Virus record (IMG/VR): IMGVR_UViG_3300034418_004553
Origin: a virus
DNA: 62,650 nt
Reading direction: 5' to 3' (one strand)
Shown here: positions 1 through 62,650 of the stretch, piece after piece
How positions within the stretch are numbered: position 1 is the stretch's first letter
How the letters are laid out: every line of letters begins with the position of its first letter
Made by a program: the position numbers and the translations under genes
The notes under the pieces: model-generated
What the model was told of the DNA's origin: nothing
The model's input: the letters and a program-made list of their open reading frames with translations, nothing else
The model's database searches: none

Positions 1-127
1 CTGGCTGTATCAGGTCTCTGCATATATCGTTAGCCATCATCTTGTCAACCATTACCTCAATACTGTCTACTTCGTGTTGTAGTAGACATAACTCACCACC
101 AGATATTTCTTTATACTTTTTAGTGTT
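1..127. repeat. Terminal direct repeat, exact copy of 62524..62650 (circular-closure overlap)
   Basis: Bases 1..127 (ctggctgtatcaggtctctg...ctttttagtgtt) read identically at 62524..62650. Confidence 0.95.
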
Positions 128-355
128 TCGAGTTGATGATTCGATAATCTTAAATGACTTTAACTTGTCAGGCTCTAATATAGCAGTGTGGAAGTAACCA
201 CCGACTAAGAAGTTAGGGTTGTTAGGTGTTTTGTCGTACAATGACATAGGATTCTTTAGTAACTTACTAATATGAGAGTTACTTAAGAACTGATTACCAA
301 ACTCACCGTAGTAGTCTTCATCATTACGTAGTCGATCGATTATTTCTTTACTCAT
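1..355 (-). CDS. PD-(D/E)XK (RecB/Cas4-like) exonuclease, N-terminal part. Same gene as 62144..62650 once the circle is closed (735 nt, 244 aa)
   Basis: Manual minus-strand translation from ATG 355..353: MSKEIIDRLRNDEDYYGEFGNQFLSNSHISKLLKNPMSLYDKTPNNPNFLVGGYFHTAILEPDKLKSFKIIESSTRNTKKYKEISGGELCLLQHEVDSIEVMVDKMMAND. It is open to base 1 and in frame with the 62144..62575 ORF. ATGA overlap with the erf stop. Confidence 0.7.
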   Translation of the reverse strand, partial: MSKEIIDRLRNDEDYYGEFGNQFLSNSHISKLLKNPMSLYDKTPNNPNFLVGGYFHTAILEPDKLKSFKIIESSTRNTKKYKEISGGELCLLQHEVDSIEVMVDKMMANDICRDLIQP

Positions 356-885
356 AGTTTACTTAGTTCTTCCTCTTGTTTTGAAGTAAGCTTGTACTTC
401 GTTTTAATTGCATTAACGTTTCCTCCATTAGTTATGTATTCTTTTGCTTTGTTAAACTGCTCGACAGTTATTCTAGGCTTTACGTCAGCTTTACCGTGCG
501 TGTTAGTTGCATCTGCGTCTTCAGTATCATCTATTAAGAATAGATTACCTAACGCGTACTTCTTACCGTAAGTACTTGCAGCACCAAACTGTTGAGACGT
601 CTGCATACCTTTTTGAGATAGGTCGACACCTACAACCGCAGTGGCTGTTACCTGGTTTTCACCGTCCGAGAAAATTGCTGTGGACTCGAGCATTGGCACA
701 GGCTCTGTGGCGATGATCTGTTCTTTAACTACTACAGAAACATCGAGCTCGAGGAGAAACGGTTTTACCGCTTCTAATATGTCTTCCGCTTTACGGAAAT
801 AATATTTGCCAAACGAATTATAGCTAGACTTTTTTGCCTTTAGCTTAGTTTGGACTTGAGCTAATTTGTTATTTAGTTCTTTCAT
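352..885 (-). CDS. erf: ERF-family single-strand annealing protein
   Basis: 177 aa. N-terminal coiled segment, then the GAASTYGKKYALGNLFLIDD block typical of the ERF/P22-Erf core. Adjacent to the exonuclease gene. Confidence 0.7.
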   Translation of the reverse strand: MKELNNKLAQVQTKLKAKKSSYNSFGKYYFRKAEDILEAVKPFLLELDVSVVVKEQIIATEPVPMLESTAIFSDGENQVTATAVVGVDLSQKGMQTSQQFGAASTYGKKYALGNLFLIDDTEDADATNTHGKADVKPRITVEQFNKAKEYITNGGNVNAIKTKYKLTSKQEEELSKL

Positions 886-945
886 TTTGGTATATGGTTT
901 ACATATATATAATTACAGGTTTTAACGTGGATTTACACGAGTAAA

Positions 946-1701
946 CTATAGAAAGTCAACCACTTGCGAGTAATCTACGTTTTCAACCAACTTGTCTATT
1001 GCCTGCTTTTTTAGCTGCGATATACGCACATAAGCACTGTCACCTTTTATGTTTAACTTCTCTGCTATTTGTTTAGCTGAAAGCTTATCACAGTTAAGGC
1101 CAAAGCTGTATTTAATAACATCTGCTTCACGGCTAGATAAATGCTGACTTAGCAAGTTAAGTAAGTACGAACACAAGAGCTCAGGGTTGTATCTTTTGAT
1201 CTTGTCTGGTACTTCAAAACCTATGTTAGCATCATCTAGCATTTTATCTAAGCTTACAAACACAGAGTTGAAAAACATTTCAAGTTGACTCTTATCTGCA
1301 TCGTTCTTACGTATCTCATTAAGCTTGTGCTCGGGTATACGCATCGTGCCTCGATTGATATCTACGGCTCTACGTATACCACCTTTGATACGTTTAGATA
1401 AAAATGACTTGAGCCTTTGCTCTGGATCACTAGCTTCGTATATAGTCTCCCAGTTAATTTTACCAACAGCGATAACTAAGTTCTTGTTACCTTCTTGTAT
1501 CAAGTCATTAATAGTCATTACGCCACTAGCCTGCTGCGTGGTAGAAAACTTACGCGCTAAGTTCTCTGCTAACGGCATGAACAGTAAGATCAGCTCATCG
1601 CGAGTCATTTCGTCCCAAGGCCTACAGAAGTCTGTTCGCCTTGTAAGCTGCTTTATATCTTCTTTGTATCGGATATAGTTTTGTATGTTATAACACTTCA
1701 T
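946..1701 (-). CDS. Sigma-70 family RNA polymerase sigma factor (regions 2-4)
   Basis: DLIQEGNKNLVIAVGKI...RIPEHKLNEI parallels sigma70 DLIQEGNIGLMKAVDKF...RIPVHM (regions 2.2-2.4/3.0). C-terminal LSSREADVIKYSFGL...SAKQIAEKLNI...YVRISQLKKQAIDKL matches region 4 HTH. Confidence 0.85.
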   Translation of the reverse strand: MKCYNIQNYIRYKEDIKQLTRRTDFCRPWDEMTRDELILLFMPLAENLARKFSTTQQASGVMTINDLIQEGNKNLVIAVGKINWETIYEASDPEQRLKSFLSKRIKGGIRRAVDINRGTMRIPEHKLNEIRKNDADKSQLEMFFNSVFVSLDKMLDDANIGFEVPDKIKRYNPELLCSYLLNLLSQHLSSREADVIKYSFGLNCDKLSAKQIAEKLNIKGDSAYVRISQLKKQAIDKLVENVDYSQVVDFL

Positions 1702-1773
1702 TGTCTTCTTTATTGTTTAGATGTGTTAACACGCAAGCTGTTGCACTTAGTGTTATAAAAATTATTAGTAAAT

Positions 1774-2397
1774 TCATAGTTGTTTATTTAAAAGTTCTTT
1801 TTCGCGCTTTAAGTCTTCACACATATGACGATGCACAGTACGAGATGATACACCCAGAACCTCAGAGACGCGTTTTATCGTGATCTTTTGGCCTAAGTCA
1901 TGTATATCTATCATAGCTTGATAAACGTCGTCAGGATGCGTCTTATTTGATCTGCCAATCAACTGACCTACGATACTGAGCTTTTCAGCTTTACTTAGCC
2001 CGCATCCACGTTTAAAAATAACTTTACGCAGTTTATTTTTAGGTGGTCTATCAAGATCAGACATGTATACATCATATACTATTTTGTCTATCATGTTATC
2101 ATTTATAGAGAAGCTAATAAAACCATTTGACTTGTTGCATATTGCATAAGACATTTGTTTAAACTCGTCAGGACCTTTTTCTGGGTTTAAGTACCACAGA
2201 ACAAGCAAGTGCCAATAAAGGCTCTTGTACGTGTTTATTTTAGCTTCGCTTCTAAACAGATCATAATACTCATGCGTACCGTCTTCAAAGAACATCCACT
2301 TATCTGTTTGTACAGTTGGAATGTCGTTAATAGGTAGTCTGGAGGTGATTACGTTATTGCGCCACAACATGTTATAATTACGATCAAACTGTGACAT
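1774..2397 (-). CDS. Hypothetical protein with C-terminal helix-turn-helix
   Basis: 207 aa. C-terminal ITIKRVSEVLGVSSRTVHRHM resembles an HTH. No other motif recognised. Confidence 0.55.
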   Translation of the reverse strand: MSQFDRNYNMLWRNNVITSRLPINDIPTVQTDKWMFFEDGTHEYYDLFRSEAKINTYKSLYWHLLVLWYLNPEKGPDEFKQMSYAICNKSNGFISFSINDNMIDKIVYDVYMSDLDRPPKNKLRKVIFKRGCGLSKAEKLSIVGQLIGRSNKTHPDDVYQAMIDIHDLGQKITIKRVSEVLGVSSRTVHRHMCEDLKREKELLNKQL

Positions 2398-2459
2398 AAG
2401 CCTGTTACTTAGTACTATTAGGGGCTATTGTCACACTGACCGGTTTAAGGGTCGCAAGA

Positions 2460-2478
2460 ATAATTCTTTTAGAATTAT
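2460..2478. promoter_or_regulatory. Perfect 8-bp inverted repeat ATAATTCT-TTT-AGAATTAT (hairpin or operator)
   Basis: Read directly in the 107-nt gap between two minus-strand genes. Confidence 0.3.
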
Positions 2479-2504
2479 CATAATTGGGTATTTTATTAAA
2501 TTCC

Positions 2505-3002
2505 TCAATACGTTTCTTTAGGTCTTTCTTCATATGTTTTTTCGGTTTTTAGGTTTGCGATTATTCTTTTTGCGCCTATGTAATAGTTCCAGTAAGCTTG
2601 CAGGCTACAATCGTCTTTATACTCATCTGGCATACACTGTGGAGGTTGTTCAAATGGCTCATGCGGTATATCAATAGGTGCTGCCCGTAAATGACCGCAC
2701 TTAGTTATAGACAAATGCGTTCTACCATATCTACGTTTGTATTCAGCACCTAATGCCATCATGTGCTCATACAGCCAATCATAATGTAAAGAGTTTTCTC
2801 TTACCCATATTGTTGAAGGGTGGTTGATATGCGCTTTTTTGTAAGGTACATTAACAAAGTCACCATCAACATCTCTATCACCTAGTATATGGTGGGCCGT
2901 GCAAAGCATCTGAGCAGACTCTAAGATCATCTTTACGACGTGCTTATTGTACTGATAATCAGCGGCTTTACGCGGATCTTTATGTAGATAAAATATATTC
3001 AT
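2505..3002 (-). CDS. Conserved-looking hypothetical protein (N-terminus MNIFYLHKDPRKAADYQYNKHVVKMILESAQML)
   Basis: 165-aa ORF abutting the next ORF start. The N-terminal motif looks like a recurrent phage family whose function I cannot name. Confidence 0.6.
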   Translation of the reverse strand: MNIFYLHKDPRKAADYQYNKHVVKMILESAQMLCTAHHILGDRDVDGDFVNVPYKKAHINHPSTIWVRENSLHYDWLYEHMMALGAEYKRRYGRTHLSITKCGHLRAAPIDIPHEPFEQPPQCMPDEYKDDCSLQAYWNYYIGAKRIIANLKTEKTYEERPKETY

Positions 3003-3184
3003 TAGTCTTCTATAGATGTTATACCATTACCTTTAGGACTGTTCATCAACTGCGAGTGCCTATATCTTTCATTACGAAGTTGCATCTCAAGCACTTTAAT
3101 TGTTTCGCTTTGTGTTTCAACTAATCGCTCGTATGCCTCTAATTTATTTTGTAACTCATCCATTGCTCTCTTCAAATTCTTCAA
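3002..3184 (-). CDS. Small coiled-coil protein
   Basis: 60 aa, heptad-like LQNKLEAYERLVETQSETIKVLEMQL. Packed tightly against its neighbours. Confidence 0.5.
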   Translation of the reverse strand: MKNLKRAMDELQNKLEAYERLVETQSETIKVLEMQLRNERYRHSQLMNSPKGNGITSIED

Positions 3185-3365
3185 TTACGTTTTCAATTTG
3201 TTGTGCACGGCTTGCTATTGACTCTGCAACGTCTGCAAAGCCACGTAATGCGCTGATCTCGTACTCTGATAATTCTTCTGCGTCTAAACCATCTTCAAGC
3301 GCGTATAGACAGTCGCGCATGTCCGCTAATGTATTTTCAAAGCGGCAGTAACTCATATTTCCCAT
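3156..3365 (-). CDS. Small acidic protein (YCRFENT motif)
   Basis: 69 aa, strongly acidic C-terminal half (IENVIEEFEESNG). Confidence 0.55.
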   Translation of the reverse strand: MGNMSYCRFENTLADMRDCLYALEDGLDAEELSEYEISALRGFADVAESIASRAQQIENVIEEFEESNG

Positions 3366-3366
3366 T

Positions 3367-3477
3367 TTAATATCTTTTTCTTTTGTTTCTAATTTGTTCT
3401 AATTTATCTAATAGCTTTATAGCTATGTCTACACTGATCTCGTCAGCGTAATATAGGTCGTATATTAATCTTCTCAT
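3367..3477 (-). CDS. Small hypothetical protein (36 aa, below the ORF-track cutoff)
   Basis: Manual translation MRRLIYDLYYADEISVDIAIKLLDKLEQIRNKRKRY. ATGA overlap with the ligase stop. Fills the gap exactly. Confidence 0.4.
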   Translation of the reverse strand: MRRLIYDLYYADEISVDIAIKLLDKLEQIRNKRKRY

Positions 3478-4319
3478 TCGTAGTCGCGTATACATTTAAA
3501 TAGTGGGTGACGGTAGCTACCAGCTTTGGTACGCTCGAAGTATGTGAACGTAGCTGTCTTGCCAACCCAGCCTTGCATAGCTTTAAAGTTGTCTTGTAAG
3601 TACTTGAACTTATCCATGACAGGCATACCAAACTCTACGCCATCAGCATCACGAGCTAGGAACTTACCGATCGTACCTACACGTTTGCCTTTACCTTCAA
3701 CCCAGCCAATAATTTCTGCCTCAGTGTCGTGGAAGTCTTTGAACTTACGTAGGCTGTGTGAACGCTTTTCGTGATACTCAGTATTAAGACGCAGTATTGA
3801 GCCTTCGTAACCTTGAGCAAGATTTCCATGGTGTATAATTTTAGCTTGATCTTCGTTAAACACATCTAACGTTGGTACACGTTTGATGCAGCGGTTTTGC
3901 ATAAGGTTGTATTGCAGCCACTCGCTACGCTTAGCAAACGGTAAGTGCATGCCTTTACCGATTAGATCGTAGCAGTGGAACTGCACAAGTCTAGCTGATT
4001 CAAGCCTGTACTCATCTGTTGGTTTAGTCTTACGCACGCAAGAGATGATCTTTTCGAAGTCATCTTTCAAGTCGTGGTTGTATAGCTCGCCATCGAGTAC
4101 AACTTGCGGGTTAAACTTGAAGAAAGGTTCAAGGTTAAACAAGATGTGATCGATGTTAAGCCATTGCTTACCTGTACGTGACCACGCGGTTACATTGCCG
4201 TTGTCACACTGTATGACACAGCGGACGCCGTCAAGCTTAGGCTGTAAGAATACGCCTTCGCTGTAGTCAATTGGTTTATCGCTGACAGGATATGCCAGCA
4301 TTGGTTTATGTCTTATCAT
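3474..4319 (-). CDS. lig: ATP-dependent DNA ligase
   Basis: Adenylation motif I KLDGVRC, motif IV-like EGSILR, motif V-like LRKFK. 281 aa, the size of minimal phage ligases. Confidence 0.85.
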   Translation of the reverse strand: MIRHKPMLAYPVSDKPIDYSEGVFLQPKLDGVRCVIQCDNGNVTAWSRTGKQWLNIDHILFNLEPFFKFNPQVVLDGELYNHDLKDDFEKIISCVRKTKPTDEYRLESARLVQFHCYDLIGKGMHLPFAKRSEWLQYNLMQNRCIKRVPTLDVFNEDQAKIIHHGNLAQGYEGSILRLNTEYHEKRSHSLRKFKDFHDTEAEIIGWVEGKGKRVGTIGKFLARDADGVEFGMPVMDKFKYLQDNFKAMQGWVGKTATFTYFERTKAGSYRHPLFKCIRDYE

Positions 4320-4357
4320 ATTATTATTATCTGTTAGTATTCGTATTTAGTTCGTAC
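4320..4357 (-). promoter_or_regulatory. Early-region repeat motif, copy a
   Basis: Minus strand GTACGAACTAAATACGAATACTAACAGATAATAATAAT immediately before the ligase ATG. The embedded TAA is the stop of ORF 4347..4766. Confidence 0.6.
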
Positions 4358-4766
4358 ATGTGTCTCGCTCTGTTTCGCTACAGTCGCAGTTGTCGCATAA
4401 AAACTCTTCAGTCTCGACCTGTTCAGGTGCGTACTTCTTCAGTAACATGTCTGGTGTACCTACAAATACACATCGCTCTTCTTCCCACGACGCTACTTTG
4501 AATACACTGATCCATGGCTCGGATTTGCCATGACACTGCCACACATAGTACATATACTCTATGTCGCAGTGTACTATATCAAGAGCTTCGACTTCCCAGC
4601 CTTCGACTTTACGATACTTAGTAAATGATTCGGCGATCTCTACGCCTAATCCTTCAGGATAACCATCCCAGTGATTATAGAACTGTGCGTGCCATCGATC
4701 TGGGTGTTTGTCAAAAGGTACACCCTCTTCGCGCGTTGCGAACCTTATTGTTGCTCTTGTTGCCAT
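4347..4766 (-). CDS. Hypothetical protein
   Basis: 139-aa ORF ending ...DTCTN-stop inside motif copy a. Confidence 0.6.
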   Translation of the reverse strand: MATRATIRFATREEGVPFDKHPDRWHAQFYNHWDGYPEGLGVEIAESFTKYRKVEGWEVEALDIVHCDIEYMYYVWQCHGKSEPWISVFKVASWEEERCVFVGTPDMLLKKYAPEQVETEEFLCDNCDCSETERDTCTN

Positions 4767-4845
4767 TATTCTTTAAATTTTCTATTTGATTCTATTATTT
4801 GTTCTAGTATTATGTAACCTAGTAAGCCCGCGTATAAGTATTCCA

Positions 4846-5127
4846 TTAGTCTAGTAGTATCATGTATGCGTTAGGATTCTTGATTAGAAACCAGTCCTTG
4901 CCTCTAGTAATGACATCAATGCAGTCATCTAGATCGAACACTGGTATGTTCATAACCATTGCTATTTCAGCACCTTTAATTAAATCATACATACTCAGCT
5001 CAGCAGCATCTAATAATGCTGTTTCACCAGTTAATGGGTTGCGCACTTCGTCACCTAGTTCGTATACGTCACCGTCGAACCAACTCGGTAACATTTCTTC
5101 TGCTTGTTGTTTGTTATTCATCTTCAA
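4846..5127 (-). CDS. Hypothetical protein
   Basis: 93-aa ORF, overlaps the next ORF by 14 nt. Confidence 0.55.
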   Translation of the reverse strand: MKMNNKQQAEEMLPSWFDGDVYELGDEVRNPLTGETALLDAAELSMYDLIKGAEIAMVMNIPVFDLDDCIDVITRGKDWFLIKNPNAYMILLD

Positions 5128-5350
5128 TAATATTTTCTCCTGTCATTAATGTGCTACCGTTGATACTACCAAAATCGACTCCGCCGTAGATTATAAGGTT
5201 ATTGATTTCGCTTATTTTAAGCTCGCTCCAGAATGATGTAGAATCGAGAACTTTAATAGTGCTAGTAACCGTAAATGTGTAATCATCTTGGTTTGCAAGC
5301 AAAGTATCACGTATGTCTTTGTTTAGTCTTTGGTATAATGTTCGTCTCAT
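5114..5350 (-). CDS. Hypothetical protein
   Basis: 78-aa ORF directly preceded by motif copy b. Confidence 0.55.
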   Translation of the reverse strand: MRRTLYQRLNKDIRDTLLANQDDYTFTVTSTIKVLDSTSFWSELKISEINNLIIYGGVDFGSINGSTLMTGENIIEDE

Positions 5351-5388
5351 ATTGATATTATCCGTTAGTATTCGTATTTAGTTTGTAA
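5351..5388 (-). promoter_or_regulatory. Early-region repeat motif, copy b
   Basis: Minus strand TTACAAACTAAATACGAATACTAACGGATAATATCAAT then ATG. Overlaps the 3' acceptor strand of minihelix 1. Confidence 0.6.
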
Positions 5389-5426
5389 GAGCGCAGGAAT
5401 CGAACCTGCACTAACCGTTACTCTTA
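5385..5426 (-). ncRNA. tRNA-like minihelix 1 (7-bp acceptor stem + 10-nt GG linker + T-arm; no D or anticodon arm)
   Basis: Minus strand TAAGAGT-AACGGTTAGT-GCAGG-TTCGATT-CCTGC-GCTCTTA-C. Canonical GGTTCGATTCC T-loop. The 5' acceptor strand lies only 10 nt upstream of the T-stem. Confidence 0.6.
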
Positions 5427-5698
5427 TATAAAGCGAAGACCGAGACATGTCATGTAACCTCGTCAGGTTACCTCGATCAACGCGTAGCGTGTATAGCAAC
5501 ACACCCGTTACATACATAAGCTGTTCACTTTGGGCTCGCTTCTGAACGAAGTTATATCGCCTCCCCAGCTCTATGTATGCCTTGCACCGTCGTGCTTATA
5601 TGTGCAATATGATGACTAATCTGCGAGCAATGTCTTAAGCTTCTCGCGGCGGACCATTACGGTGCTTCCACCAGTCTTGCACATTTAACTAGCTATTG
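5427..5698 (-). ncRNA. ORF-free, hairpin-dense segment upstream of minihelix 1 (candidate structured RNA)
   Basis: No ORF of 60 aa or more on either strand, and visibly more GC-rich than the flanks. Perfect hairpin GTAACCT-GACG-AGGTTAC (5454..5472), ~9-bp pairing of 5511..5520 with 5571..5580, and alternative TGTGCAA/TTGCACA/GTGCAA pairings. Confidence 0.4.
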
Positions 5699-6097
5699 TC
5701 AGACAAATTTGCCATCAATCTTACCTGAGTCGTCTTCGTTGACAAAATCTTCTTCAACTATGTTGAACATATCTTGTAACACGTTATAGATATCCGACTC
5801 AGATATTCCTATATTACTAAAATCAATATTCTCTATTACTACCGTATTACCGTAGTCCATACCAAATTCTACATCTAGATCGTGAGTGTCGACGTTGTGT
5901 ACTATTTCAGTGAATATATCTTGTAGTGCGTCTACTAAATCATCTGCCACTTTCGACTGGATTTTAGGTCTACCTGCATTAGCTAGTTCGTTTACTGCTG
6001 TGTTTAGCTCGCTTTGAGCTTGTCTTAATTCAGAGTCTTTAGTATCTCTGTTGGCTTGTAGTGCTTCCACTTTTGCCTGTAATTGTTCTTTATTCAT
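5699..6097 (-). CDS. Acidic coiled-coil protein
   Basis: 132 aa. Coiled N-terminal half, C-terminal half very D/E-rich (DTHDLDVEFGMDYG...EEDFVNEDDSG). Confidence 0.6.
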   Translation of the reverse strand: MNKEQLQAKVEALQANRDTKDSELRQAQSELNTAVNELANAGRPKIQSKVADDLVDALQDIFTEIVHNVDTHDLDVEFGMDYGNTVVIENIDFSNIGISESDIYNVLQDMFNIVEEDFVNEDDSGKIDGKFV

Positions 6098-6104
6098 GAT
6101 TATA

Positions 6105-6314
6105 TTATTTTAGCATTGTACCATAACCACGACGCCTAGTGAGCTTAGCGATACGATCGGCATCACTGCGTGACATGATTTGTATTGAGTTGCCTGTCTT
6201 GTGGTTGATAAGTGGTGCACAGCCATAACGCTCAACAGTAGAACAGTTGACACACACTTTGAAACCAAGGCGCAGACGGCCTTCAGGGATTATACTATTG
6301 CATTTGCATTTCAT
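6105..6314 (-). CDS. DksA/TraR-like C4 zinc-finger protein
   Basis: 69 aa. CKC-x(17)-CVNC arrangement with IPEGRLRLGFKVCVNC, similar to phage TraR-type zinc fingers. Confidence 0.5.
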   Translation of the reverse strand: MKCKCNSIIPEGRLRLGFKVCVNCSTVERYGCAPLINHKTGNSIQIMSRSDADRIAKLTRRRGYGTMLK

Positions 6315-6352
6315 ATATATATTATCGAAAAGTAATCGTATTTAGTTTGTAA
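6315..6352 (-). promoter_or_regulatory. Early-region repeat motif, copy c
   Basis: Minus strand TTACAAACTAAATACGATTACTTTTCGATAATATATAT then ATG. The embedded TAA is the stop of ORF 6342..6683 (…VHFTN-stop). Confidence 0.6.
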
Positions 6353-6683
6353 AATGTACATCGCGAGTACAGTCTTGAATATGCTCTACAACTTCATCTG
6401 CTTGATTAAAGTCAAGAGTGATATTACCACCTTCTTCAGTCACCGCATAAGTATTAAAGTACTCATTATCTGGGTCGAAGTAATCACAGTTAGGTATGTA
6501 GATTTGAAACTCAAACCGCTGAACTTCGTCGTCGTACCAAGTCGGTCTTTTGATTACACGTGTACAAGTTACTGATATAGAGGCAGTTGCATCATTGCCA
6601 TAGCTTGTATTTTCATATGAGTAACCTGCTTCGGTTAGCTTCATTGCTAGCGCATCATACGCTCTTTGTTCATAACTTGTCAT
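6342..6683 (-). CDS. Hypothetical protein (start trimmed to ATG 6683)
   Basis: The track ORF 6342..6761 has a hydrophobic N-terminal extension overlapping the upstream gene. Internal start MTSYEQRAY leaves only a 14-nt overlap. Confidence 0.55.
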   Translation of the reverse strand: MTSYEQRAYDALAMKLTEAGYSYENTSYGNDATASISVTCTRVIKRPTWYDDEVQRFEFQIYIPNCDYFDPDNEYFNTYAVTEEGGNITLDFNQADEVVEHIQDCTRDVHFTN

Positions 6684-6921
6684 AGTAGTTTTCTTGAAAT
6701 AAGTTAATAATATGCCTACCAGATCGAGTATGGAAACCATAGCTATGAGTAAACATGCCACTGATTGGCTTGTTTTCGAGTACTAATTGTAGTACTTCCC
6801 ATGGTGTACACTCGATCTCATAAGCGGTTGCTTTTGCTGCGTCTGTTAATGTTGCACAGCAGTGTCTTGGTTGAGAGTCTAACTCTTCAACGATATAGTT
6901 TTCCACTTCTTGTTCTGTCAT
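6670..6921 (-). CDS. Hypothetical protein
   Basis: 83-aa ORF in the tightly packed series. Confidence 0.55.
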   Translation of the reverse strand: MTEQEVENYIVEELDSQPRHCCATLTDAAKATAYEIECTPWEVLQLVLENKPISGMFTHSYGFHTRSGRHIINLFQENYYDKL

Positions 6922-6925
6922 AGTA

Positions 6926-7126
6926 TTAAATTAAAATTAAGTCATCAATATAGTCAGGTTCTAGGCCGAACTCACAGGATACGTAGTCTTCTACATCCCA
7001 TACTGTTAGCTCGCCTGACGCTAGACCTTGCATTACATAGTCTCTTGCTTCAGATACTATGTGCTCTGCTGTTTCAGGTGATATACTATCGCGCTTGATT
7101 AGCACGTCTTTGATTCTATATTTCAT
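6926..7126 (-). CDS. Small acidic protein
   Basis: 66 aa, D/E-rich. Confidence 0.55.
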   Translation of the reverse strand: MKYRIKDVLIKRDSISPETAEHIVSEARDYVMQGLASGELTVWDVEDYVSCEFGLEPDYIDDLILI

Positions 7127-7256
7127 TTGCTACATAATTTTCTGCTTCTTCAAGCGTTGTACATTGAGGTACACTGTCATAAGTGCCGTCAGTATACCAT
7201 ATTTTGTTAAGTTCTGGAGCGTAACCGTGTCGCTCTAATCCTACTATTTTTTTCAT
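7116..7256 (-). CDS. Small hypothetical protein (46 aa, below the track cutoff)
   Basis: Manual translation MKKIVGLERHGYAPELNKIWYTDGTYDSVPQCTTLEEAENYVANEI. ATGA overlap with the upstream stop. Confidence 0.4.
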   Translation of the reverse strand: MKKIVGLERHGYAPELNKIWYTDGTYDSVPQCTTLEEAENYVANEI

Positions 7257-7471
7257 TCTTCTAATTCTATTTGTAGTGTTTCACATAACCACTCGTCTTC
7301 GAACCATAGAATATCATTAAGTTGAGTTTCTGTTAATCCATCAGGATACAAATCTTCTATTAGATATTCAAAGTGCTCAGACTTGTTGTTTTCTATAATC
7401 AGTCGCTTTGTTTCTTTTGCACCTGCCCAAGCCTCAAAGCGATTTAGTTTTAAGTGTTGTATTACTTTCAT
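7253..7471 (-). CDS. Small acidic protein
   Basis: 72 aa ending ...WFEDEWLCETLQIELEE. Confidence 0.55.
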   Translation of the reverse strand: MKVIQHLKLNRFEAWAGAKETKRLIIENNKSEHFEYLIEDLYPDGLTETQLNDILWFEDEWLCETLQIELEE

Positions 7472-7483
7472 TTTACTGCTTGA

Positions 7484-7633
7484 TTATTCATGACACATCC
7501 ACTCTATTGAGCCAAGGCTGTAGCCTTTGCCGATTAAGAAGCCTTCAAGCGCTTCGTGAACTTCTGGCATTTCTGGTGGTAGCACATACGTGTCTACCTC
7601 TGCTCTTTCAAAATTTAATACTGTTATTTTCAT
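7484..7633 (-). CDS. Small hypothetical protein (49 aa)
   Basis: Manual translation MKITVLNFERAEVDTYVLPPEMPEVHEALEGFLIGKGYSLGSIEWMCHE. TAATG junction with the upstream ORF. Confidence 0.4.
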   Translation of the reverse strand: MKITVLNFERAEVDTYVLPPEMPEVHEALEGFLIGKGYSLGSIEWMCHE

Positions 7634-7806
7634 TATTTCTCTAATATATAGGTGAAACCTTTATAACCGAACCAGTGGGAAACACCATCTGACTCACCAT
7701 AGTTAATACAACCGAAATTATTCGGTAAATCTCCAATACAGTATGGCTTATAAACTGCCATTCCTATCTGTATTTTATTATTTTTTAAGAATTTAATTGT
7801 TTTCAT
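7633..7806 (-). CDS. Small hypothetical protein (57 aa)
   Basis: Manual translation MKTIKFLKNNKIQIGMAVYKPYCIGDLPNNFGCINYGESDGVSHWFGYKGFTYILEK. Preceded directly by motif copy d. Confidence 0.45.
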   Translation of the reverse strand: MKTIKFLKNNKIQIGMAVYKPYCIGDLPNNFGCINYGESDGVSHWFGYKGFTYILEK

Positions 7807-7844
7807 ATTATTATTATCTATTGTGTTCCGTATTTAGTTTGTTA
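7807..7844 (-). promoter_or_regulatory. Early-region repeat motif, copy d
   Basis: Minus strand TAACAAACTAAATACGGAACACAATAGATAATAATAAT then ATG. The embedded TAA stops ORF 7834..7962 (…DLTN-stop). Confidence 0.6.
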
Positions 7845-7962
7845 AATCTGACGCTACATTAACAAGTAGCATTATCATAGCGATACCAAATGTACCAATG
7901 TTCAAAGCAAGTACTGCTTTCATAGTAATCTCTGCGATTACAAAGTGATTGAATTTTCTCAT
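7834..7962 (-). CDS. Small membrane protein (42 aa, one TM)
   Basis: Manual translation MRKFNHFVIAEITMKAVLALNIGTFGIAMIMLLVNVASDLTN. Confidence 0.4.
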   Translation of the reverse strand: MRKFNHFVIAEITMKAVLALNIGTFGIAMIMLLVNVASDLTN

Positions 7963-7968
7963 ATTATA

Positions 7969-8283
7969 TTATTTTAGTAGTTTCATAAGTGCATTGACAA
8001 CGTCATTAGCGTTTGAAGTGTAATCAACGCCTAAGGATAGTGCATTGCTGTAACAGTCATCGCACTCGTCTTGCCACTCGACAAACTGCCAATAGCCAAA
8101 CATAGTTGATTCAAGTGCTGTGCTACGCACTGAGTAGTCACTGATGTTGTAAGTGATACTGATTTCACTGTCACCAATCAGAGTTAAATCATGATTTGGT
8201 AAGTGATGCTTGAGTAATTGATGTATAGCGTTACGCTGTAGTTTTACTTGAGCTCGTAGCTCTTTATTGAATATCATTGCCAT
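7969..8283 (-). CDS. Hypothetical protein
   Basis: 104-aa ORF directly preceded by motif copy e. Confidence 0.55.
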   Translation of the reverse strand: MAMIFNKELRAQVKLQRNAIHQLLKHHLPNHDLTLIGDSEISITYNISDYSVRSTALESTMFGYWQFVEWQDECDDCYSNALSLGVDYTSNANDVVNALMKLLK

Positions 8284-8321
8284 ATTATTATTATCTATAA
8301 GTTATCGTATTTTGTTTGTAG
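8284..8321 (-). promoter_or_regulatory. Early-region repeat motif, copy e (TAA mutated to AAA)
   Basis: Minus strand CTACAAACAAAATACGATAACTTATAGATAATAATAAT then ATG. The upstream ORF reads through the motif (…TTNKIR-stop). Confidence 0.55.
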
Positions 8322-8436
8322 TATTAGGTCTCACCATTGCCACCTCTTCAAACTCTTCACGAGTGATAAGATTCATCATTAGTGCTAAGTAGTACTTAGT
8401 TACATCTCGCTTAGTTATTTTGTTAATTACTTTCAT
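8302..8436 (-). CDS. Small hypothetical protein (44 aa)
   Basis: Manual translation MKVINKITKRDVTKYYLALMMNLITREEFEEVAMVRPNTTNKIR. Confidence 0.4.
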   Translation of the reverse strand: MKVINKITKRDVTKYYLALMMNLITREEFEEVAMVRPNTTNKIR

Positions 8437-8451
8437 ATTATTTTTAGTTTA

Positions 8452-8495
8452 GTAGTAGCTTGCGAATCGAACGCAACTCGGCACCATGACTACTA
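8452..8495 (-). ncRNA. tRNA-like minihelix 2 (same architecture as 5385..5426)
   Basis: Minus strand TAGTAGT-CATGGTGCCGAG-TTGCG-TTCGATT-CGCAA-GCTACTA-C. Both stems differ in sequence from copy 1 but stay complementary. Same T-loop, U7-G66 wobble, discriminator C and trailing AAACTAAA. Confidence 0.6.
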
Positions 8496-8560
8496 TGTAA
8501 GTGTTCATATTTGATATACCAGTAAACACTAAACTAACTGGACTATATGTTGAAGAGTAG

Positions 8561-8815
8561 TTATGACACTACTGCGTCAGTTTCACGCAACACTTTTGGT
8601 ATATTGTTACTAGCAGTGTACGACTTATACTTTGCCCAACATGGCATTGCTTCTAAAGCTGACTGCATAAGAGTGAATGCTTTGTCGTGATTGTAAGTAA
8701 CTGTGTTACCATTCTTGAATGTTACTGTTATTGTAGCGCCTTTGCCTACAAGTGATTGACGTAAAACGAAACGCTTGCTAGTTAGAGTGTTAGTCACTGC
8801 ATTTGAATTTGACAT
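8561..8815 (-). CDS. Hypothetical protein
   Basis: 84-aa ORF. Confidence 0.55.
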   Translation of the reverse strand: MSNSNAVTNTLTSKRFVLRQSLVGKGATITVTFKNGNTVTYNHDKAFTLMQSALEAMPCWAKYKSYTASNNIPKVLRETDAVVS

Positions 8816-8842
8816 GTTATATATATTTTTAAGTTATTAGTT

Positions 8843-8880
8843 ATATTTATTATCTGTTGCTTGTCGTATTTAGTTTGTAA
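8843..8880 (-). promoter_or_regulatory. Early-region repeat motif, copy f
   Basis: Minus strand TTACAAACTAAATACGACAAGCAACAGATAATAAATAT. Here the ATG (8815) lies a further ~27 nt downstream. Confidence 0.5.
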
Positions 8881-8958
8881 AAGTAGTAAGTTTGTTTATG
8901 TATTAGTTTTAGTAGAGTAGTACTCCGCCGCGCTCGCAAGTGAACGACATAAATTATT

Positions 8959-9066
8959 TTACAACAACTCACTGAGTGAACAAGTTAGCATTATGTAAAG
9001 AGTAAATACTGTAGCGAAAAGAATTGTATAAATTATTTCTTGAAGTAGTAATTTTAGAATACGCAT
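8959..9066 (-). CDS. Small hydrophobic protein (35 aa), first ORF of the leftward arm
   Basis: Manual translation MRILKLLLQEIIYTILFATVFTLYIMLTCSLSELL. Confidence 0.35.
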   Translation of the reverse strand: MRILKLLLQEIIYTILFATVFTLYIMLTCSLSELL

Positions 9067-9089
9067 GTAGAATATTTTTGTTTTGTTAT

Positions 9090-9127
9090 ATATATATTAT
9101 CGAAGCGTTGTCGTACTTACTATGCAA
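9090..9127 (-). promoter_or_regulatory. Early-region repeat motif, copy g (degenerate, outermost)
   Basis: Minus strand TTGCATAGTAAGTACGACAACGCTTCGATAATATATAT. It keeps the TACGA and CGATAAT blocks and sits at the head of the leftward arm. Confidence 0.4.
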
Positions 9128-9189
9128 AAATCGAAACTGAGGCAAAGCCAAAGGCGGGGCCCGGTAAACTATATGCACTTTTCCTGGCA

Positions 9190-9213
9190 GGGGGAGGGGC
9201 CGGGGGAGGGGGG
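9190..9213 (+). other. Canonical G-quadruplex motif G5-A-G4-CC-G5-A-G6
   Basis: Read directly: gggggaggggccgggggagggggg. Four G-tracts of 4 or more with loops of 1, 2 and 1 nt, inside a GC-rich island (about 9140..9230) of an AT-rich genome. Confidence 0.8.
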
Positions 9214-9353
9214 CTACATTTCCCTCCAATATTTATAATATCCGAAAAAAGTATGACACTAGGTAGTTAATAGATATTAGTAACAGGCATATGTCACACT
9301 TTTTAAATAGCGAAGTAAGTGTGTAACTATAAAGAGTATAAAGAAGAAAAGCA

Positions 9354-9746
9354 ATGGCAACTACAACAGCACAAGTAATTATATCAAGCACGAACTTACT
9401 TTCTAGTTCACTTAGCATTAATAACACACGTACATTAAAGCAGTCTGACGGAACAGATGTGGATGAGTCTACAGGTCTAGCAGCAACTAAGAACGGTGGT
9501 ACTAGTATATATACTTTGTATTTAGCGTCAGCTTACGGTAACAACGGTGCCGCGAAAGTGTACATTAAGAATAACGATACTACGTTTGCTAACTTTGTTA
9601 CGATCACGATAGGCTCACAAACTCTTGGTAGATTATACGGCGGTGATTGGGCGCTTATACCTTGGGATGCTACAAACGATTTCAAAGCTACAAACAACAA
9701 CAGCGGTACTACTATTGAGCACATGCTGTTACATGAAGGAGCATAA
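9354..9746 (+). CDS. Hypothetical protein, first ORF of the late arm
   Basis: 130-aa ORF, T/S/N/G-rich. Confidence 0.6.
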   Translation: MATTTAQVIISSTNLLSSSLSINNTRTLKQSDGTDVDESTGLAATKNGGTSIYTLYLASAYGNNGAAKVYIKNNDTTFANFVTITIGSQTLGRLYGGDWALIPWDATNDFKATNNNSGTTIEHMLLHEGA

Positions 9747-9780
9747 TACTATATATATATAACATACAACATAATTAATT

Positions 9781-10242
9781 ATGGCATACAAAATGAAGAA
9801 TCCATCTGCTATGAAGATGGCGAAAAAAGCAGGTTGTCCTAGGACTGCTATGAAAATGAAAGCTGAGGAAGCTGCGGCTATGAAGATGAAGAAAGCTGCA
9901 ATGAAGCTTAAAGAGGCATCTGCTATGAAAATGAAGAAGTCTGCTATGAAGGCTGAAGGTGATCCTAAAAAAGAGATGACTCAAGCTGAAAAGGACGCTG
10001 CTATTGCTAACGCTATGCCAGCTGCTAAAAAAGAAGCGCTAAGCGATGAGACAGTTGCGGGTATGAAATCGTACTTTGGTGGAGTTAACGCTGATATTGA
10101 TGCAGTGAAAGCAAAGATGAGAGAGCTTAAGAGCAAGACGGAAAGATCTGGAGTAAGTCCAAAGAACCAGGCTAAATTCGACGCAGACCTAAAAGCAGCG
10201 GAGCGCGCAGCTAAAGCTAGATACCCACAAGTATTTAGATAA
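9781..10242 (+). CDS. Lys/Met-rich repeat protein (M-A-Y-K-M-K N-terminus)
   Basis: 153 aa. The N-terminal 57 aa hold 7 (A)MK(M/L/A)K units, and the C-terminal half is basic and helical. Confidence 0.65.
   Translation: MAYKMKNPSAMKMAKKAGCPRTAMKMKAEEAAAMKMKKAAMKLKEASAMKMKKSAMKAEGDPKKEMTQAEKDAAIANAMPAAKKEALSDETVAGMKSYFGGVNADIDAVKAKMRELKSKTERSGVSPKNQAKFDADLKAAERAAKARYPQVFR
9787..9951 (+). repeat. In-frame tandem (S/A)AMKMK(K) peptide repeats
   Basis: gctatgaa(g/a)atg recurs at irregular 18-30 nt spacing: YKMK, SAMKMAKK, TAMKMKAEE, AAMKMKK, AAMKLKE, SAMKMKK, SAMKAEG. Confidence 0.8.
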
Positions 10243-10294
10243 ACAACGTAAAGGATTTACCTTTACACCATATATAACCTAAAACCCAATAAAT

Positions 10295-10585
10295 ATGACC
10301 TATTTATACTACAAGACGTCGTCTACGACGCACACTACAAAGCCAAGTAAGCAAGAAATCGCAGAATGGACACACATGTCTGCTAAATCTAACTGGCGAA
10401 TCACCCAATTACCTAACGGATACTATCAAACAGAGGTTTCGAACCCACAAGATCAAGAAAGTTGGCATTCTGTTACCCGAAGAGAAACGCTCGAAGGTGC
10501 AGAATCTGCCATTGACGGTAGCATCGACTACTTTTCTAAAAAATTAGAGGCTACAAAAGGCCCGAAAGTTGTAAAGACTTTCTAA
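10295..10585 (+). CDS. Hypothetical protein
   Basis: 96-aa ORF. Confidence 0.55.
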   Translation: MTYLYYKTSSTTHTTKPSKQEIAEWTHMSAKSNWRITQLPNGYYQTEVSNPQDQESWHSVTRRETLEGAESAIDGSIDYFSKKLEATKGPKVVKTF

Positions 10586-10597
10586 AAAATAAAAATC

Positions 10598-10888
10598 ATG
10601 GCATTTAAAATGAAGGCATTCTCTGGTTTTAAATCAAACGGAGATCCAAAGAAAAAATCTACGGCTACAGCTGGTACAATTGTTGGTGATATCGACAATA
10701 AGCTTGGAGACGCATTTGCAAGTGGAGACATGAGCGCAGCAAGAAAAGCTTATAGAGAAGTAAAAAGCGATATCAAAAGCGTTCTAGCTGGCGGAGGTAA
10801 AGAAGCGGAAAGTCTACGTGATCTTATAAACGTTGATAAGTACAAAAACTTCAACTCAGTAAAAAACGCTTACAAAAGCGATCAATAA
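10598..10888 (+). CDS. Small Lys-rich protein (MAFKMK N-terminus)
   Basis: 96 aa. The start ATGGCATTTAAAATGAA is identical to that of ORF 53292. Confidence 0.6.
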   Translation: MAFKMKAFSGFKSNGDPKKKSTATAGTIVGDIDNKLGDAFASGDMSAARKAYREVKSDIKSVLAGGGKEAESLRDLINVDKYKNFNSVKNAYKSDQ

Positions 10889-10923
10889 TCCAAACAAACC
10901 AATATAATTTAATTTAATACAAT

Positions 10924-12495
10924 ATGGAATACAACTTACCTAGTGAGTTGATCAAGGAACTAGACTTTGGTCATACCGCTAAAAGTAAAATCATTGCCGG
11001 CGTAGATAAGCTGGCACAAGCCGTGAAAAGCACACTTGGCGCATCGGGTAAATGCGTCATCTATGAGGATGCTCGCGGCAGACCGGTGATCACAAAAGAC
11101 GGAGTAACCGTGGCTCAAAGCGTAGTCTTATATGATCCGGTTGAAAACATTGGCGCTACATTAATTAAAGAAGCAGCCAACAACACAGTGAAAGAAGCAG
11201 GTGACGGTACTACTACAGCTACTGTCCTTGCTGAAGCACTATTAAAAGAAGTAAATAAAGATGAATACTCTAAAGAATCTATACGAGAAATCAAAGCAGG
11301 TATTAGCTCAGGCCTGGACAAAGTTGTGCAACATCTTGAAGGAAGGGCTATTGAAGTTGAAGGGAGCATGCTTAGCGCTGTTAGCGCGATTAGTTGCAAC
11401 AATGATCAAGCCCTTGGAAACATTATTGCAGAAGCTTACGAGCAAGTAGGCAAAGACGGTGTCGTACTTATGGAGGAAGGTGACACCGATGAAACGCATG
11501 TAGAGTTAGTTGACGGGGTGCAGTTTGACTGTGGGCTTACGTCACCGCACTTCGTCACTAACACTGACAAACATCTAGCAGAGCTAGATAACCCATACGT
11601 GTTAATTGTATCTAGCGAAATACCAAACGTGCGTAAGATACAAAATGTACTAGAGCATGTTATTAAAAAAGGACGTTCTTTACTTATTATAGCACCTGTA
11701 GCATCTGGCGTTAAGTCTGCGCTTATGATGAACAAGGTTAAAGGTAATATAAAAGTTAATATTATTGACTTACCTGGCTTTGGTCCTACAAAGAAAGATG
11801 CTACGGAAGATCTAGCTATCATGACGGGTGCTACTGTTATTAACGAAGAGCTGGGTGATGACTTAGACCTTATAGGTGTAGAACACTTAGGAGAAGTTGA
11901 GTACGCCGTAACTAGTGATACTAATACAGTGATTACTCTTGAGGAGATGACAGAAGAGATCAACGAACGTATTGAGCAGGTGTCTAAGAAAGTTGAAGAT
12001 GCTAAAGACGGCTTTATGAAAAAGAAGCTACAAGAGCGCTTAGCTATGTTATCAGGCTCTGTAGGTATTATTAAAGTTGGTGCTGCATCTAAGGTTGAGC
12101 TCAAAGAAAAGAAAGACAGAGTTGAAGATGCTATATACGCAACTAAAGCCGCGCTTAAAGAAGGTATCGTACCTGGTGGCGGATCTGCATTATACTGGGC
12201 GTCTCAAAAAATTTCTCCCACTAACGTGGGTGAGGAGATCCTCCTTAAATCTATTAGAGCTCCGTTCTACACTATACTAGACAACGCTGGTATTTTAAGC
12301 GCTGAAGTTATTAATAAAGAATATCACGGCGTAAACGTTATCACTGGTGAGTGTGTGGACATGATTGAAGCTGGCGTAGTAGATCCAGTGTTAGTTACTA
12401 AGTCTGCACTCAAGAACGCTTGCTCAGTGGTGTCAACTATTATTTCGGCTGATTGTGTAATCTCAAATGCTAGAGCAGATGAAAGCAATAAATGA
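10924..12495 (+). CDS. groEL: GroEL-like chaperonin (Cpn60)
   Basis: 523 aa. Hallmark GDGTTTATVLA ATP-binding motif, ITKDGVTVA, VPGGG, and C-terminal AGVVDPVLVTKSAL. Confidence 0.9.
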   Translation: MEYNLPSELIKELDFGHTAKSKIIAGVDKLAQAVKSTLGASGKCVIYEDARGRPVITKDGVTVAQSVVLYDPVENIGATLIKEAANNTVKEAGDGTTTATVLAEALLKEVNKDEYSKESIREIKAGISSGLDKVVQHLEGRAIEVEGSMLSAVSAISCNNDQALGNIIAEAYEQVGKDGVVLMEEGDTDETHVELVDGVQFDCGLTSPHFVTNTDKHLAELDNPYVLIVSSEIPNVRKIQNVLEHVIKKGRSLLIIAPVASGVKSALMMNKVKGNIKVNIIDLPGFGPTKKDATEDLAIMTGATVINEELGDDLDLIGVEHLGEVEYAVTSDTNTVITLEEMTEEINERIEQVSKKVEDAKDGFMKKKLQERLAMLSGSVGIIKVGAASKVELKEKKDRVEDAIYATKAALKEGIVPGGGSALYWASQKISPTNVGEEILLKSIRAPFYTILDNAGILSAEVINKEYHGVNVITGECVDMIEAGVVDPVLVTKSALKNACSVVSTIISADCVISNARADESNK

Positions 12496-12736
12496 TTACA
12501 TAGTAGTTAACGTAGAGAAAGAAGGTCCCAAAAAAGTTGGTGGCCTTCTTCTTACTGAAGAGCTAGACGAAAGCAATAGATATATTAAAGCTACGATTAT
12601 CTCTACAGGTAATCTTGTTGAAGGCTTAAATGATGGTGATGTAATTTACTACGATAAGCACGCTGGTCATGGTATTTCATGGCAAGATACAGTGTATCAA
12701 GTAATTCGTGGTAGAGATGTTGTACTCGTAGAGTAA
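12479..12736 (+). CDS. groES: GroES-like co-chaperonin (Cpn10)
   Basis: MKAINDYIVVNVEKEGPKKVGGLLLTEE...DGDVIYYDKHAG fits the GroES pattern. The start is taken at the second ATG (the track ORF starts at 12467) and overlaps the groEL end. Confidence 0.75.
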   Translation: MKAINDYIVVNVEKEGPKKVGGLLLTEELDESNRYIKATIISTGNLVEGLNDGDVIYYDKHAGHGISWQDTVYQVIRGRDVVLVE

Positions 12737-12836
12737 CTACTTCACTAAACATGTGATAAGGATAATAGACCTAAACCTTAAATCACAAACTTTAAACGGT
12801 AAATCAATAAACATTAACATTTAAAATTTTTCAAAC

Positions 12837-13169
12837 ATGACACAAAGAGAAGTATTTTTATATTTCCAGGATGGCAATGATGATGCTTACTGCTATCCTC
12901 TTAAAAACTTCATTGGTTTCCAGCACGCTGCTGACGGTACTCTTCTAATGAGATTTGTATCTGTAGTTACTGGACCTGGAGCTACAACAGAGATTGATAC
13001 GGTAACGTTAACATTAGCTTCTAATAAAGAAAAAGATGCTATTAACGATATTGTTAACTTAATCAATAGTGGACCTCACTCAGTAGGGGTTATAACTATT
13101 GCTGATAACGTTAATCAAGTTTATGCTTCTACGCATATTACTGATGTAGCTGGTACACTTGACTCATAA
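12837..13169 (+). CDS. Hypothetical protein
   Basis: 110-aa ORF after a 100-nt gap. Confidence 0.55.
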   Translation: MTQREVFLYFQDGNDDAYCYPLKNFIGFQHAADGTLLMRFVSVVTGPGATTEIDTVTLTLASNKEKDAINDIVNLINSGPHSVGVITIADNVNQVYASTHITDVAGTLDS

Positions 13170-13172
13170 CAC

Positions 13173-13613
13173 ATGAGACTAACAGCGCAAGATTTGCGTG
13201 ATATGAATATCCTTAAGTACTACAGGCTCACGCGTAAGTGGGCCTGTAAGACTTATGGGTTGACTGATGCTGATCTAGAACTACTTATATATCTAGATCA
13301 CAAGGGTAGATTTACCCGCAACGAATTTATCGAGGGTGCTTACACATATTCTTGGGATAAGAAAAGGTGGGAGAAACTACGATCAGCTGGCTGGATAGAG
13401 GTCTGGCGACATAGAAACAGAACTAGTATTAAGTACTCTGTTTACAAGACGTCGTTTAAATGCTCACAGCTAGTTACACGAATATATCGCATACTGCTAG
13501 GCGAAGAAGATCTACCAACTTCAGAGCGCAGTGTGTTTTTTAACAACAAGTCGTATACAGATAAAGTCTATAACAAAGCTATAGATGATATGATACGAGA
13601 CAAAGATAGATAA
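13173..13613 (+). CDS. Putative winged-helix DNA-binding protein
   Basis: LTDADLELLIYLDHKGRFTRNEFIEG...KLRSAGWIEVWR resembles a MarR-type wHTH. Weak call. Confidence 0.4.
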   Translation: MRLTAQDLRDMNILKYYRLTRKWACKTYGLTDADLELLIYLDHKGRFTRNEFIEGAYTYSWDKKRWEKLRSAGWIEVWRHRNRTSIKYSVYKTSFKCSQLVTRIYRILLGEEDLPTSERSVFFNNKSYTDKVYNKAIDDMIRDKDR

Positions 13614-13614
13614 C

Positions 13615-13953
13615 ATGCCTTTCAAAATGAAACCTAAAAGTCCTCTTACTAAGAAGCTAGTGGGCAATCAACATAAGCTACCTGATCATCTAAAGAAAAA
13701 GATTTTAGATGCTCCAGAAACTCCTATGAAGAAAAGCAAGGAAGAAAGAATCAGAGGTAAAAAACAAGGTACAACCGCGAACGTTACAAGACGCTTAAAT
13801 GAAGGTAACATAAAGGGTGCTAAGCTTTCTAGAAAAATGAACGTAGCTTCAACAAAGGGTAAAAAAGCTAAAGCAGATAGATTAGAAAGGAAAAGAGATG
13901 CTGCTGATCAAGATTTTTTCAAAAAAGAAGTTCAACGTAGTAGAAACAAGTAA
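13615..13953 (+). CDS. Small Lys-rich protein (MPFKMK N-terminus)
   Basis: 112 aa, very basic. Confidence 0.6.
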   Translation: MPFKMKPKSPLTKKLVGNQHKLPDHLKKKILDAPETPMKKSKEERIRGKKQGTTANVTRRLNEGNIKGAKLSRKMNVASTKGKKAKADRLERKRDAADQDFFKKEVQRSRNK

Positions 13954-14303
13954 TGGCGTATAAGCTAGGCAAAGAACGTAGAAAAACACGTACACCTGAG
14001 AATACACCTATATTCAGAAAGAAGCTAGATAAAGGTATATTAGGTGAAGCTAATATGGATGGTAGCATCTATGTTAGTAAAGACGTGCCTAAAGATAGCG
14101 CTCTTGAAAAAAGAGTTATACGTCATGAGAAGGTTCACGCCAAAGAGATGAAGGAAGGTAGAATAGCTTACGGTGACGACTATGTAAGAGATGGTAACAA
14201 GACTTACCATAGGAGAGACGGTAAGATTAAATACAACGGTAAGTGGCATGATGAAGGAAGTAATGTGTTTCCTTGGGAGAAGAGAGCTAAGAAAGCAGAG
14301 TAA
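13953..14303 (+). CDS. Small basic protein (MAYKLGK N-terminus) with an HExxH motif
   Basis: 116 aa. Contains VIRHEKVHAKEM (HEKVH). ATGA-type junctions on both sides. Confidence 0.55.
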   Translation: MAYKLGKERRKTRTPENTPIFRKKLDKGILGEANMDGSIYVSKDVPKDSALEKRVIRHEKVHAKEMKEGRIAYGDDYVRDGNKTYHRRDGKIKYNGKWHDEGSNVFPWEKRAKKAE

Positions 14304-14731
14304 TGAAAAAGATTAAAGATACGGGCCTAGGTAAATGGTTGGCTAACAAAGCACCGAACGTACTTGATGTAGTTGGTGAGATGTTACCAGATCAAGGGGC
14401 ACTAGGCATAGTTAAAAACCTTATTGATAAAGACCCTGAGGTAGATACAGAAGCTGGTAAAGCCGCTGTAGAAGCTGAGGTTCAGTTTCAAAACAATGTA
14501 AGCGAAAGATGGAAAGCTGATATGGGTAGCGATGTAAAGCTAGCTAAGATGATCAGACCACTGACACTTATCGCTTTAATGAGTATGTTTATGCTAACAA
14601 TGGTTTTTGATAGCATGGACAACTTACCTTTCAATGTTAAAGATTCATATGTAGATTTACTACAGATACTTATGCTAACTGCTTTCGGTGCATACTTTGC
14701 TGGTAGATCAATAGAAAAAGTAAAAAAATAA
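14303..14731 (+). CDS. Membrane protein with two C-terminal TM segments (possible holin)
   Basis: 142 aa. Hydrophobic stretches IRPLTLIALMSMFMLTMVF and LLQILMLTAFGAYFAG. The holin role is a guess. Confidence 0.4.
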   Translation: MKKIKDTGLGKWLANKAPNVLDVVGEMLPDQGALGIVKNLIDKDPEVDTEAGKAAVEAEVQFQNNVSERWKADMGSDVKLAKMIRPLTLIALMSMFMLTMVFDSMDNLPFNVKDSYVDLLQILMLTAFGAYFAGRSIEKVKK

Positions 14732-14732
14732 A

Positions 14733-15122
14733 ATGGGAATTAATTCAACAGAAGTTTCATACGGCTTCGGACAATTAGGATCTGCTTTCAACGATGGAAC
14801 AGCTGTAATGGCTCCTCCAACAGGTAAAGTTTTTGTAGCTATAACTATGCTAACAGACACAACATTTGATACAAGTGCTGGTTTAGTAGCAGACAACGAC
14901 AGCAGCAATGGTTTAGAGTATGTAGGAACTGTTTTTGCTAGAGATACTGATGGCACAGCAAACGATGCTGCTCACGATGAATCATCATCTACCGCTACTC
15001 TTGGTTCTGGCGGTGTTGTAGTTGACGTTAGTAACACGTTTCCAAAAGGTATCACTATATACGGTAGATGGACGAGCATTAACCCAGCTTCAGGTAGTTT
15101 TATAGCTTATATTGGTAACTAA
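14733..15122 (+). CDS. Hypothetical protein
   Basis: 129-aa ORF. Confidence 0.55.
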   Translation: MGINSTEVSYGFGQLGSAFNDGTAVMAPPTGKVFVAITMLTDTTFDTSAGLVADNDSSNGLEYVGTVFARDTDGTANDAAHDESSSTATLGSGGVVVDVSNTFPKGITIYGRWTSINPASGSFIAYIGN

Positions 15123-15889
15123 TGTTAGGGTTAGGAGCTAGCTTATTATCACCGTACGTAGAAGGGGTAGTACCGTATTCGAACACGAAGTCTCTGGATT
15201 GTGATTTATCTCAAAGTAACGGTGTTAATACAAATTACGATCCTCAGTCGCTTATTAGAGCGAGTCACAGCTGGAGTTGGTGGATGAAACCAGATGATGG
15301 CCGTCCATCATCGGCTTACACTGTATTTGGTCAGAGTGAAACTAATGACGCTAATAACAACTATAGAATCACCATTGGAACAAATGGTACGATGGGTTTT
15401 TATTGGTACTCTAACGGTGATATTGCTTTAACGCAGACAACGGCAGCTATGTTTAGCGATGGAGCTCAGTCAGACTTCACTCACTTTGTGTTGACTAGAG
15501 ACCATTCTGGTACGGATGTAGTTCACAAGCTATATAAAAACAGTATAGAATTTAGTGTGACTATTTTAGCTGGTTTCAATGTAACTTCAGCTAACGCCGC
15601 ACTTTATGACTCTAATAGTGTTCCGTTAGGTATTGACGGTATGAATAGTAAAACCACTGTTCAGTTAAGTGGCGGTTTCGATGGTTTAATTGATGAATTT
15701 GCTGCTTTCACAAAAGTTTTATCTCCTAGTGAGGTTACGGCTATTTACAACGGCGGTACTCCTAAAGACGAAAGCGGCCACGACGGGCTAGAGCTATACT
15801 ACAGATTCGAAGACAACCTTGTAGATACAGCTGGAACAAGTAACGGAAGTGCTGTCGGAACAGTTACATTCAGCTCAACAACACCTTAA
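15122..15889 (+). CDS. LamG/concanavalin-A-like lectin domain protein
   Basis: 255 aa. GLIDEFAAFTKVLSPSEVTAIYNGG is the typical C-terminal LamG signature (DE-x-R/A-hy-x-x-x-L-S-x-x-E-hy). Confidence 0.5.
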   Translation: MLGLGASLLSPYVEGVVPYSNTKSLDCDLSQSNGVNTNYDPQSLIRASHSWSWWMKPDDGRPSSAYTVFGQSETNDANNNYRITIGTNGTMGFYWYSNGDIALTQTTAAMFSDGAQSDFTHFVLTRDHSGTDVVHKLYKNSIEFSVTILAGFNVTSANAALYDSNSVPLGIDGMNSKTTVQLSGGFDGLIDEFAAFTKVLSPSEVTAIYNGGTPKDESGHDGLELYYRFEDNLVDTAGTSNGSAVGTVTFSSTTP

Positions 15890-15890
15890 C

Positions 15891-16100
15891 ATGAAGTACA
15901 TAATACTAAACAGCGACGAACTGTTAGACGAAAAGGATACTCTAGCAAGTAAAGACCTAATAGCTGGATCTGATAATACAGTTTTAGTAAGTTACGAAAC
16001 GGTTCCTGCCAAGTACAGTTCTAAGACGACTTATACGAGATCACAAGTTGAAACGATGATGAGAGACTCGTCTAACACTTATTATCTACAAGGATTTTAA
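15891..16100 (+). CDS. Hypothetical protein (start trimmed to ATG 15891)
   Basis: Track ORF 15849..16100. The internal ATG follows directly after the upstream stop. Confidence 0.5.
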   Translation: MKYIILNSDELLDEKDTLASKDLIAGSDNTVLVSYETVPAKYSSKTTYTRSQVETMMRDSSNTYYLQGF

Positions 16101-16131
16101 ACAAACAATTTTAATTTAATATAATTTAATT

Positions 16132-16410
16132 ATGGGAAAAAAGAAAAACAAGGTCGTAGACCTAAAGCCAGAGAAGATCTCTGAAGAAGAGCTAATACAG
16201 CTAAGAAATGTTGTGTCAGCAATTAACAAGTTGCAGTTCGATATCGGAACTATTGAAGTTCAAAAACATAATGCATTACACGCTTTGTTTGAAGGTAACG
16301 ATAAGCTAAATGAAATGCAATCTAATTTTAAAGAAAAGTACGGAACTGATGATGTAAATATTCAGGACGGTACTATTAAATACAAAAACGATGAGCCATC
16401 TGATTCGTAA
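16132..16410 (+). CDS. Hypothetical protein
   Basis: 92-aa ORF. Confidence 0.55.
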   Translation: MGKKKNKVVDLKPEKISEEELIQLRNVVSAINKLQFDIGTIEVQKHNALHALFEGNDKLNEMQSNFKEKYGTDDVNIQDGTIKYKNDEPSDS

Positions 16411-16612
16411 GATCACGATCGGTAAAGATTATAAAAATGACGCCATGCACTATTCTGTTGGACAGGAAGTGTATGGTGGTCATACCATCTGTGATATTTT
16501 AGAAGAAACTGAAAAGTACTCTATATACATTAGAAAAGACAAAGCCGTTATTCCTTGGAAGGACTTTAATAAGAACATGGCTATATCTGTAGAGTATAAT
16601 TTAGAGTACTAA
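16391..16612 (+). CDS. Hypothetical protein
   Basis: 73-aa ORF, 20-nt overlap with the upstream gene. Confidence 0.5.
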   Translation: MSHLIRKITIGKDYKNDAMHYSVGQEVYGGHTICDILEETEKYSIYIRKDKAVIPWKDFNKNMAISVEYNLEY

Positions 16613-17202
16613 TGCGAGGATTATACAACTTTATTGTAGAGCCTATTGGAGAGCGATACGACAACACTACTAAAGTTGGAGACAAAGAGTTAATACTCAA
16701 CACCGATATATCAGACCACTCACACGTTAATAGATTAGCTAGAGTTATATCTGTACCTAGGTTTACTAATTACGATATAAAAGAAGGTGACACAGTTATA
16801 GTTCACTTTAACGTGTTTAGGCGTTGGCATGATGTAAAGGGCCGTGAGCGTAATAGCAGATCGTACTACGAAGAAAATAGATACTTTGTAAACTACGATC
16901 AGATATTTTTGTACAAGCGTGACGAAGAGTGGGTATGCCCACAAGGTTATTGCTTTGTGCAACCTATTAAGGACAATAGCAAGTTAAGCGTCGATACTGA
17001 AAGACCCTTAGTTGGTGTTGTTAAACATACTGATGGCAGAGCAGAGCTAAACTCACTTATTGGTTTTAGACCAAATACAGAGTGTGAGTTTATTATTGAT
17101 GGTAAAAGGTTGTACCGAATACCATCTCAATTTATTACAATTAAATATGAATATCAAGGAGACGAAGAAGAGTATAATCCAAGCTGGGCAAATAGCCGTT
17201 AA
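16612..17202 (+). CDS. Hypothetical protein whose N-terminal segment resembles a GroES/gp31-type barrel
   Basis: 196 aa. IVEPIGERYDNTTKVGDKELILNTD...ARVISVP...IKEGDTVIVH loosely follows the Cpn10 pattern. Weak call. Confidence 0.35.
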   Translation: MRGLYNFIVEPIGERYDNTTKVGDKELILNTDISDHSHVNRLARVISVPRFTNYDIKEGDTVIVHFNVFRRWHDVKGRERNSRSYYEENRYFVNYDQIFLYKRDEEWVCPQGYCFVQPIKDNSKLSVDTERPLVGVVKHTDGRAELNSLIGFRPNTECEFIIDGKRLYRIPSQFITIKYEYQGDEEEYNPSWANSR

Positions 17203-17425
17203 TGAGCTTATCAAAGTAGCAGAAGAAAAGATCATCACCAACACTGAAGATGATGTATCTGCTGATAGGCTTAAGAACGCAGCTGCCACAAAGAAGCTTG
17301 CGATCTTCGATGCCTTCGAGATATTATCCAGAATCCAAGAAGAACAAAACTTACTAGATGGTAAGTCTCCAGAAGAAAAGAAAGAGCGTGTCTTCAAGGG
17401 TTTTGCTGAAGGTAGATCAAAGTGA
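17147..17425 (+). CDS. Hypothetical protein immediately upstream of terL (possible small terminase)
   Basis: Track ORF 17060..17425. ATG 17147 minimises the overlap. The position before TerL is the only support for a TerS role. Confidence 0.3.
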   Translation: MNIKETKKSIIQAGQIAVNELIKVAEEKIITNTEDDVSADRLKNAAATKKLAIFDAFEILSRIQEEQNLLDGKSPEEKKERVFKGFAEGRSK

Positions 17426-19644
17426 TGTACGAGCAGAGTTTAGTAAAGGTTGTAGAACCAATTAAGAAAACAACTATCACGAGACTTAATCGTGGTAAGA
17501 AATGGAAATACGGTTATGATAAAGACCATGATATCGTTGTTGTATCGAAAACTGGGCAGATCGGCGAAATCCTTGAAATCCAAGGGTTGCAAATTGCACT
17601 GCCTAGAGTGCCCACCGGGAATGTGCTTCAACATAAAGAAGATAAATGGGTAAGAGCTGAATACCCAAAAGAGCTAGGCCGTATAAAAAGTATATTCGAC
17701 TGGAGAGATTATCCAGACGAACAAAAAGAAAAGTGGTACGACTATATTGACGAAGAGTTCAAGCGCAGAGACGAAGGATTCTGGTTTACTAATAAAGGCA
17801 TACCGACATACATAACAGGTGCACATTACATGTACCTACAGTGGAGTAAGATTGATGTTGGAGCTCCAGATTTTAGAGAGGCAAACAGACTATTCTTTAT
17901 ATTCTGGGAAGCCTGTAAAGCTGATAAGAGATGCTATGGGATGTGCTACCTTAAAAACCGTCGTTCAGGTTTCTCGTTTATGTCATCAGCTGAAACAGTT
18001 AACTTAGCCACTATATCGAGTGATAGTAGATATGGGATACTCTCTAAGTCTGGAGCCGATGCAAAGAAGATGTTTACTGATAAGGTTGTACCTATATCTA
18101 TAAATTATCCTTTCTTCTTCAAGCCAATACAAGACGGTATGGACCGTCCAAAGTCTGAGCTCGCGTACAGAGTTCCGGCTAGTAAGTTTACTCGTAAGAA
18201 AATACAGAGTAACGAACAGCTTGAGGAGATAGTAGGGCTTGATACTACGATTGACTGGAAGAACACTGGTGACAATAGTTACGATGGTGAGAAGTTAAAT
18301 CTGTTAGTACACGATGAGAGTGGTAAGTGGGAGAAGCCCGATAATATATTAAACAACTGGCGAGTTACTAAAACCTGTTTAAGGCTAGGTAGTAAGATCG
18401 TTGGTAAGTGCTTAATGGGTAGTACCAGTAATGCACTTGACAAGGGTGGAGATAACTTTAAAAAACTATACAATGATTCTGACGTCAAACGACGAAATCG
18501 TAATGGACAAACGAAGTCTGGGCTTTATTCTCTCTTTATCCCGATGGAATGGAACTATGAAGGATTTATTGACGAGTACGGACTTCCAGTCTTTGATAGT
18601 CGAAGTGATGATGTACGATATGGACCAGACGGTGAATTAATTGATGTTGGAGTTATAGATCATTGGGAAAACGAAGCTGATGGTTTAAAAGATGACCAAG
18701 ACGCTTTAAACGAATTTTACAGACAGTTTCCTCGCACTGAAGAACACGCGTTCAGAGACGAAACAAAGAATAGTATATTTAATTTAATGAAGATCTACGA
18801 GCAGATCGATTTTAACGAAGGTAGCAGATACAATGCTCACGTTACTCGAGGAAGCTTTGGTTGGGTTAATGGTGTTAAAGATACACAAGTGGTATTTCAC
18901 CCAGATCCAAACGGTAGGTTTAGTGTTAGCTGGGTGCCGCCTGCTAGCTTACAAAATAGGCAGATTATAAAAAATGGAATACGATATCCTGGCAATGAAC
19001 ACGTTGGTGCTTTTGGATGTGATAGTTACGATATTAGTGGGACTGTCGATGGTAAAGGTTCTAAAGGAGCATTACACGGATTAACAAAATTCTCTATGGA
19101 AGACGCACCTTCGAGTACGTTCTTTCTAGAATATATAGCAAGACCACAAACCGCAGAGATATTCTTTGAAGATGTTTTAATGGCATTAGTATTTTACGGG
19201 ATGCCTTTACTTGCGGAGAACAATAAACCACGTCTACTGTATTATATACGCCGTAGAGGATACAGAGGTTATAGTATGAACAGACCAGATAAGTCTTGGA
19301 AGAAGTTATCGACAGCTGAGAAAGAAGTTGGTGGTATACCTAACTCAAGCGAAGATATCAAGCAGGCCCACGCATCAGCTATTGAAATGTATATCAACGA
19401 TCATGTTGGTCACAAAGGAGATGGTGAGTATGGAACGATGTATTTCAACGATACGCTGCTTGATTGGTCTAGGTTTGATATAAATAAAAGAACTAAGCAT
19501 GATGCTTCGATAAGTTCAGGCTTAGCTATTATGGCTTGCAATAAACATTTGTACGCACCTAATCCAGATAGACAAAAGACACCATTAAGTTTGACTATAT
19601 CTAAATACGATAATAAAGGGTACACATCCCAAATAATTAAATAA
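17422..19644 (+). CDS. terL: Terminase large subunit
   Basis: 740 aa. Walker-B-like LLVHDESGKW, RNaseH-like nuclease Asp block GAFGCDSYD. Directly followed by the portal-sized gene. Confidence 0.65.
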   Translation: MMYEQSLVKVVEPIKKTTITRLNRGKKWKYGYDKDHDIVVVSKTGQIGEILEIQGLQIALPRVPTGNVLQHKEDKWVRAEYPKELGRIKSIFDWRDYPDEQKEKWYDYIDEEFKRRDEGFWFTNKGIPTYITGAHYMYLQWSKIDVGAPDFREANRLFFIFWEACKADKRCYGMCYLKNRRSGFSFMSSAETVNLATISSDSRYGILSKSGADAKKMFTDKVVPISINYPFFFKPIQDGMDRPKSELAYRVPASKFTRKKIQSNEQLEEIVGLDTTIDWKNTGDNSYDGEKLNLLVHDESGKWEKPDNILNNWRVTKTCLRLGSKIVGKCLMGSTSNALDKGGDNFKKLYNDSDVKRRNRNGQTKSGLYSLFIPMEWNYEGFIDEYGLPVFDSRSDDVRYGPDGELIDVGVIDHWENEADGLKDDQDALNEFYRQFPRTEEHAFRDETKNSIFNLMKIYEQIDFNEGSRYNAHVTRGSFGWVNGVKDTQVVFHPDPNGRFSVSWVPPASLQNRQIIKNGIRYPGNEHVGAFGCDSYDISGTVDGKGSKGALHGLTKFSMEDAPSSTFFLEYIARPQTAEIFFEDVLMALVFYGMPLLAENNKPRLLYYIRRRGYRGYSMNRPDKSWKKLSTAEKEVGGIPNSSEDIKQAHASAIEMYINDHVGHKGDGEYGTMYFNDTLLDWSRFDINKRTKHDASISSGLAIMACNKHLYAPNPDRQKTPLSLTISKYDNKGYTSQIIK

Positions 19645-19647
19645 AGC

Positions 19648-22008
19648 ATGGCTGAGTCAGTATATGTTAATTTTCCTTCTCAAGTAGTTAGCGACTTAGA
19701 GAAAATGAGCCCAGAGTATGGGCTTAAAATAGCGAAAGCTATTGAGCAGGAGTGGTTCAATGGTGTACAGTCTAATAGATATGTGGATACTCAAAATAAA
19801 TTCCACAGACTAAGACTATACGCTAGAGGCGAACAATCAATACAAAAATACAAAGATGAATTATCTATTAACGGTGATTTATCTTATCTTAACTTAGACT
19901 GGAAGCCAGTTCCAATTATTCCTAAGTTCGTTGACATTGTTGTTAACGGTATGTCTGAGCGTATGTTCGATGTTAAAGCATACTCACAAGATCAATATGG
20001 CGTAAGCAAACGAACTGAATATATGGAGTCTCTTATTAGAGACATGCAGGCTAAGACATATAATGATCAAGCTGCAAAGCTTTTTAACGTAGACTTATAC
20101 GAAAACGACAAAGAAGAATTACCTGACACTCAAGAAGAGTTAGAACTACATATGCAGCTTAACTATAAGCAAGCTGTAGAGTTAGCTGAAGAGCAAGCTA
20201 TTAACGTATTGCTCGATGGTAATAAATACGATTTAACTAGAAGAAGATTAATACACGATATTACTGTGCTAGGTATCGCTTGCGTTAAGACTGGTTTCAA
20301 CACTAGCCAAGGCGTAACAGTAGAATACGTAGACCCAGCTAATATAGTTTATTCATATACAGACTCTCCGTACTTTGACGACATCTATTATGTAGGTGAA
20401 GTAAAGACGTTATCGATTAACGAACTGGTAAGAGAGTTTCCACAACTAACTCAGTCTGATCTTGAAGAAGTAAAGAAGAGCTCTTACAGGCCTAGACGTA
20501 AGTACAATAGAGTTGAAGTAAGAGATCAGAACAAAGTTCAAGTTTTATACTTTAACTACAAGACTTATATGAACGACACATATAAGTTGAAAGAGACTGG
20601 TAGCGGAGGCGAGAAAGCTATACCAAAAGATGATACGTTTAATCCACCAGAAAACAAAGAAGGTGGATACGCTAAACTACAGAGAGCTGTAGAAGTAGTA
20701 TACGAAGGTGCGGTTGTTGTTGGTATTGACAAACTACTTAAGTGGAACATTTGTGAAAACATGATGCGTAGTAAGTCTGACTTCAACAAAGTTAAGATGA
20801 ACTACAACATCGTAGCACCACACCTATACGATAACCGTATTGAGTCACTGGTTAGTAGAATCACTGGGTTCGCAGATATGATTCAGCTTACGCACCTGAA
20901 GCTACAACAGGTTATGTCTCGTATGGTACCGGACGGTGTATACCTTGACGCAGATGGATTAGCTGAAGTTGATTTAGGTAATGGCACCAACTACAACCCG
21001 CAAGAAGCACTTAACATGTTCTTCCAAACAGGTTCTGTTATTGGTAGATCGTTTACTCAAGACGGTGATCCTAATCCAGGTAAAATACCTATTCAGCAAA
21101 TTAGCAATGGCGCAGGTCAAGATAAGATCGGTAGCTTGATTAGTACGTACAACTACTACCTACAAATGATCCGTGATGTAACGGGTCTTAACGAAGCTAG
21201 AGATGGCAGTATGCCAGATCCTAAGTCTTTAGTAGGTGTTCAGAAGCTAGCTGCTGCAAACTCAAATGTAGCTACTAGACATATTCTACTAGGCTCAATG
21301 TACTTGACATCTGAAGTTGCTGAGTCATTATCTCTTAGAATATCTGACGTGTTAGAGTATTCACCAACAGCTGATGCGTTTGTTCAGTCTATTGGTGCTC
21401 ATAATGCAGCTACGTTAAAAGAAATGTCTGAGCTATATCTATATGACTTCGGTATATTTATCGAGCTCACGCCAGACGAAGAAGAAAAACAACTTCTTGA
21501 AAACAATATACAAACAGCGCTAGGTCAACAGCTAATAGATTTAGACGATGCTATTGATATTCGTGAGATTAGAAACGTAAGGTTAGCTAATCAACTGTTG
21601 AAAATTAAGCGCAAGAAAAAACAAGAACGTGATCAAAAGATCCAGCAAGAAAACATCAAGGCGCAAGCAGACGCGAACGCGCAAGCTCAACAAGCCGCTG
21701 CTCAAGCTGAGGTACAGAAAAATCAGGCAAAAACTCAAGCGGACATGCAACTCGAGCAAGTAAGAGCTCAAGGTAGATTAAACCAGCTAGAAGCTGAGGT
21801 AAGACTAAAGAAAGAGCTTATGCAGTTTGAGTTTGAGTTAAACCAAAAGCTACGTGATCAAGAGCGTGGCCAAGCAATGAAATTAGAGCAAGTTAAGCAA
21901 GACGGAAAAGTTAAGCAAGAACAAGCTAAAAAATTCGAGTCTTCAGGTAATGATATACTTGGAAGCGGAGTGGGTTTAGACAAGTTCAACCCACAAATAG
22001 GAAATTAA
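19648..22008 (+). CDS. Portal protein
   Basis: 786 aa. Position between terL and scaffold/capsid. C-terminal Q/K/E-rich coiled tail. Confidence 0.6.
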   Translation: MAESVYVNFPSQVVSDLEKMSPEYGLKIAKAIEQEWFNGVQSNRYVDTQNKFHRLRLYARGEQSIQKYKDELSINGDLSYLNLDWKPVPIIPKFVDIVVNGMSERMFDVKAYSQDQYGVSKRTEYMESLIRDMQAKTYNDQAAKLFNVDLYENDKEELPDTQEELELHMQLNYKQAVELAEEQAINVLLDGNKYDLTRRRLIHDITVLGIACVKTGFNTSQGVTVEYVDPANIVYSYTDSPYFDDIYYVGEVKTLSINELVREFPQLTQSDLEEVKKSSYRPRRKYNRVEVRDQNKVQVLYFNYKTYMNDTYKLKETGSGGEKAIPKDDTFNPPENKEGGYAKLQRAVEVVYEGAVVVGIDKLLKWNICENMMRSKSDFNKVKMNYNIVAPHLYDNRIESLVSRITGFADMIQLTHLKLQQVMSRMVPDGVYLDADGLAEVDLGNGTNYNPQEALNMFFQTGSVIGRSFTQDGDPNPGKIPIQQISNGAGQDKIGSLISTYNYYLQMIRDVTGLNEARDGSMPDPKSLVGVQKLAAANSNVATRHILLGSMYLTSEVAESLSLRISDVLEYSPTADAFVQSIGAHNAATLKEMSELYLYDFGIFIELTPDEEEKQLLENNIQTALGQQLIDLDDAIDIREIRNVRLANQLLKIKRKKKQERDQKIQQENIKAQADANAQAQQAAAQAEVQKNQAKTQADMQLEQVRAQGRLNQLEAEVRLKKELMQFEFELNQKLRDQERGQAMKLEQVKQDGKVKQEQAKKFESSGNDILGSGVGLDKFNPQIGN

Positions 22009-22025
22009 TTATATAATATTTTATC

Positions 22026-23201
22026 ATGGAAGAAAACAAACAAACAGATCTTGAGGATGTAATCCAAGAGGTCGAGCAAGAAACGTCTGAGGTTGAAGAG
22101 ACTAACGAAGTTGTTGAAGAACAACCTGAGTTAGACTTAGAAAAGTTCGAAAGTAAAGATGACCCTAATGTTATTAAGGTAGACTTATCGCAGCCAACTA
22201 CTGAAGAACCTCAAGTTGAAGAGGTTGTGGAAGAAGTTGTAGAGCAAACTGAAGAGCCAGTTATTGAAGCTGTAGAAGAAAACGCTACGCTACAAGAGGT
22301 AACTGATGAAGACGTACAGGATTTTAAAGAAGAAGTAGTTGAAGCTATAGATCAAGCTGAAGCTAGTGGCGAACCTCTACCAGAGAACGTTCAGAAGCTA
22401 CTTGATTTCATGGCAGATACAGGTGGTGATCTCGAAGATTACGTTAGATTAAACCGTGATATTCAAGATATCGATGATCAAGACGCTCTACGAGAGTACT
22501 ACCAAAGAACTAAACCGCATCTATCATCAGATGAAGTTGACTTTCTAATGGAAGATCAATTTGCTTATGATGAATCAATAGATGACGACAGAGATATTAA
22601 ACGAAAGAAATTAGCCCGAAAAGAGCAAGTTGCTGAGGCTAAAGCCTACTTAGACGGGCAAAAGTCTAAATACTACGAAGAGATTAAAGCTGGAAGTAAG
22701 CTCACTCCTGAGCAGCAGAAGGCAATTGATTTTTTCAACCGATACAATAAAGAGTCTGAGCAAACGCAGAAGACTGCAGAAAGACAGAAGTTAGTTTTTA
22801 ACAAGAAGACCAATCAGGTTTTTAACGACAGTTTCAAAGGTTTTGATTATAACGTCGGAGATAAAACATACAGGTACTCAGTTAAAAATACTGACCAAGT
22901 GAAAGACACGCAGAGCGACATCAACAATTTCGTTAGAAAGTTTCTAAACGAAGACAATACGATGGAAGATGCAAATGGTTATCACAAGAGTCTTTTTACA
23001 GCCATGAACGCGGATGCTATCGCTAGACACTTCTACGAACAAGGAAAGGCTGATGCTTTAAAAGATACAGTAGCTAAGTCTAAAAATGTTAATATGGATC
23101 CAAGACAATCGCATAGTGCGGTTGAAGCGGGTGGTATTAAAGTTCGTGTGTTAGGCGATGATTCAAGCTCTTTTAAATTTAAAATTAAAAACAAAAAGTA
23201 A
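22026..23201 (+). CDS. Scaffolding protein
   Basis: 391 aa. Extremely acidic E/V-rich N-terminal third. Position between portal and capsid. Confidence 0.5.
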   Translation: MEENKQTDLEDVIQEVEQETSEVEETNEVVEEQPELDLEKFESKDDPNVIKVDLSQPTTEEPQVEEVVEEVVEQTEEPVIEAVEENATLQEVTDEDVQDFKEEVVEAIDQAEASGEPLPENVQKLLDFMADTGGDLEDYVRLNRDIQDIDDQDALREYYQRTKPHLSSDEVDFLMEDQFAYDESIDDDRDIKRKKLARKEQVAEAKAYLDGQKSKYYEEIKAGSKLTPEQQKAIDFFNRYNKESEQTQKTAERQKLVFNKKTNQVFNDSFKGFDYNVGDKTYRYSVKNTDQVKDTQSDINNFVRKFLNEDNTMEDANGYHKSLFTAMNADAIARHFYEQGKADALKDTVAKSKNVNMDPRQSHSAVEAGGIKVRVLGDDSSSFKFKIKNKK

Positions 23202-23213
23202 AATTAAGAAATT

Positions 23214-24689
23214 ATGGCAATTACTGCAGGAGGTAATTTAAATAGCGTATTAGCACCACAGAAGGTGACGCTATCATCAAATTATTTAGATTTAGCTGCT
23301 ACAGCCAACGAAGGTTGGGCGCAGCAATATGTACCAGATCTAATGGAGAAAGAAGCTGAGGTGTTCGGTCCAAGAACAATCTCTGGTTTCCTTTCACAAG
23401 TTGGAGCTGAAGAAGCGATGACTGCTGACCAAGTTGTTTGGTCTGAGCAAGGTCGTTTACACCTTTCATACAAAGGTACAATGGATGTTGACGGTGGTGT
23501 CACTGGAGGTAACGGTGGTAAGTTCACTTGTACTACTGATATCGACGGTAACGCAATCACTACTACTCACGGTGTACGTGTTAACGATACTGTAATCTTA
23601 GCTTCTAATAACAAAGTTATTAAGGCTCTTGTTACTGAAGTAGATGGTGCCGCTATCGAAGTTGAACCATATGATGCTGCTGACTGTACGGGTCTTTCTG
23701 AAACTGCTAGCGCTACTACACTACTTGTGTACGGTTCTGAGTTTGCAAAGGGGACTAACTACAACAGCGCTGCTGCTGCTGCTACAGACCAGCGTGGAGC
23801 TAACGAGCCTACGTTCAAGTCTTTCAGCAACAAGCCTATCATTATCAAAGACTACTACGAAGTATCTGGATCAGATGCGTCTCGTATTGGTTGGGTAGAA
23901 GTAGCTGCTGAAGACGGTCAATCAGGATACCTTTGGTACCTAAAGGCTGAAGCTGACACTCGCGCTCGTTTCACTGATTACCTAGAAATGGCTTGTATTG
24001 AAGGTATCAAAGGTAGCGGTTCTAACGACGCTGACGCTTTCCTTGGTAGTGACGGTGATGCTATCGGTACTGAAGGTTTATTTGCTGCTATCGAAGATCG
24101 CGGTAACTTATCTTCTGGTATCACTGGTGTTAACGCTGCTACTGACCTAGCTGAGTTTGACGCTATTCTAGCTGAGTTCGATAAGCAAGGTGCTATTGAG
24201 GAAAACATGCTTTTCCTTAACCGTGCAACTTCTCTAGCTATTGACGATATGCTTGCATCTATGAACTCATACGGTGCTGGTGGTACTTCTTACGGAGTAT
24301 TTGATAACGACGAAGACATGGCTCTAAACCTTGGCTTCTCTGGTTTCCGTCGCGGATCTTACGACTTCTACAAGTCTGACTTCCGTTACTTAAACGATCA
24401 AGCTACTCGTGGAGGTATTAACGCTACTGCTGGTTCTGCTGCTATTCGCGGTGTTATTGTCCCAGCTGGTACTTCAACTGTATACGATCAGCAGTTAGGT
24501 AGAAACCTTAAGCGTCCGTTCCTACACGTACGTTACAGAGCTTCTCAAACTGATGACCGTCGCATGAAGACTTGGGTGACTGGTTCAGTAGGTGCTGCTA
24601 CATCTGCGCTTGACGCAATGCAGCTTCACATGCTATCTGAGCGTTGCTTAGTAGTTCAAGGCGCTAACAACTTCATGTTGTTAAACTAA
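23214..24689 (+). CDS. Major capsid protein
   Basis: 491 aa, A/G/T-rich. Position after the scaffold gene, followed by the strongest rho-independent terminator in the arm. Confidence 0.6.
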   Translation: MAITAGGNLNSVLAPQKVTLSSNYLDLAATANEGWAQQYVPDLMEKEAEVFGPRTISGFLSQVGAEEAMTADQVVWSEQGRLHLSYKGTMDVDGGVTGGNGGKFTCTTDIDGNAITTTHGVRVNDTVILASNNKVIKALVTEVDGAAIEVEPYDAADCTGLSETASATTLLVYGSEFAKGTNYNSAAAAATDQRGANEPTFKSFSNKPIIIKDYYEVSGSDASRIGWVEVAAEDGQSGYLWYLKAEADTRARFTDYLEMACIEGIKGSGSNDADAFLGSDGDAIGTEGLFAAIEDRGNLSSGITGVNAATDLAEFDAILAEFDKQGAIEENMLFLNRATSLAIDDMLASMNSYGAGGTSYGVFDNDEDMALNLGFSGFRRGSYDFYKSDFRYLNDQATRGGINATAGSAAIRGVIVPAGTSTVYDQQLGRNLKRPFLHVRYRASQTDDRRMKTWVTGSVGAATSALDAMQLHMLSERCLVVQGANNFMLLN

Positions 24690-24703
24690 TACTATACTGA
24701 CTG

Positions 24704-24738
24704 AAACTACCTCACCTTCGGGTGGGGTAGTTTTATAT
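24704..24738 (+). terminator. Rho-independent terminator
   Basis: 13-bp stem AAACTACCTCACC / GGTGGGGTAGTTT with TTCG loop, followed by a T-run. Confidence 0.85.
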
Positions 24739-24757
24739 TATTTAATTATATTATATT

Positions 24758-25609
24758 ATGGCTAAAAAGAAAAAAGAAGTAGAGGTTGTAGAAGAACCTC
24801 TAGTGGTAGAAGAAGTAGTTGTTGCTGAAGCACCAGCTCCAAAACCACAACCTAAACCAACTCTAGTTGTAGAAGAGAAACCAAAAAATACTTGGGAGAT
24901 TAAAGATAGAGTTTATTATCTAACTGGTAATAAAAAACCTTTATCTAGATCAATTAGATCAACAGGTGTATACTGGTTTGACGAAGAAAAAGGATACGAA
25001 AGAGAACTTAAGTATTGTGAAAATCAAAGAACTTGCTTCGTAGATGAAATGAAAGGTGATCAAAGACTTTCACATATCATATTTAGAAACGGTGCTTTAT
25101 TTGTTCCTAAAAACAAAACAGTTCTACAAAAGATGTTATCATTGTACCATCCACATAATGGGTCAATGTTTTACGAATATAAGCCAGTTGAAATAGCTGC
25201 TAATGAATTAGATATTCTAGAGATGGAAATCGAAGCTCTAGACTTAGCTAGATCGCTAGACATTGAGTTCATAGAAGCTATTATGCGTGTAGAGATTGGA
25301 TCTAAGGTATCAGAGATGAGTTCTAAGGAGCTTAAACGAGATTCTTTACTATTTGCACGTAAGAATCCAACTTTGTTCTTAGAACTTGCGAAAGATGATA
25401 ACGTACAGTTGAGAAACTTTGGTATCAGAGCTGTTGAGATGGGTATCATTAAGCTATCTAATGATCAACGATACTTTATCTGGAGTTCTAACAATAGAAA
25501 ACTCATGACTGTTCCGTTTGACGAGCATCCTTATTCTGCTCTAGCACAATGGTTCAAGACTGATGAAGGTATGGAGGTTTACTCTAATATCGAAAAAAGA
25601 TTAAACTAA
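24758..25609 (+). CDS. Virion-module hypothetical protein
   Basis: 283 aa. Low-complexity E/V/P/K N-terminus. Bounded by terminators on both sides. Confidence 0.55.
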   Translation: MAKKKKEVEVVEEPLVVEEVVVAEAPAPKPQPKPTLVVEEKPKNTWEIKDRVYYLTGNKKPLSRSIRSTGVYWFDEEKGYERELKYCENQRTCFVDEMKGDQRLSHIIFRNGALFVPKNKTVLQKMLSLYHPHNGSMFYEYKPVEIAANELDILEMEIEALDLARSLDIEFIEAIMRVEIGSKVSEMSSKELKRDSLLFARKNPTLFLELAKDDNVQLRNFGIRAVEMGIIKLSNDQRYFIWSSNNRKLMTVPFDEHPYSALAQWFKTDEGMEVYSNIEKRLN

Positions 25610-25617
25610 TTAGTAAT

Positions 25618-25641
25618 GTGACTGCCCTTCGGGGCGGTCAC
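25618..25641 (+). terminator. Hairpin terminator
   Basis: 10-bp stem GTGACTGCCC / GGGCGGTCAC with TTCG loop. The U-tract is weak (TATACTTT). Confidence 0.6.
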
Positions 25642-25660
25642 TATACTTTAAAAACGAATT

Positions 25661-26410
25661 ATGGCAGTAAGTGTAGACACGGTATATCAAAGAGTATTAG
25701 CTCTTGCTAATAAAGAGCAGAGAGGTTATATTACACCACAAGAATATAACTTGCTTGCCAACCAGGCTCAAATGCAAATATTTGAGTCTTATTTTTATGC
25801 TAAGAATCAGAGAGAAAGAGCTGAGCCAGATAGGACAGCTGAGGTTGACGAGACTGATATTAGCGAACTAATAGATTTAAAGCTTAGACCTTTTCTAAGC
25901 GTAGAGACTGTAACAAGTGGAACTACATATCCAGCTACAATAACCGCTGACAGTGTTACATATAACATATATCAGACAGGTAATATTTTCTACAACGGTC
26001 AAGTATGCAGCAAGATATCGATTAACGAACTGAACCGCATGTCTCAATCAGTGAGACACTACAGCACTACACAAAATCAAAGCCCAGTTTATATCGACAG
26101 TTATAACTCAGGCCAAGACGTGCTTGTTTATGCTGGTCCGTCAGCTGATGGTACTTTTGCTAATAAAACATCTGGCGTAAACATAGAGTGTTTTAGAAAG
26201 CCAAAGATCGTTGAGTGGGCTTATGTAGTTGTAAACGAAAAAGCTTTATACAACTCAAACGTAGCTGTAGATTTTGAGCTACACGTATCTGAAGAAGATA
26301 CTCTAGTAAATATTATTCTTGGTCTAGCTGGTATTGTAATAAGCAAGCCTGGTCTACTTGACGTGGCTTCTCAGATAACAGCTAACGAGAACAACAATCA
26401 AAAACTGTAA
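25661..26410 (+). CDS. Virion structural protein (head-tail joining region)
   Basis: 249-aa ORF. Called on position only. Confidence 0.45.
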   Translation: MAVSVDTVYQRVLALANKEQRGYITPQEYNLLANQAQMQIFESYFYAKNQRERAEPDRTAEVDETDISELIDLKLRPFLSVETVTSGTTYPATITADSVTYNIYQTGNIFYNGQVCSKISINELNRMSQSVRHYSTTQNQSPVYIDSYNSGQDVLVYAGPSADGTFANKTSGVNIECFRKPKIVEWAYVVVNEKALYNSNVAVDFELHVSEEDTLVNIILGLAGIVISKPGLLDVASQITANENNNQKL

Positions 26411-26413
26411 TAG

Positions 26414-27349
26414 ATGGGTATAATTAAATCAGCTCCTCAAGCATATTACGATAATACAAACCCAGACTTTGGTAATTATCGATATGTTCCACTGAGTGAC
26501 ATTATCGCTTCGTTTAACGCGGCGTACGTAGGTAGAGGTAAGATATGTGAAGGCGTGTTAGGTATGGATGTAAACTTCCATGCTATACGCGCGTTACAAG
26601 AGTTAAGCTACGATACTCTAAAATGTACTAAAGACTTGGAGGTTGAAGTGCCTTCATCTTTGGTTTTAGTTATGCCTTTAGATTATGTTAATTATGTAAG
26701 CCTTCAGTGGGTTGATGATAGCGGTATATTCCGCCGATTATATCCTACTAATAAATCTGGTAATCCTTTTGACGTCAACGAAGCAGTTCAAGGCTATGGT
26801 GGTTTTACTACGACAGGAGCTAATGACGACCTAACGAGAACAGCGGCAGACAGCGACGGCAACTTTGGTTCTGAGAGTTTCGATAAGTTTAAAGCTCAAA
26901 CAGCTAATGATATTGGTAATCTAGATGCTGACGAAATCGATGATGTATATGGTGATTTAGTTGGTAGTAGATACGGTATTGAGCCTCAGTATGCTCAAGC
27001 AAACGGTACGTTCTTTGTAGATGAAACTCAAGGTAAGTTCCACTTCAGCTCGAGCATAGCGGGTAAAACAGTGGTACTCAAATACATTAGTGACGGTATC
27101 GTATCTACAAGCGCTGCTGGTATTGATCTTACGGCTTGTGAAGTACCGAAGCTTGCTGAAGAAGCTATTTACAAGCATATCCTTTACGGAGTGCTATCAG
27201 CGAGAAAAGATACACCAGGCGGTTTGCTTGGTCAACTCAAGCGAGAGAAGTTCGCTGAGACAAGAAAAGCCAAGCTTAGGCTTTCAAATATTAAGCTAGA
27301 AGAATTAACTCAAGTACTTAGAGGTAGCTCTAAAATAATCAAGCACTAA
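26414..27349 (+). CDS. Virion structural protein
   Basis: 311-aa ORF. Called on position only. Confidence 0.45.
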   Translation: MGIIKSAPQAYYDNTNPDFGNYRYVPLSDIIASFNAAYVGRGKICEGVLGMDVNFHAIRALQELSYDTLKCTKDLEVEVPSSLVLVMPLDYVNYVSLQWVDDSGIFRRLYPTNKSGNPFDVNEAVQGYGGFTTTGANDDLTRTAADSDGNFGSESFDKFKAQTANDIGNLDADEIDDVYGDLVGSRYGIEPQYAQANGTFFVDETQGKFHFSSSIAGKTVVLKYISDGIVSTSAAGIDLTACEVPKLAEEAIYKHILYGVLSARKDTPGGLLGQLKREKFAETRKAKLRLSNIKLEELTQVLRGSSKIIKH

Positions 27350-27352
27350 CAT

Positions 27353-30300
27353 ATGGCAGAGTTGAGAAAAGACTTCTCAAAAGCCCGCATGAACAAGGAC
27401 ATGGACGAACGTCTTGTCCCGCCGGGCGAGTATAGAGACGCAAACAATATACAGATATCTACGTCTGACGGTTCTGACATAGGAACTGTTCAGTCGTTGT
27501 TTAGTAATAAAAGCAGAGCTCTTGTTAACTATAGCAGCACTGGAGCTGCTCAAAACCTATACGGCGGATCAACTGTTAAACATACTATCGTTGGTTCTGT
27601 AGCAGATGCCAGCAAAGATAAGATTTACTATTTAGTTTCTGGTGGAGATCAATATGACTCTTCATCATATAATAGCACACGTAAAGATTACATAGTAGAA
27701 TATGACACTGTAAAAGAAACTAACAAATATGTGTTTGTAGATATATTCGGTGTAGATACAACTGTGTCCGGCACGCCAGGATCAAACACAACTTTCCATA
27801 TAGCATTAGGAGCTGGTAGCTCTATTTACAATATAGGTGTAAGAGTAGGTATGAATATAACTAGTACCGCTACTACGCCTAATACTATTTTAACTAGTGA
27901 TGTGATCGTGACAAATGTAGAGTACGACACAAGTGGTGGCACTAACAAGTGGAAGATTACTACCAACAAAGCTCACGGTCTATCTGACACGAACGCTTTA
28001 ACGTTTGAGTCAAAAAGAGTTTTAAACTTTTCTAAGTTTACGCTGATAACTGGTATTAATATTTTAGATGATTTTATATACTGGACAGATAATGAGCACG
28101 AGCCTAAGAAGATTAGCATCAGCAGAAGCATTGCTGGAACAGGTGGAACAGTAGAGTTAAATACAGAAGCGACTCAAACATTTAACGGAGACACTGACAA
28201 CTTCCACACTAGACTAGTAAAAACTAACAACGCTTACGCTAACGTAGAAAACATACTTTCTGTTGCGGTTAACAACGCGGGTGCGAGACCTGTATATGTA
28301 GACGAAAGTCACGTCACTGTTATTAGAAAATCACCAACTCAACCGTTAGAGCTAGACATGTTCAGAACTGGTGTTGAGCGTATAAAATCTAATGGCGATG
28401 TAAACCCGACAGAGGGCTTTGTGTCAAATGTATCATTAAGCTTTGGTAACGTAACGTCAGGTAATCAGAACTACACTAACGCAGCAAGCATTACATTTGA
28501 TGATCAGGTTGATTTTAGAGATGATGATATACTACTTATCACGCTACAAGACAACTTAGATCAAGACCTACCTGAAGAAGATTATTTTGATATTAGAGTT
28601 AGAGTTTTAAATTCACCTATAACTAATGCGAATAATATATCTTTCGGTCCTTTTATTGTAGAGTTTTTAGGTGCTAGTGTAGATGGTCAAGCTTATTTAA
28701 ACGGAACATCTACAGACACGTTAAGCGTTAAGCTCGATACTAAAGATGTTATATTTAAACACAAGTTCCCTAGATTTTCTTATAGATACAAGTATCAAGA
28801 TGGTGAGTACTCAACGTTCGCGCCGTTTAGTGAGGTAGCGTTTTTAACTGATGACTACGAGTATCAACCAAAGAAAGGTTATAACTTTGGCATGTCTAAT
28901 CAGCTTAGAGGTTTAAAGATATCTGGCTTCGTAGGTAATGAAGATATCATGCCTGAAGATGTGGTTGAGATCGATATACTGTACAAAGAAACAAACAACC
29001 CAACTGTATACTCTGTTAAAACTATTAAGCCTACAGACACAGAGTGGCCTTCAGCAAACGGTATTACAGATGGAGACAGAGGCGAGTTGTTAATAAACAC
29101 AGATCTTATACATGCTGTAGTTCCATCTAATCAGTTACTCAGACCCTACGATAACGTACCAAGGAAAGCGTTAGCGCAGGAAATTACAGCTAATAGATTA
29201 ATATATGGTAACTATGTTCAGAACTACACCGTAGACGGAAGCACGAGCTTAAACGTAGGTTGCGAAAGAACTACGTACGCGGATGGAGAGTTTAACTACG
29301 CCCCACCTTCGGTTAAGTCCATACGTAAATACCAAGTTGGTGTAGTATTTAGCGATGAGTACGGTAGAGAAACTCCAGTATTGAGCTCGAAGTCTTCTTC
29401 AATATCTATACCTATAAACTACTCTGATACTAGAAATAGAATATCTGTATCATTTGATCCTAAAAAAGCTAACGTACCTAGTTGGGCAAAATACTTCTCG
29501 TATTACATTAAAGAGCCGTCAGCGGAGTATTATACTATGGCTAATGACAGATGGTATAACGCTGATGACGGAAATATATGGTTATCGTTTCCTTCTGCTG
29601 ATAGAAATAAAATACAAGAAGACGACACTATTATACTAAAGAAAGCAGCAGGCCAAGATACTGCTGTAAAAATAGACAACAGATATAAAGTATTAGCTAT
29701 ATCAAACGAAGCTCCAGACTTCATAAAAAGAACTAGAAAAGTTCTAGGTTCAGTAACAGGTACTTTAGGTGTTATCGGTGAAGCGAGTGGTAACTTGTAT
29801 CCTCTACCTAACTCTAACAAGATACAGATTTCTGGTGGTAACTTTATTACAGCGTTCGGAGATAAGCTACACGTGTTAACTCCTGATGAACTATATTTAA
29901 AGGTTTCTTTTGGTAACAATCAGTCTGAAGAGTACGAAGTATCTAGATTAATAAAGGACGGCGCTGTAACTGAAAATAATCCAGAAGGTAGTGGCGATTT
30001 TATACTAACTACAACCAAAGTCTTCGGCCAAGATATGGCGTTTACGTCGCCAACAGAAAGTGCTGCAGACGCTGTTGACACGATACGTATAGAGTTAATA
30101 GAATACGAAGTTCAAAACAAGCCCGAGTTTGACGGTAGATTTTTTGTTAAGATTTATAAAGACTCTTTAGTACAGCAATATGTTTTAATAGATCAAAATC
30201 AAGATTTAGTACCTACTTTATCTTGGGAGTTAAGATATTTAAACAACAACGGGTACAACAACGTCGCGGCAGACGGGTCTCTTGTACCTCCAACAATTGA

Positions 30301-33300
30301 GGCTAGTTCGGGTGCATTTCCATACGGTATATCTTTTGCTGAAGATATTAATGGCAACGAGGCTTTAGGCTCTACTTTTGTTTTACCTAGTGACTCAGGC
30401 GACTCGCTACACCCAACTGAGTGGTCTTATCATACCCCAGCCTACGATTGGACTAGCGACTATGTATCTGCTGATGATATAGATGATAACCCTATACAAG
30501 CTATTAACAATCACTTAGGTACTATACTCGGTGGTGGTGGTGTTTCTGGTTTTTGGCAGTCTATAGATAATGCTAATTGCTTTTTTATTGATCAAGCTAC
30601 TGCATACTCTTGGGACGGTTACAACAGGCCTGGTCAAATGGGTATTGACGACGACTTCTATTCTATAGGTGGTTTAGCGAGTAACTATTCTGAAGGTGGT
30701 ATTACTTTCGGTGGAGTTGTAAATACAGTGGCTAACACTCCTGGTAGCTCCTCTTCTAATGCTGAGCATAGAGGCCAACCAAGTAGAGGTATATGGACAG
30801 ATGGTGTTTACTCTTATATTGATATATCGTGGGTTGGTGCTAATCCGGGGTATAACACGCCAGGTGCGGATAATCAAAACTTCAACCACCTGCTTCAAAA
30901 CGATCAACAAAGCCAAGACGCTTGGGAGTTTATACAAGAGCTGGTTACGCCTAACACTACATTTAGGTTCAGTAGAGATCCAGACGCACAAGAATACACT
31001 GTTCAAGGCACATACGGATATGGTGGTTCTTCCACTACAACTATAGATTATAGTAATCCTAATTTTTATGCTAATGGAACAACCAATTATACAGGTGTTT
31101 TTGGCATAAGAAACTTCAGAACACTCTCTACTCTTTACAGTAATAAAGATCAGTTTAGACGTGAAAATATGCGTCAGCGCTGGACAATAAAAGTTTTTCC
31201 AGCAATTGGCGACACGGCACGTGGATATAACCCTGTTAAAGGTACTAAGCCACCAACTTTAGGAGGTCCAATCAGTTCGGAAGATGGCTACAGACGAGCT
31301 TTACATCATGACTTTAGTGACTTTGATACAATACAAATACTAGAGCCTATCAGCAGTTTAACTGGCCAAGATGACACGTTTACTGAAAACCCAGCGGTTT
31401 GGGAGATAGAACCTAGAGAGTCTGTTGAACTCGATATTTACTACCAAGCTTCACCAAAGATACCAATTGTACTAGACAACTCAACTAACGAAGAGCTTCT
31501 GCCTATTGGATCTACATTTGTTTTACCAGCGCAAGAAGCTACTCAAACCATTGACACTATACCTGAAACAACACACACGATTACGGGTTGGGACGAGCAA
31601 ACTATTACGTTCACACCAGCGCTAACTCAAGGTTATCAGTTTATAGAAAACCAAGTTGTGAGGTTTAACAAGTATAATAACTACTCGCTAGACCTTAGGC
31701 TAGACATACAAGCCTCTTCTTCTGCTGGTGGTACGACGCTGAAATTAAGTGGTGGCCCGTCAGAGGAATTAGTATCTCTACAAACACCTTATCAAACACA
31801 TTACCTAGACTGGAGTAACTGCTGGTGCTTTGGTAATGGAGTTGAGTCGGACAGAGTCAGAGACATGTTCAATGATCCTCAAATGGATAACGGTGTTAAA
31901 GCATCAACTGTGTTAGCAGATCCATCTTTACTAGTAGAAGAGAGACGTAAGCACGGTTTAATTTGGTCTGGTATATACAATGGTAATAGCGGTATCAATG
32001 AGACTAATCAGTTTATTCAAGCTGAACCTATAACGAAAGATATCAATCCGGTATATGGTAGTATACAACGACTACTTAACAGAGAGACTAGATTAGTTAT
32101 GTTCTGTGAAGACAAGGTGCTTAGAGCGGTTACAAACAAAGATGCGTTATATAATGCTGATGGTAATCCTCAGCTTGTGTCTAGCAACGCTGTTGTTGGT
32201 GATGTAACTCCGTATGCTGGTAGATACGGTATCGGTAGAAACCCTGAATCACTAGCTGTTACTCCTAGCTCTTCGTACTTTACAGACGTTATTAGAGGTA
32301 AGGTCTTAGCTTTGTCAAACTCAGGTGACGGTGTAAGAGAGATATCGGCGGTAGGTATGAAAGATTATTTCGCTGATTACATGGCTGAATACGTGGGTAC
32401 AGCAAGAGGTAGTTACGACTCTCGAAAGAAAGAGTATAATATTACTATAAACAAAAAATACGAAAACTACCAAGCGCAACCTCACGAGCAGACTACAGTA
32501 TCTTACAGTGAGTACTCAAAAGGTTGGATAAGTTTTAAGTCGTATTATCCTGATACAGGTGTAAGCTTAAATAATAAATACTATACGTTTAAAAACGGTT
32601 TAATTTGGGAACATCACTACGAGCAAGACGCAGGTACATCAAATTCTCAAAATCAATTTTATGGTACTCAATACAAGTCTGACGTAACCGCTGTATTTAA
32701 TGAGATGTCTGAATCTGTTAAAGGTTTCTCAACTATTAAGTACGAAGGCTCAAAATCAGCCGTTCCAGTATTCCAGTCTCTTAATAACCAAAACTATTTT
32801 AACGGAGACTACAGCACTAACAACGGTTTAGTAGACACTGATAATGTAAATGACGGTGAGTACTACAATATATTCGGTAAAAACGAAAGCCCACTTGGTT
32901 GGTACGTTGATAATCTAGAAACAAATCTTCAAACATGCGGTGAGCTTTATTTCAAGAATAAGGAAGGTAAATATTATGCATATCCTACTGGAGAAACTAC
33001 AGCTTTAACCAACTTAGATACTAGAGAGTTTTCTGTTCAAGGTATTGGCCAAGCTAGTATCGTCCACGGCGATAACACCGTAGGTAACCAAGCTACACTA
33101 ACGTTTATCAATAACATAAGTTCGTCAGAATCAGGTATGGATGATACTGATGGAAGCCCACAAGCTGTAGGTATAACTCGATGGACAGTTTCAAGCGCTA
33201 CTTATTCAGCTACTGTTGGAACAGCTATTGGATCTAGTCAAAGTGTAGAGATGATAATTAGTCCTTTTTATGACGGTGTGTATACTGGTCACCCAGTCAC

Positions 33301-35206
33301 GGCTTCTAACTTTGAGCTTCAAGATGGCAACGAAAGTCCTACTGGTACATTCACTGTAGACTCTGACACTAAGATTAAAACTGGTAGCGCTCTCAATGTT
33401 AACTCAGCGGTATCTAGTGTTGTGTTCTCTGACACTAGCGTTGCTGGCGATCCTGCGAATACAGTCAAAGTAACAGTCAACTTGAGGTCAGACTTTAATC
33501 CGTCTGGCGATAGCACTACTATATTAGATATTGATGAAACAGAAGCTAAGAGCAGTAGAGACAGATCATCATGTTTGTTAGTTCAGTACGACAACCTTGA
33601 TAATGCAACTGAGACTATTAACGCAGTAACAGGTATATCTACGTCTAACGTGGTTAACACTAGCCACGTTGTTACTGAACACTCTGGTAACGTAGCAGAA
33701 GGTGAGACAAATATCATCGCTAGTTATACGTTTAGCGCTACTGGAACTAGCTATTACCAAGGTGGAGATCTTGCTCCTGCCGTTATATTTGTAGATCTTG
33801 GTGAATACGAAGGCTACTATGAAGCTGAAGTTGAAGAAACACTTACAAGTGGTAACATAACACAGTTTACTGTTAAGATAAAATACACGCCACCAACATC
33901 TGGCTACCTAGTTCAAGATCCGGTAGACATGTGTGCATTGTCACATAAAGCTATAATTAAAGCTCTCATCGAAACACCAGCTGCAGCGGCTGACATACCT
34001 GGTATATCTAGCGTTGTTATGGATTCAGAAGCTATGGCTCTACCTAATATGAAATCAATATTAGTTAACGGATCAGCGGGCAGCAAGTATCAACTTTCGT
34101 TTGAAAAGAAAACTAGCTTAACTAGTGGTGTTACAGCTTCTAGTGCGGGTCACTACAACTTTGTAACAAACACTTTCGTAGATAATCCAGCCCCGATCAC
34201 TGGTACTATACCTAACTCAGGTTTTATACGTCACTATGTAGCGTTACCATCTGTAACAGCTGACACTAGATACGACGCTACTATAAGTGGAATAGTTGGT
34301 AGCGAAACATCTACTTTAGCTAGTAGAGTTCCTACTGCACCAGGTGATATGAGCATGACACAAAGAGGTGTTAGAACTATTACTATTACCCCAACAACTC
34401 AAACAGCATCTGATTTCGGTGTTATACCTACTGCGACTGTAACTAGACTAGCTAACACTAACAGCGATAGGCCACTACCAACTTCTCGTAGAGTAACTGC
34501 TATATGCGAAACAAGCGGATCTTCGACGAAGCTGACTATAAGCAAACAAAATGGTCGTATCAAAGAGGGTATGATAGTTATTGATGTATCAAGCAACACT
34601 TCAGTACCGCATGAGACCACTGTCTCAGAGATTAGAGATGGTTTTGTAATACTCAGCACTGCTTGTAACATAGCACAAAACACTAGTATTACATTTATAG
34701 AGAATAGAGGTAGCTTAGCTTCATTTAGCTTAAGAGTACCAGCTGGATCAGGTAAGACTCTTGCATTAAACTCTAGTGCTAAACCTAGAAGAACAGTAGG
34801 TGGTTTAGGAAGTTTGTCTTTTGTTCCTGATTTAGTTACTTCTTCTGCAAGTAGAATAAGACCTAGTACTACAGAATACACTACTGCTCAGCAATTTGAG
34901 ATTGTCAGCCAAATACCTGTTGGCGCCGCAGTAAGCGGTGATAAAGTCACAATTACGGGTATTGAAGTAACCGCGGTTGACACTAGTATCCCTGCTTTCG
35001 ATATAAGTCCAGCAGATCCAAACGTAGAGCAATCAAGAGTTGTAGAAATATCTGGTGATATAAACGAAGGAATATCTGTAGAGCAGGTTATAACATCTTT
35101 AGTCGGTGGCGACTTGATGGTGCAAGGATATTTAGATGTACCTCAAATAAATATTACTAGCACTGTACCTATTTTTATTGATAACCTAGTAAACGTAACT
35201 CCTTAA
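27353..35206 (+). CDS. Giant virion structural protein (2617 aa), putative tail/host-recognition protein
   Basis: Uninterrupted 7.85-kb ORF, T/S/N/G-rich beta-type composition. Position after the head-tail genes. Confidence 0.6.
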   Translation: MAELRKDFSKARMNKDMDERLVPPGEYRDANNIQISTSDGSDIGTVQSLFSNKSRALVNYSSTGAAQNLYGGSTVKHTIVGSVADASKDKIYYLVSGGDQYDSSSYNSTRKDYIVEYDTVKETNKYVFVDIFGVDTTVSGTPGSNTTFHIALGAGSSIYNIGVRVGMNITSTATTPNTILTSDVIVTNVEYDTSGGTNKWKITTNKAHGLSDTNALTFESKRVLNFSKFTLITGINILDDFIYWTDNEHEPKKISISRSIAGTGGTVELNTEATQTFNGDTDNFHTRLVKTNNAYANVENILSVAVNNAGARPVYVDESHVTVIRKSPTQPLELDMFRTGVERIKSNGDVNPTEGFVSNVSLSFGNVTSGNQNYTNAASITFDDQVDFRDDDILLITLQDNLDQDLPEEDYFDIRVRVLNSPITNANNISFGPFIVEFLGASVDGQAYLNGTSTDTLSVKLDTKDVIFKHKFPRFSYRYKYQDGEYSTFAPFSEVAFLTDDYEYQPKKGYNFGMSNQLRGLKISGFVGNEDIMPEDVVEIDILYKETNNPTVYSVKTIKPTDTEWPSANGITDGDRGELLINTDLIHAVVPSNQLLRPYDNVPRKALAQEITANRLIYGNYVQNYTVDGSTSLNVGCERTTYADGEFNYAPPSVKSIRKYQVGVVFSDEYGRETPVLSSKSSSISIPINYSDTRNRISVSFDPKKANVPSWAKYFSYYIKEPSAEYYTMANDRWYNADDGNIWLSFPSADRNKIQEDDTIILKKAAGQDTAVKIDNRYKVLAISNEAPDFIKRTRKVLGSVTGTLGVIGEASGNLYPLPNSNKIQISGGNFITAFGDKLHVLTPDELYLKVSFGNNQSEEYEVSRLIKDGAVTENNPEGSGDFILTTTKVFGQDMAFTSPTESAADAVDTIRIELIEYEVQNKPEFDGRFFVKIYKDSLVQQYVLIDQNQDLVPTLSWELRYLNNNGYNNVAADGSLVPPTIEASSGAFPYGISFAEDINGNEALGSTFVLPSDSGDSLHPTEWSYHTPAYDWTSDYVSADDIDDNPIQAINNHLGTILGGGGVSGFWQSIDNANCFFIDQATAYSWDGYNRPGQMGIDDDFYSIGGLASNYSEGGITFGGVVNTVANTPGSSSSNAEHRGQPSRGIWTDGVYSYIDISWVGANPGYNTPGADNQNFNHLLQNDQQSQDAWEFIQELVTPNTTFRFSRDPDAQEYTVQGTYGYGGSSTTTIDYSNPNFYANGTTNYTGVFGIRNFRTLSTLYSNKDQFRRENMRQRWTIKVFPAIGDTARGYNPVKGTKPPTLGGPISSEDGYRRALHHDFSDFDTIQILEPISSLTGQDDTFTENPAVWEIEPRESVELDIYYQASPKIPIVLDNSTNEELLPIGSTFVLPAQEATQTIDTIPETTHTITGWDEQTITFTPALTQGYQFIENQVVRFNKYNNYSLDLRLDIQASSSAGGTTLKLSGGPSEELVSLQTPYQTHYLDWSNCWCFGNGVESDRVRDMFNDPQMDNGVKASTVLADPSLLVEERRKHGLIWSGIYNGNSGINETNQFIQAEPITKDINPVYGSIQRLLNRETRLVMFCEDKVLRAVTNKDALYNADGNPQLVSSNAVVGDVTPYAGRYGIGRNPESLAVTPSSSYFTDVIRGKVLALSNSGDGVREISAVGMKDYFADYMAEYVGTARGSYDSRKKEYNITINKKYENYQAQPHEQTTVSYSEYSKGWISFKSYYPDTGVSLNNKYYTFKNGLIWEHHYEQDAGTSNSQNQFYGTQYKSDVTAVFNEMSESVKGFSTIKYEGSKSAVPVFQSLNNQNYFNGDYSTNNGLVDTDNVNDGEYYNIFGKNESPLGWYVDNLETNLQTCGELYFKNKEGKYYAYPTGETTALTNLDTREFSVQGIGQASIVHGDNTVGNQATLTFINNISSSESGMDDTDGSPQAVGITRWTVSSATYSATVGTAIGSSQSVEMIISPFYDGVYTGHPVTASNFELQDGNESPTGTFTVDSDTKIKTGSALNVNSAVSSVVFSDTSVAGDPANTVKVTVNLRSDFNPSGDSTTILDIDETEAKSSRDRSSCLLVQYDNLDNATETINAVTGISTSNVVNTSHVVTEHSGNVAEGETNIIASYTFSATGTSYYQGGDLAPAVIFVDLGEYEGYYEAEVEETLTSGNITQFTVKIKYTPPTSGYLVQDPVDMCALSHKAIIKALIETPAAAADIPGISSVVMDSEAMALPNMKSILVNGSAGSKYQLSFEKKTSLTSGVTASSAGHYNFVTNTFVDNPAPITGTIPNSGFIRHYVALPSVTADTRYDATISGIVGSETSTLASRVPTAPGDMSMTQRGVRTITITPTTQTASDFGVIPTATVTRLANTNSDRPLPTSRRVTAICETSGSSTKLTISKQNGRIKEGMIVIDVSSNTSVPHETTVSEIRDGFVILSTACNIAQNTSITFIENRGSLASFSLRVPAGSGKTLALNSSAKPRRTVGGLGSLSFVPDLVTSSASRIRPSTTEYTTAQQFEIVSQIPVGAAVSGDKVTITGIEVTAVDTSIPAFDISPADPNVEQSRVVEISGDINEGISVEQVITSLVGGDLMVQGYLDVPQINITSTVPIFIDNLVNVTP

Positions 35207-35207
35207 T

Positions 35208-35597
35208 ATGCCTTCAGCAACATTAACATTTTCTGCACCACTTAACGTTTCATGTCAAGTTGGTGACACCGTGTACTACGTCGACACAAATACGGTTGGT
35301 GGTTTTTCAGCTTCTACTAACGTTGGTGGTAGTGCTGAAAACACTATAGTAGAGATCGGTGAAATACGTGAAATACAAAACCCTACAAGTAGTGCGCCGG
35401 TTATTATAGCTGAAACTACTTTAGGTTATAACGAGCTTAATGGATTAAGTAAGTTTATATTCTTCTCTAAGAATAACAAAGTAAACTTAAACTCACCGCT
35501 TGGTTACTACGCTACAGCTAAGTTCATAAATGATAATCATTATAGAACAGCAGAGCTTTACGCAGTAACTACGGATGTGTTTGAGAGTAGTAAATAA
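35208..35597 (+). CDS. Hypothetical structural protein
   Basis: 129-aa ORF. Confidence 0.5.
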   Translation: MPSATLTFSAPLNVSCQVGDTVYYVDTNTVGGFSASTNVGGSAENTIVEIGEIREIQNPTSSAPVIIAETTLGYNELNGLSKFIFFSKNNKVNLNSPLGYYATAKFINDNHYRTAELYAVTTDVFESSK

Positions 35598-35603
35598 GAA
35601 GTA

Positions 35604-35633
35604 AAAAGTGTAACTATAGATGAGTACACTTTT
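35604..35633 (+). terminator. Hairpin (possible terminator)
   Basis: 9-bp stem AAAAGTGTA / TACACTTTT with a 12-nt loop. Confidence 0.4.
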
Positions 35634-35658
35634 ATATAATTAAAAAAAATATATACAA

Positions 35659-36438
35659 ATGCCCTTTCCAGTAACACCTATGATGGTTGGCCAAGGTTTA
35701 AAAGCCGTGGGAGGAGTCGTACAACTCGTAGACGGAGCCATCAAAGCCAAAGAAGCTAAGCGAAAAGCTGAAGAGGCTGAGAGAGAAATGGAAAAGCAGA
35801 AGAATCTTTTTGCTAGTTTAGATACTAGTAATCCATACCTTAATATGGAGAACACAATGGAAGATCTTACTGTTAACCAGAAAGAAGCTCAGTTCATGGC
35901 TCAACAATCACAGCAATCACAAGCTAATATTTTACAGCAGATGCGTGGCGCTGCTGGAGGCTCGGGTATTGCAGCGTTAGCTCAAACGCTAGCTAACCAA
36001 GGAGCTCTTGAATCTCAGAAAGCCGCAGCGTCTATTGGTGCTCAAGAAGCAGCTAACAGGCAGTTAAGAGCTCAAGAAGCTAGTAGAATACAAGATTTAG
36101 AGCGTGAAGGTGACGTATTAAGTAGACAAGCTGAAGCCGATAAGGTTGGTACATTACTGGGTATGGCTGCTGAAGATGCTGCTGCGCAAAGAGACGCTCA
36201 ACAACAATTTAGAACTCAAGCTATACAAGGTTTAGGTTCGGCTATACAAGGTGGTATTGGTATTGCTGGTGAGTTTGGTGGTAGTGAATCTCTTACAGAT
36301 GTTACTAATCTCAACCAAGCACCACTAGAAGACCCTTTGGCTAGAGCAAATCAGTTGCAAGAAGATTCTATGAAACGGCTACAAGGCTTTGACCTGCGAA
36401 CCCAACTCCTTAATATTAATCCCCGCAAAACTGATTAA
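35659..36438 (+). CDS. Q/A-rich putative internal virion protein
   Basis: 259 aa, low-complexity Q/A/G coiled composition. Precedes the 3081-aa ORF. Confidence 0.45.
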   Translation: MPFPVTPMMVGQGLKAVGGVVQLVDGAIKAKEAKRKAEEAEREMEKQKNLFASLDTSNPYLNMENTMEDLTVNQKEAQFMAQQSQQSQANILQQMRGAAGGSGIAALAQTLANQGALESQKAAASIGAQEAANRQLRAQEASRIQDLEREGDVLSRQAEADKVGTLLGMAAEDAAAQRDAQQQFRTQAIQGLGSAIQGGIGIAGEFGGSESLTDVTNLNQAPLEDPLARANQLQEDSMKRLQGFDLRTQLLNINPRKTD

Positions 36439-36441
36439 GAC

Positions 36442-37530
36442 ATGGCAGAAACAACAAAATCATTAGACTACTCTGGCGGTAGCATGCTAGACAGATATGC
36501 TGCGGCTAGGGAAAAACAAGCTACTGGATCCGCAAGCGTGGATGTCGGTGGTATAATTTCTGGTGTTGGAGAGATGGTCAGCCAAGAAGCTCAGATTAAA
36601 AAAGATACTGAAGACGCAGCTTTAGCAAACTGGGATAAAGGCTTTGACTCTATGGGTGATCGAGGTTCATGGGCATCACCACAATTATTCGATCAGTTCC
36701 AAGATTTAGAGTCTACATTTAAAGACCAGTACGTGGCTGCAGTTAAAAGCGGTGATAAAAAGTTACAACAAAGCTTACTAACGCAGCAAGGTAATAGAGC
36801 TTCGTCTTTACAAGCTTGGACAGAGACAATGGAGACTGCGTCGCAGATTAATAACGGCCCAGGTTGGGGACATGTTGTAAACGGAAACGACGAACATAAA
36901 GCCCTACTTGAGGCATTAGCTAAAAACGATGGATCAGCAAAGCCTGTAGTTGGCGAGGGCGGAGAGCTTATGTTTGAGTTTAACGGTAAGCAATATTCAA
37001 GACGCGATGTTGACGATATAGTAGCTAAAGGAACGTTCCCTTCTTCTATGAAAAACGACTTTCTTAATGGCGCTGCTAATCAACTAAACGCAGGGCTTCA
37101 AGGTGGTTACTTTGATCAAGAGTTGACTTATCAAACAAACCTTAATAGCTTAAGCGATGATAACATGTCTTCATACATACACGACCCAGTCACTGGCGCT
37201 ACATCGTTCGCCGAAGATATTAAAAAGTTAAAAGGATCTACATTTAGTATAGCGGTAGAAAAAGATAGTGCTTTAGATCCTAGTGGCGATGGTAAATTTA
37301 CAGCAGCAGACTTTAAGGTAGAAAATGCTGACATTAATAAGATGTTAGAGATGATCGAAAGCGATCCTAAAATAGGTAAGCCTATAATCGCTGAATACTT
37401 GACACTCAAGCAAAAGGCTAACTTTGATAGAGGTGAAACTGAGTACAAAGAAAGACAAAAAGCAAGTGATCCTACATATGGCATGACTACTGAGCAGAGA
37501 CTAGAGTACTACAAAACGGTTAAAAAATAA
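36442..37530 (+). CDS. Putative internal virion protein
   Basis: 362-aa ORF. Called on position only. Confidence 0.45.
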   Translation: MAETTKSLDYSGGSMLDRYAAAREKQATGSASVDVGGIISGVGEMVSQEAQIKKDTEDAALANWDKGFDSMGDRGSWASPQLFDQFQDLESTFKDQYVAAVKSGDKKLQQSLLTQQGNRASSLQAWTETMETASQINNGPGWGHVVNGNDEHKALLEALAKNDGSAKPVVGEGGELMFEFNGKQYSRRDVDDIVAKGTFPSSMKNDFLNGAANQLNAGLQGGYFDQELTYQTNLNSLSDDNMSSYIHDPVTGATSFAEDIKKLKGSTFSIAVEKDSALDPSGDGKFTAADFKVENADINKMLEMIESDPKIGKPIIAEYLTLKQKANFDRGETEYKERQKASDPTYGMTTEQRLEYYKTVKK

Positions 37531-37534
37531 CTAG

Positions 37535-40500
37535 ATGAACGAAGAGTTGTTGAAAATAATTGAGGCTATGGAGGCTGCTAATGAACCAGCAGAGTCTATA
37601 GCAGCTGTAGTACAGCAATACATGGCGGAGCAAGGCACGGATACGGCAGATACACCTGCTGCTGACGTTATGTCAGTTAGCCAGCGTGATGTAGATGCTG
37701 GTATAAAACCAGAGTCGTATGTTAACTCTACTTACTGGAACACCTTAAGTGACGAAGTAGATAGATCCCAATATTATGATTCTGAAGGCAACTTTATAGC
37801 TAATGATTCTCTTTTGTCCGACCCTCACTATAACCAAGCGTTACAGGAAGAGCAAACTCGTGAAACTATTGTGCGAGATTCTTCTGTAACTGGATTAACA
37901 GAGACTGAAAAGAGGTACGATATTACAGAGGAAGACGAAAAAATTATTGAGTCTGAGGCTCTAAATGTGTACAACAATTACGCATCTAACAGTGAAGAGC
38001 TGGCTAATATACCAGAAGACAACGTCGGTAGTGGTGACATGTTTGCTGGTATGATGAATGACATCGTAAGCGGTAGACTTAACGGTGTTTTACCTAGGAA
38101 GTTTAGACCTGGTGGTAATGAATACGGTAAATTTTCAGCAAATCCTCGAGCGGTGTATGAAGCTTGGCTTAGAGAAAACACCAAAGACTCTGAATCTGTT
38201 CTCATGCAGAACATCAATCGCTTTGGTAAGTATCAAGATCTTGTTCTTAAATTTGCAAACGAAGGCTACCAAACAGATACTCAAATAAGAGAACAATCAG
38301 AAGCTAACGAAATAAAGTACTTTAATACTAGACTACGTTTAGCTTTAAATAAATATTTAGAAGAAGCTTATGGTTCTGCTGACTCTGCTGAAGCTGAAGA
38401 GTTTTTAAAAAACGCTGGTAACATCACATTAAAAGATATTAAAGACGATGTATACGGTACGAGAGGCAAGGGTAAGAGAAAACTTAAAGATATTTATGAC
38501 GCTTTAGAAGGTACTGACGAGCTAAGATCAGAAATATTAGCTCAAGAAAACAGGGGTATAAGATCTAATCTTATTAAAAATAGAGCTAGTGAAATAGCTA
38601 AATCAACTGTAGAAGGCGGAACTTATGAAGGAAGTGCGCTAGCAGGTACGGGTGCTATTAACTCTATATTTGGTAAAACAGAACAGCAGTTAGCTATAAT
38701 AGACGCCTCTGAAGAAGATTTTGCACAAATACAAGATGACGCTAAACAAAAAGCTATTGAAGGAGATTTAGTCCATCAACAGCTGAATGTCGTTAATGAT
38801 AGGTTAAGTAGTTTAGCTTCTGAAATAAAAGATTTTGGAGACCCTAAAGAGTACATTAAATCTATTAAAGACAAATATGATTTAAATACAGAGCAAGGCA
38901 TTAACGACGCTAATAAGGAGATACAGGATTTTATTGGTAAGTACACTAATTTAATAGACGAGTACAACGTAGCTCTAGATTCTTCTAAATCTTTGCATGA
39001 TTCAGTAATAAAGGTCGGTGCTGAATTAGAGCAATTAAGTATTAGAGAGCAAGATCTTAATGCTTTTACTAATCAAATAAGTAAAAATCATAGAGTAGCT
39101 ACTCAAATGGCTCTATCTTTCCACAACGGTATAGTTAGTCTTGGTGAAGGTGGTTTAGAGCTTGCTTACATGGTTAACCCTTTGGGTGCGCTAAGTGATG
39201 AACTTGTCGACCTGTACGGTGAAGATTCTTTTGTAGATGCGGTTATTGAAACCGCAAGGTTCGCTACAGCTTTACCTACTGGTGGTATATCTTTATATTC
39301 AGGTGAACGCAGAGACAAGATCAGAGGGTCTATAGATGGTTACAAAAACCATGTTAACTCTCTAGTTGTAGAGCCTCCAAAATTCGATGACATAGATGGT
39401 TTTGGTAGTGCCGTTGAGTGGGCGTTGATTACAGGTGCTAGTCAAGCTCCGCAACTAGCTTTGCTCGCGGCTACTGGAGGTACCGCTGGTTTAATTATGA
39501 TGGGCGGTATATCTGCAGGTAATAAATTTAGCGAGATGGACTCCGCTAGAGATTTATACAGAAGAACCGGTGGTATGTATGGGCAGAACCATAGTTTTGG
39601 TGAAATGTATGCGGCGTCTCTTGCTTCGGGTACTATAGAAGCTTTATCTGAAAAAGTAACGTTAAACTTACTTAAAGGTACAGGAGGTATTAGCTCTAAG
39701 TTTTTATTCGGTGATATAGGTAAAAGAGCTGCTACTACTTTCTTGAGAAAAGACGTACTTAAAGTAGGTTTAAGAAGCACAGCAGCTGCTGGTTTAGATT
39801 TATTTGACGAAGGTGCTTCTGAAGCGCTAGCTCAAATGGGTGGTAACTACATTGATAGACTAGCCGGTGACAAAGAGATTGGTATATTCGACGGTGTTGA
39901 TGAAGCGTTTGTTACAGGTGCTTTAATAGGCGGTACGTTATCTGCACCAACCTTGTTTAGAAACACTTACCGCGCTTTCCAAAGCGTTGAGGCATCTGAC
40001 GTTCTAGATTCTAATAGAGCTAGAATACAAGAGCTAAACTCTATTATAAACGATCCAAACTCTACAGAAGAAACTGTAAGACAAGCTGAGGAAAACATAC
40101 AAAGTTTAGTCGCGGAAAATGCAGAGCTAATAGCGTTTGATTTAAAACGCGTTGACTCGCTAAGCAAAGAGCAAAAAGCAGAGCTACTTAAAATAGACGA
40201 GTCTCAAAGAAACTTAGAGGTAAGGCTTTCTGAAATTGCAGCTTCTGAAGACTTGACTAAAGAGCAGAAAGAAAAGATTTATGCTGAAATGAACATCGGC
40301 TATAACAAAAACCTTGCTCGTAAAAATCAAATACTAAAAAGCATACCTACAGATGAAGTTCTTAAAAACCACGAGAACGACATCAAACGCATAGAAGAAG
40401 AGAGTGCTAGGCTAGTTGCTGAAGGTGGACCTGCTATTAATGTAACTAGATCTAATGGGAAGAACGATGCTGATATTGCTAGTCAGTTTGAAGAGTGGAA

Positions 40501-43500
40501 GAACAGCGCTAAAAAAAGAGGTAACGTAAAGATAGCTGCGTCAGAAGACGGCACGCGAATTTACGGTGCTATGGTGCCTATATTAGACAATAGTGGTAAA
40601 GTTGTTAGCTACGAGATGTTTTTTAATGATAAGAACATCTACGAAGATGGTGTCACTACTACTGGAACACACGAGCTTTTACATGCAGCTATATTCAACA
40701 CTATACGAGCTAACCCTGTGTTAAGAAATAGATTTGGAGACGCTATTAATAGAATACTAGATGGTCCAGGCGTAAAGATATCTAAAAAAGCTCAAGAACA
40801 GTTAGATTTATTAAACCAATACAGCAAAGAACAAAGAGGCGAAGAGTTGTTTGCTAAGGTTTCTGAACTAATGGTATCTGGTGATATAACAATTGACGGT
40901 GGTGCTGTGGGTAAGTTTAAAGATTTACTACGTAGAACGTCTATGCAAAATACAGATACTGACATTGTATTCGACGGAGACGTTGACGTTAGAAACTTTT
41001 TGAAAGACTACTCAAGATCTAGAAAAAAAGGCATAGCTGACAAACGTATAACAAGCTTGTTTACTAAAGGAGCAAAAGGACGTATAGTAGAGCAACCTAA
41101 AACTAGAGAAGAAGCTAGAAGAGTTGTTGAAGGAAGACTAGAAGAAGCTCTAGAAGAAAGCTTTATGACTACACTGTCTGCTAGTATTAGATCTAATCCA
41201 GACCTACGTCAAGAGTTTGATCAGTTTACTAAAAACGAAGATGGAACTCCTAAGTATAAAACTCAACAGGAGTGGGAGAGCAGTCAAGACTACGTAGATG
41301 CATACCAAAAGATAGTAGAAAGTAACCTTCTAGATGGTTTAATTCAGACTAAGATGATAGAGCGCGGGGTGCCACCAGCTGCTCTTAGAGATTTTACTAG
41401 AAAGGTTAAAGAAAATATAGGTTTAAGATTCTTACCTACAGTAGATAAGAAAACAGGTAGAGTAAAACCTGATTCTGGTTATAGAATTTCAAATGATAGT
41501 TTGTTTGGCTGGTTAACAGGTGTTGCTGGTGGAGCTGGTCAATCCGTTATATACAGAGCCAAAGGTGACGTTATGAACGAGTATAAAGAAAGCGGTAATC
41601 TTGAAACTGTTTCTCTTGATGCTCCTATGGGTGAAACAACTACGTTTGAAGCTACTATAGAAGCTGAAACTGATGCGCTCATGCAGCAGCTTGAAGAAGC
41701 TGATTTAAGTAGAACTCGCGTAGAGCGTGAAGCTAGAAAACCAAAGAAAGTTGTTAATGAGCTAAACATTGACAGTGACGGTAAAGCCGCTATAAACAAA
41801 GCTGTAGCAGATGCAGCCGTTGATATAGCTGGATTACAGTATAAAGACGTTAAAAAGCTTGGTAACTCTGTTGATGCGCCACTGTATAAAACACTACAAA
41901 TCGTATCAGAAAAGTTCGGCGTAAATCCTAAAAACGTTATAAAATCTGCTAACTTAAACACTAAGCAGCGAAAAGCGGCGCAGCAGTTTATTAACGATAA
42001 CGTAGAGTTTTTATTAGAAATGTTACCTGATGGTGAGACTAGAAGCGGAGAAGCTACTGGTGTACCTAGAGTGTTGTTAAATAATTTCTACGAAAAAGGT
42101 GAGAGATTAAAATATAAAGACGGAGCTACAGCTGCAGGTAAATTTACACAGCAAAAGCGAACTGATATAACACCCGAGCAGTTTAAAGAAGCTTTCGGTA
42201 TTAGACCAGATGGCACTCTAGATAACAATAGAAAATACGACAGCGCTATAAATGCTTTAGTTAATCAAGCTACTATGCTAGCCAACAATCAGGCTCTACG
42301 CGAACACGCTATGAAAGAAGGTACTGCATCAGAAGCAGTAGTTGCTAAATTAGGTGAAGGTAAAGCTGAGGTAATGTTTAGTGTAAAGGTAAGAGATAAC
42401 GTTAAGAACACTTTCGATCAATTATACCCTGATCTAATAACAGCTGTAGCAGCATCTAATACTGGCGATATAGACTCTATAAGAGTAGCTGTTGAGTCTG
42501 TTTATGGTAATGTACTTAGTACGTCTGAAATTAAAAGGCTAGTAAATGAAATATACGATCAAGCCGACGAGTACAACACTATAAACCAAAACCTTAAAGG
42601 TGTCGGTGTTGATGTGCCTGTGAGCTTAGAACAGTTTTTACAAGCTAAATACGAAAGCAATAACAGTGAAAAAGGTATATTAAAAGCATTAGAAGATAAG
42701 TTACCAAAAGACGAATTAGGCAAAACAACAAGGATAGGCACTCATTTCTTAGATCTTGTAAGAATAAACAAGCAGCGAGCTGTACCAGGTTTGTTTGTCG
42801 CTGAAGCTAGAGCACTATTAGACAAAAAAGGAAATAGAATTTATTCGGATAAGCAAATAGCTGAAATGCTTATAGCTCACGCTATGCCTATGTTTGCTGG
42901 CTCGGGTAGAATAGCTGATCGTAGATTTATTGTAGAAAAAAGAGAGCCAGACGGAGAAAGAGTTGTTGTTAAAGACCCCAATTGGAAACCTACTAAGAGA
43001 AATAAAAAAGGCCAAGAGGTACCTCAGAAAAATAGAAAACAAGCTTTTCAAAGCGTACCTGATTTTATCGCTGTACTTAACACTCTTGGTTTAGGTAAAA
43101 TAGAAAAAGTTGGAAAAGGTTATACTCTTGATGGAGCTCCGTTAGATACTACGTTAATACCTGAAACATCAGAAGCTAGACTGTCAAGATCTAAGACAGA
43201 AAAGGCAAAAGCTGATTTATTTGAGAAAGGTAAAAAACAGGCTAAAGACGCAAGAGTTGTTACTAAAATAATATTAGACTCTCTATACGCTAAGGCTAAT
43301 GACCCTAGTAGTAGTTACGACTATGCTGATTTTGCTATGACTTTAACTAGTCTTGGCTCGAATATGCAAGCGCCTATGAGACGAGCTGCTTTGTTCGAAT
43401 ATTTTATGGAAGGTGTTGAAGATGTAGTAGCTAATAGAGGTGATGCAAGCATTGGATCTGTTACTGAGTTTGAGCACTTAAAACCTCAAGAAGAAGCTAT

Positions 43501-46500
43501 TGGAGAGATTATACACTCTTACTTAACTACTGGTGAACTTGATATGCGTATATTTGAAGGCGGTGGACCTTATAGACCATACAAGACTGGCGTTATTAGC
43601 AAGAGCATGGATAATGCGGTGACAGACGCTGGTCATAAGTTTATTTCTCCGAGATTAGGAAGAGGTGACAGCAGACAATACTCGTATGAAGCTATTGGCG
43701 ATAGTAGAATTAGACCTCTTAGAAGCATTGATCCAGCTAAAAAAGGTACTAACAAAGAGTTTATTGGTAGAGAGTGGGTTCAAATGAACGACGCTGTGTC
43801 AAGAGGTGATGGTACTGTAATTAAAGATATGAGAGTGCTGCAAGGTATATTTGGAAATATATCTTTCTCGAAGCGACCTGCTAAAAACAAAGGGGCTAGC
43901 GTACTTGATTTTGATGACACATTAGCTACAACTAACTCTAGCGTGTTGTTTACTGCGCCTGACGGAACTAAAGGTAAGTTAAACGCAGAAGAGTATGCTA
44001 GAGATTACGTTGAGCTGCTTGGTCAAGGCTATGAGTTTGATTTCTCAGAGTTCAACAAGGTTGTTGACGGAGCGCCTGGACCTTTGCTTGATAAAGCTAA
44101 AAAATTAGCGAAGAAGTTTGGTACTGATAACATGTTTATCTTGACCGCTAGAGCACCACAGGCTCAAGAAGCTATATTCGAGTTTATGAAATCTCAAAGC
44201 TTAGAAATACCTATTGACAACATCGTAGGCTTAGGTAATTCTACTGGTCAAGCTAAAGCTAACTGGATCGCTGAGAACTTAATAAAGGAAGGATACAATG
44301 ATATGTACTTCGCGGATGATGCGTTACAAAACGTAGAGGCCGTTAAAGCTATGTTTGAGCTGTTTGATGTTAAGAGCAAAGTCCAGCAAGCTAAGGCTGA
44401 GTTTAGTAGAAGAGCGCCTAAGAAAATGGATGGTATCATCGATGAAGGCGCTGCTGATCTTGATTCAGACTTTAATATTATACTAGAGCAAACTAAAGGT
44501 GTAGCTAGATTCAAGCAGTTCTCTGCTGGTAAAGCTAGACAACGTGGTAAAAACAAAGGTAGATTTAAATTCTTTATACCACCTTCAGCCGATGATTTTG
44601 CTGGTTTACTATATAGCTTCATGGGTAAAGGTGAGATTGGTAACAAGCACCACGCCTTCTTCAAGAAGCATTTGTTCGATCCGTTTAGTAAAGGTGTTAG
44701 ACTTTTAAATAGAGTAAACCAAATAGCAGCTAATGATTTAAAGAACTTGCGTAAGTCTTTCCCTGATGTTCGCAGGAGCCTTAAAGATAAGTTGCCAGGG
44801 CTAGAGTACACTACTGAAGATGCTATAAGAGTATACAACTGGAACAAGCAAGGATTTGATGTTCCAGGTTTATCACAGACAGATCTAAACGCTATTGTTA
44901 AAGCTGTTGAAGGTAACGCTAGCTTGAAAGCATTTGCTGATGGTGTTAGTAGAATTATTGTTGGAGAAGCTATTATGCCAGACGACTCTTGGTTAGGTGG
45001 TACTATAGCATCTGATATTAACGATTCTCTTGAAAACGCTAGATCGACATACTTGCAAGAGTGGATAGATAATAAAAACGCTATATTCACTGAAGCTAAC
45101 ATGAATAAAATTGAAGCTGTTTATGGCTCTAATTTTAGAGAGGCTTTAGAAGATGTGCTATTCCGTATGGAAAACGGTGGTAACAGATCTCAAGGTCAAG
45201 GTAGACTAATGAACACCTTTACTAACTGGATACACGGATCTATTGGTACTACTATGTTCTTCAATGCAAGATCAGCTATGTTGCAGATGATTTCAAATGT
45301 TAACTTTATTAACTGGAGTGACAACAATATGTTAAAAGCAGCAGCTGCGTTTGCAAATCAAAAACAATACTGGTCTGATGTTGCTATGATATTTAACTCT
45401 GACTTCTTAAAGCAGAGAAGAGGTAGAATACAAACAGATGTTAACGCGGCAGAGCTACTAGCAGAGATACGTGATTCTAAAAACCCAATGAAGAAAGCTA
45501 CGGCTTACCTTCTTCAATTAGGTTTTACACCGACGCAAATTGCGGATAGCTTTGCTATTGCAACTGGTGGTGCTACGTTCTATAGAAACAGAGTTGATTC
45601 GTATATCAAAGAAGGTATGTCTAAGAAAGACGCTGAAACAAAAGCGTTTGAAGATATGATGGAGATCGCTGAGGAAACTCAGCAGTCTACAAGAGAAGAT
45701 AGAATATCTCAACAGCAGGCTTCACCTCTTGGTAAGTTTATACTGGCTTTCCAAAACACACCTATGCAGTACAATCGTTTGATTAAGAAAGCTGCTCAGG
45801 ACTTAGTTAACGGAAGAGGTGATGCTACAGCTAATGTCTCTAAGATCGTTTACTACGGTGCTATACAGAACATGATATTCTACGGGCTTCAGCAAGCTTT
45901 GTTCGCAGCAATGTTCGGTGACGACGAAGAAGATAAGATCGATGACAAGCAGAAAGAGCGTATGATTAACGGTATGCTTGATACTGTATTAAGAGGTTCC
46001 GGTATTGGCGGTGCTGTTGTATCTACAACAAAGAACGTTATCTTGAAGTTCATGGAGCAAGAAGAGAAAGCTAAAGATGATAAGTTCTTCACTGAGCCAG
46101 ATCACGCTTACACTGTTATCGAGGCACTCAATATATCTCCACCGATCGGTATTAAAGCTAGAAAGCTATACAGCGCTTTGCAGTCTTGGGAGTTTAACAG
46201 AGAAGTTATCGATTACATGGACAAGACTGATATCGATAACCCAGTTTACGATGCGGTATTTAGCGCTACTGAGGCTGTTACAAACCTACCTTTATCAAGA
46301 CTGTATAGCAAATACCAGAACTTGAAAGAAGCTGCTAACTCAGATCACGAAACGTGGAAGAGAGTAGCCATGCTACTGGGTTGGAGTAAGTGGAGCTTTG
46401 GTATTAAGAACCAAGACGTGATGTCTGCTAAGAACGAGATTAAAGAAATCAAAGCTGAAGAAAGAGAAGAGCGTCAAGAGCAGAAAAAGCTCGAGCGACA

Positions 46501-46780
46501 GATAGCTAAAGACGAAGAAGAACGTCAAGTTATTGAAGATAACAAGCTTGATCAAGACGAAAAGAGAGAAGAAGGAGATGCAGAAGTTCAATGCGCTGCT
46601 GTTAGTAAATCCGGTAAGCGATGTTCTAATATTGCTTTAGATGGTAAAAGCTTTTGCACGGTGCACGATGAAGTTCCTCAACAAGAAAACGAAGTTCAAT
46701 GCTCACACACAAAGAGTAACGGTGAGCGCTGTAAAATGAAAACTAAAAACAAATCAGGAAAATGTTACTACCACGATTAA
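37535..46780 (+). CDS. Giant polyvalent protein (3081 aa): zincin HExxH, HAD-phosphatase-like domain, twin C-terminal Zn-ribbons
   Basis: HELLH at 40670..40684. HAD motif I VLDFDDTLATT (43901..), motif II MFILTARAP, motif IV YFADDALQNV (about 44305..44345). Two copies of EVQC-x6-G-x-RC-x9/10-C-x2-HD (46581..46777). Confidence 0.65.
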   Translation: MNEELLKIIEAMEAANEPAESIAAVVQQYMAEQGTDTADTPAADVMSVSQRDVDAGIKPESYVNSTYWNTLSDEVDRSQYYDSEGNFIANDSLLSDPHYNQALQEEQTRETIVRDSSVTGLTETEKRYDITEEDEKIIESEALNVYNNYASNSEELANIPEDNVGSGDMFAGMMNDIVSGRLNGVLPRKFRPGGNEYGKFSANPRAVYEAWLRENTKDSESVLMQNINRFGKYQDLVLKFANEGYQTDTQIREQSEANEIKYFNTRLRLALNKYLEEAYGSADSAEAEEFLKNAGNITLKDIKDDVYGTRGKGKRKLKDIYDALEGTDELRSEILAQENRGIRSNLIKNRASEIAKSTVEGGTYEGSALAGTGAINSIFGKTEQQLAIIDASEEDFAQIQDDAKQKAIEGDLVHQQLNVVNDRLSSLASEIKDFGDPKEYIKSIKDKYDLNTEQGINDANKEIQDFIGKYTNLIDEYNVALDSSKSLHDSVIKVGAELEQLSIREQDLNAFTNQISKNHRVATQMALSFHNGIVSLGEGGLELAYMVNPLGALSDELVDLYGEDSFVDAVIETARFATALPTGGISLYSGERRDKIRGSIDGYKNHVNSLVVEPPKFDDIDGFGSAVEWALITGASQAPQLALLAATGGTAGLIMMGGISAGNKFSEMDSARDLYRRTGGMYGQNHSFGEMYAASLASGTIEALSEKVTLNLLKGTGGISSKFLFGDIGKRAATTFLRKDVLKVGLRSTAAAGLDLFDEGASEALAQMGGNYIDRLAGDKEIGIFDGVDEAFVTGALIGGTLSAPTLFRNTYRAFQSVEASDVLDSNRARIQELNSIINDPNSTEETVRQAEENIQSLVAENAELIAFDLKRVDSLSKEQKAELLKIDESQRNLEVRLSEIAASEDLTKEQKEKIYAEMNIGYNKNLARKNQILKSIPTDEVLKNHENDIKRIEEESARLVAEGGPAINVTRSNGKNDADIASQFEEWKNSAKKRGNVKIAASEDGTRIYGAMVPILDNSGKVVSYEMFFNDKNIYEDGVTTTGTHELLHAAIFNTIRANPVLRNRFGDAINRILDGPGVKISKKAQEQLDLLNQYSKEQRGEELFAKVSELMVSGDITIDGGAVGKFKDLLRRTSMQNTDTDIVFDGDVDVRNFLKDYSRSRKKGIADKRITSLFTKGAKGRIVEQPKTREEARRVVEGRLEEALEESFMTTLSASIRSNPDLRQEFDQFTKNEDGTPKYKTQQEWESSQDYVDAYQKIVESNLLDGLIQTKMIERGVPPAALRDFTRKVKENIGLRFLPTVDKKTGRVKPDSGYRISNDSLFGWLTGVAGGAGQSVIYRAKGDVMNEYKESGNLETVSLDAPMGETTTFEATIEAETDALMQQLEEADLSRTRVEREARKPKKVVNELNIDSDGKAAINKAVADAAVDIAGLQYKDVKKLGNSVDAPLYKTLQIVSEKFGVNPKNVIKSANLNTKQRKAAQQFINDNVEFLLEMLPDGETRSGEATGVPRVLLNNFYEKGERLKYKDGATAAGKFTQQKRTDITPEQFKEAFGIRPDGTLDNNRKYDSAINALVNQATMLANNQALREHAMKEGTASEAVVAKLGEGKAEVMFSVKVRDNVKNTFDQLYPDLITAVAASNTGDIDSIRVAVESVYGNVLSTSEIKRLVNEIYDQADEYNTINQNLKGVGVDVPVSLEQFLQAKYESNNSEKGILKALEDKLPKDELGKTTRIGTHFLDLVRINKQRAVPGLFVAEARALLDKKGNRIYSDKQIAEMLIAHAMPMFAGSGRIADRRFIVEKREPDGERVVVKDPNWKPTKRNKKGQEVPQKNRKQAFQSVPDFIAVLNTLGLGKIEKVGKGYTLDGAPLDTTLIPETSEARLSRSKTEKAKADLFEKGKKQAKDARVVTKIILDSLYAKANDPSSSYDYADFAMTLTSLGSNMQAPMRRAALFEYFMEGVEDVVANRGDASIGSVTEFEHLKPQEEAIGEIIHSYLTTGELDMRIFEGGGPYRPYKTGVISKSMDNAVTDAGHKFISPRLGRGDSRQYSYEAIGDSRIRPLRSIDPAKKGTNKEFIGREWVQMNDAVSRGDGTVIKDMRVLQGIFGNISFSKRPAKNKGASVLDFDDTLATTNSSVLFTAPDGTKGKLNAEEYARDYVELLGQGYEFDFSEFNKVVDGAPGPLLDKAKKLAKKFGTDNMFILTARAPQAQEAIFEFMKSQSLEIPIDNIVGLGNSTGQAKANWIAENLIKEGYNDMYFADDALQNVEAVKAMFELFDVKSKVQQAKAEFSRRAPKKMDGIIDEGAADLDSDFNIILEQTKGVARFKQFSAGKARQRGKNKGRFKFFIPPSADDFAGLLYSFMGKGEIGNKHHAFFKKHLFDPFSKGVRLLNRVNQIAANDLKNLRKSFPDVRRSLKDKLPGLEYTTEDAIRVYNWNKQGFDVPGLSQTDLNAIVKAVEGNASLKAFADGVSRIIVGEAIMPDDSWLGGTIASDINDSLENARSTYLQEWIDNKNAIFTEANMNKIEAVYGSNFREALEDVLFRMENGGNRSQGQGRLMNTFTNWIHGSIGTTMFFNARSAMLQMISNVNFINWSDNNMLKAAAAFANQKQYWSDVAMIFNSDFLKQRRGRIQTDVNAAELLAEIRDSKNPMKKATAYLLQLGFTPTQIADSFAIATGGATFYRNRVDSYIKEGMSKKDAETKAFEDMMEIAEETQQSTREDRISQQQASPLGKFILAFQNTPMQYNRLIKKAAQDLVNGRGDATANVSKIVYYGAIQNMIFYGLQQALFAAMFGDDEEDKIDDKQKERMINGMLDTVLRGSGIGGAVVSTTKNVILKFMEQEEKAKDDKFFTEPDHAYTVIEALNISPPIGIKARKLYSALQSWEFNREVIDYMDKTDIDNPVYDAVFSATEAVTNLPLSRLYSKYQNLKEAANSDHETWKRVAMLLGWSKWSFGIKNQDVMSAKNEIKEIKAEEREERQEQKKLERQIAKDEEERQVIEDNKLDQDEKREEGDAEVQCAAVSKSGKRCSNIALDGKSFCTVHDEVPQQENEVQCSHTKSNGERCKMKTKNKSGKCYYHD

Positions 46781-47805
46781 GTTTATTATTAACCTTACTA
46801 TTTAGCTGCACAGTACTGCAAGCTCAAGAGTTAAAGAAAGCATTTAAGTTTTCTACATTCTACGCGGCTGTTAACGGAGGTAACTCCGTATCAGATCAAA
46901 CAGTATACTCAATACTTGACGGTTTGAACGAGGAAGTTATATCAACACCGTTTGACTACAGCTTATCTATTGGTGTACGTAAGATCGCTAGGTTTGGTTA
47001 TGAAAACAGAGCCAACGCTTTCTACGACGGAACAGAAACATCGTGGTCTGCTGATGCTAACATCGGTAAGCGCAACGGTATAGAGTTCCTTGGAGAGGTT
47101 ACATACGAAAGACAGCAAGGCCGAGAGTTCTTCAACCAACACCACTTTTTTCGCTACATTGGAGATAAGTTCATGGCAAAGGTTGAATACCTTGAAGACG
47201 GGTTTGCAGATGTTGGGTACTTTGAAGGATCACAAAGATATAGACTTAAGCTCGGTAAAAAGTTCTCTCTTCACGCAGGTATCGCACAACGTATCTCAGA
47301 GCCTTACGGATATGATCCACTTGAAGAGTGGAGACTTTCAAACGGAGATATTCACTACACTTACCTCGCACTTGAGGAAGGATATACACACGACCTTGTT
47401 ACAGGCGAGTACCTCGCTCCTGACGGAACAATCGTTGCAACAAGCACTGAAGTCTGGGAAGCAGTCACTATCCCTGAGATCTTATCTGAATACACTGCTA
47501 GAAAAAGAAATGAACTCACTGATCAATGGAATTACTCGTTGGTTGCCGGATACGACTTCTATCACTTTACAGACGACTTCTGGTTCCACTCATGGGGAAA
47601 CATTTTACCCTATCATTACGACACTGGAGGTGAATATATGTATCACAATACGGTAGATGGACAATGGTTAGATTACTCTGGTGGTTTGATTTTTGGTAAG
47701 AAGTTTAAGAAAAGCTTAGGAGTATTTCTCGAAGGTAGATATTACAAGTACTGGAACAGAGAGTGGTACAACTTTAAGTGTGGTGTAAACTATGTAATCT
47801 TTTAA
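46762..47805 (+). CDS. Outer-membrane beta-barrel-like protein with signal peptide
   Basis: N-terminus MLLPRLSLLLTLLFSCTVLQAQ. Aromatic/Gly-rich alternating composition. C-terminus ...CGVNYVIF ends in Phe (OMP beta-signal). Confidence 0.6.
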   Translation: MLLPRLSLLLTLLFSCTVLQAQELKKAFKFSTFYAAVNGGNSVSDQTVYSILDGLNEEVISTPFDYSLSIGVRKIARFGYENRANAFYDGTETSWSADANIGKRNGIEFLGEVTYERQQGREFFNQHHFFRYIGDKFMAKVEYLEDGFADVGYFEGSQRYRLKLGKKFSLHAGIAQRISEPYGYDPLEEWRLSNGDIHYTYLALEEGYTHDLVTGEYLAPDGTIVATSTEVWEAVTIPEILSEYTARKRNELTDQWNYSLVAGYDFYHFTDDFWFHSWGNILPYHYDTGGEYMYHNTVDGQWLDYSGGLIFGKKFKKSLGVFLEGRYYKYWNREWYNFKCGVNYVIF

Positions 47806-47808
47806 GAT

Positions 47809-48093
47809 ATGGCAAAACAAATAGGTGAGGATACTAAAGTAACATTAGACCTCAAAACAATCGGTATGGCATCAGCAGGTTTAGCTGCTTTAATTGGTAT
47901 GTACTTTACGCTACAAGCTGATATAGCTTTAGCAAAAGAATTACCTGAACCACTTCCACCAGACGTAACTCGCATGGAGTTTGACATGAAAGATAAGCTA
48001 GTACGTCAGACCATTATGACAACGCAGGAGGACGTATCAGAACTTAAAGAAGATCTTGATCGTATCGAAGAAAAAATTGACAAACTAAAATAG
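47809..48093 (+). CDS. Single-pass membrane protein with C-terminal coiled coil
   Basis: 94 aa. TM IGMASAGLAALIGMYFTL, then DVSELKEDLDRIEEKIDKLK. Confidence 0.5.
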   Translation: MAKQIGEDTKVTLDLKTIGMASAGLAALIGMYFTLQADIALAKELPEPLPPDVTRMEFDMKDKLVRQTIMTTQEDVSELKEDLDRIEEKIDKLK

Positions 48094-48095
48094 TT

Positions 48096-48464
48096 ATGGA
48101 AGAGACATTGAACTTCAAAACTGTGTTAACATACATACTGTTAATGCTGTTTATGCTTGTTGGCGGAACAGTGCTAAGTCAAAACATGTGTAACAGCGAT
48201 ATTTGTGTAGTACAGTTTAACGCTGGTTGGAACGAGGCTAATGGAGTAGATTATCTAGATGATCTAAAAGACTGCAGTGTTATGAACGTTAATATCGAAG
48301 ATGGCACTTACCAAGCTGACTATGATATTGTAGTTGTACCTACTATCATAGTATTTAACGGTAAAGAGATCGAAAGATTTCAAGGTAATATTATGATGAA
48401 GATAGAAGCTACGCGCAAAGAAGTACAAAGTGTAGTTGATGAAATTATATATAGTGATTTTTAA
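48096..48464 (+). CDS. Signal-anchored thioredoxin-fold protein lacking the CxxC site
   Basis: VVQFNAGWNEAN sits where Trx has F-x-A-x-WCGPC. The cis-Pro loop VVVPTIIVFNGKE is retained. N-terminal TM LTYILLMLFMLVGGTVL. Confidence 0.5.
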   Translation: MEETLNFKTVLTYILLMLFMLVGGTVLSQNMCNSDICVVQFNAGWNEANGVDYLDDLKDCSVMNVNIEDGTYQADYDIVVVPTIIVFNGKEIERFQGNIMMKIEATRKEVQSVVDEIIYSDF

Positions 48465-50678
48465 ATGAAGAAGTTAGGATACATTTTTGTAATACTGTTT
48501 TGGCTTTTAGCTAGTGCAGTACTGGGTCAGGGTAGCTGGCTAGACGTAGCTGTACAAGTTGATCAATACCCAAATGAAACTTCGTGGGTAATTATGCAAG
48601 ACGATAGCATTCTTGTAACAAGCCCGCAGTATCAGCCTAATCAATATCTAACTACACCAGTGTTTTTACCTGCAGGTGATTACACTTTTATCATTAGTGA
48701 TACTTTTGGTGACGGTATATGTTGTGAGTTCGGACAGGGTAACTACGAGTTAAAGAACTTCTGCGGACTATACGAAGCAAACTTTGAGTTCAACGCAGCC
48801 GCAGACACAATTGACTTTACTCTCGAGCCTTGCGACGTGCCGGTGTTTGGTTGCATGAACGAGTTGGCTAACAACTTCAACCCATGGGCTAATATAGATA
48901 ACGGCAGTTGTAACGTTGTATCGTGTAACGAAGATCAGGCTTTAGTGACTATGGAGCTAACTCTTGATACTTGGCCTAACGAAACTGGATTCACTCTAGT
49001 GAACTTATCAAACGGACAGCCTTACCATGAGGTGCTTGTTAACGAGTATAACTTCGGTGATCAAATGCTAACATACACATATGACTTCTGTGTAGAACTA
49101 GGCTTTGAGTTAATCTTATACGACTTATTTGGTGACGGACTAAACGGTTCTGCGTCAGGCGGTCAGGATGGGGCGTGCGTAATTACTTCATGTGACAGTA
49201 TTCTATGGGAGCTTGAGGACTTAGCTTTTGAAGAGTGGGATGGTATTGTTATGTACTCTGGTCCTATATTCACTGAGCCATGTGAGCCTGAACCAGATGT
49301 AGTTGGCTGTATGGATGACGACTACGTAGATTACAACCCACTTGCTACGATTCAAGACACTTGTATGACATTACACACTTGGGGTTGTATTGATCCTACA
49401 GCCTTGAACTACGATAGCTTAGCTACTATAGCAGACTACGCTAGCCCTTGTACTCTTGAGATTATACTTGAGGATGACGCTGGTGATGGATGGGGAGCAT
49501 CCACCATCGGTATGGTGCAAGGCGATCAGCAGTGGTTGTTTAGTATGGCACCTGGTGAGTTTGTTCATACGTGGGAGCTAACGCTAGACTCTGATGAAGA
49601 GGTTGATGTGTACTACTTTCAAGCTGGTACTCAGCAACAGTCGCCGCAAGAACTTGCTTTTCAGACGCTTCATAACTCTATATTAGTATTAAATGCTAAT
49701 GGAGACACACTACTAAACGAAGGAGATAATCCATTTATGAACAATGGTCAAAGCGCTTTACAGCCTTTCTCTACTCCAGAGTGGACTATATATAACTTTA
49801 CACCTTTCTGCGGCGATGGTTGTATACCTCATATCTATGGCTGCACTGATCCTTTAGCTTGCGACTATAACGAAGAAGCTAATACTAACACTGAGTGTAC
49901 ATATCCTGTAGAATACTACGACTGCATGAATCACTGTATCAACGACACGGATGGTGATGGCATTTGTGATGAACTAGAAATAGTAGGTTGTCAAGACCCA
50001 ACAGCTTTTAACTACGATGCTACAGCCACAGACCCTGGTGAGTGTATTGAAGTTGTGTTTGGCTGTACTGATCCTACAATGTTCAATTATAACCCTGAAG
50101 CCAACGTAGACAACGGTAGCTGTATTGAGATTATTTATGGTTGTATGGACCCACTAGCTCTAAACTACGACGAAGATGCTAACACCGACAACGGTAACTG
50201 CATCGACCCAGTAGCTGGTTGCATGGATGTAGACGCTTATAACTTTGAACCACTCGCTAATGTAGCAGATAACGAAAGCTGCTTATACGAAGCTGTTGGT
50301 TGCGTGAGTGGTGTTGGTGAACCTTACGGCGATGGCTTCTGGCTTAACGATGATTGTTATGCTTGGGTTATTGAAGCTGATCCATATTGCTGTGAAGAAG
50401 CTTGGGATGCTACTTGCCAAGCAACATATGACTACTGTAGTGTAACAGGTATAGAATCCGTGCTAGCTGGCGAAGACTTAATTGTCTACCCAAACCCAGT
50501 GGGCAACGTGTTAAACATAAATCAAAACGTTGACGTAGACGTGATCGATTCAAATGGGCGTATCATAGTATCTAAAACAAATACGAACGCGATAGACGCG
50601 TCCCTATGGCCTCCAGGAATGTATATGGTACGTATTATTTGGAACGGTCGCGTCGTCGTCAATAAAGTTGTTAAATGA
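48465..50678 (+). CDS. Secreted Cys-rich repeat protein with T9SS type-A C-terminal sorting domain
   Basis: Signal peptide MKKLGYIFVILFWLLASAVLGQ. Eight GC(M/T)D-x-x-A-x-NY-x-x-x-A-x-x-D-x-x-x-C modules. The C-terminus LIVYPNPVGNVLNI...VIDSNGRIIV...LWPPGMYMVRI...VVNKVVK matches the Por secretion tail pattern. Confidence 0.75.
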   Translation: MKKLGYIFVILFWLLASAVLGQGSWLDVAVQVDQYPNETSWVIMQDDSILVTSPQYQPNQYLTTPVFLPAGDYTFIISDTFGDGICCEFGQGNYELKNFCGLYEANFEFNAAADTIDFTLEPCDVPVFGCMNELANNFNPWANIDNGSCNVVSCNEDQALVTMELTLDTWPNETGFTLVNLSNGQPYHEVLVNEYNFGDQMLTYTYDFCVELGFELILYDLFGDGLNGSASGGQDGACVITSCDSILWELEDLAFEEWDGIVMYSGPIFTEPCEPEPDVVGCMDDDYVDYNPLATIQDTCMTLHTWGCIDPTALNYDSLATIADYASPCTLEIILEDDAGDGWGASTIGMVQGDQQWLFSMAPGEFVHTWELTLDSDEEVDVYYFQAGTQQQSPQELAFQTLHNSILVLNANGDTLLNEGDNPFMNNGQSALQPFSTPEWTIYNFTPFCGDGCIPHIYGCTDPLACDYNEEANTNTECTYPVEYYDCMNHCINDTDGDGICDELEIVGCQDPTAFNYDATATDPGECIEVVFGCTDPTMFNYNPEANVDNGSCIEIIYGCMDPLALNYDEDANTDNGNCIDPVAGCMDVDAYNFEPLANVADNESCLYEAVGCVSGVGEPYGDGFWLNDDCYAWVIEADPYCCEEAWDATCQATYDYCSVTGIESVLAGEDLIVYPNPVGNVLNINQNVDVDVIDSNGRIIVSKTNTNAIDASLWPPGMYMVRIIWNGRVVVNKVVK

Positions 50679-51727
50679 TTAAGTGGATAGGTCAACATAT
50701 ATGGGATTTTGTTTCAAGGTTTAGAAACAAGGTTATACTCGAAGATTTAACAGAATCAACTGAAGAGTACACCATAATGGTTACGACAAGTGGTGAGCTT
50801 GTTAAAAGCACTCACCCTATGGAAAGATCAAGACTTCAGATTAGAAACGATGAAGGCTCAACTATACCAGCTGGAGCTCCACTGTATTCCAAAGGTGAAA
50901 TTGGTGGTAGCGAAAGAATCAAGGTTGGTATAGCTGATGCTAATGATGCTAGCAAGATGCCGTGTATAGGTGTTGCTGAAGCTGAAATGAATACATCTTC
51001 TACTAAAGATAATTTTGCTATATCACAAGGTGTTTTTAATACCAACATATCTGGCTTTACAGGGTTATCTGATGGTGATATATTATATGTTGATGACTCT
51101 GGTTCAACTCCTTATTTAACTCAAAATAAATCTGACATAACTGGTAGTGCTAACAAAATACAAAACGTAGGTATTGTTCTTAAAACAAATGGTACTATAT
51201 GCCAAGGCCTTTTAGTATCAGCAATTGGTAGAACTAATGACGTACCGAATCTCGATAGTGGTAATATATTTTATGGAGACACCGGTAATCAAGCCACAAC
51301 AATATCGTTAAATAGCGTGCTTGGTTGGCATGGATCAACAACTAGAATAAAGATATTACCATCAGACTTTGTAGCTGACGACGTTGGTAGACCTGTTATG
51401 ATAAACGACAGTAGCATCGGAAGTAGTTCTGTGCACTTAAAAACATTTGGTTCTGCATCGGCTTTTGTTTGCGTGAACATACCAACTGGTTATAAAGCAA
51501 CTCATGCTATGATTCACGGTAGTGATACATCTCAAAACTACAAAGTATACGAAGCAAACATCAACTCAAGCACTGTAACATCTAAATCTAGTGCGACAAG
51601 CATTGGTACTGAAGCTGATATAACAGATGTCACAAGTAGTACAACGAACTATTTACTTATAGAAGTTCTATCAGACGGAGAAACTGACGAGTTTTATGGA
51701 GGCTACGTAACTATAACAAGTGTATAA
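50675..51727 (+). CDS. Hypothetical protein (possible fibre/spike)
   Basis: 350 aa, S/T/G-rich. ATGA overlap with the upstream gene. Confidence 0.45.
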   Translation: MIKWIGQHIWDFVSRFRNKVILEDLTESTEEYTIMVTTSGELVKSTHPMERSRLQIRNDEGSTIPAGAPLYSKGEIGGSERIKVGIADANDASKMPCIGVAEAEMNTSSTKDNFAISQGVFNTNISGFTGLSDGDILYVDDSGSTPYLTQNKSDITGSANKIQNVGIVLKTNGTICQGLLVSAIGRTNDVPNLDSGNIFYGDTGNQATTISLNSVLGWHGSTTRIKILPSDFVADDVGRPVMINDSSIGSSSVHLKTFGSASAFVCVNIPTGYKATHAMIHGSDTSQNYKVYEANINSSTVTSKSSATSIGTEADITDVTSSTTNYLLIEVLSDGETDEFYGGYVTITSV

Positions 51728-52176
51728 TGGCATTAGAAAATAAAAGATATTCAAGAATACACGCTAAGACTGGTTCTGACCTGACAAGGATGGAAACTAG
51801 GTTTAACAATAACGAGCATGCTGGTTTAGATGCATTCCCTGCGGAGTCAGCTTTAATGTATCAGATGCAAAAGATGCAAGAGGAATTAGACTATCTTAGA
51901 GGTGAAATCAGCTCCAATAAAGACAAGTCTACATTCCCAGGTTTTGGAACGTCAAGCAGCACGGCGTTAAGAGGGAATACTACAACGATATCTTCATCAC
52001 AAGCAAGCGCTATATTGTTTAATACAGCTAAGGTTAGTCAGAACTTAAGAACTGCCAACCATACTTTACAGTTTGATGTAATAAACAATAGAGGTAGTTA
52101 CACACTTAGAATTACTGTTGTTGATAGCAGCGGAAGATCGCCTGTAACTAAAACAGCAGATATATCGTTATCATAG
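51727..52176 (+). CDS. Hypothetical protein
   Basis: 149-aa ORF. Confidence 0.5.
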   Translation: MALENKRYSRIHAKTGSDLTRMETRFNNNEHAGLDAFPAESALMYQMQKMQEELDYLRGEISSNKDKSTFPGFGTSSSTALRGNTTTISSSQASAILFNTAKVSQNLRTANHTLQFDVINNRGSYTLRITVVDSSGRSPVTKTADISLS

Positions 52177-52203
52177 CATGTCAAAAACTCATACATTAGC
52201 ATA

Positions 52204-52509
52204 ATGCAATTATTTAACATAACAAGTCTTACAACTACAACTCTAGTAGCTCTGTACAAAGAACAGAATAGCATTGAGTCAATACACATGGCTAATACAC
52301 ACGCTAGCACTGATGTTAGAATACAATTGTTTTTAGAAGACGAGTCTGCTAATAAGTACTACTTACTTAGAACTGATATACCAGGTTTGACTACGTTAGT
52401 GTTTGATGACGGTATAACATTTGACAATAGTTCATTTAGCTTAAAGCTAACAACTCAAACGTCGGCTGACATAAGTGCGACAGATCCTTTAACAGTAATA
52501 GTAAAATAA
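52204..52509 (+). CDS. Hypothetical protein
   Basis: 101-aa ORF. Confidence 0.5.
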   Translation: MQLFNITSLTTTTLVALYKEQNSIESIHMANTHASTDVRIQLFLEDESANKYYLLRTDIPGLTTLVFDDGITFDNSSFSLKLTTQTSADISATDPLTVIVK

Positions 52510-52970
52510 TGGATAATATAAGTGATCATATAAGTTATAGAGAAGCCACTCGTTCAAACACTGCTTTACGTAGAGGTATCGATAATATACCTGACGTTGA
52601 AGAGCTTGAGAACATGAAGCTAATAGCTGAAAAAGTTTTTGAGCCGCTGCGTAAACATGTCGGTGGTCCTATTAAAATAAATAGTTTTTACAGATCACCT
52701 GAGCTAAACGTAGCTATCGGTGGTAGTAAAAACTCTCAACACTGTAAAGGTCAAGCTATCGACCTTGATGATACATATGGGCATAAAAGCAATGCTGCAA
52801 TGTTCCAATGGATGCGCTATCACCTAGATTATGATCAAATGATCTGGGAGTTTGGTGACGATAAAAACCCAGCGTGGATACACGTTAGTTACGTATCAGA
52901 AGAAGAGAACAGACACAGGTGTCTTAAAGCTGTTAAGAAGAACGGTAAGACACATTACGAATTAATGTAA
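52509..52970 (+). CDS. Peptidase M15 family endolysin (L-alanyl-D-glutamate / D-Ala-D-Ala peptidase type)
   Basis: SFYRSPELNVAIGGSKNSQHCKGQAIDLD plus downstream WIHVSY give the H-x6-D...H zinc ligands of Peptidase_M15_3-like lysins. Confidence 0.8.
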   Translation: MDNISDHISYREATRSNTALRRGIDNIPDVEELENMKLIAEKVFEPLRKHVGGPIKINSFYRSPELNVAIGGSKNSQHCKGQAIDLDDTYGHKSNAAMFQWMRYHLDYDQMIWEFGDDKNPAWIHVSYVSEEENRHRCLKAVKKNGKTHYELM

Positions 52971-53287
52971 TGCCATATAAGCAACTAAATAACCCTTTCA
53001 AAAAAGCTGAGCCTCGAAGAACAATAGGTAGAGGTAAAAACTTTAATCCTGTTGCTAAAGACAAAAGCGCTACCGGTGGAGCAGCAGGTGGCGGCATGAC
53101 AGAGAAAGGTGTTAAAGAATATAAAAGTAAAAACCCTGGTAGTAATTTACAGACAGCTGTAACTACTAAGCCTTCAAATCTAAAGCCAGGTAGTAAAGCT
53201 GCTAAACGTAGAAAATCGTTCTGCGCTAGATCAAAGAGTTGGACTTCTGAAAGAGGTAAAGCTGCTAGACGTAGATGGAACTGTTAA
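52970..53287 (+). CDS. Small basic protein (MPYKQLNNPFKK N-terminus)
   Basis: 105 aa, K/R/G-rich. Confidence 0.55.
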   Translation: MPYKQLNNPFKKAEPRRTIGRGKNFNPVAKDKSATGGAAGGGMTEKGVKEYKSKNPGSNLQTAVTTKPSNLKPGSKAAKRRKSFCARSKSWTSERGKAARRRWNC

Positions 53288-53291
53288 GATC

Positions 53292-53459
53292 ATGGCATTT
53301 AAAATGAAAGGAGCGCCTTATAAAAAAGGCATTAGTCCGGCTTGTAAAACAGCTGCTAAACGTAAGTTTAAAGTATGGCCTAGCGCTTATGCTTCAGGCT
53401 GGGGAGTACGCTGTACAAAAGCTGGTGGACCTGGTAAAATGGGTAAGAAGAAAAAGTAA
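53292..53459 (+). CDS. Small basic protein (MAFKMK N-terminus; 55 aa, below the track cutoff)
   Basis: Manual translation MAFKMKGAPYKKGISPACKTAAKRKFKVWPSAYASGWGVRCTKAGGPGKMGKKKK. TAATG junction with the next gene. Confidence 0.55.
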   Translation: MAFKMKGAPYKKGISPACKTAAKRKFKVWPSAYASGWGVRCTKAGGPGKMGKKKK

Positions 53460-54277
53460 TGGCTAATTTATTTAAGGACTTTGATGCAAAGCCGTTTATG
53501 AAACGTAAACCGCCTAGTGACAACTCGTTTGACACCGATCAGGAGCTCAAGCAGTTATCTAAAATTCCTATTAATAAAAAGTTTGTTGAAGAAAAAGACG
53601 ACATAGAAGCTACATTTAAAAAAGCTTCTGATGCTGCAGGTGTAGAATACCCTAGTGCGTTAGTTAAAAAGCTTATTAACGACTCGAGAGGTACTATATT
53701 AAAATTAAAAAAACATTTTAATAGACCTAGACCTAGTGAACTAGCTAAGAGAAGAAATATAAAGCTTGATAACGTTGAGGCTAAGTCTACGAAAACTCCG
53801 TCGTACCCGTCTGGTCACTCAACACAGGGCGTTTTAATTGGTGAAGTATTAGCTGATATGTACCCTAAAGCTGCAGCTAAGTTTAGAAAAGCTGGTAAAG
53901 ATATATCGTACAGTAGAAACGTAGCTAGAGCTCATTACAAGTCTGACTCTAAAATAGGTGAAGAGTTAGGCAAAGAAATGTTTAAGCATTACAAAGCCAA
54001 CATGTCTAGTAGCCCGTTAGCTAAGAAGCCTAAAGGTGCTCCTGACTGGCATGACTCTGACGCACCTGACGCTAAAGGTAAGTTCAGAGATTTATCTGCT
54101 AGCGGTTTAGCTAGCTGGTTAATTAAGAGTAGACGTGGTAACTTATCTAGAATTATCAGCAGCTTAAATCAGCAGATAGTATTTAACCGCAAGAAGAATC
54201 CTAAGTACGCCGCTAAGATGCGTAAGACTCAAGACATAGTTCGCAAGCGACTAGGTAAGAAGAAAGATGGCAAGTAA
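53459..54277 (+). CDS. PAP2-superfamily (type 2 phosphatidic-acid/acid phosphatase) domain protein with basic C-terminal tail
   Basis: Tripartite signature K-x6-RP (KKHFNRPRP), PSGH (PSYPSGHS), SR-x5-H-x3-D (SRNVARAHYKSD). I saw no obvious TM helices. Confidence 0.75.
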   Translation: MANLFKDFDAKPFMKRKPPSDNSFDTDQELKQLSKIPINKKFVEEKDDIEATFKKASDAAGVEYPSALVKKLINDSRGTILKLKKHFNRPRPSELAKRRNIKLDNVEAKSTKTPSYPSGHSTQGVLIGEVLADMYPKAAAKFRKAGKDISYSRNVARAHYKSDSKIGEELGKEMFKHYKANMSSSPLAKKPKGAPDWHDSDAPDAKGKFRDLSASGLASWLIKSRRGNLSRIISSLNQQIVFNRKKNPKYAAKMRKTQDIVRKRLGKKKDGK

Positions 54278-54521
54278 AGCATACAGAGGAGTACTTAAAG
54301 CTAGAATATCTAAGCTTTATGGTGGCGACGTTACGATAGAGAAAGCACGTAAGCTCAAAGCTAGAAAAGATGCTACAGCAAGAGACAAGCAACTTGCTAA
54401 TTGGTTTATTAATATGCAGACTAATAGACCAATGAAAAAACGCAAAGACCCGGTAGTTGGTACAGGTAAAAAACCTAAAGGATCTGGTTTTCAGTTATTT
54501 TTGTCATTTACTTCATTTTAA
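54267..54521 (+). CDS. Small basic protein
   Basis: 84-aa K/R-rich ORF, 11-nt overlap with the upstream gene. Confidence 0.5.
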   Translation: MASKAYRGVLKARISKLYGGDVTIEKARKLKARKDATARDKQLANWFINMQTNRPMKKRKDPVVGTGKKPKGSGFQLFLSFTSF

Positions 54522-54523
54522 TA

Positions 54524-54556
54524 TTTGCAAATGCAACATTTTTTTATCTATCTTTG
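54524..54556 (+). promoter_or_regulatory. Bacteroidota-type promoter candidate (-33 TTTG, -7 TATCTTTG)
   Basis: TTTG at 54524..54527, a 21-nt spacer, then TATCTTTG (= TAnnTTTG) at 54549..54556. Confidence 0.45.
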
Positions 54557-54561
54557 TACAA

Positions 54562-54668
54562 TCAAGTAGAAAGAAAAATATTTAAGATATCTCACCAACC
54601 AACTTTATGGTGTAAGTGTTGAAAGAGAAACGAAGCCGTTAGGATTGCCTAGCGGCTTCTGCTTTTAT
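54562..54668 (+). ncRNA. Candidate ~105-nt sRNA bounded by the promoter above and a strong terminator
   Basis: No ORF (only ATG-GTG-TAA). Ends in a 12-bp hairpin plus a U-run. Confidence 0.35.
54632..54668 (+). terminator. Rho-independent terminator
   Basis: 12-bp stem GAAGCCGTTAGG / CCTAGCGGCTTC (one G-U pair) with ATTG loop, followed by TGCTTTTAT. Confidence 0.7.
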
Positions 54669-54854
54669 ATACTTTTCATACTCTTTGATATGTTTTTGCA
54701 TTTGTTTATTTCCTTTTATTAAATAGGCTCGTCGTACTCACAACACCACGAAAGATACAGATTCTTACAGTTCTTGAGCAGAGAGCAGAGGTTATGGGAA
54801 AAATTGAGCAGGCTAGGCTGGCTAGATCAGCTAAGCGCGAATTAAAAAAGCAAC

Positions 54855-55130
54855 ATGGCATACAATCAAAAAAATAATCCGTTTAAAAAAGTAAAAGGTG
54901 GAGGCACAAAGAAAGTGTGTTTACCCGCTGCTAAGGTTCGCGGTATGAGCAAGAGTGAGCGTGACAAAGTTGTAAGAGCTAAACGCACTGCCGCTAAAAA
55001 AGGAGACTACAAACGGTCTAGCAAAAGCTTTGTTAAAGGAGCGAGGAAGAAAGGAGCTACGCTACGAGACTGGTTTGAAAAAGAAAACTGGGTACAAGTT
55101 AATAACCCAAGTAAAAAGTGTGGGGAATAA
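54855..55130 (+). CDS. Small basic protein (MAYNQKNNPFKK N-terminus)
   Basis: 91 aa, last gene of the plus arm. Confidence 0.55.
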   Translation: MAYNQKNNPFKKVKGGGTKKVCLPAAKVRGMSKSERDKVVRAKRTAAKKGDYKRSSKSFVKGARKKGATLRDWFEKENWVQVNNPSKKCGE

Positions 55131-55154
55131 AAAAGGGGACTTGCGTCCCCTTTT
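55131..55154. terminator. Bidirectional terminator between the convergent arms
   Basis: AAAAGGGGAC-TTGC-GTCCCCTTTT, an A-run/T-run flanked 10-bp hairpin. Confidence 0.85.
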
Positions 55155-55173
55155 CTGTATCCGGTAGTTTAGG

Positions 55174-57039
55174 TTATGTAACCTCACACGATCCGCCTGC
55201 GCAAGCTAGCTCACCAGAGAGATCTGTATTATCCTCGGTCTCCATTACATTTGATAAGTCAACAGTATCTAGCGACTTAACCATTTCATTGAATTTAGTT
55301 TTAGTAATGTCCTCAAATGGCGCTTGAGTATATGTACCACCGTTATATGGTAGAACAGATAAACCGTTATAGTACTCCCTGTTCTTCCACATCCACTCAC
55401 CAGCTTCTTCCCACTCATTAGCTTTTAAACTAATGGTAGCAGAAACATTGTGAGTGTTTGAACCGTTCCTGTGTCCAGATGAAACCCAGTCTATTGATAC
55501 TGCCTTTACTCTTTCAAGTAAATCAAAAGCAGATTCAGTTCTTACAATAGAACCTTCAGGTGCCGCTTGCGGTACACTGATCACTGCTGTATCATGAGGT
55601 CTGAAGTATTCATCTTCGATTAACTCAGGATGGTTATTAACTAGGTAAGAATAAATAGCTTCATTCTTACCAACTCGTAGTCTACGCACGTAATGCTTGT
55701 TATGCCAAGCGTGTATACCAGATGATGTACCCAGTACTAGAGATGTGGTACCAGCTGGCTTAACACATGTTGTACGTGCAGCTTTGTTGATACCTATGAG
55801 CTTTGCAACTCTACTGTTTTCGCGCTTAACAATATCAGCGGCTTTCTTCATATCAAGATTCATAACCTTGTTAGAGCCGATACCTGTCATTGACACGCCG
55901 ATCAAAGCGTCTTTCTCAGTTGTATCTTTCCATACTTCACGTAAGTAGTGGAAGTCTGTATAACCAGCTTGCAACGTACCTATGAAGGCAGCAACTTTAA
56001 CTCTAGCGTTTAAATCATCTTGATCAACTATATCTGATACGTTAACCTCACATAAGTTACAGAACTGATAAGGACGAAGAGCAATCTCACAGCATGGGTT
56101 TGTTCCCCAGTCCTTATCATTGTTTAGGTAGATACCTGGTTCACCAGCTCCTGATGCTTCAACTCTTTTCCACAGATCCATAAAGAACTCTTTCTTAACT
56201 TTATGTCTCATTAACACGGCAGAGTTGTTAGCTCTACCACGCTGAGGGTTAAGCTCCCACCAGTTACCTGACTTACAAGAGATCATCTCTTCATCCGTTG
56301 CACTAAATAATGATATGAGTGCTGCACGTCGAATCCCACCAGCCAGAACAGCATCTGCGATGTGACAAATGATATCGTGTACTTCAAGACTTGAAAGTTG
56401 TGTTCCATCTTCTTTATCATCTAGTATACCTTTGATTTTAACTAAACACTCTTTGAGTGGCTGTGGGCCAGGAGCTTTACCTCCTGACGTCACTAGCCTT
56501 GCACCTTTAGGTCTGATGTCTGAGAAGTCAAACTTCACCTTAGAACATCTACGACCACCGAGGTACGACTCAATAAGTACCTTCACACTGTCAGCCCAAC
56601 CTTCAATACTGTCACCGATTACAAATCTTCTCTCTCGTTTTTCAAAAGGCTTGATGACGAAAGGAAGCTTTCTAACGTGGTGATTCTGGACTGAATAGCC
56701 AACACCACATCCCGATAATAGTAAGAACATAGTTTCACTGAAACTATCAATGTGATCAACGGGAAGGTAACTACAGTTGTAAAGACGATTAGGAGAAATC
56801 TCAATAGGCTTTCCACTAAACTGAAGAGATCGCATCGACGGCAGAACCTTTTTGTTGTAAACCATTTCATAAGCTTCTTCTATTTGTTGCTTCAGATCTG
56901 GATATTTCTTAACATGCATCTCTTTGTTACGCGTAACTAACTCTCCCCACGTTTCTCTTCTGTTAAGCTCAGGTATATACTTGGCATACTTCATATGCAC
57001 TGTAATATCTGATAAAATATCTCTACTGATCTGGCTCAT
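55174..57039 (-). CDS. nrdJ: Ribonucleotide reductase, class II (B12-dependent)-like single-chain enzyme
   Basis: 621 aa. Active-site block NPCCEI, C-terminal redox tail CAGGSCEV, N-terminus ...YAKYIPELNRRETWGELVTR. No beta-subunit gene is present. The class assignment is by eye. Confidence 0.7.
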   Translation of the reverse strand: MSQISRDILSDITVHMKYAKYIPELNRRETWGELVTRNKEMHVKKYPDLKQQIEEAYEMVYNKKVLPSMRSLQFSGKPIEISPNRLYNCSYLPVDHIDSFSETMFLLLSGCGVGYSVQNHHVRKLPFVIKPFEKRERRFVIGDSIEGWADSVKVLIESYLGGRRCSKVKFDFSDIRPKGARLVTSGGKAPGPQPLKECLVKIKGILDDKEDGTQLSSLEVHDIICHIADAVLAGGIRRAALISLFSATDEEMISCKSGNWWELNPQRGRANNSAVLMRHKVKKEFFMDLWKRVEASGAGEPGIYLNNDKDWGTNPCCEIALRPYQFCNLCEVNVSDIVDQDDLNARVKVAAFIGTLQAGYTDFHYLREVWKDTTEKDALIGVSMTGIGSNKVMNLDMKKAADIVKRENSRVAKLIGINKAARTTCVKPAGTTSLVLGTSSGIHAWHNKHYVRRLRVGKNEAIYSYLVNNHPELIEDEYFRPHDTAVISVPQAAPEGSIVRTESAFDLLERVKAVSIDWVSSGHRNGSNTHNVSATISLKANEWEEAGEWMWKNREYYNGLSVLPYNGGTYTQAPFEDITKTKFNEMVKSLDTVDLSNVMETEDNTDLSGELACAGGSCEVT

Positions 57040-57175
57040 TTACTTCTTTTAAAACTGTTAAACATAAATCTACAAATGGTAGGTAGAACACGTGGTTATT
57101 CCTATCATCTCCTTCGTAAGACCTAAACCCTACTAATATTCCTGGGTAGAACCCAATTGTTATTTCCCAACTCAT
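57023..57175 (-). CDS. Small hypothetical protein (50 aa, below the track cutoff)
   Basis: Manual translation MSWEITIGFYPGILVGFRSYEGDDRNNHVFYLPFVDLCLTVLKEVNEPDQ. ATGA overlap upstream. Fills the gap. Confidence 0.35.
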   Translation of the reverse strand: MSWEITIGFYPGILVGFRSYEGDDRNNHVFYLPFVDLCLTVLKEVNEPDQ

Positions 57176-57630
57176 TGTTTGCTTTTAATTATTTCAACAA
57201 CCTTATCGCATTCCTTCTGATTCTGGGGTTTATATAAAGTCACAGGCATATCGTGTTTGTTAATGTATTTCTTAAACATCTTCCAACGCATAGGAAAACT
57301 TTCGTTTGCCCTGCCTTTTGTTTCAATTATAAAACCCTCACCGATGAAATCAGGAGTGTACTTGATAGGTAATATTTTCTTTTCTCCGCGATTCACCATA
57401 TCGCCTTTACCGTTACTCTGACGCTCGTAACATTGTATGTCGCACATAAATCCTTCTTGAAGAACAAATGTCTCCGGCTCGTACTCGGCTTTGATCTTAG
57501 CTTTCTTTAGTGCTTGATACATATAACGTTCAAGACCCGAGGCGAAGGTTATACCATCGTATTTAACCTTCTTTGACCTTACTGGACCTCGTTTCTTGCT
57601 TTTAGTTTTATGCGTCGTCTTTCGTCCCAA
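57172..57630 (-). CDS. PD-(D/E)XK-type nuclease (DUF1064/Holliday-junction-resolvase-like)
   Basis: Basic N-terminus, then KYDGITFASGLERYMYQAL ... YTPDFIGEGFIIETKG (D...E-x-K). Confidence 0.45.
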   Translation of the reverse strand: MGRKTTHKTKSKKRGPVRSKKVKYDGITFASGLERYMYQALKKAKIKAEYEPETFVLQEGFMCDIQCYERQSNGKGDMVNRGEKKILPIKYTPDFIGEGFIIETKGRANESFPMRWKMFKKYINKHDMPVTLYKPQNQKECDKVVEIIKSKQ

Positions 57631-57889
57631 CGATATCGTGGATTAGTTCACGAGCTGTTTGTATATACAATATCGCATCCATTAGTTCTTCTTGAATATC
57701 ATTGAGATACCCATCAAGATCTTTATGTCCGCCTTTCATTTCAGCGTGCAGTGTGCGACCGTACTTAACAAAGCCTTCGTCAGATCGCTGCGTAAACTTT
57801 TCACATACGCGTTGTACTACTGGGTCACGAAACTTGAAAGTCTTAATATTATCTACCGACTTTGAATCCATTATTTCTCTGCTGCTCAT
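57608..57889 (-). CDS. All-alpha NTP pyrophosphohydrolase-like protein (MazG/DUF550-type)
   Basis: 93 aa. ...GFVKYGRTL... and LNDIQEELMDAILYI helices. Confidence 0.4.
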   Translation of the reverse strand: MSSREIMDSKSVDNIKTFKFRDPVVQRVCEKFTQRSDEGFVKYGRTLHAEMKGGHKDLDGYLNDIQEELMDAILYIQTARELIHDIVGTKDDA

Positions 57890-58695
57890 AGTGTATCTTT
57901 TACAAATGTTCCGTTAATCATTTTACCTGTACGCTTACTAATAACGTCGTATGCTGAGTCAATGCAGGTTTCAATTGATACACCACCTAGTCTAGCTAGA
58001 TTAGTTAACACAACAACCATATCACCGATAGCATCGATAAACTCAGGCTCATCGTTCTTTAGTATGGCTCTACCAAGCTCACCAGCCTCTTCCATAAGCT
58101 TTAAGTATTGAGTTTTAGTATCGCCTTTATCATATAAGCCTCGCTCATTAGCCCACGCTCTAATTAAATCAAAACGATCAGGTTGTCTACGACCACCTAT
58201 ATGTAGAGAACCTGTCTTTGTTTCAGTGAAACTGTTGTTATCAAAGAATCTAGCGAACGCTTTGTTATATACATAGCATCTATCATTATTATACATAGAT
58301 GTTTTTACGTTATTCATAATCCAGTCTATCGACTTAGCGTCAATACAACAACGTCCGTGCTCTGTTTCCCAGCTCATACCGATCTCGTACATAAGTCTAC
58401 CTTTTAGCTTATTAACCGGACACGGAAACGTAGTTGTTTGTTCTGTTATATTTATCTTCATTAAATTTAATTCTTGTTTTATAGGGTTTAAATCTTTATA
58501 CAGTTTGCGATCTACTTTGTAGCCATATTCTTTCTGCAACTCTATTTCTCTGTGAGAGATATAGCAAATGTCATCCGACATATCTAGTATTTCATATTCA
58601 TCTTCTGTATAACCTTGTTGCCGTGTAACTCGTTCCTTCAGGTTATTAGTTACACCTATCTTTTTACCTGGTATATGGTATATGCAGTACGTCAT
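57886..58695 (-). CDS. Fusion protein: GIY-YIG-like N-terminal module + C-terminal MazG nucleotide pyrophosphohydrolase domain
   Basis: N-terminus YCIYHIPGKKIGVTNNLKERV...REIELQ. C-terminus YLKLMEEAGELGRAI...FIDAIGDMVVVLTNLA (EExxE...D motifs of MazG). Confidence 0.6.
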   Translation of the reverse strand: MTYCIYHIPGKKIGVTNNLKERVTRQQGYTEDEYEILDMSDDICYISHREIELQKEYGYKVDRKLYKDLNPIKQELNLMKINITEQTTTFPCPVNKLKGRLMYEIGMSWETEHGRCCIDAKSIDWIMNNVKTSMYNNDRCYVYNKAFARFFDNNSFTETKTGSLHIGGRRQPDRFDLIRAWANERGLYDKGDTKTQYLKLMEEAGELGRAILKNDEPEFIDAIGDMVVVLTNLARLGGVSIETCIDSAYDVISKRTGKMINGTFVKDTL

Positions 58696-59042
58696 TTTCT
58701 ACGTCTAGCTTTAGATACTCTAATCGTTACATCACCCCACTCTTCTCTAGTGTATAAAGAGTTATTAGAGGAGCTAAATGTATTATTAATATTATCACCG
58801 TCGTTAAACGTTGTAGTTACGTCTCTGTATCTTTTCTTTTCATCGCAAAGATGTAAACACATAACCTTACCGCCATCAATACGGAGTGTGTACTCACCGT
58901 CGTGATCAACCCTGTTTATAACTTCGCTGGTCACGTAGTCAAACACGATTATTTCATCTAGTGTAACCATCGTACATAATGTATCTTGTGCGTACGAAGC
59001 TAAGCTTATTAGCATCATACATGTTGTTAGTATTTGTTTCAT
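58692..59042 (-). CDS. Small secreted protein
   Basis: Signal peptide MKQILTTCMMLISLASYAQ. 116 aa. Confidence 0.5.
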   Translation of the reverse strand: MKQILTTCMMLISLASYAQDTLCTMVTLDEIIVFDYVTSEVINRVDHDGEYTLRIDGGKVMCLHLCDEKKRYRDVTTTFNDGDNINNTFSSSNNSLYTREEWGDVTIRVSKARRRK

Positions 59043-59677
59043 AGTTTATTATTATATAAGTGTAAATTATGAGCATAATGGTAATACTCACCGACATCAA
59101 TACCTAGCTGATAAGCAACAAGCATTTGTAAGCTAGCAAAACAATACTGATCATTGCAGAAACCAAACCACAAATCGTTTGATCGCATAACCACAGCCAT
59201 GTTAAGCTTGTTGTTTAGTATTGTAAACTGCACTGCGTAAGTACACGGAGTATCGTTATCATATGCGTGTATCTCCTTGCCATCGTAGATACTTATAGCT
59301 GCTTGTCTAGTATTTGGATTAGATAATTTATCTATAACTTTCTCTAGCTGATCGTTACGATTCCACTGCCAGCCATAGTTAGAATTAACGTTACCATTTT
59401 CATCAGCCATTCGCGTCCATATAGGTGGTATTTTACCATAGATATCGCCTAGCTTATTTATGCTAGGGTTACCTGACAAGTACCACTGCCATTCAGCTTC
59501 TGCATACTCTCTGTTCCAATTACGCTCTCTGTCTAGTATAAACATATCGCGTGGTTTTTCCAGTGTAAAGCCTACATTAAATAAAGCTTTGGTATCACCG
59601 AACTCTATGCCATTACATCTGATCTCATTTAAGAAATATACAAATGCTTCATCTGCATTTTCAAATCTTGTTTTCAT
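59039..59677 (-). CDS. Thymidylate-synthase-family enzyme, C-terminally truncated (ThyA or dUMP hydroxymethylase-like)
   Basis: 212 aa. Aligns by eye to E. coli ThyA blocks: IWTRMADENGNVNSNYGWQW, catalytic DTPCTYAVQF, RSNDLWFGFCNDQ (Asn at the N177 position), HLYNN then stop, so it lacks the ~55 C-terminal residues. Confidence 0.7.
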   Translation of the reverse strand: MKTRFENADEAFVYFLNEIRCNGIEFGDTKALFNVGFTLEKPRDMFILDRERNWNREYAEAEWQWYLSGNPSINKLGDIYGKIPPIWTRMADENGNVNSNYGWQWNRNDQLEKVIDKLSNPNTRQAAISIYDGKEIHAYDNDTPCTYAVQFTILNNKLNMAVVMRSNDLWFGFCNDQYCFASLQMLVAYQLGIDVGEYYHYAHNLHLYNNKL

Positions 59678-59948
59678 CTTTATTGTATTTATCGTAATAG
59701 TATTTATAGTATTCGTAAACCTTAGTCATAACCTCTTCGCCTCTATAAGACGTTGGATCAACACTAACAGTTGCATTAATCTGAATATCAATTTGCCATT
59801 CGTCTTTAGTATCCCATAAAGGAGTAAAGCCTACGACTATATTGTTATTCATACACCAAGCAACGTGCCTCATGTTTTCATCACTGTAGCCTATTGACAC
59901 CGGTGTTCGACCACCCTTCTTTTTCTTCTTGTTGTTACCTATTCCCAT
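59661..59948 (-). CDS. Hypothetical protein
   Basis: 95-aa ORF. Confidence 0.5.
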   Translation of the reverse strand: MGIGNNKKKKKGGRTPVSIGYSDENMRHVAWCMNNNIVVGFTPLWDTKDEWQIDIQINATVSVDPTSYRGEEVMTKVYEYYKYYYDKYNKDENKI

Positions 59949-61654
59949 GGCATAGCGTCATCTTGTGCAACATCAGCCATCATAGGTATAAAGCTACCAG
60001 ATCTAGGCTCCCACGTGAAATGAGCTTCAGCTCCGTTCTCGCCTAAGTTTTGGAACTTGACTTTGAGGACTTTTGCTTTAACCGTTTTTGCTTCATAGTC
60101 ACGGTGGACCAAGAGTCCATGGTAAGAAGCGTCATACCACTCTCCACCACCTTTGATATTATACATAGTAGGTTCTTCAATTTTTCCATCTTGTCCTTTA
60201 TACATTTTAGTTGGGTGAGCTACAATAAATACTAGTACATCATACTTCTTAGCAAACGTTTCGATCTTCTGTAGGTATTCCATTGTGTAACGGTTTACAT
60301 CATCAGAGTTAGCGTTTGTGTCTCTAACCTTATTAAAAGGGTCGATAACTAAGCATTTAATACCTTTACGTTTTACAAGTTCAGCGCCTTTGCGTAACAC
60401 AGACTCAAGCGTGTAGCGGTCCATATCAATAAAGAAATAGTTGTCATTAACATGATCAGCTACTTGCTTCCATCGATCACCGCCGATATCGCTTGGCGTT
60501 GGCATATCTTGCCAGTGTTTACGCATTAGCTTATGAGCGTGTAGATATGTCGGTTGGTTTTCAGGCGACGCGTACGCAGTCTTCCATCCATAGTTGTTAT
60601 TATAACCAACAACCATTTGATCAACGAAGTCAGACTTACCAGAAGACGGGATACCTGTAACAGTGATGAACTGACCAGTATAAGTACTGAATATCTTATC
60701 AAAGTTAGGAAGTCCGACCTGGAAACCAGGCTTAAAACCATTTTGTACAAAGTCTTTAAGTTCATCTTCTATATCATATAATGTTGATACACCTTCTAGC
60801 GGTACCTGTTTACAACTGCTTATAACATTACGTAAATTATCTTTACCGTGTTTAAGCAGGTACTCATTGGCGTCTTTACAATCATCGAAGTCGACTAAGT
60901 AGCATACCTCAGCGCCTAGTCTACGTATAAACTCTTGCTTAAGAGCTTGACCAGGTTCATCGGTATCAAGAGCTAAGATAATCTCAGTCTTGTCTTCAAA
61001 ATAGTCGATGCAATTATCTAGGTAATCGAGATTGTTTGAGTTTAACGTTGCACCGTTGGGTACTGATATAACGTTTTTAACTCCCGCCTCGTGCATTGCA
61101 AGCACGTCCATCTCGCCTTCTACAATGACACATGATTCGTAACCAACGATAGAGTTGATATTGTAAAATACTTTTTCAGCGCCTTTGTACAGCTTAAAGT
61201 TTTTACGACCGTCTCTATATTTAACGTTGATCAGTTCATCACCTATAAAGTAGTTAAACTGGATGGTATTTTCGGACTTACCTGTCTGCGGCATGAACTC
61301 AAGACCTTCACCGACACAAAGGTCAGCTAAGGTCTGAGTCGATATACCACGCGATGCAAACCACTCTTCAACTTTAGTACCTACTTTAGGTAAGCTAATA
61401 GGTTCAGGCTTTACATAAACCTTTTCGCTATTACCTTTGCGTTGGTAAGTATGTAGCTGAAAGCTTGTATCGCAATTATGACAGGTTCCGAGACCACGTT
61501 CCCAATCATAAGACGCACACTTGGCCTTTTGATTTTCAGGTTTCCTATCGTGGGAACACATAGGACAAACGCCCTGTGTTTTACCCACTTCTAGGTTGTG
61601 CTGATTGAACTTGTCAATCGCGAATCCATTGATCTCTCTGTCTTCTACGTTCAT
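59939..61654 (-). CDS. Bifunctional primase-helicase (T7 gp4-like)
   Basis: Zn finger CPMC...CHNC. TOPRIM VIVEGEMDVLA and ALDTDEPG. Walker A GIPSSGKS, Walker B CLVIDPF. Confidence 0.85.
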   Translation of the reverse strand: MNVEDREINGFAIDKFNQHNLEVGKTQGVCPMCSHDRKPENQKAKCASYDWERGLGTCHNCDTSFQLHTYQRKGNSEKVYVKPEPISLPKVGTKVEEWFASRGISTQTLADLCVGEGLEFMPQTGKSENTIQFNYFIGDELINVKYRDGRKNFKLYKGAEKVFYNINSIVGYESCVIVEGEMDVLAMHEAGVKNVISVPNGATLNSNNLDYLDNCIDYFEDKTEIILALDTDEPGQALKQEFIRRLGAEVCYLVDFDDCKDANEYLLKHGKDNLRNVISSCKQVPLEGVSTLYDIEDELKDFVQNGFKPGFQVGLPNFDKIFSTYTGQFITVTGIPSSGKSDFVDQMVVGYNNNYGWKTAYASPENQPTYLHAHKLMRKHWQDMPTPSDIGGDRWKQVADHVNDNYFFIDMDRYTLESVLRKGAELVKRKGIKCLVIDPFNKVRDTNANSDDVNRYTMEYLQKIETFAKKYDVLVFIVAHPTKMYKGQDGKIEEPTMYNIKGGGEWYDASYHGLLVHRDYEAKTVKAKVLKVKFQNLGENGAEAHFTWEPRSGSFIPMMADVAQDDAMPWE

Positions 61655-61655
61655 G

Positions 61656-61970
61656 TTAGAATGGCAGGTCTACTTTTTCTTCTGGCACTTGCATTGGTGG
61701 CGGACCTGCTTGTACGTCACTTCGCGGTGCGGCTTCAACATTATTACCGTTAGTCCAAACTACTTTGACATTACCTAGATATGTCTTTGCAGTCTTAGCA
61801 TCACGCTCTTCTTTCGTCTGATCTACACAGACTGGACCTTGGTTACCGAACTGATCGAGATCATCGTTCAGTGTAATCGTAATAGGTAAATACTTACCTT
61901 TCTTACCATTGATGATCTTGTCTTTTGGTATCTCACTAAGGTTGATACTCGTTTTTAAAATACTTGCCAT
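61656..61970 (-). CDS. ssb: Single-stranded DNA-binding protein
   Basis: 104 aa. Position next to the primase-helicase. C-terminus PPPMQVPEEKVDLPF mimics the acidic D-(I/L)-P-F tail of SSBs. Confidence 0.5.
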   Translation of the reverse strand: MASILKTSINLSEIPKDKIINGKKGKYLPITITLNDDLDQFGNQGPVCVDQTKEERDAKTAKTYLGNVKVVWTNGNNVEAAPRSDVQAGPPPMQVPEEKVDLPF

Positions 61971-62140
61971 TACTTAATATCAGCTAATTGGTTAAACATA
62001 CGTCTCATTTGCTCTTTAGTAGCACCGGTGCGACGTCTTAAATTATCCACCGGTTTTAAATGCGATTGCTTCGCATAAAAGTTAGACTCTTTTGTCTTAA
62101 TGCCTGTTACGTCACAGGTCTTCATCTTTGCTCTTGGCAT
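61970..62140 (-). CDS. Small basic protein (56 aa, below the track cutoff)
   Basis: Manual translation MPRAKMKTCDVTGIKTKESNFYAKQSHLKPVDNLRRRTGATKEQMRRMFNQLADIK. TAATG junction with ssb. Confidence 0.4.
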   Translation of the reverse strand: MPRAKMKTCDVTGIKTKESNFYAKQSHLKPVDNLRRRTGATKEQMRRMFNQLADIK

Positions 62141-62143
62141 GGT

Positions 62144-62650
62144 TTATAGGGTTTTAGTTATTAAATGTTGCTTGTGATCAAAGTTTTCTGTCTTGTAAAA
62201 CAGGTCATATATCTCACTAGCTTTTTCTACTTTATCTCTACCTGTTCTGTAAAAATCAGGTGAACAGTCGTACAGACCTATTTGATGCGTGTTTTTATCT
62301 ATAACGATAAACAACATATCGTAACCAAATAAGGTTCTGTATATATAAGCTTGACTGTCATAATTAAACTTTTGTGCAGACCACTTGAACTTATCAATAT
62401 CGCCTGTAGTTTTAAGATCGATAACGAGCTTTTCATTATGATTAATTATATCAGCCTTGCCTTTCCAAGTATTACCAAACAAGTTTGTTATACCTGGTTC
62501 TTCATACACGACACTGCCATTATCTGGCTGTATCAGGTCTCTGCATATATCGTTAGCCATCATCTTGTCAACCATTACCTCAATACTGTCTACTTCGTGT
62601 TGTAGTAGACATAACTCACCACCAGATATTTCTTTATACTTTTTAGTGTT
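62144..62650 (-). CDS. PD-(D/E)XK exonuclease, C-terminal part (true start is ATG 355 after circular closure)
   Basis: KGKADII...LVIDLKTT (D...D-x-K) and SQAYIY (QxxxY). The reading frame stays open to the window end and continues in 127..355. Confidence 0.7.
   Translation of the reverse strand, partial: NTKKYKEISGGELCLLQHEVDSIEVMVDKMMANDICRDLIQPDNGSVVYEEPGITNLFGNTWKGKADIINHNEKLVIDLKTTGDIDKFKWSAQKFNYDSQAYIYRTLFGYDMLFIVIDKNTHQIGLYDCSPDFYRTGRDKVEKASEIYDLFYKTENFDHKQHLITKTL
62524..62650. repeat. Terminal direct repeat, exact copy of 1..127
   Basis: See feature 1..127. Confidence 0.95.

What the first reader, a model, noticed from the sequence alone, without database searches (positions are those of the whole stretch)
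37535..46780. 3081-aa polyvalent protein combining a zincin HExxH site, a HAD-phosphatase-like domain and twin C-terminal zinc ribbons
The largest ORF sits where podovirus-type phages encode ejected internal core proteins, after two Q/A-rich small proteins. Three modules are recognisable by eye:
- TGTHELLHAAIF, a zincin motif (40670..40684).
- A complete HAD signature: DFDDT motif I at 43907.., MFILTARAP motif II and FADDALQNV motif IV at about 44311...
- Two tandem copies of EVQC-x6-G-x-RC-x9/10-C-x2-HD at the extreme C-terminus (46581..46777), preceded by a K/E-rich coiled coil.

Giant multi-domain polyvalent proteins delivered with the DNA are known to carry effectors against host defences. 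A HAD phosphatase/nucleotidase module inside such a protein is, as far as I know, not a standard component. Most of the remaining ~2500 residues are unassigned.
Basis: partly seen in the sequence, partly recalled or inferred. Interest (0 to 1): 0.7.

Follow-up and report, generated by a model that had tools for sequence, protein, structure and literature searches.

The report
Giant cysteine-free injected phage protein
This 3081-residue gene is real and most likely encodes a giant multi-tool protein that a marine Bacteroidota phage packs in its head and injects with its DNA. It carries a conserved metal-protease site, a phosphatase not previously reported in such proteins, and two zinc fingers.

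Summary
All three motifs sit at the stated coordinates in one intact ORF (37535..46780).

- **Family.** The protein belongs to a large unannotated family: 3928 clusters at 50% identity. Members are 2000-3900 aa and come from aquatic podophages related to Pervagoviridae and Elemovirus, which have a crass-type muzzle tail.
- **HAD.** All four motifs are invariant across homologues. The AlphaFold model (pLDDT 84) matches HAD enzymes, best T4 Pnkp 3'-phosphatase, with marginal E-values.
- **Zincin.** H1046, E1047, H1050 and E1104 are the only invariant columns among 27 sequences of 13-23% identity. That is a gluzincin signature; the fold was not tested.
- **Zinc ribbons.** They hold all six cysteines. 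The other 3019 residues have none (about 35 expected).
- **Ejection signature.** The same lack of cysteine marks proven ejected proteins: T7 gp15/gp16 and N4 vRNAP. Residues 616-934 are homologous to Cellulophaga phage gp101, which mass spectrometry found in virions.
- **C-terminal core.** It is a confident all-alpha domain with no PDB match. It resembles the C-terminal parts of annotated "polyvalent" phage proteins.
- **Kinase variants.** Some relatives replace the HAD with a P-loop kinase, or nest the kinase inside it.

Verdict: a new variant of the known giant ejected polyvalent proteins. The HAD substrate is unresolved; nucleic-acid end healing is favoured.

The parts
37535..46780 (+). Whole gene: 3081-aa giant cargo/ejection (polyvalent) protein
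   Evidence: Intact ORF. The identical product is found on at least 21 contigs. 52 homologues by word-indexed search and 3928 clusters by full HMM scan.
37535..39379 (+). N-terminal variable region (aa 1-615), unassigned
   Evidence: 5-13% column identity to family members. No Pfam or PHROG hit.
39380..40336 (+). Hydrophobic, Gly/Ala-rich module (aa 616-934). It contains the only strong TM-like segment (aa 625-661, nt 39407-39517). Candidate membrane-insertion/ejectosome part and orthology anchor to virion proteins of isolates.
   Evidence: Kyte-Doolittle peak of 1.56-1.67 at aa 641. BLASTP to phi38:1 gp101 aa 351-696: 26% identity, E 1e-15. BLASTP to Elemovirus gp18 aa 528-820: E 8e-6. phi40:1 gp101 is an MS/MS-verified structural protein.
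40415..41074 (+). Gluzincin-like metallopeptidase module (aa 961-1180): HELLH at nt 40670-40684, third ligand E1104 at nt 40844-40846
   Evidence: H1046, E1047, H1050 and E1104 are the only invariant columns in 27 sequences of 13-23% identity. HExxH is present mid-protein in 47/52 homologues and in 121/121 full-length representatives. Only weak zincin profile hits.
43022..43831 (+). Conserved 'EHxxP' module of unknown function (aa 1830-2099; E1980-H1981 at nt 43472-43477)
   Evidence: In alignment A4, E is conserved in 29 of 36 rows and H in 26 of 36 rows. Alignment A5. No Pfam or PDB match.
43856..44404 (+). HAD-superfamily phosphatase domain (aa 2108-2290). Motif I DFDDT at nt 43907-43921. 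Motif II (T2204 in MFILTARAP) at nt 44132-44158. Motif III K2241 at nt 44255-44257. Motif IV DD in FADDALQNV at nt 44309-44335.
   Evidence: Catalytic motifs invariant in 18 homologues. AF2 pLDDT 83.9 with a Rossmann-like beta/alpha order. Foldseek top hit is T4 Pnkp 3'-phosphatase 5uj0, followed by other HAD enzymes. TIGR01664 and HAD Pfam families hit below threshold. Present in 118+7 of 171 full-length relatives.
44420..46414 (+). Family-defining all-alpha C-terminal core (aa 2296-2960)
   Evidence: 35-60% column identity across the family. AF2 pLDDT 81.2, pTM 0.78, all helices. No PDB relative: best E 0.33, TM about 0.1. BFVD hits at E 1e-12 to 1e-4 and TMq 0.5-0.69 to C-terminal pieces of proteins annotated MuF, PolyVal ART or large polyvalent protein-associated domain.
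46415..46579 (+). K/E-rich, probably coiled-coil linker (aa 2961-3015)
   Evidence: Read from the sequence. Not conserved in the family.
46583..46669 (+). CCCH zinc ribbon 1 (C3020, C3030, C3041, H3044)
   Evidence: Sub-threshold Pfam DUF5763 and phrog_16145 hits. One or two such ribbons sit at the C-terminus of 53/121 representatives.
46691..46777 (+). CCCH zinc ribbon 2 (C3056, C3066, C3077, H3080)
27353..35206 (+). Context: 2617-aa muzzle/nozzle-type tail protein upstream
   Evidence: Pfam crAss_MUZ_C at 29.9 bits, above the gathering threshold of 27. Homologous to phi38:1 gp097 at E 1e-43, whose phi40:1 orthologue is MS/MS-verified.
35659..37530 (+). Context: two small cysteine-free proteins (259 and 362 aa) between the muzzle gene and the giant gene; probable co-ejected cargo proteins
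   Evidence: 0 Cys in each. The 259-aa protein is Q/A-rich and weakly similar to phi38:1 gp099. Their position matches crAss001 gp45/gp46.

Best explanation
The gene encodes a giant virion 'cargo' or ejection protein of the polyvalent type, from a roughly 62.7-kb podophage of aquatic Bacteroidota. The phage is related to Pervagoviridae (Callevirus) and Elemovirus and has a crassvirus-like muzzle tail.

**Proposed course of events.**
1. The protein is made late and packed inside the capsid.
2. At infection it is threaded, at least partly unfolded, through the portal and tail, together with the two small cysteine-free proteins encoded just upstream.
3. The hydrophobic Gly/Ala-rich module (aa 616-934) engages the envelope and helps build the conduit.
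4. The C-terminal two thirds reach the cytoplasm and refold there.
5. The HExxH...E metallopeptidase cuts the polyprotein into working pieces, or cuts a host target.
6. The HAD domain acts as a Mg-dependent phosphomonoesterase. Its most likely job (about 40%) is a Pnkp-like polynucleotide 3'-phosphatase that heals broken DNA or RNA ends as soon as the genome enters.
7. The all-alpha core is the conserved packaging or scaffold module shared with other polyvalent proteins.
8. The two terminal CCCH ribbons bind zinc, and probably nucleic acid, only once in the reducing cytoplasm.

**Shown:** gene integrity, family, module boundaries, conservation of the catalytic residues, the predicted HAD fold, the cysteine pattern, the synteny, and homology of one module to an MS-verified virion protein.

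**Inferred:** packaging of this particular protein, the order of exit, self-cleavage, the HAD substrate, and the role of the core and the ribbons.
For: **Context and synteny.**
- Gene order is terminase, portal, capsid, muzzle-like 2617-aa protein, small proteins, then the giant gene at the end of the virion block.
- The order is the same in homologue contigs, crAss001 gp44-47, Elemovirus gp22-gp18 and phi38:1 gp097-101.
- crAss001 gp45-47, gp49 and gp50 are MS-detected cargo proteins (PMC10172136).

**Link to a virion protein.** Query aa 616-934 matches phi38:1 gp101 at E 1e-15. The 99.9%-identical phi40:1 gp101 is annotated as a structural protein from MS/MS.

**Cysteine pattern.**
- 0 Cys in aa 1-3019, against 34.8 expected from the rest of the proteome (P 6e-16).
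- 64/121 family representatives have no Cys at all; the others have mostly 3, 6 or 7, about three per CCCH ribbon.
- Proven ejected proteins show the same pattern: T7 gp15 0/747, T7 gp16 0/1318, N4 vRNAP 0/3500, N4 gp51 and gp52 0.
- crAss001 and phi14:2 cargo proteins have 0-3 Cys.

**Zincin.** HExxH plus E are the only invariant columns in 27 sequences. A zincin is already reported in phi14:2 gp65 (10.1101/2020.03.07.982082) and in N4 vRNAP and polyvalent proteins, with proposed autoprocessing (PMC5512222).

**HAD.** TIGR01664 DNA 3'-phosphatase is the commonest NCBIfam hit (5/18 members).

**Kinase in the same slot.** Relatives place a P-loop kinase (AAA_33/Zeta_toxin) in the HAD slot, or nest it in the HAD flap. 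This is the Pnkp domain pair.

**Ligase.** The phage encodes an ATP-dependent ligase at 3474..4319.

**Core.** Its model resembles the C-terminal parts of annotated polyvalent, MuF and ART proteins and of 'internal virion protein D'.
Against: - There is no direct proteomic evidence for this protein.
- It has no detectable homology to crAss001 gp47, phi14:2 gp65/67 or N4 vRNAP beyond the motifs.
- Syntenic giants in the nearest sequenced phages are mostly non-homologous.
- No Pfam polyvalent (LPD, MPTase-PolyVal, MuF) model hits.
- The zincin fold is untested and profile hits are weak.
- Foldseek E-values for the HAD model are marginal (1e-3) and other HAD classes follow closely. These include the Legionella effector Lem4, a HAD; it is a tyrosine phosphatase from my own knowledge, not checked here.
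- Pfam DUF2608 is the commonest Pfam hit (14/18 members).
- The kinase profile matches zeta toxin/PezT (4e-6) better than polynucleotide kinases (1e-4 to 1e-2). That favours a small-molecule substrate.
- The query itself has no kinase.
Confidence: 0.68

Rival explanations
1. Same packaged protein, but the HAD/kinase slot works on small molecules rather than on nucleic-acid ends. The kinase variants would be zeta-toxin-like kinases that phosphorylate UDP-GlcNAc, NAD or nucleotides. The HAD would be a sugar-nucleotide or nucleotide phosphatase. Possible roles are local weakening of cell-wall synthesis during entry, or removal of a host immune or metabolic nucleotide.
For: The kinase profile's best solved relatives are zeta toxin 1gvn (4.4e-6) and PezT (3.6e-5). 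A close BFVD homologue is named UDP-N-acetylglucosamine kinase. Zeta-like kinases are already listed among polyvalent and MuF-fused domains (PMC5512222). Many small-molecule HAD phosphatases appear among the Foldseek hits.
Against: A kinase nested inside a phosphatase acting on one small molecule would be a futile pair, whereas on polynucleotide ends the two are complementary (inference). The best HAD structural hit and the commonest NCBIfam hit are polynucleotide/DNA 3'-phosphatases. The predicted HAD has only a hairpin plus one helix as cap. From general knowledge of HAD enzymes, that is typical of members acting on large substrates.
Confidence: 0.22
2. The HAD is a protein phosphatase effector, like the HAD of the translocated Legionella effector Lem4 or CTD-type HAD phosphatases. 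It would reprogram host proteins on entry.
For: The Lem4 HAD domain (6cgk, 6cgj) is among the Foldseek hits at ranks 10 and 15. Pfam DUF2608 is hit by 14/18 members, best E 2.3e-5. Small-cap HADs often take macromolecular substrates (general knowledge).
Against: In the one member whose hit coordinates were shown, the DUF2608 match covers only about 30 residues around motif IV. The Lem4 hits score below Pnkp. Co-occurrence with a P-loop kinase of the zeta/Pnk class, not a protein kinase, does not suggest protein substrates.
Confidence: 0.07
3. The protein is essentially a structural ejectosome or scaffold protein. On this view its enzyme-like motifs are relics or only metal- and fold-stabilising sites.
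For: Most of the sequence is alpha-helical or unassigned. 39/171 relatives lack both HAD and kinase, so the cassette is dispensable for the family's core role.
Against: Every catalytic residue of the HAD and of the HExxH...E site is invariant, while the surrounding sequence has diverged to 13-59% identity. That argues for selection on catalysis.
Confidence: 0.06
4. DFDDT is a degenerate DFDxD catalytic motif of a crass-type virion RNA polymerase, and the giant protein is the phage's injected RNAP.
For: Crass-like phages carry a giant virion RNAP with a DFDxD motif (10.1101/2020.03.07.982082): DFDID in phi14:2 gp66 and DFDVD in crAss001 gp50. The gene sits in the comparable genome block.
Against: In homologues the invariant residues are D, D and T, and the fourth position varies (D, E, L, K). 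The region folds as a Rossmann-like HAD with motifs II-IV. There is no similarity to gp66 or gp50 and no PDB hit to RNAPs. The phage encodes a sigma-70-like protein, which implies use of host RNAP.
Confidence: 0.01

Closest known systems
Coliphage N4 virion RNA polymerase (gp50, 3500 aa) as a polyvalent ejected protein
   Same: A giant single polypeptide encoded next to the virion genes, packaged and ejected. It is completely cysteine-free (0/3500). It has a single mid-to-late HExxH, classed as an MPTase in PMC5512222.
   Different: The N4 protein is an RNA polymerase, whereas the query has no polymerase module. There is no significant sequence similarity. The query adds a HAD phosphatase, an unrelated all-alpha core and terminal zinc ribbons.
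Crassvirus cargo proteins: crAss001 gp47 and Cellulophaga phage phi14:2 gp65 (zincin-containing, RNAP-associated)
   Same: The same position after muzzle gene and small cargo proteins. Virion-packaged by MS. Nearly cysteine-free with one HExxH each. A zincin is noted in the literature. The upstream tail protein shares the crAss_MUZ_C domain.
   Different: No detectable homology by BLAST or HMM. Those proteins accompany a DFDxD RNAP, which this phage lacks. No HAD is reported or found in them.
Cellulophaga phages phi38:1/phi40:1 gp101 (Pervagoviridae), an MS/MS-verified 1691-aa structural protein
   Same: Positional orthologue: last gene of the virion block. Homologous over query aa 616-934 (E 1e-15). 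0 Cys.
   Different: Half the length. It has no HExxH, no HAD, no core and no ribbons.
Large polyvalent proteins of phages and conjugative elements (Iyer et al. 2017, PMC5512222)
   Same: Many effector-type domains in one polypeptide, a zincin peptidase as the recurrent processing module, and a virion-gene context. A zeta-like kinase is listed there among the domains. The query's core model resembles the C-terminal parts of proteins annotated PolyVal ART, LPD or MuF.
   Different: None of the Pfam LPD, MPTase-PolyVal or MuF models hit. A HAD phosphatase is not in that catalogue: 'phosphatase' occurs 0 times.
T4 polynucleotide kinase-phosphatase (Pnkp) and DNA 3'-phosphatases (TIGR01664)
   Same: DxDxT acyl-phosphatase chemistry with S/T, K and DD motifs. 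Best structural match is 5uj0. TIGR01664 is the commonest NCBIfam hit. Relatives pair the HAD with a P-loop kinase.
   Different: Only 13-14% identity and E 1e-3. There is a roughly 33-residue longer insert between motifs I and II. The enzyme is embedded in a 3081-aa virion protein rather than free in the cytoplasm. In relatives the kinase is nested in the HAD flap rather than fused end to end, and by sequence it is nearer to zeta toxins.

Membership tests
HAD (haloacid dehalogenase-like) phosphatase superfamily | Motif I DxDx(T/V) at the end of strand 1 | tested here: met
   DFDDT at aa 2125. D, D and T are invariant in 18 homologues. The modelled strand E13-18 ends at the motif.
HAD (haloacid dehalogenase-like) phosphatase superfamily | Motif II S/T, motif III K, motif IV DD (or DxxxD) | tested here: met
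   T2204 (T/S in all), K2241 invariant, D2261-D2262 invariant.
HAD (haloacid dehalogenase-like) phosphatase superfamily | Rossmann-like alpha/beta core with a flap hairpin after motif I | tested here: met
   AF2 pLDDT 83.9 with alternating strand/helix order and a hairpin at E29-33/E39-43. Most of the leading Foldseek PDB hits are HAD enzymes: prob 0.9-1.0, but E only 1e-3 to 1e-1.
HAD (haloacid dehalogenase-like) phosphatase superfamily | Curated profile score above threshold | tested here: not met
   PF12710 HAD scores 16.8 bits against a cut-off of 27. DUF2608, Hydrolase and TIGR HAD models are all sub-threshold.
HAD (haloacid dehalogenase-like) phosphatase superfamily | Mg-dependent phosphoryl transfer via an aspartyl-phosphate intermediate | not testable with these tools
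   Needs an enzyme assay.
Polynucleotide/DNA 3'-phosphatase branch (T4 Pnkp, PNKP, TIGR01664) | Closest sequence and structure relatives are 3'-phosphatases; pairing with a 5'-kinase | tested here: inconclusive
   5uj0 is the top Foldseek hit at E 1.4e-3. TIGR01664 hits 5/18 members, best 0.0014. A kinase is nested in or replaces the HAD in 14/171 relatives. However, that kinase is nearer to zeta toxin than to Pnk.
Zincin / gluzincin metallopeptidases | HExxH plus a downstream Glu as third zinc ligand | tested here: met
   H1046, E1047, H1050 and E1104 are the only invariant columns in 27 sequences of 13-23% identity.
Zincin / gluzincin metallopeptidases | Zincin fold (mixed sheet plus active-site helix) | not tested
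Profile hits are only weak: Peptidase_M78 in 2 members, Zn_peptidase in 1, snapalysin 1c7k at E 0.33.
MPTase-PolyVal / LPD / MuF Pfam families of polyvalent proteins | Hit to the curated models | tested here: not met
   Pfam scan of the whole protein and of module members gave none.
Large polyvalent proteins (functional class) | At least 2 unrelated effector-type domains in one polypeptide, encoded with virion genes, with a processing peptidase | tested here: met
   Zincin, HAD, ribbons and an unknown EHxxP module in one ORF at the end of the virion block. The core is structurally similar to annotated polyvalent proteins.
Podophage ejection / cargo proteins | Presence in virions and ejection into the host | tested here: inconclusive
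   Indirect only: a homologous module in MS/MS-verified phi40:1 gp101 and synteny.
Podophage ejection / cargo proteins | Near absence of cysteine (empirical signature seen here in T7 gp15/16, N4 gp50-52 and crass cargo proteins) | tested here: met
   0 Cys in aa 1-3019, P 6e-16. Comparators.
Crass-type virion RNA polymerase | DFDxD catalytic motif in a double-psi beta-barrel | tested here: not met
   The third Asp is not conserved and T is invariant. The fold is HAD. No similarity to gp66 or gp50.
DUF5763-type zinc ribbon | Profile hit and Cys/His ligand pattern | tested here: inconclusive
   The CCCH pattern occurs twice. PF19067 scores 16.2 bits against a cut-off of 26.3. No PDB relative.

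The most novel reading that the evidence does not exclude
The HAD cassette would be a pre-packaged nucleic-acid end-healing enzyme (Pnkp-like), injected together with the genome. In relatives it is the HAD with a P-loop kinase nested in its flap. The phage would then arrive with repair activity already in hand against host nucleases that leave 3'-phosphate and 5'-OH ends, such as anticodon nucleases, CRISPR-associated RNases and DNA-nicking defences. The phage-encoded ligase would do the sealing. This would be the first virion-delivered repair or counter-defence phosphatase. The kinase-inside-HAD arrangement appears to be a new bifunctional architecture; I know of no precedent, but did not search for one.
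Probability: 0.3. Interest if true: 0.8.

Novelty: new variant of a known kind. Interest (0 to 1): 0.58.

Why it matters
Giant proteins injected with phage DNA decide the first minutes of infection, yet outside N4, T7 and a few crassviruses their contents are unknown.

- This finding gives a module map for a very large unannotated family (at least 3900 clusters) from abundant aquatic Bacteroidota phages.
- It adds a phosphatase, and in relatives a nested kinase-phosphatase, to the known repertoire of injected effectors.
- It provides a testable active-site list: D2125, D2127, K2241, D2261/2262; H1046, E1047, H1050, E1104.
- It suggests a simple compositional marker for finding ejected proteins in uncultured phages: long proteins without cysteine next to tail genes.

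Tried and rejected
- **Whole-protein searches.** Pfam, PHROGs and PDB sequence searches found nothing significant.
- **INPHARED phage genomes.** tblastn with aa 1-3000 and with aa 601-960 found no match. This was not a tool failure: the syntenic giants of the nearest phages really are non-homologous.
- **Profile searches of individual modules.**
  - Core against PDB and Pfam: nothing.
  - Zincin module against PDB and Pfam: only weak hints.
  - EHxxP module: nothing. My by-eye idea that it is an HNH-like nuclease is therefore unsupported, and I dropped it.
- **Variable modules upstream of the core** in 10 relatives that lack a HAD: no Pfam hits.
- **Homology to known cargo proteins.** HMM and BLAST against crAss001 gp45-50, phi14:2 gp65-69 and N4 vRNAP found nothing significant.
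- **RNAP reading of DFDDT:** rejected.
- **DLDSD at aa 2308** as a DxDxD motif: not conserved in homologues.
- **Third large protein search**, with the zincin profile: only 2 hits and no annotation.
- **PDB search with the ribbon pair:** no hit.
- **Literature search** for HAD domains in ejection proteins: none found.
Full report
**1. The observation**

ORF 37535..46780 on the + strand is intact, 3081 aa, and the largest in the window. Exactly this protein is called on at least 21 contigs from several metagenomes, ten index blocks with contigs of 50-200 kb. It is therefore not an assembly artefact.

- HELLH at aa 1046 (nt 40670-40684).
- DFDDT at aa 2125 (nt 43907).
- MFILTARAP at aa 2200 (nt 44132).
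- FADDALQNV at aa 2259 (nt 44309).
- Two EVQC...C...C-x2-HD units at nt 46583-46669 and 46691-46777, after a K/E-rich stretch.

The protein has only 25 His, so 0.016 HExxH are expected by chance. DxDxT alone is not rare (0.8 expected) and needs the conservation evidence below.

**2. A very large, unannotated family**

- Pfam, PHROGs and PDB sequence searches of the whole protein give nothing significant. tblastn against 50,697 phage genomes finds nothing.
- The word-indexed search of 5.8 billion proteins finds 52 giants of 1850-3984 aa.
- A full HMM scan with the C-terminal core profile finds 3928 clusters at 50% identity (1739 at E<=1e-30). The core always lies near the C-terminus of proteins mostly 2000-3900 aa long.
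- Conservation along the query is sharply uneven. It is 35-60% column identity over aa 2121-2960 (HAD plus core). Weak islands lie at 641-800, 1041-1160, 1481-1600 and 1881-2000. The rest is near noise.

**3. The HAD domain is real**

- In 18 homologues of 34-59% identity, the invariant columns include D2125, D2127 and T2129 (motif I), K2241 (motif III) and D2261-D2262 (motif IV). The motif II residue T2204 is T or S in every sequence.
- The AlphaFold2 model of aa 2108-2310 is confident (pLDDT 83.9). It has the alternating strand/helix order of a Rossmann-like core and a beta-hairpin flap right after motif I.
- Foldseek against the PDB returns HAD enzymes for most of the leading matches. The top hit is the T4 Pnkp 3'-phosphatase domain (5uj0; prob 1.0, E 1.4e-3, TM 0.59-0.62 on the target). 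Pnkp1, GmhB, HisB-N, phosphoserine phosphatase and the Legionella Lem4 HAD follow.
- Curated profiles are all below threshold but point the same way. Among Pfam models, DUF2608 hits 14/18 members and HAD 8/18. Among NCBIfam models, TIGR01664 DNA 3'-phosphatase and HAD-SF-IIIC each hit 5/18.
- The alternative that DFDDT is a decayed crass-type RNAP DFDxD motif fails. The T is invariant and the fourth position varies. The fold is HAD. There is no similarity to phi14:2 gp66 or crAss001 gp50.

**4. The HExxH is a conserved gluzincin-type site**

- A single mid-protein HExxH is present in 47/52 homologues and in 121/121 full-length representatives.
- In an alignment of 27 members sharing only 13-23% identity, the only invariant columns are H1046, E1047, H1050 and E1104. 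That is HExxH plus a Glu 54 residues downstream.
- Profile evidence for a specific peptidase family is weak: Peptidase_M78 in 2 members, Zn_peptidase in 1, snapalysin at E 0.33.
- A zincin in a giant virion protein has precedent: phi14:2 gp65 (10.1101/2020.03.07.982082), and N4 vRNAP and polyvalent proteins, where autoprocessing is proposed (PMC5512222).

**5. Cysteines and zinc ribbons**

- All six Cys are ligands of the two C-terminal C-x9-C-x10-C-x2-H units.
- The first 3019 residues have none, against 34.8 expected from the 1.15% Cys of the other ORFs (P 6e-16).
- This is a family trait. 64/121 representatives have no Cys, and most others have 3, 6 or 7, about three per ribbon. 53/121 end in one or two CCCH ribbons. 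Overall there are 295 Cys in 343,271 residues.
- I then counted Cys in proven ejected proteins: T7 gp15 0/747, T7 gp16 0/1318, N4 vRNAP 0/3500, N4 gp51 0/644, N4 gp52 0/150. Neighbouring non-ejected virion proteins have normal values.
- MS-verified cargo proteins of crAss001 and phi14:2 have 0-3 Cys in 534-2412 residues.
- The two small ORFs just upstream of the giant gene also have 0 Cys.
- Lack of cysteine is thus an independent compositional signature of ejection.
- A review of ejection proteins does not mention it.

**6. The C-terminal core links the protein to polyvalent proteins**

- With a 36-sequence alignment, the core (aa 2296-2975) models confidently as an all-alpha domain (pLDDT 81.2, pTM 0.78).
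- It has no relative in the PDB: best E 0.33, TM about 0.1.
- In BFVD it has four close homologues. These are Virus NIOZ-UU157 and three 'uncultured virus' entries, one of them named UDP-GlcNAc kinase.
- Beyond these, about 45 remote matches (E 1e-12 to 1e-3, many with TMq 0.5-0.69, 10-16% identity) are C-terminal pieces of giant proteins of uncultured tailed phages. Their annotations include MuF C-terminal domain, PolyVal ADP-ribosyltransferase, large polyvalent protein-associated domain, nuclease, N-acetyltransferase, internal virion protein D and Tenacibaculum phage structural protein.
- The core is therefore a recurrent helical module of phage polyvalent proteins. Its own role (packaging signal, scaffold or conduit) is unknown.

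**7. Genome context and the case for packaging**

- Terminase and portal place the phage with Flavobacterium Elemovirus, Cellulophaga Callevirus (Pervagoviridae), Tenacibaculum and Maribacter phages, and MW202828.
- The 2617-aa upstream protein carries the crassvirus muzzle C-terminal domain above Pfam's threshold. It is homologous to phi38:1 gp097.
- The order muzzle, then small proteins, then a giant last gene recurs in homologue contigs, Elemovirus, MW202828, phi38:1 and crAss001 gp44-47. There gp45-47, gp49 and gp50 are cargo proteins by MS (PMC10172136).
- The syntenic giants differ greatly in sequence. Even so, query aa 616-934, the hydrophobic Gly/Ala-rich module with the one strong TM-like segment, matches phi38:1 gp101 at E 1e-15.
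- The 99.9%-identical phi40:1 gp101 is annotated as structural from MS/MS.
- The phage has a sigma-70-like gene and no RNAP. It also encodes an ATP-dependent ligase, RNR, primase-helicase, ThyA, MazG and Erf.

**8. The slot before the core is a swappable cassette**

Among 171 full-length relatives, the slot contents are as follows:

| Slot content | Relatives |
|---|---|
| HAD only | 118 |
| Neither HAD nor kinase | 39 |
| P-loop kinase in place of the HAD | 7 |
| Kinase nested inside the HAD | 7 |

- The kinase that replaces the HAD is seen, for example, in P0028 aa 1918-2070, with Pfam AAA_33 at 2e-13 and Zeta_toxin at 7e-12.
- In the nested form the kinase sits at the tip of the flap hairpin, the classical cap-insertion site. 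For example, P0174 has DFDDT at 2188 and Walker A at 2222, and the HAD resumes at 2408.
- One relative carries the HAD near its N-terminus.
- The kinase profile is closest to zeta toxin/PezT (4e-6, 4e-5). It then matches the kinase domains of C. thermocellum Pnkp, T4 Pnk and mammalian PNKP (1e-4 to 1e-2).

**9. How it most likely works**

Shown:
- A real, conserved, modular protein with intact HAD and zincin catalytic residues.
- Cysteine-free apart from the ribbons.
- Encoded at the cargo position.
- Sharing a module with a virion protein.

Inferred:
- It is packed in the head and ejected partly unfolded. The absence of Cys would avoid oxidative cross-links in the periplasm.
- The 616-934 module engages the envelope.
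- The C-terminal enzymes refold in the cytoplasm.
- The zincin processes the polyprotein.
- The ribbons fold around zinc and bind nucleic acid.

For the HAD I favour a Pnkp-like polynucleotide 3'-phosphatase (about 40%). Three weak lines converge on it: the best structural neighbour, the commonest NCBIfam hit, and the pairing with a P-loop kinase. A phage ligase is also available.

A small-molecule role with a zeta-like kinase is the main rival (about 22% overall). A protein-phosphatase role is less likely.

**10. Comparison and novelty**

- It works like the known giant ejected polyvalent proteins: N4 vRNAP, and crass gp47/gp65. It is not a detectable sequence member of any of them, nor of the Pfam LPD, MPTase-PolyVal or MuF families.
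- The polyvalent catalogue lists no phosphatase, and I found no paper describing a HAD in an ejection protein.
- I class it as a new variant of a known kind. The new elements are the HAD effector (in relatives with a nested kinase), a new helical core family, and optional CCCH ribbons.
- Interest is moderate to good. The class is expected for such phages. The family is huge and undescribed, the active sites are directly testable, and the cysteine-free signature may be of general use.

**11. What led nowhere**

See 'tried and rejected'. The main dead ends were the EHxxP module (aa 1830-2099), which stays unidentified, and the last large protein search with the zincin profile, which was uninformative.

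Noticed in passing
Related proteins P0174, P0155, P0169, P0135, P0166, P0085, P0119 (e.g. P0174 aa 2188-2552); P0028 aa 1918-2070: In 7 of 171 relatives a P-loop kinase (Walker A GGPGSGKS, NQD, DGTG, RNxxRxER) is nested inside the HAD domain at the tip of the flap hairpin. In 7 others the kinase replaces the HAD. I know of no described kinase-within-HAD architecture, though I did not search the literature for one.
   Followed up: partly
window 37535-46582 and 35659-37530; loci L005, L006, L007, L008, L013, L014: Near-total absence of cysteine is shared by this protein, its family, the two upstream small ORFs and every experimentally established ejected protein I checked: T7 gp15/16, N4 gp50/51/52, and the crAss001 and phi14:2 cargo proteins. 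Neighbouring virion proteins have normal Cys content. This may be a usable predictor of ejected proteins.
   Followed up: partly
window 43022-43831 (aa 1830-2099): A further conserved module has a near-invariant E-H-x-x-P motif (E1980, H1981) and a downstream Y..Q...K..D pattern. It is present in most of the family. No Pfam or PDB match, and function unknown.
   Followed up: partly
window 48465-50678: A 737-aa ORF has 37 Cys (5%) and a C-terminal type IX secretion sorting domain (Por_Secre_tail, E 2.6e-10). A host-style secretion signal on a phage-encoded protein is unusual.
   Followed up: no
window 46762-47805: A 347-aa ORF overlaps the giant gene's end by 19 nt. It has a signal peptide (MLLPRLSLLLTLLFSCTVLQAQ), is Y/G/F-rich and ends in F. 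This looks like an outer-membrane beta-barrel protein encoded by a phage. Two small ORFs with a hydrophobic, TM-like segment follow (47809-48093, 48096-48464).
   Followed up: no
window 10924-12495: Phage-encoded GroEL chaperonin (phrog_5725, E 5e-135). Related Elemovirus and MW202828 genomes carry GroEL plus GroES. It may be needed to fold the giant virion proteins.
   Followed up: no
window 27353-35206: A 2617-aa tail protein carries the crassvirus muzzle C-terminal domain (PF25729) at aa 1765-1877 and is homologous to phi38:1 gp097. It links Pervagoviridae/Elemovirus-like phages to the crassvirus tail design although they are not classified in Crassvirales.
   Followed up: partly
L001 (MW202828) 741-12320; L002 (Elemovirus) 38718-49802: The syntenic giant genes of the nearest sequenced phages (3859 and 3694 aa) share almost no sequence with the query or with each other. 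The Elemovirus giant shares the aa 616-934 module with the query, and each giant has its own HExxH. Module turnover at a fixed genome position is therefore very fast. Elemovirus gp18 has a DUF3293 domain instead.
   Followed up: partly
window 3474-4319, 946-1701, 53459-54277: An ATP-dependent DNA/RNA-type ligase (a possible sealing partner for an end-healing phosphatase). A sigma-70 region-4 protein, which implies host RNAP use. A PAP2-like phosphatase just below Pfam's threshold (26.2 against 27.2 bits).
   Followed up: no

What the first reader, a model, noticed from the sequence alone, without database searches (positions are those of the whole stretch)
46762..50678. Phage-borne cell-envelope module: OMP beta-barrel + TM protein + CxxC-less thioredoxin-fold protein + Cys-rich T9SS cargo
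Four consecutive, translationally coupled late genes all carry export signals.
- 46762..47805 has a cleavable signal peptide and ends …GVNYVIF, the C-terminal aromatic beta-signal of outer-membrane barrels.
- 47809..48093 is a single-pass membrane protein with a coiled coil.
- 48096..48464 is a signal-anchored Trx fold in which WCGPC is replaced by WNEAN.
- 48465..50678 is a 737-aa secreted protein with about 50 Cys and a C-terminal domain matching the type IX secretion (Por) sorting tail (YPNP…G.Y.V.I…K).

T9SS exists only in Bacteroidota. This fixes the host phylum and implies that the phage hijacks the host secretion system to place a protein on or outside the infected cell. A Trx-like gene directly upstream of a disulfide-rich cargo suggests a dedicated periplasmic folding helper. 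An OMP next to a T9SS cargo recalls cargo-specific outer-membrane partners.

Possible functions, all inference: superinfection exclusion or receptor masking, surface remodelling, or lysis/spanin-like activity. Alternatively the CTD is only a beta-sandwich reused in a virion fibre.
Basis: partly seen in the sequence, partly recalled or inferred. Interest (0 to 1): 0.7.

Follow-up and report, generated by a model that had tools for sequence, protein, structure and literature searches.

The report
Phage envelope trio plus T9SS cargo
An uncultured marine phage of Bacteroidota encodes four exported proteins in a row: an outer-membrane barrel, an inner-membrane coiled-coil protein, an inactive periplasmic thioredoxin, and a large cysteine-rich protein tagged for the host's type IX secretion system. 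The first three form a conserved set that in related phages sits next to the lysis genes, so they may be a previously undescribed way of breaching the outer membrane at lysis.

Summary
The four ORFs lie at the stated coordinates, tightly packed.
- **P1** models as a roughly 12-stranded outer-membrane barrel; every significant PDB fold match is an outer-membrane barrel.
- **P2** has one TM segment followed by a heptad-patterned helix.
- **P3** is a thioredoxin fold (family profile E 2.6e-10) with CxxC replaced by a conserved WNxxN.
- **P4** carries a type-A T9SS C-terminal domain that passes the curated thresholds and superposes on a solved substrate CTD.

Corrections: P4 has 37 Cys, not about 50, and the P3 leader is probably cleaved.

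The four genes always co-occur in the window's lineage, in three cyclic gene orders. In more distant lineages the conserved unit is P1-P2-P3 without a CTD cargo. There it lies within 4 kb of an endolysin or holin in 38 of 41 loci, and directly adjacent in 20. So P3 is not a chaperone dedicated to P4, and P1 is not a cargo-specific T9SS partner.

Best model (inference, confidence 0.42): a lysis-cassette, envelope-spanning, spanin-like trio, plus a lineage-specific accessory exported by T9SS.

The family is virus-only, abundant in marine metagenomes, and absent from Pfam, PHROGs and all deposited phage genomes. Phage-encoded T9SS cargo has been reported before.

The parts
46762..47805 (+). P1, 347 aa: exported outer-membrane beta-barrel of an orphan, virus-only family. 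Predicted signal peptide aa 1-21 (...LQA|QELKK). About 12 long antiparallel strands with a 75-aa insert (aa 180-254). C-terminal ...GVNYVIF.
   Evidence: ORF. AF2: pLDDT 70, pTM 0.62. All 41 PDB fold matches with E<1e-3 are outer-membrane barrels, including NanC, FapF, NalP/EspP and KdgM. No Pfam, NCBIfam or PHROG hit. More than 3750 metagenomic clusters. At least 590 IMG/VR contigs.
47809..48093 (+). P2, 94 aa: bitopic membrane protein. Short N-terminus, one TM segment (about aa 18-36), a Pro-rich linker, then a C-terminal amphipathic heptad helix. The architecture resembles an i-spanin.
   Evidence: Sequence and family alignment. Only weak hits to coiled-coil families. Always adjacent to P3. 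Median 64% identity to the window copy.
48096..48464 (+). P3, 122 aa: exported periplasmic thioredoxin-fold protein. It lacks CxxC (conserved W-N-x-x-N instead) and has an invariant cis-Pro loop VVVPT. Predicted cleavage ...VLS|QNMC.
   Evidence: The family profile A2 hits PDB thioredoxins: best E 2.6e-10, 206 sequences at E<=1. The single sequence alone is only weak: E 0.009-0.035.
48465..50678 (+). P4, 737 aa: secreted protein with 37 Cys. Signal peptide aa 1-21 (...VLG|QGSW). Three beta-sandwich domains (about aa 23-120, 159-264, 329-445). About eight short disulfide repeats of the form GC.DP.A.NY(N/D)..A..D.GSC. A Cys-rich helical domain (aa 625-667). Then the T9SS CTD.
   Evidence: AF2 pLDDT 67. 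Fold matches are generic glycan-binding or adhesin-like beta-sandwich arrays, with no catalytic domain. More than 1211 homologues, nearly all carrying PF18962.
50484..50675 (+). Type-A T9SS C-terminal sorting domain of P4 (aa 674-737).
   Evidence: PF18962: 40.9 bits (cut-off 27). TIGR04183: 44.4 bits (cut-off 23). The profile hits solved CTDs 8glk_D, 8glj_D and gingipain CTDs. The AF2 domain superposes on 8glk_D, the NucA CTD bound in the T9SS translocon: TM 0.74, rmsd 2.8 A, probability 1.00.
52509..52970 (+). Associated lysis gene: Peptidase_M15_3 endolysin, 1.8 kb downstream of P4. In related lineages its homologue directly follows P3.
   Evidence: Pfam E 6.8e-16; phrog_894 endolysin E 3.6e-28. 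Adjacency in L090, L096, L100, L107 and L109.
14303..14731 (+). Associated lysis gene: holin (phrog_3427 / GTA_holin_3TM-like). It is 32 kb from the module in this window, but lies 0-1.5 kb from the trio in many related genomes.
   Evidence: phmmer E 3.4e-22 to the holin next to the module in L036. phrog_3427 E 1.1e-21. Distances.
50675..51727 (+). Neighbour, probably not part of the module: P5, 350 aa, a fibre-like protein with a conserved N-terminus (M.KWIGQHIW.F.SRFR) and a variable C-terminus.
   Evidence: It lies within 4 kb of the trio in only 10 of 85 loci and is never adjacent.

Best explanation
The module is two things joined together.

**(1) The core trio**
- P1 is an outer-membrane beta-barrel. 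P2 is an inner-membrane protein with a periplasmic coiled-coil helix. P3 is a redox-inactive periplasmic thioredoxin fold.
- All three are made late. P1 and P3 are exported through Sec and cleaved by signal peptidase I; P2 is anchored in the inner membrane.
- Proposed assembly: P2's C-terminal helix, with P3 as adaptor, contacts the highly conserved periplasmic face of P1, forming a link from inner to outer membrane.
- Proposed function: after the holin and the M15 endolysin remove the peptidoglycan, this link carries out or controls the outer-membrane step of lysis. That is the role of a spanin, built from non-homologous parts, with a barrel in place of the o-spanin lipoprotein.

**(2) The accessory P4**
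- In this lineage the trio has gained P4, a disulfide-rich protein made of beta-sandwich domains.
- P4's type-A CTD hands it to the host type IX secretion system for export to, or beyond, the cell surface.
- Its N-terminal domain is shared with small secreted proteins that occupy the same slot in related cassettes, so P4 probably works with the trio rather than alone.

**Status of each step**
- Shown: gene anatomy, folds, the CTD, co-occurrence, and linkage to lysis genes.
- Inferred: topology, physical interaction, a role in lysis, and dependence on T9SS.
For: **The trio is a unit**
- P1, P2 and P3 co-occur on the same strand in every locus with enough flank, across lineages down to about 35% P1 identity.
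- P1 and P2 are the most conserved members, with median identities of 63-64% against 47% for P3 and P4.

**Topologies cover all three compartments**
- P1 is an outer-membrane barrel.
- P2 has a TM segment plus a heptad helix.
- P3 is an exported thioredoxin fold without CxxC.

**Link to lysis genes**
- A holin or an endolysin from two unrelated families lies within 4 kb in 65 of 85 loci.
- In lineages without the big P4 the figures are 38/41 within 4 kb, 34/41 within 1.5 kb and 20/41 adjacent.
- Example: L109 reads P1-P2-P3-endolysin-holin.
- My rough chance estimate for a 60-120 kb genome is 10-15%.
- The fibre-like gene is far less linked: 10 of 85 loci, never adjacent.

**No canonical spanin in the window**
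- There is no credible lipobox o-spanin candidate and no spanin PHROG hit.
- About 15% of phages of Gram-negative hosts are known to lack recognisable spanins (abstract of bioRxiv 10.1101/515445, seen).

**P4**
- The CTD is supported by two curated HMMs, by profile hits to solved CTDs, and by structural superposition.
- The signal peptide and the Cys pattern are conserved.
- Its N-terminal domain is homologous to the 'mini' secreted proteins that lie between P3 and the endolysin: hhalign E 6e-6, and jackhmmer merges the two families.

**Host**: the nearest TerL relatives infect Flavobacteriia.
Against: - There is no experimental evidence and no cultured phage carrying the genes.
- In this window the holin is 32 kb away. 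The endolysin is separated from the trio by P4 and three other genes.
- In lineages with a big P4, only 27 of 44 loci have a lysis gene within 4 kb.
- Adjacency to lysis genes does not prove a role in lysis. Lambda bor sits next to Rz/Rz1 and is not a lysis gene (own knowledge).
- A beta-barrel has no precedent as the outer-membrane arm of a spanin.
- P2's periplasmic part is only about 60 aa, against about 130 aa for Rz.
- P1 is modelled at only moderate confidence (pLDDT 70; TM to PDB barrels 0.3-0.6).
- No P1-P2-P3 interaction was modelled.
- Why a lysis device would need a surface-exported T9SS cargo is unexplained.
Confidence: 0.42

Rival explanations
1. One reading: a dedicated surface-display system. 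P4 is the point of the module. P3 helps it fold in the periplasm, P1 is its outer-membrane partner or anchor, and the host T9SS places it on the infected cell. The purpose would be receptor masking, superinfection exclusion or surface remodelling.
For: - P4 has a bona fide type-A CTD.
- P4 has 37 conserved Cys and adhesin-like or glycan-binding-like beta-sandwich domains.
- All four genes are inseparable in this lineage despite cyclic permutation of their order, and P4-P1 often overlap by 4 nt.
- Bellas et al. proposed a superinfection or competition role for the phage T9SS cargos they found.
Against: - P1-P2-P3 persist without any detectable CTD cargo in many lineages, so they are not P4-specific.
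- P3 has no redox site.
- P1 gives no PorP/SprF signal, and P4 is type A, not type B.
- P2 has no role in this model.
- The genes lie in the late block. Classical exclusion genes act early (own knowledge).
Confidence: 0.2
2. The trio is an envelope-modifying or exclusion device unrelated to lysis, in the manner of T5 Llp, phi80 Cor, T4 Imm/Sp or lambda Bor/Lom. It would block a receptor, channel or DNA-entry route, protecting the infected cell or the progeny from being wasted on cell debris. On this view it merely sits at the fibre/lysis end of the late operon.
For: - Phage-encoded outer-membrane barrels are common in viral metagenomes, as the BFVD matches to viral porin, autotransporter and OMP-like proteins show.
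- The neighbourhood also holds fibre-like genes (P5-P7).
- Bor sits beside the lambda spanin genes (own knowledge).
Against: - Linkage to lysis genes is much tighter than to the fibre-like gene: 65/85 against 10/85 within 4 kb, and 22 against 0 directly adjacent.
- P1 and P2 are strongly conserved (63-64%), unlike fast-evolving receptor-interaction genes.
- The window is a crAss-like podophage in which none of the proteins run through the family searches was an integrase or repressor; only a subset of its ORFs was screened. Moron-type conversion genes are typical of temperate phages.
Confidence: 0.2
3. P1 is a phage-supplied outer-membrane channel (a porin-like auxiliary gene) that alters uptake or efflux during infection. 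P2 and P3 would be assembly factors, and P4 an independent secreted binding protein.
For: - The best fold matches include the 12-stranded specific porins NanC and KdgM and the COG4313 channel.
- Many charged residues are invariant within predicted strands.
Against: - This does not explain the obligatory P2/P3 partnership or the association with the lysis cassette.
- Expression from the late operon leaves little time for a metabolic benefit.
Confidence: 0.08
4. The proteins are virion components. On this view P4 is a fibre or decoration protein reusing an Ig-like CTD fold, and P1 is a beta-rich tail protein.
For: - The module lies inside the structural/late gene block.
- In L003 it is flanked by crAss Ring_1 and Ring_2 genes.
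- CTD-like beta-sandwiches are common decoration folds.
Against: - Cleavable Sec signal peptides obeying the Q-rule are conserved on P1, P3 and P4.
- There are 31-71 conserved Cys, implying periplasmic disulfide formation.
- P1's fold matches are exclusively membrane barrels.
- No PHROG structural family hit.
Confidence: 0.03

Closest known systems
Two-component spanins (lambda Rz/Rz1 type; Kongari et al. 2018, PMC6139136)
   Same: - The genes sit in or next to the holin-endolysin cassette.
- One subunit (P2) is a bitopic inner-membrane protein with a periplasmic coiled-coil-prone helix.
- A second subunit resides in the outer membrane.
- The phage otherwise lacks a recognisable spanin.
   Different: - The outer-membrane subunit is a 347-aa beta-barrel, not a 40-130-aa lipoprotein.
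- A third, thioredoxin-fold periplasmic subunit is obligatory.
- There is no sequence homology to any spanin family.
- P2's periplasmic domain is much shorter than that of Rz.
- The function is untested.
Phage-encoded T9SS cargo proteins ('Cryophage', Bellas et al. 2020, PMC7468147; crAss-like gut contigs, de Jonge et al. 2019, PMC6949934)
   Same: A phage of Bacteroidota encodes a protein with a Sec signal peptide and a type-A Por_Secre_tail CTD, presumably exported by the host T9SS.
   Different: - The Cryophage cargos are recognisable enzymes or a PA14 protein, and are hypervariable 'flexible' genes.
- P4 has no catalytic domain and is conserved at 40-84% across more than 1200 clusters.
- P4 is locked into a four-gene module with envelope proteins.
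PorP/SprF-type cargo-specific outer-membrane partners of T9SS (e.g. SprF for SprB)
   Same: An outer-membrane barrel gene lies adjacent to a T9SS cargo gene.
   Different: - There is no PF11751 signal in P1 or in its distant relatives.
- The cargo has a type-A CTD, not type B.
- P1 persists in lineages with no CTD cargo.
CxxC-less periplasmic thioredoxin-fold assembly factors, e.g. F-plasmid TraF (recalled from own knowledge, not tested here)
   Same: A periplasmic thioredoxin fold that has lost its redox cysteines and acts as a structural or assembly subunit of an envelope-spanning machine.
   Different: No detectable specific homology, only generic thioredoxin similarity. It belongs to a different machine.
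12-stranded outer-membrane barrels (NanC/KdgM porins, FapF, autotransporter translocators)
   Same: These are the best structural matches to the P1 model. Strand number and size are similar.
   Different: - TM-scores are only 0.3-0.6 and sequence identity is 6-10%.
- P1 has a 75-aa inserted alpha/beta subdomain and a very conserved 28-aa turn (aa 78-105) that these proteins lack.

Membership tests
T9SS type-A CTD cargo (TIGR04183 / PF18962) | C-terminal sorting domain of about 70 aa that passes the curated HMM thresholds | tested here: met
   PF18962: 40.9 bits against cut-off 27. TIGR04183: 44.4 bits against cut-off 23. Residues 674-737.
T9SS type-A CTD cargo (TIGR04183 / PF18962) | The CTD adopts the beta-sandwich fold of solved T9SS substrate CTDs | tested here: met
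   The AF2 domain (pLDDT 81-89) superposes on 8glk_D: TM 0.74, rmsd 2.8 A, probability 1.00. The family profile hits 8glk_D, 8glj_D and gingipain CTDs.
T9SS type-A CTD cargo (TIGR04183 / PF18962) | N-terminal Sec signal peptide, needed for the periplasmic intermediate | tested here: met
   The hydrophobic leader with ...G|QGSW is conserved. 58 of 60 homologues obey the Q-rule pattern. This is a pattern-based test; SignalP was not run.
T9SS type-A CTD cargo (TIGR04183 / PF18962) | Secretion depends on T9SS and the CTD is cleaved | not testable with these tools
   Needs expression in wild-type and T9SS-mutant Flavobacterium.
Outer-membrane beta-barrel protein | Cleavable signal peptide, a closed barrel of an even number of antiparallel strands, and a C-terminal beta-signal | tested here: met
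   Signal-peptide pattern in 150/152. About 12 long strands. All 41 significant PDB matches are outer-membrane barrels. Terminal Phe in 94/120. Confidence is moderate (pLDDT 70).
PorP/SprF cargo-specific T9SS outer-membrane partner (PF11751) | Match to the PorP_SprF family model | tested here: not met
   No Pfam hit at E<=1 for P1, and none at E<=0.1 for ten distant relatives.
PorP/SprF cargo-specific T9SS outer-membrane partner (PF11751) | Obligate pairing with an adjacent CTD cargo (type B) | tested here: not met
   P4 is type A. P1-P2-P3 occur without any detectable CTD gene in lineages L090-L129.
Thioredoxin superfamily | Thioredoxin fold with a cis-Pro loop | tested here: met
   Profile A2 against PDB thioredoxins: E 2.6e-10, 206 sequences at E<=1. 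P82 and T83 are invariant within VVVPT.
Thioredoxin superfamily | CxxC redox active site | tested here: not met
   W-N-E-A-N sits at the WCGPC position. N46 and N49 are at least 90% conserved, and no Cys pair is present.
Two-component spanin | i-spanin: N-terminal TMD plus a periplasmic coiled-coil domain | tested here: inconclusive
   P2 has one hydrophobic segment and a C-terminal heptad pattern by inspection. No dedicated TM or coiled-coil predictor was run, and no structure was modelled. Its periplasmic part is only about 60 aa.
Two-component spanin | o-spanin: small outer-membrane lipoprotein with a lipobox, embedded in, overlapping or adjacent to the i-spanin gene | tested here: not met
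   The lipobox scan of all six frames finds only off-frame or antisense artefacts. P1 is a barrel, and its Cys16 is not conserved.
Two-component spanin | Location in the lysis cassette | tested here: met
   A lysis gene lies within 4 kb in 65/85 related loci and is directly adjacent in 22. In the window itself the endolysin is 1.8 kb past P4 and the holin is 32 kb away.
Two-component spanin | Required for outer-membrane disruption at lysis | not testable with these tools
   Needs genetics or reconstitution.
Virion structural / tail fibre protein | Homology to structural families, and a cytoplasmic protein with no export signal | tested here: not met
   No PHROG structural hit for P1, P3 or P4. 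Export signals are conserved.

The most novel reading that the evidence does not exclude
P1-P2-P3 is a new, Bacteroidota-phage-specific class of outer-membrane disruption machine.
- It would be a three-component functional analogue of spanins, anchored in the outer membrane by a beta-barrel and bridged by a dead thioredoxin.
- In this lineage the fourth subunit, P4, would be routed through the T9SS translocon or engage it. Progeny release would then be mechanistically coupled to the host's type IX secretion system, for example by using or jamming the very large SprA pore.
Probability: 0.22. Interest if true: 0.85.

Novelty: new variant of a known kind. Interest (0 to 1): 0.62.

Why it matters
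- How phages of Bacteroidota get through the outer membrane at lysis is essentially uncharacterised. Canonical spanins are defined from Proteobacteria phages, and roughly 15% of phages of Gram-negative hosts have none.
- Here is a concrete, testable candidate: a conserved, virus-only, three-compartment gene set beside the holin and endolysin. It occurs in at least 590 IMG/VR contigs and thousands of marine protein clusters.
- It also provides a well-supported example of a phage protein addressed to the host T9SS, conserved across a large marine phage clade.
- P1 and P2 have no Pfam, NCBIfam or PHROG family. Defining them would improve annotation of a widespread, frequently recovered group of marine viruses.
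- The Q-rule signal peptides and the CTD give a cheap marker for predicting a Bacteroidota host.

Tried and rejected
- **DNA similarity to deposited phages:** no match.
- **tblastn against 50,697 phage records:** P1, P2 and P3 give no match. P4 gives one 57-aa repeat match only.
- **PorP/SprF or any known OMP family for P1:** no Pfam or NCBIfam hit, even for distant relatives.
- **OMPLA-like phospholipase idea for P1:** rejected. OMPLA is not among the top fold matches, and the candidate His is not conserved between subfamilies.
- **Cellular homologues of P1:** only 5 contigs in 185,579 species genomes. All are in MAGs of implausible taxa (Nitrosopelagicus, Rickettsiales, Parvibaculum, Maricaulis), which I read as mis-binned viral contigs.
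- **Catalytic domain in P4:** none found by Pfam, NCBIfam, PHROG, PDB sequence profile or Foldseek.
- **CTD in the small proteins that replace P4 in other lineages:** the C-termini look CTD-like by eye, but hhalign gives E 0.11-0.48 and Pfam gives nothing, so this is not supported.
- **Canonical o-spanin in the window:** none.
- **Promoter and terminator scan:** no enrichment around the module. The scan is sigma-70-type and not suited to Bacteroidota. The only strong terminator closes the whole + strand block.
- **Composition:** the module's GC (0.41) equals the rest of the window, so there is no sign of recent acquisition.
- **Literature:** searches for a barrel-based spanin, or for this module, found nothing.


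Full report
**1. The observation**

They are tightly packed. P1's ATG lies 19 nt inside the end of the upstream 3081-aa ORF. The gaps P1/P2, P2/P3 and P3/P4 are 3, 2 and 0 nt. P4's stop overlaps the next start as ATGA. GC content is the same as in the rest of the window.

The genes lie in the long + strand block that also holds TerL, the portal, virion proteins and a 2617-aa ORF with the crAss muzzle C-terminal domain. That block ends at a strong terminator at 54632-54659.

By TerL, the nearest cultured relatives are podophages of Flavobacterium, Cellulophaga, Tenacibaculum and Maribacter, at about 46% identity.

**2. The individual proteins**

*P1.* It has no Pfam, NCBIfam or PHROG hit.
- An AF2 model built on 51 homologues (pLDDT 70, pTM 0.62) shows about 12 long antiparallel strands plus a 75-aa insert.
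- All 41 PDB fold matches with E<1e-3 are outer-membrane barrels, mostly 12-stranded ones: NanC, KdgM, FapF and the NalP/EspP translocators. TM-scores are modest, at 0.3-0.6.
- In the viral structure library the matches are again barrels, plus one unnamed viral homologue.
- The terminal residue is Phe in 94 of 120 close homologues.

*P2.* It has one hydrophobic segment, a Pro-rich linker, and a C-terminal helix whose hydrophobic residues follow a 3-4 spacing. Database hits are only weak matches to coiled-coil families.

*P3.* On its own it scores poorly against thioredoxin (E 0.009-0.035).
- A 44-sequence family profile hits PDB thioredoxins at E 2.6e-10, with 206 sequences at E<=1.
- The cis-Pro loop VVVPT is invariant. 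WCGPC is replaced by a conserved W-N-x-x-N.
- It is therefore a thioredoxin fold that cannot do thiol-disulfide chemistry.

*P4.* It has 37 Cys, not about 50.
- AF2 (pLDDT 67) gives three beta-sandwich domains, about eight short disulfide repeats, a Cys-rich helical domain and a C-terminal beta-sandwich.
- The C-terminal domain passes both curated models: PF18962 at 40.9 bits (cut-off 27) and TIGR04183 at 44.4 bits (cut-off 23).
- The family profile hits solved T9SS CTDs.
- The modelled CTD superposes on the NucA CTD captured in the T9SS translocon, 8glk_D: TM 0.74, rmsd 2.8 A.
- No catalytic domain was found. The remaining fold matches are generic surface glycan-binding, FN3 or adhesin arrays.

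*Signal peptides.* P1, P3 and P4 have N-terminal leaders that end in a small residue followed by Gln. This is the 'Q-rule' for signal peptidase I substrates in Bacteroidetes, described in PMC10367356. The pattern holds in 150/152 P1, 114/131 P3 and 58/60 P4 homologues, against about 9% of other ORFs. The P3 leader is therefore probably cleaved rather than acting as an anchor.

**3. Distribution**

- P1 has more than 3750 homologous clusters at 90% identity, from marine metagenomes including Tara, and 413 representatives at 50% clustering.
- At least 590 IMG/VR contigs carry it.
- No hit for P1, P2 or P3 exists in 50,697 deposited phage records.
- Among 185,579 species genomes only five contigs carry P1. 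All are in MAGs labelled Nitrosopelagicus, Rickettsiales, Parvibaculum or Maricaulis, which I read as mis-binned viral contigs.
- The family is therefore virus-restricted and uncultured.

**4. The four genes as a unit**

- On 89 loci related to the window, every locus with sufficient flank carries all four genes, same strand and adjacent.
- They occur in three cyclic permutations: P1-P2-P3-P4 (37 loci), P4-P1-P2-P3 (about 16) and P2-P3-P4-P1 (about 15). A few loci have two P4 copies.
- All apparently incomplete cases are cut by a locus end.

**5. The key result: the core is a trio, and it is a neighbour of the lysis cassette**

I fetched loci for P1 relatives at only about 35-40% identity.
- P1, P2 and P3 are all still present, but no large CTD protein is.
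- Instead, the trio is flanked by an M15 endolysin and a phrog_3427 holin.
  - L109: P1-P2-P3-endolysin-holin.
  - L096: P1-P2-P3-182 aa-endolysin-holin.
  - L123: P1-P2-P3-holin-endolysin.
- In another lineage (L112) an endolysin of a different family, phrog_33083, sits directly upstream of P1.

Counting the 85 loci that have at least 4 kb on both sides:

| Set of loci | Lysis gene within 4 kb | Within 1.5 kb | Directly adjacent |
|---|---|---|---|
| All (85) | 65 | 42 | 22 |
| Without a big P4 (41) | 38 | 34 | 20 |

The fibre-like gene P5 is within 4 kb in only 10 of 85 loci and is never adjacent. For genomes of 60-120 kb I estimate chance proximity at roughly 10-15%.

In the window itself:
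- the M15 endolysin (52509-52970) lies 1.8 kb beyond P4;
- the holin homologue is far away, at 14303-14731;
- there is no credible canonical o-spanin lipoprotein.

**6. What sits in P4's slot elsewhere**

- One family of 170-200-aa secreted proteins lies between P3 and the endolysin. It is homologous to P4's first beta-sandwich domain: hhalign E 6e-6, and jackhmmer merges it with the P4 family.
- A second, unrelated family of 226-310-aa secreted Cys-rich proteins lies between P1 and P2 in another lineage.
- Their C-termini look CTD-like by eye, but this is not statistically supported.
- P4 is therefore a lineage-specific, expanded, CTD-bearing version of a recurrent 'fourth' secreted component.

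**7. Interpretation**

The functional logic needs revising.
- P3 cannot be a redox helper and is not tied to P4.
- P1 is not a PorP/SprF-like cargo partner.
- The conserved unit covers inner membrane, periplasm and outer membrane, travels with holin and endolysin, and occurs in phages with no recognisable spanin.

The most economical reading is a non-canonical, spanin-like device for, or regulator of, the outer-membrane step of lysis. P4 would be an accessory exported through the host T9SS. This is inference from context and topology.

The rivals remain open: a display or exclusion system centred on P4, an Llp/Cor/Bor-like envelope modifier, and a porin-like auxiliary gene. A virion role is unlikely.

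**8. Relation to what is known**

- Phage-encoded T9SS cargos have been reported. Bellas et al. 2020 described three in 'Cryophage' and called it a unique occurrence. De Jonge et al. 2019 saw CTD proteins in crAss-like gut contigs. The CTD alone is therefore not new.
- I found no description of the P1-P2-P3 trio or of a barrel-based analogue of spanins.
- Redox-dead periplasmic thioredoxin folds serving as assembly subunits have a precedent in F-plasmid TraF. This is from my own knowledge and was not tested here.

**9. Verdict**

This is a real, conserved and abundant envelope module. Its anatomy is well supported. Its function is unproven but now has a specific, testable hypothesis. I rate it a new variant of a known kind, with interest 0.62.

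Noticed in passing
window 10924-12495 (+): The phage encodes a full-length GroEL-type chaperonin (523 aa; phrog_5725, E 4.9e-135).
   Followed up: no
window 37535-46780 (+) and 27353-35206 (+): There are two giant ORFs. The 2617-aa one carries the crAss muzzle C-terminal domain (PF25729, 29.9 bits). The 3081-aa one has no Pfam hit and ends in two Cys/His-rich motifs (C..SG.RC....C.VH / C......G.RC......C..H). It may be a crAss-type ejected cargo or a virion RNAP-like protein. P1's start overlaps its end.
   Followed up: no
window 52970-53287, 53292-53459, 54855-55130; also L090 7705-8004, L096 7705-8004, L112 11203-12756: A family of small, extremely basic proteins with conserved N-termini (MAFKMKG... 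/ ...NNPFKK...) and C-termini (...ARRRW.C) occurs in several paralogous copies around the trio and the lysis genes. In L090 and L096 one copy overlaps the start of P1. Function unknown.
   Followed up: no
loci L001-L084 compared with window 46762-50678: The four-gene module occurs in three cyclic permutations of one circular order (P1>P2>P3>P4>P1) and at different places in the structural block. In L003 it lies between crAss Ring_2 and Ring_1. That pattern would fit cassette-like movement through a circular intermediate, or repeated local rearrangement. A few loci have two P4 copies (L042, L043, L068, L070).
   Followed up: partly
L085-L089 (genome contigs): P1-bearing contigs, including a 120-kb one, are binned into MAGs named Nitrosopelagicus, Rickettsiales, Parvibaculum and Maricaulis. 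These are almost certainly viral contigs mis-binned into cellular MAGs in the GTDB species set.
   Followed up: partly
L090 9838-10164; L107 9317-9541; L100 9304-9606: Extra small membrane or periplasmic genes are intercalated in the trio/lysis cassette of relatives. One is a P2-like paralogue (108 aa, phrog_20984). One is a 74-aa TM plus coiled-coil protein with a weak holin hit (phrog_1296). One is a DUF2279-like exported protein between P2 and P3.
   Followed up: partly
window 53459-54277 (+): A PAP2-superfamily (acid phosphatase / lipid phosphatase-like) protein scores just under the Pfam cut-off (26.2 against 27.2 bits). Homologues recur near the module in L112-L116. It is potentially another envelope-active gene.
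   Followed up: no
window 55174-57039 (-), 59939-61654 (-): A divergently oriented replication and nucleotide block holds a class II (B12-dependent) ribonucleotide reductase and a Toprim/DnaB-type primase-helicase. The strand switch coincides with the GC-skew reversal near 55 kb.
   Followed up: no
P4 homologues P0121 onward: Many P4 homologues carry a precomputed hit to PF26780, which is not in the local Pfam copy. I could not identify this domain. One relative carries a MAM domain (PF00629). A subfamily of 1230-1263 aa has 55-71 Cys.
   Followed up: no
BFVD entry A0A516LKJ4: The single clear viral structural homologue of P1 in UniProt/BFVD (342 aa, E 2e-22, 22% identity) has no name in the tables at hand. 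It may point to a deposited uncultured-virus genome that carries the trio.
   Followed up: no
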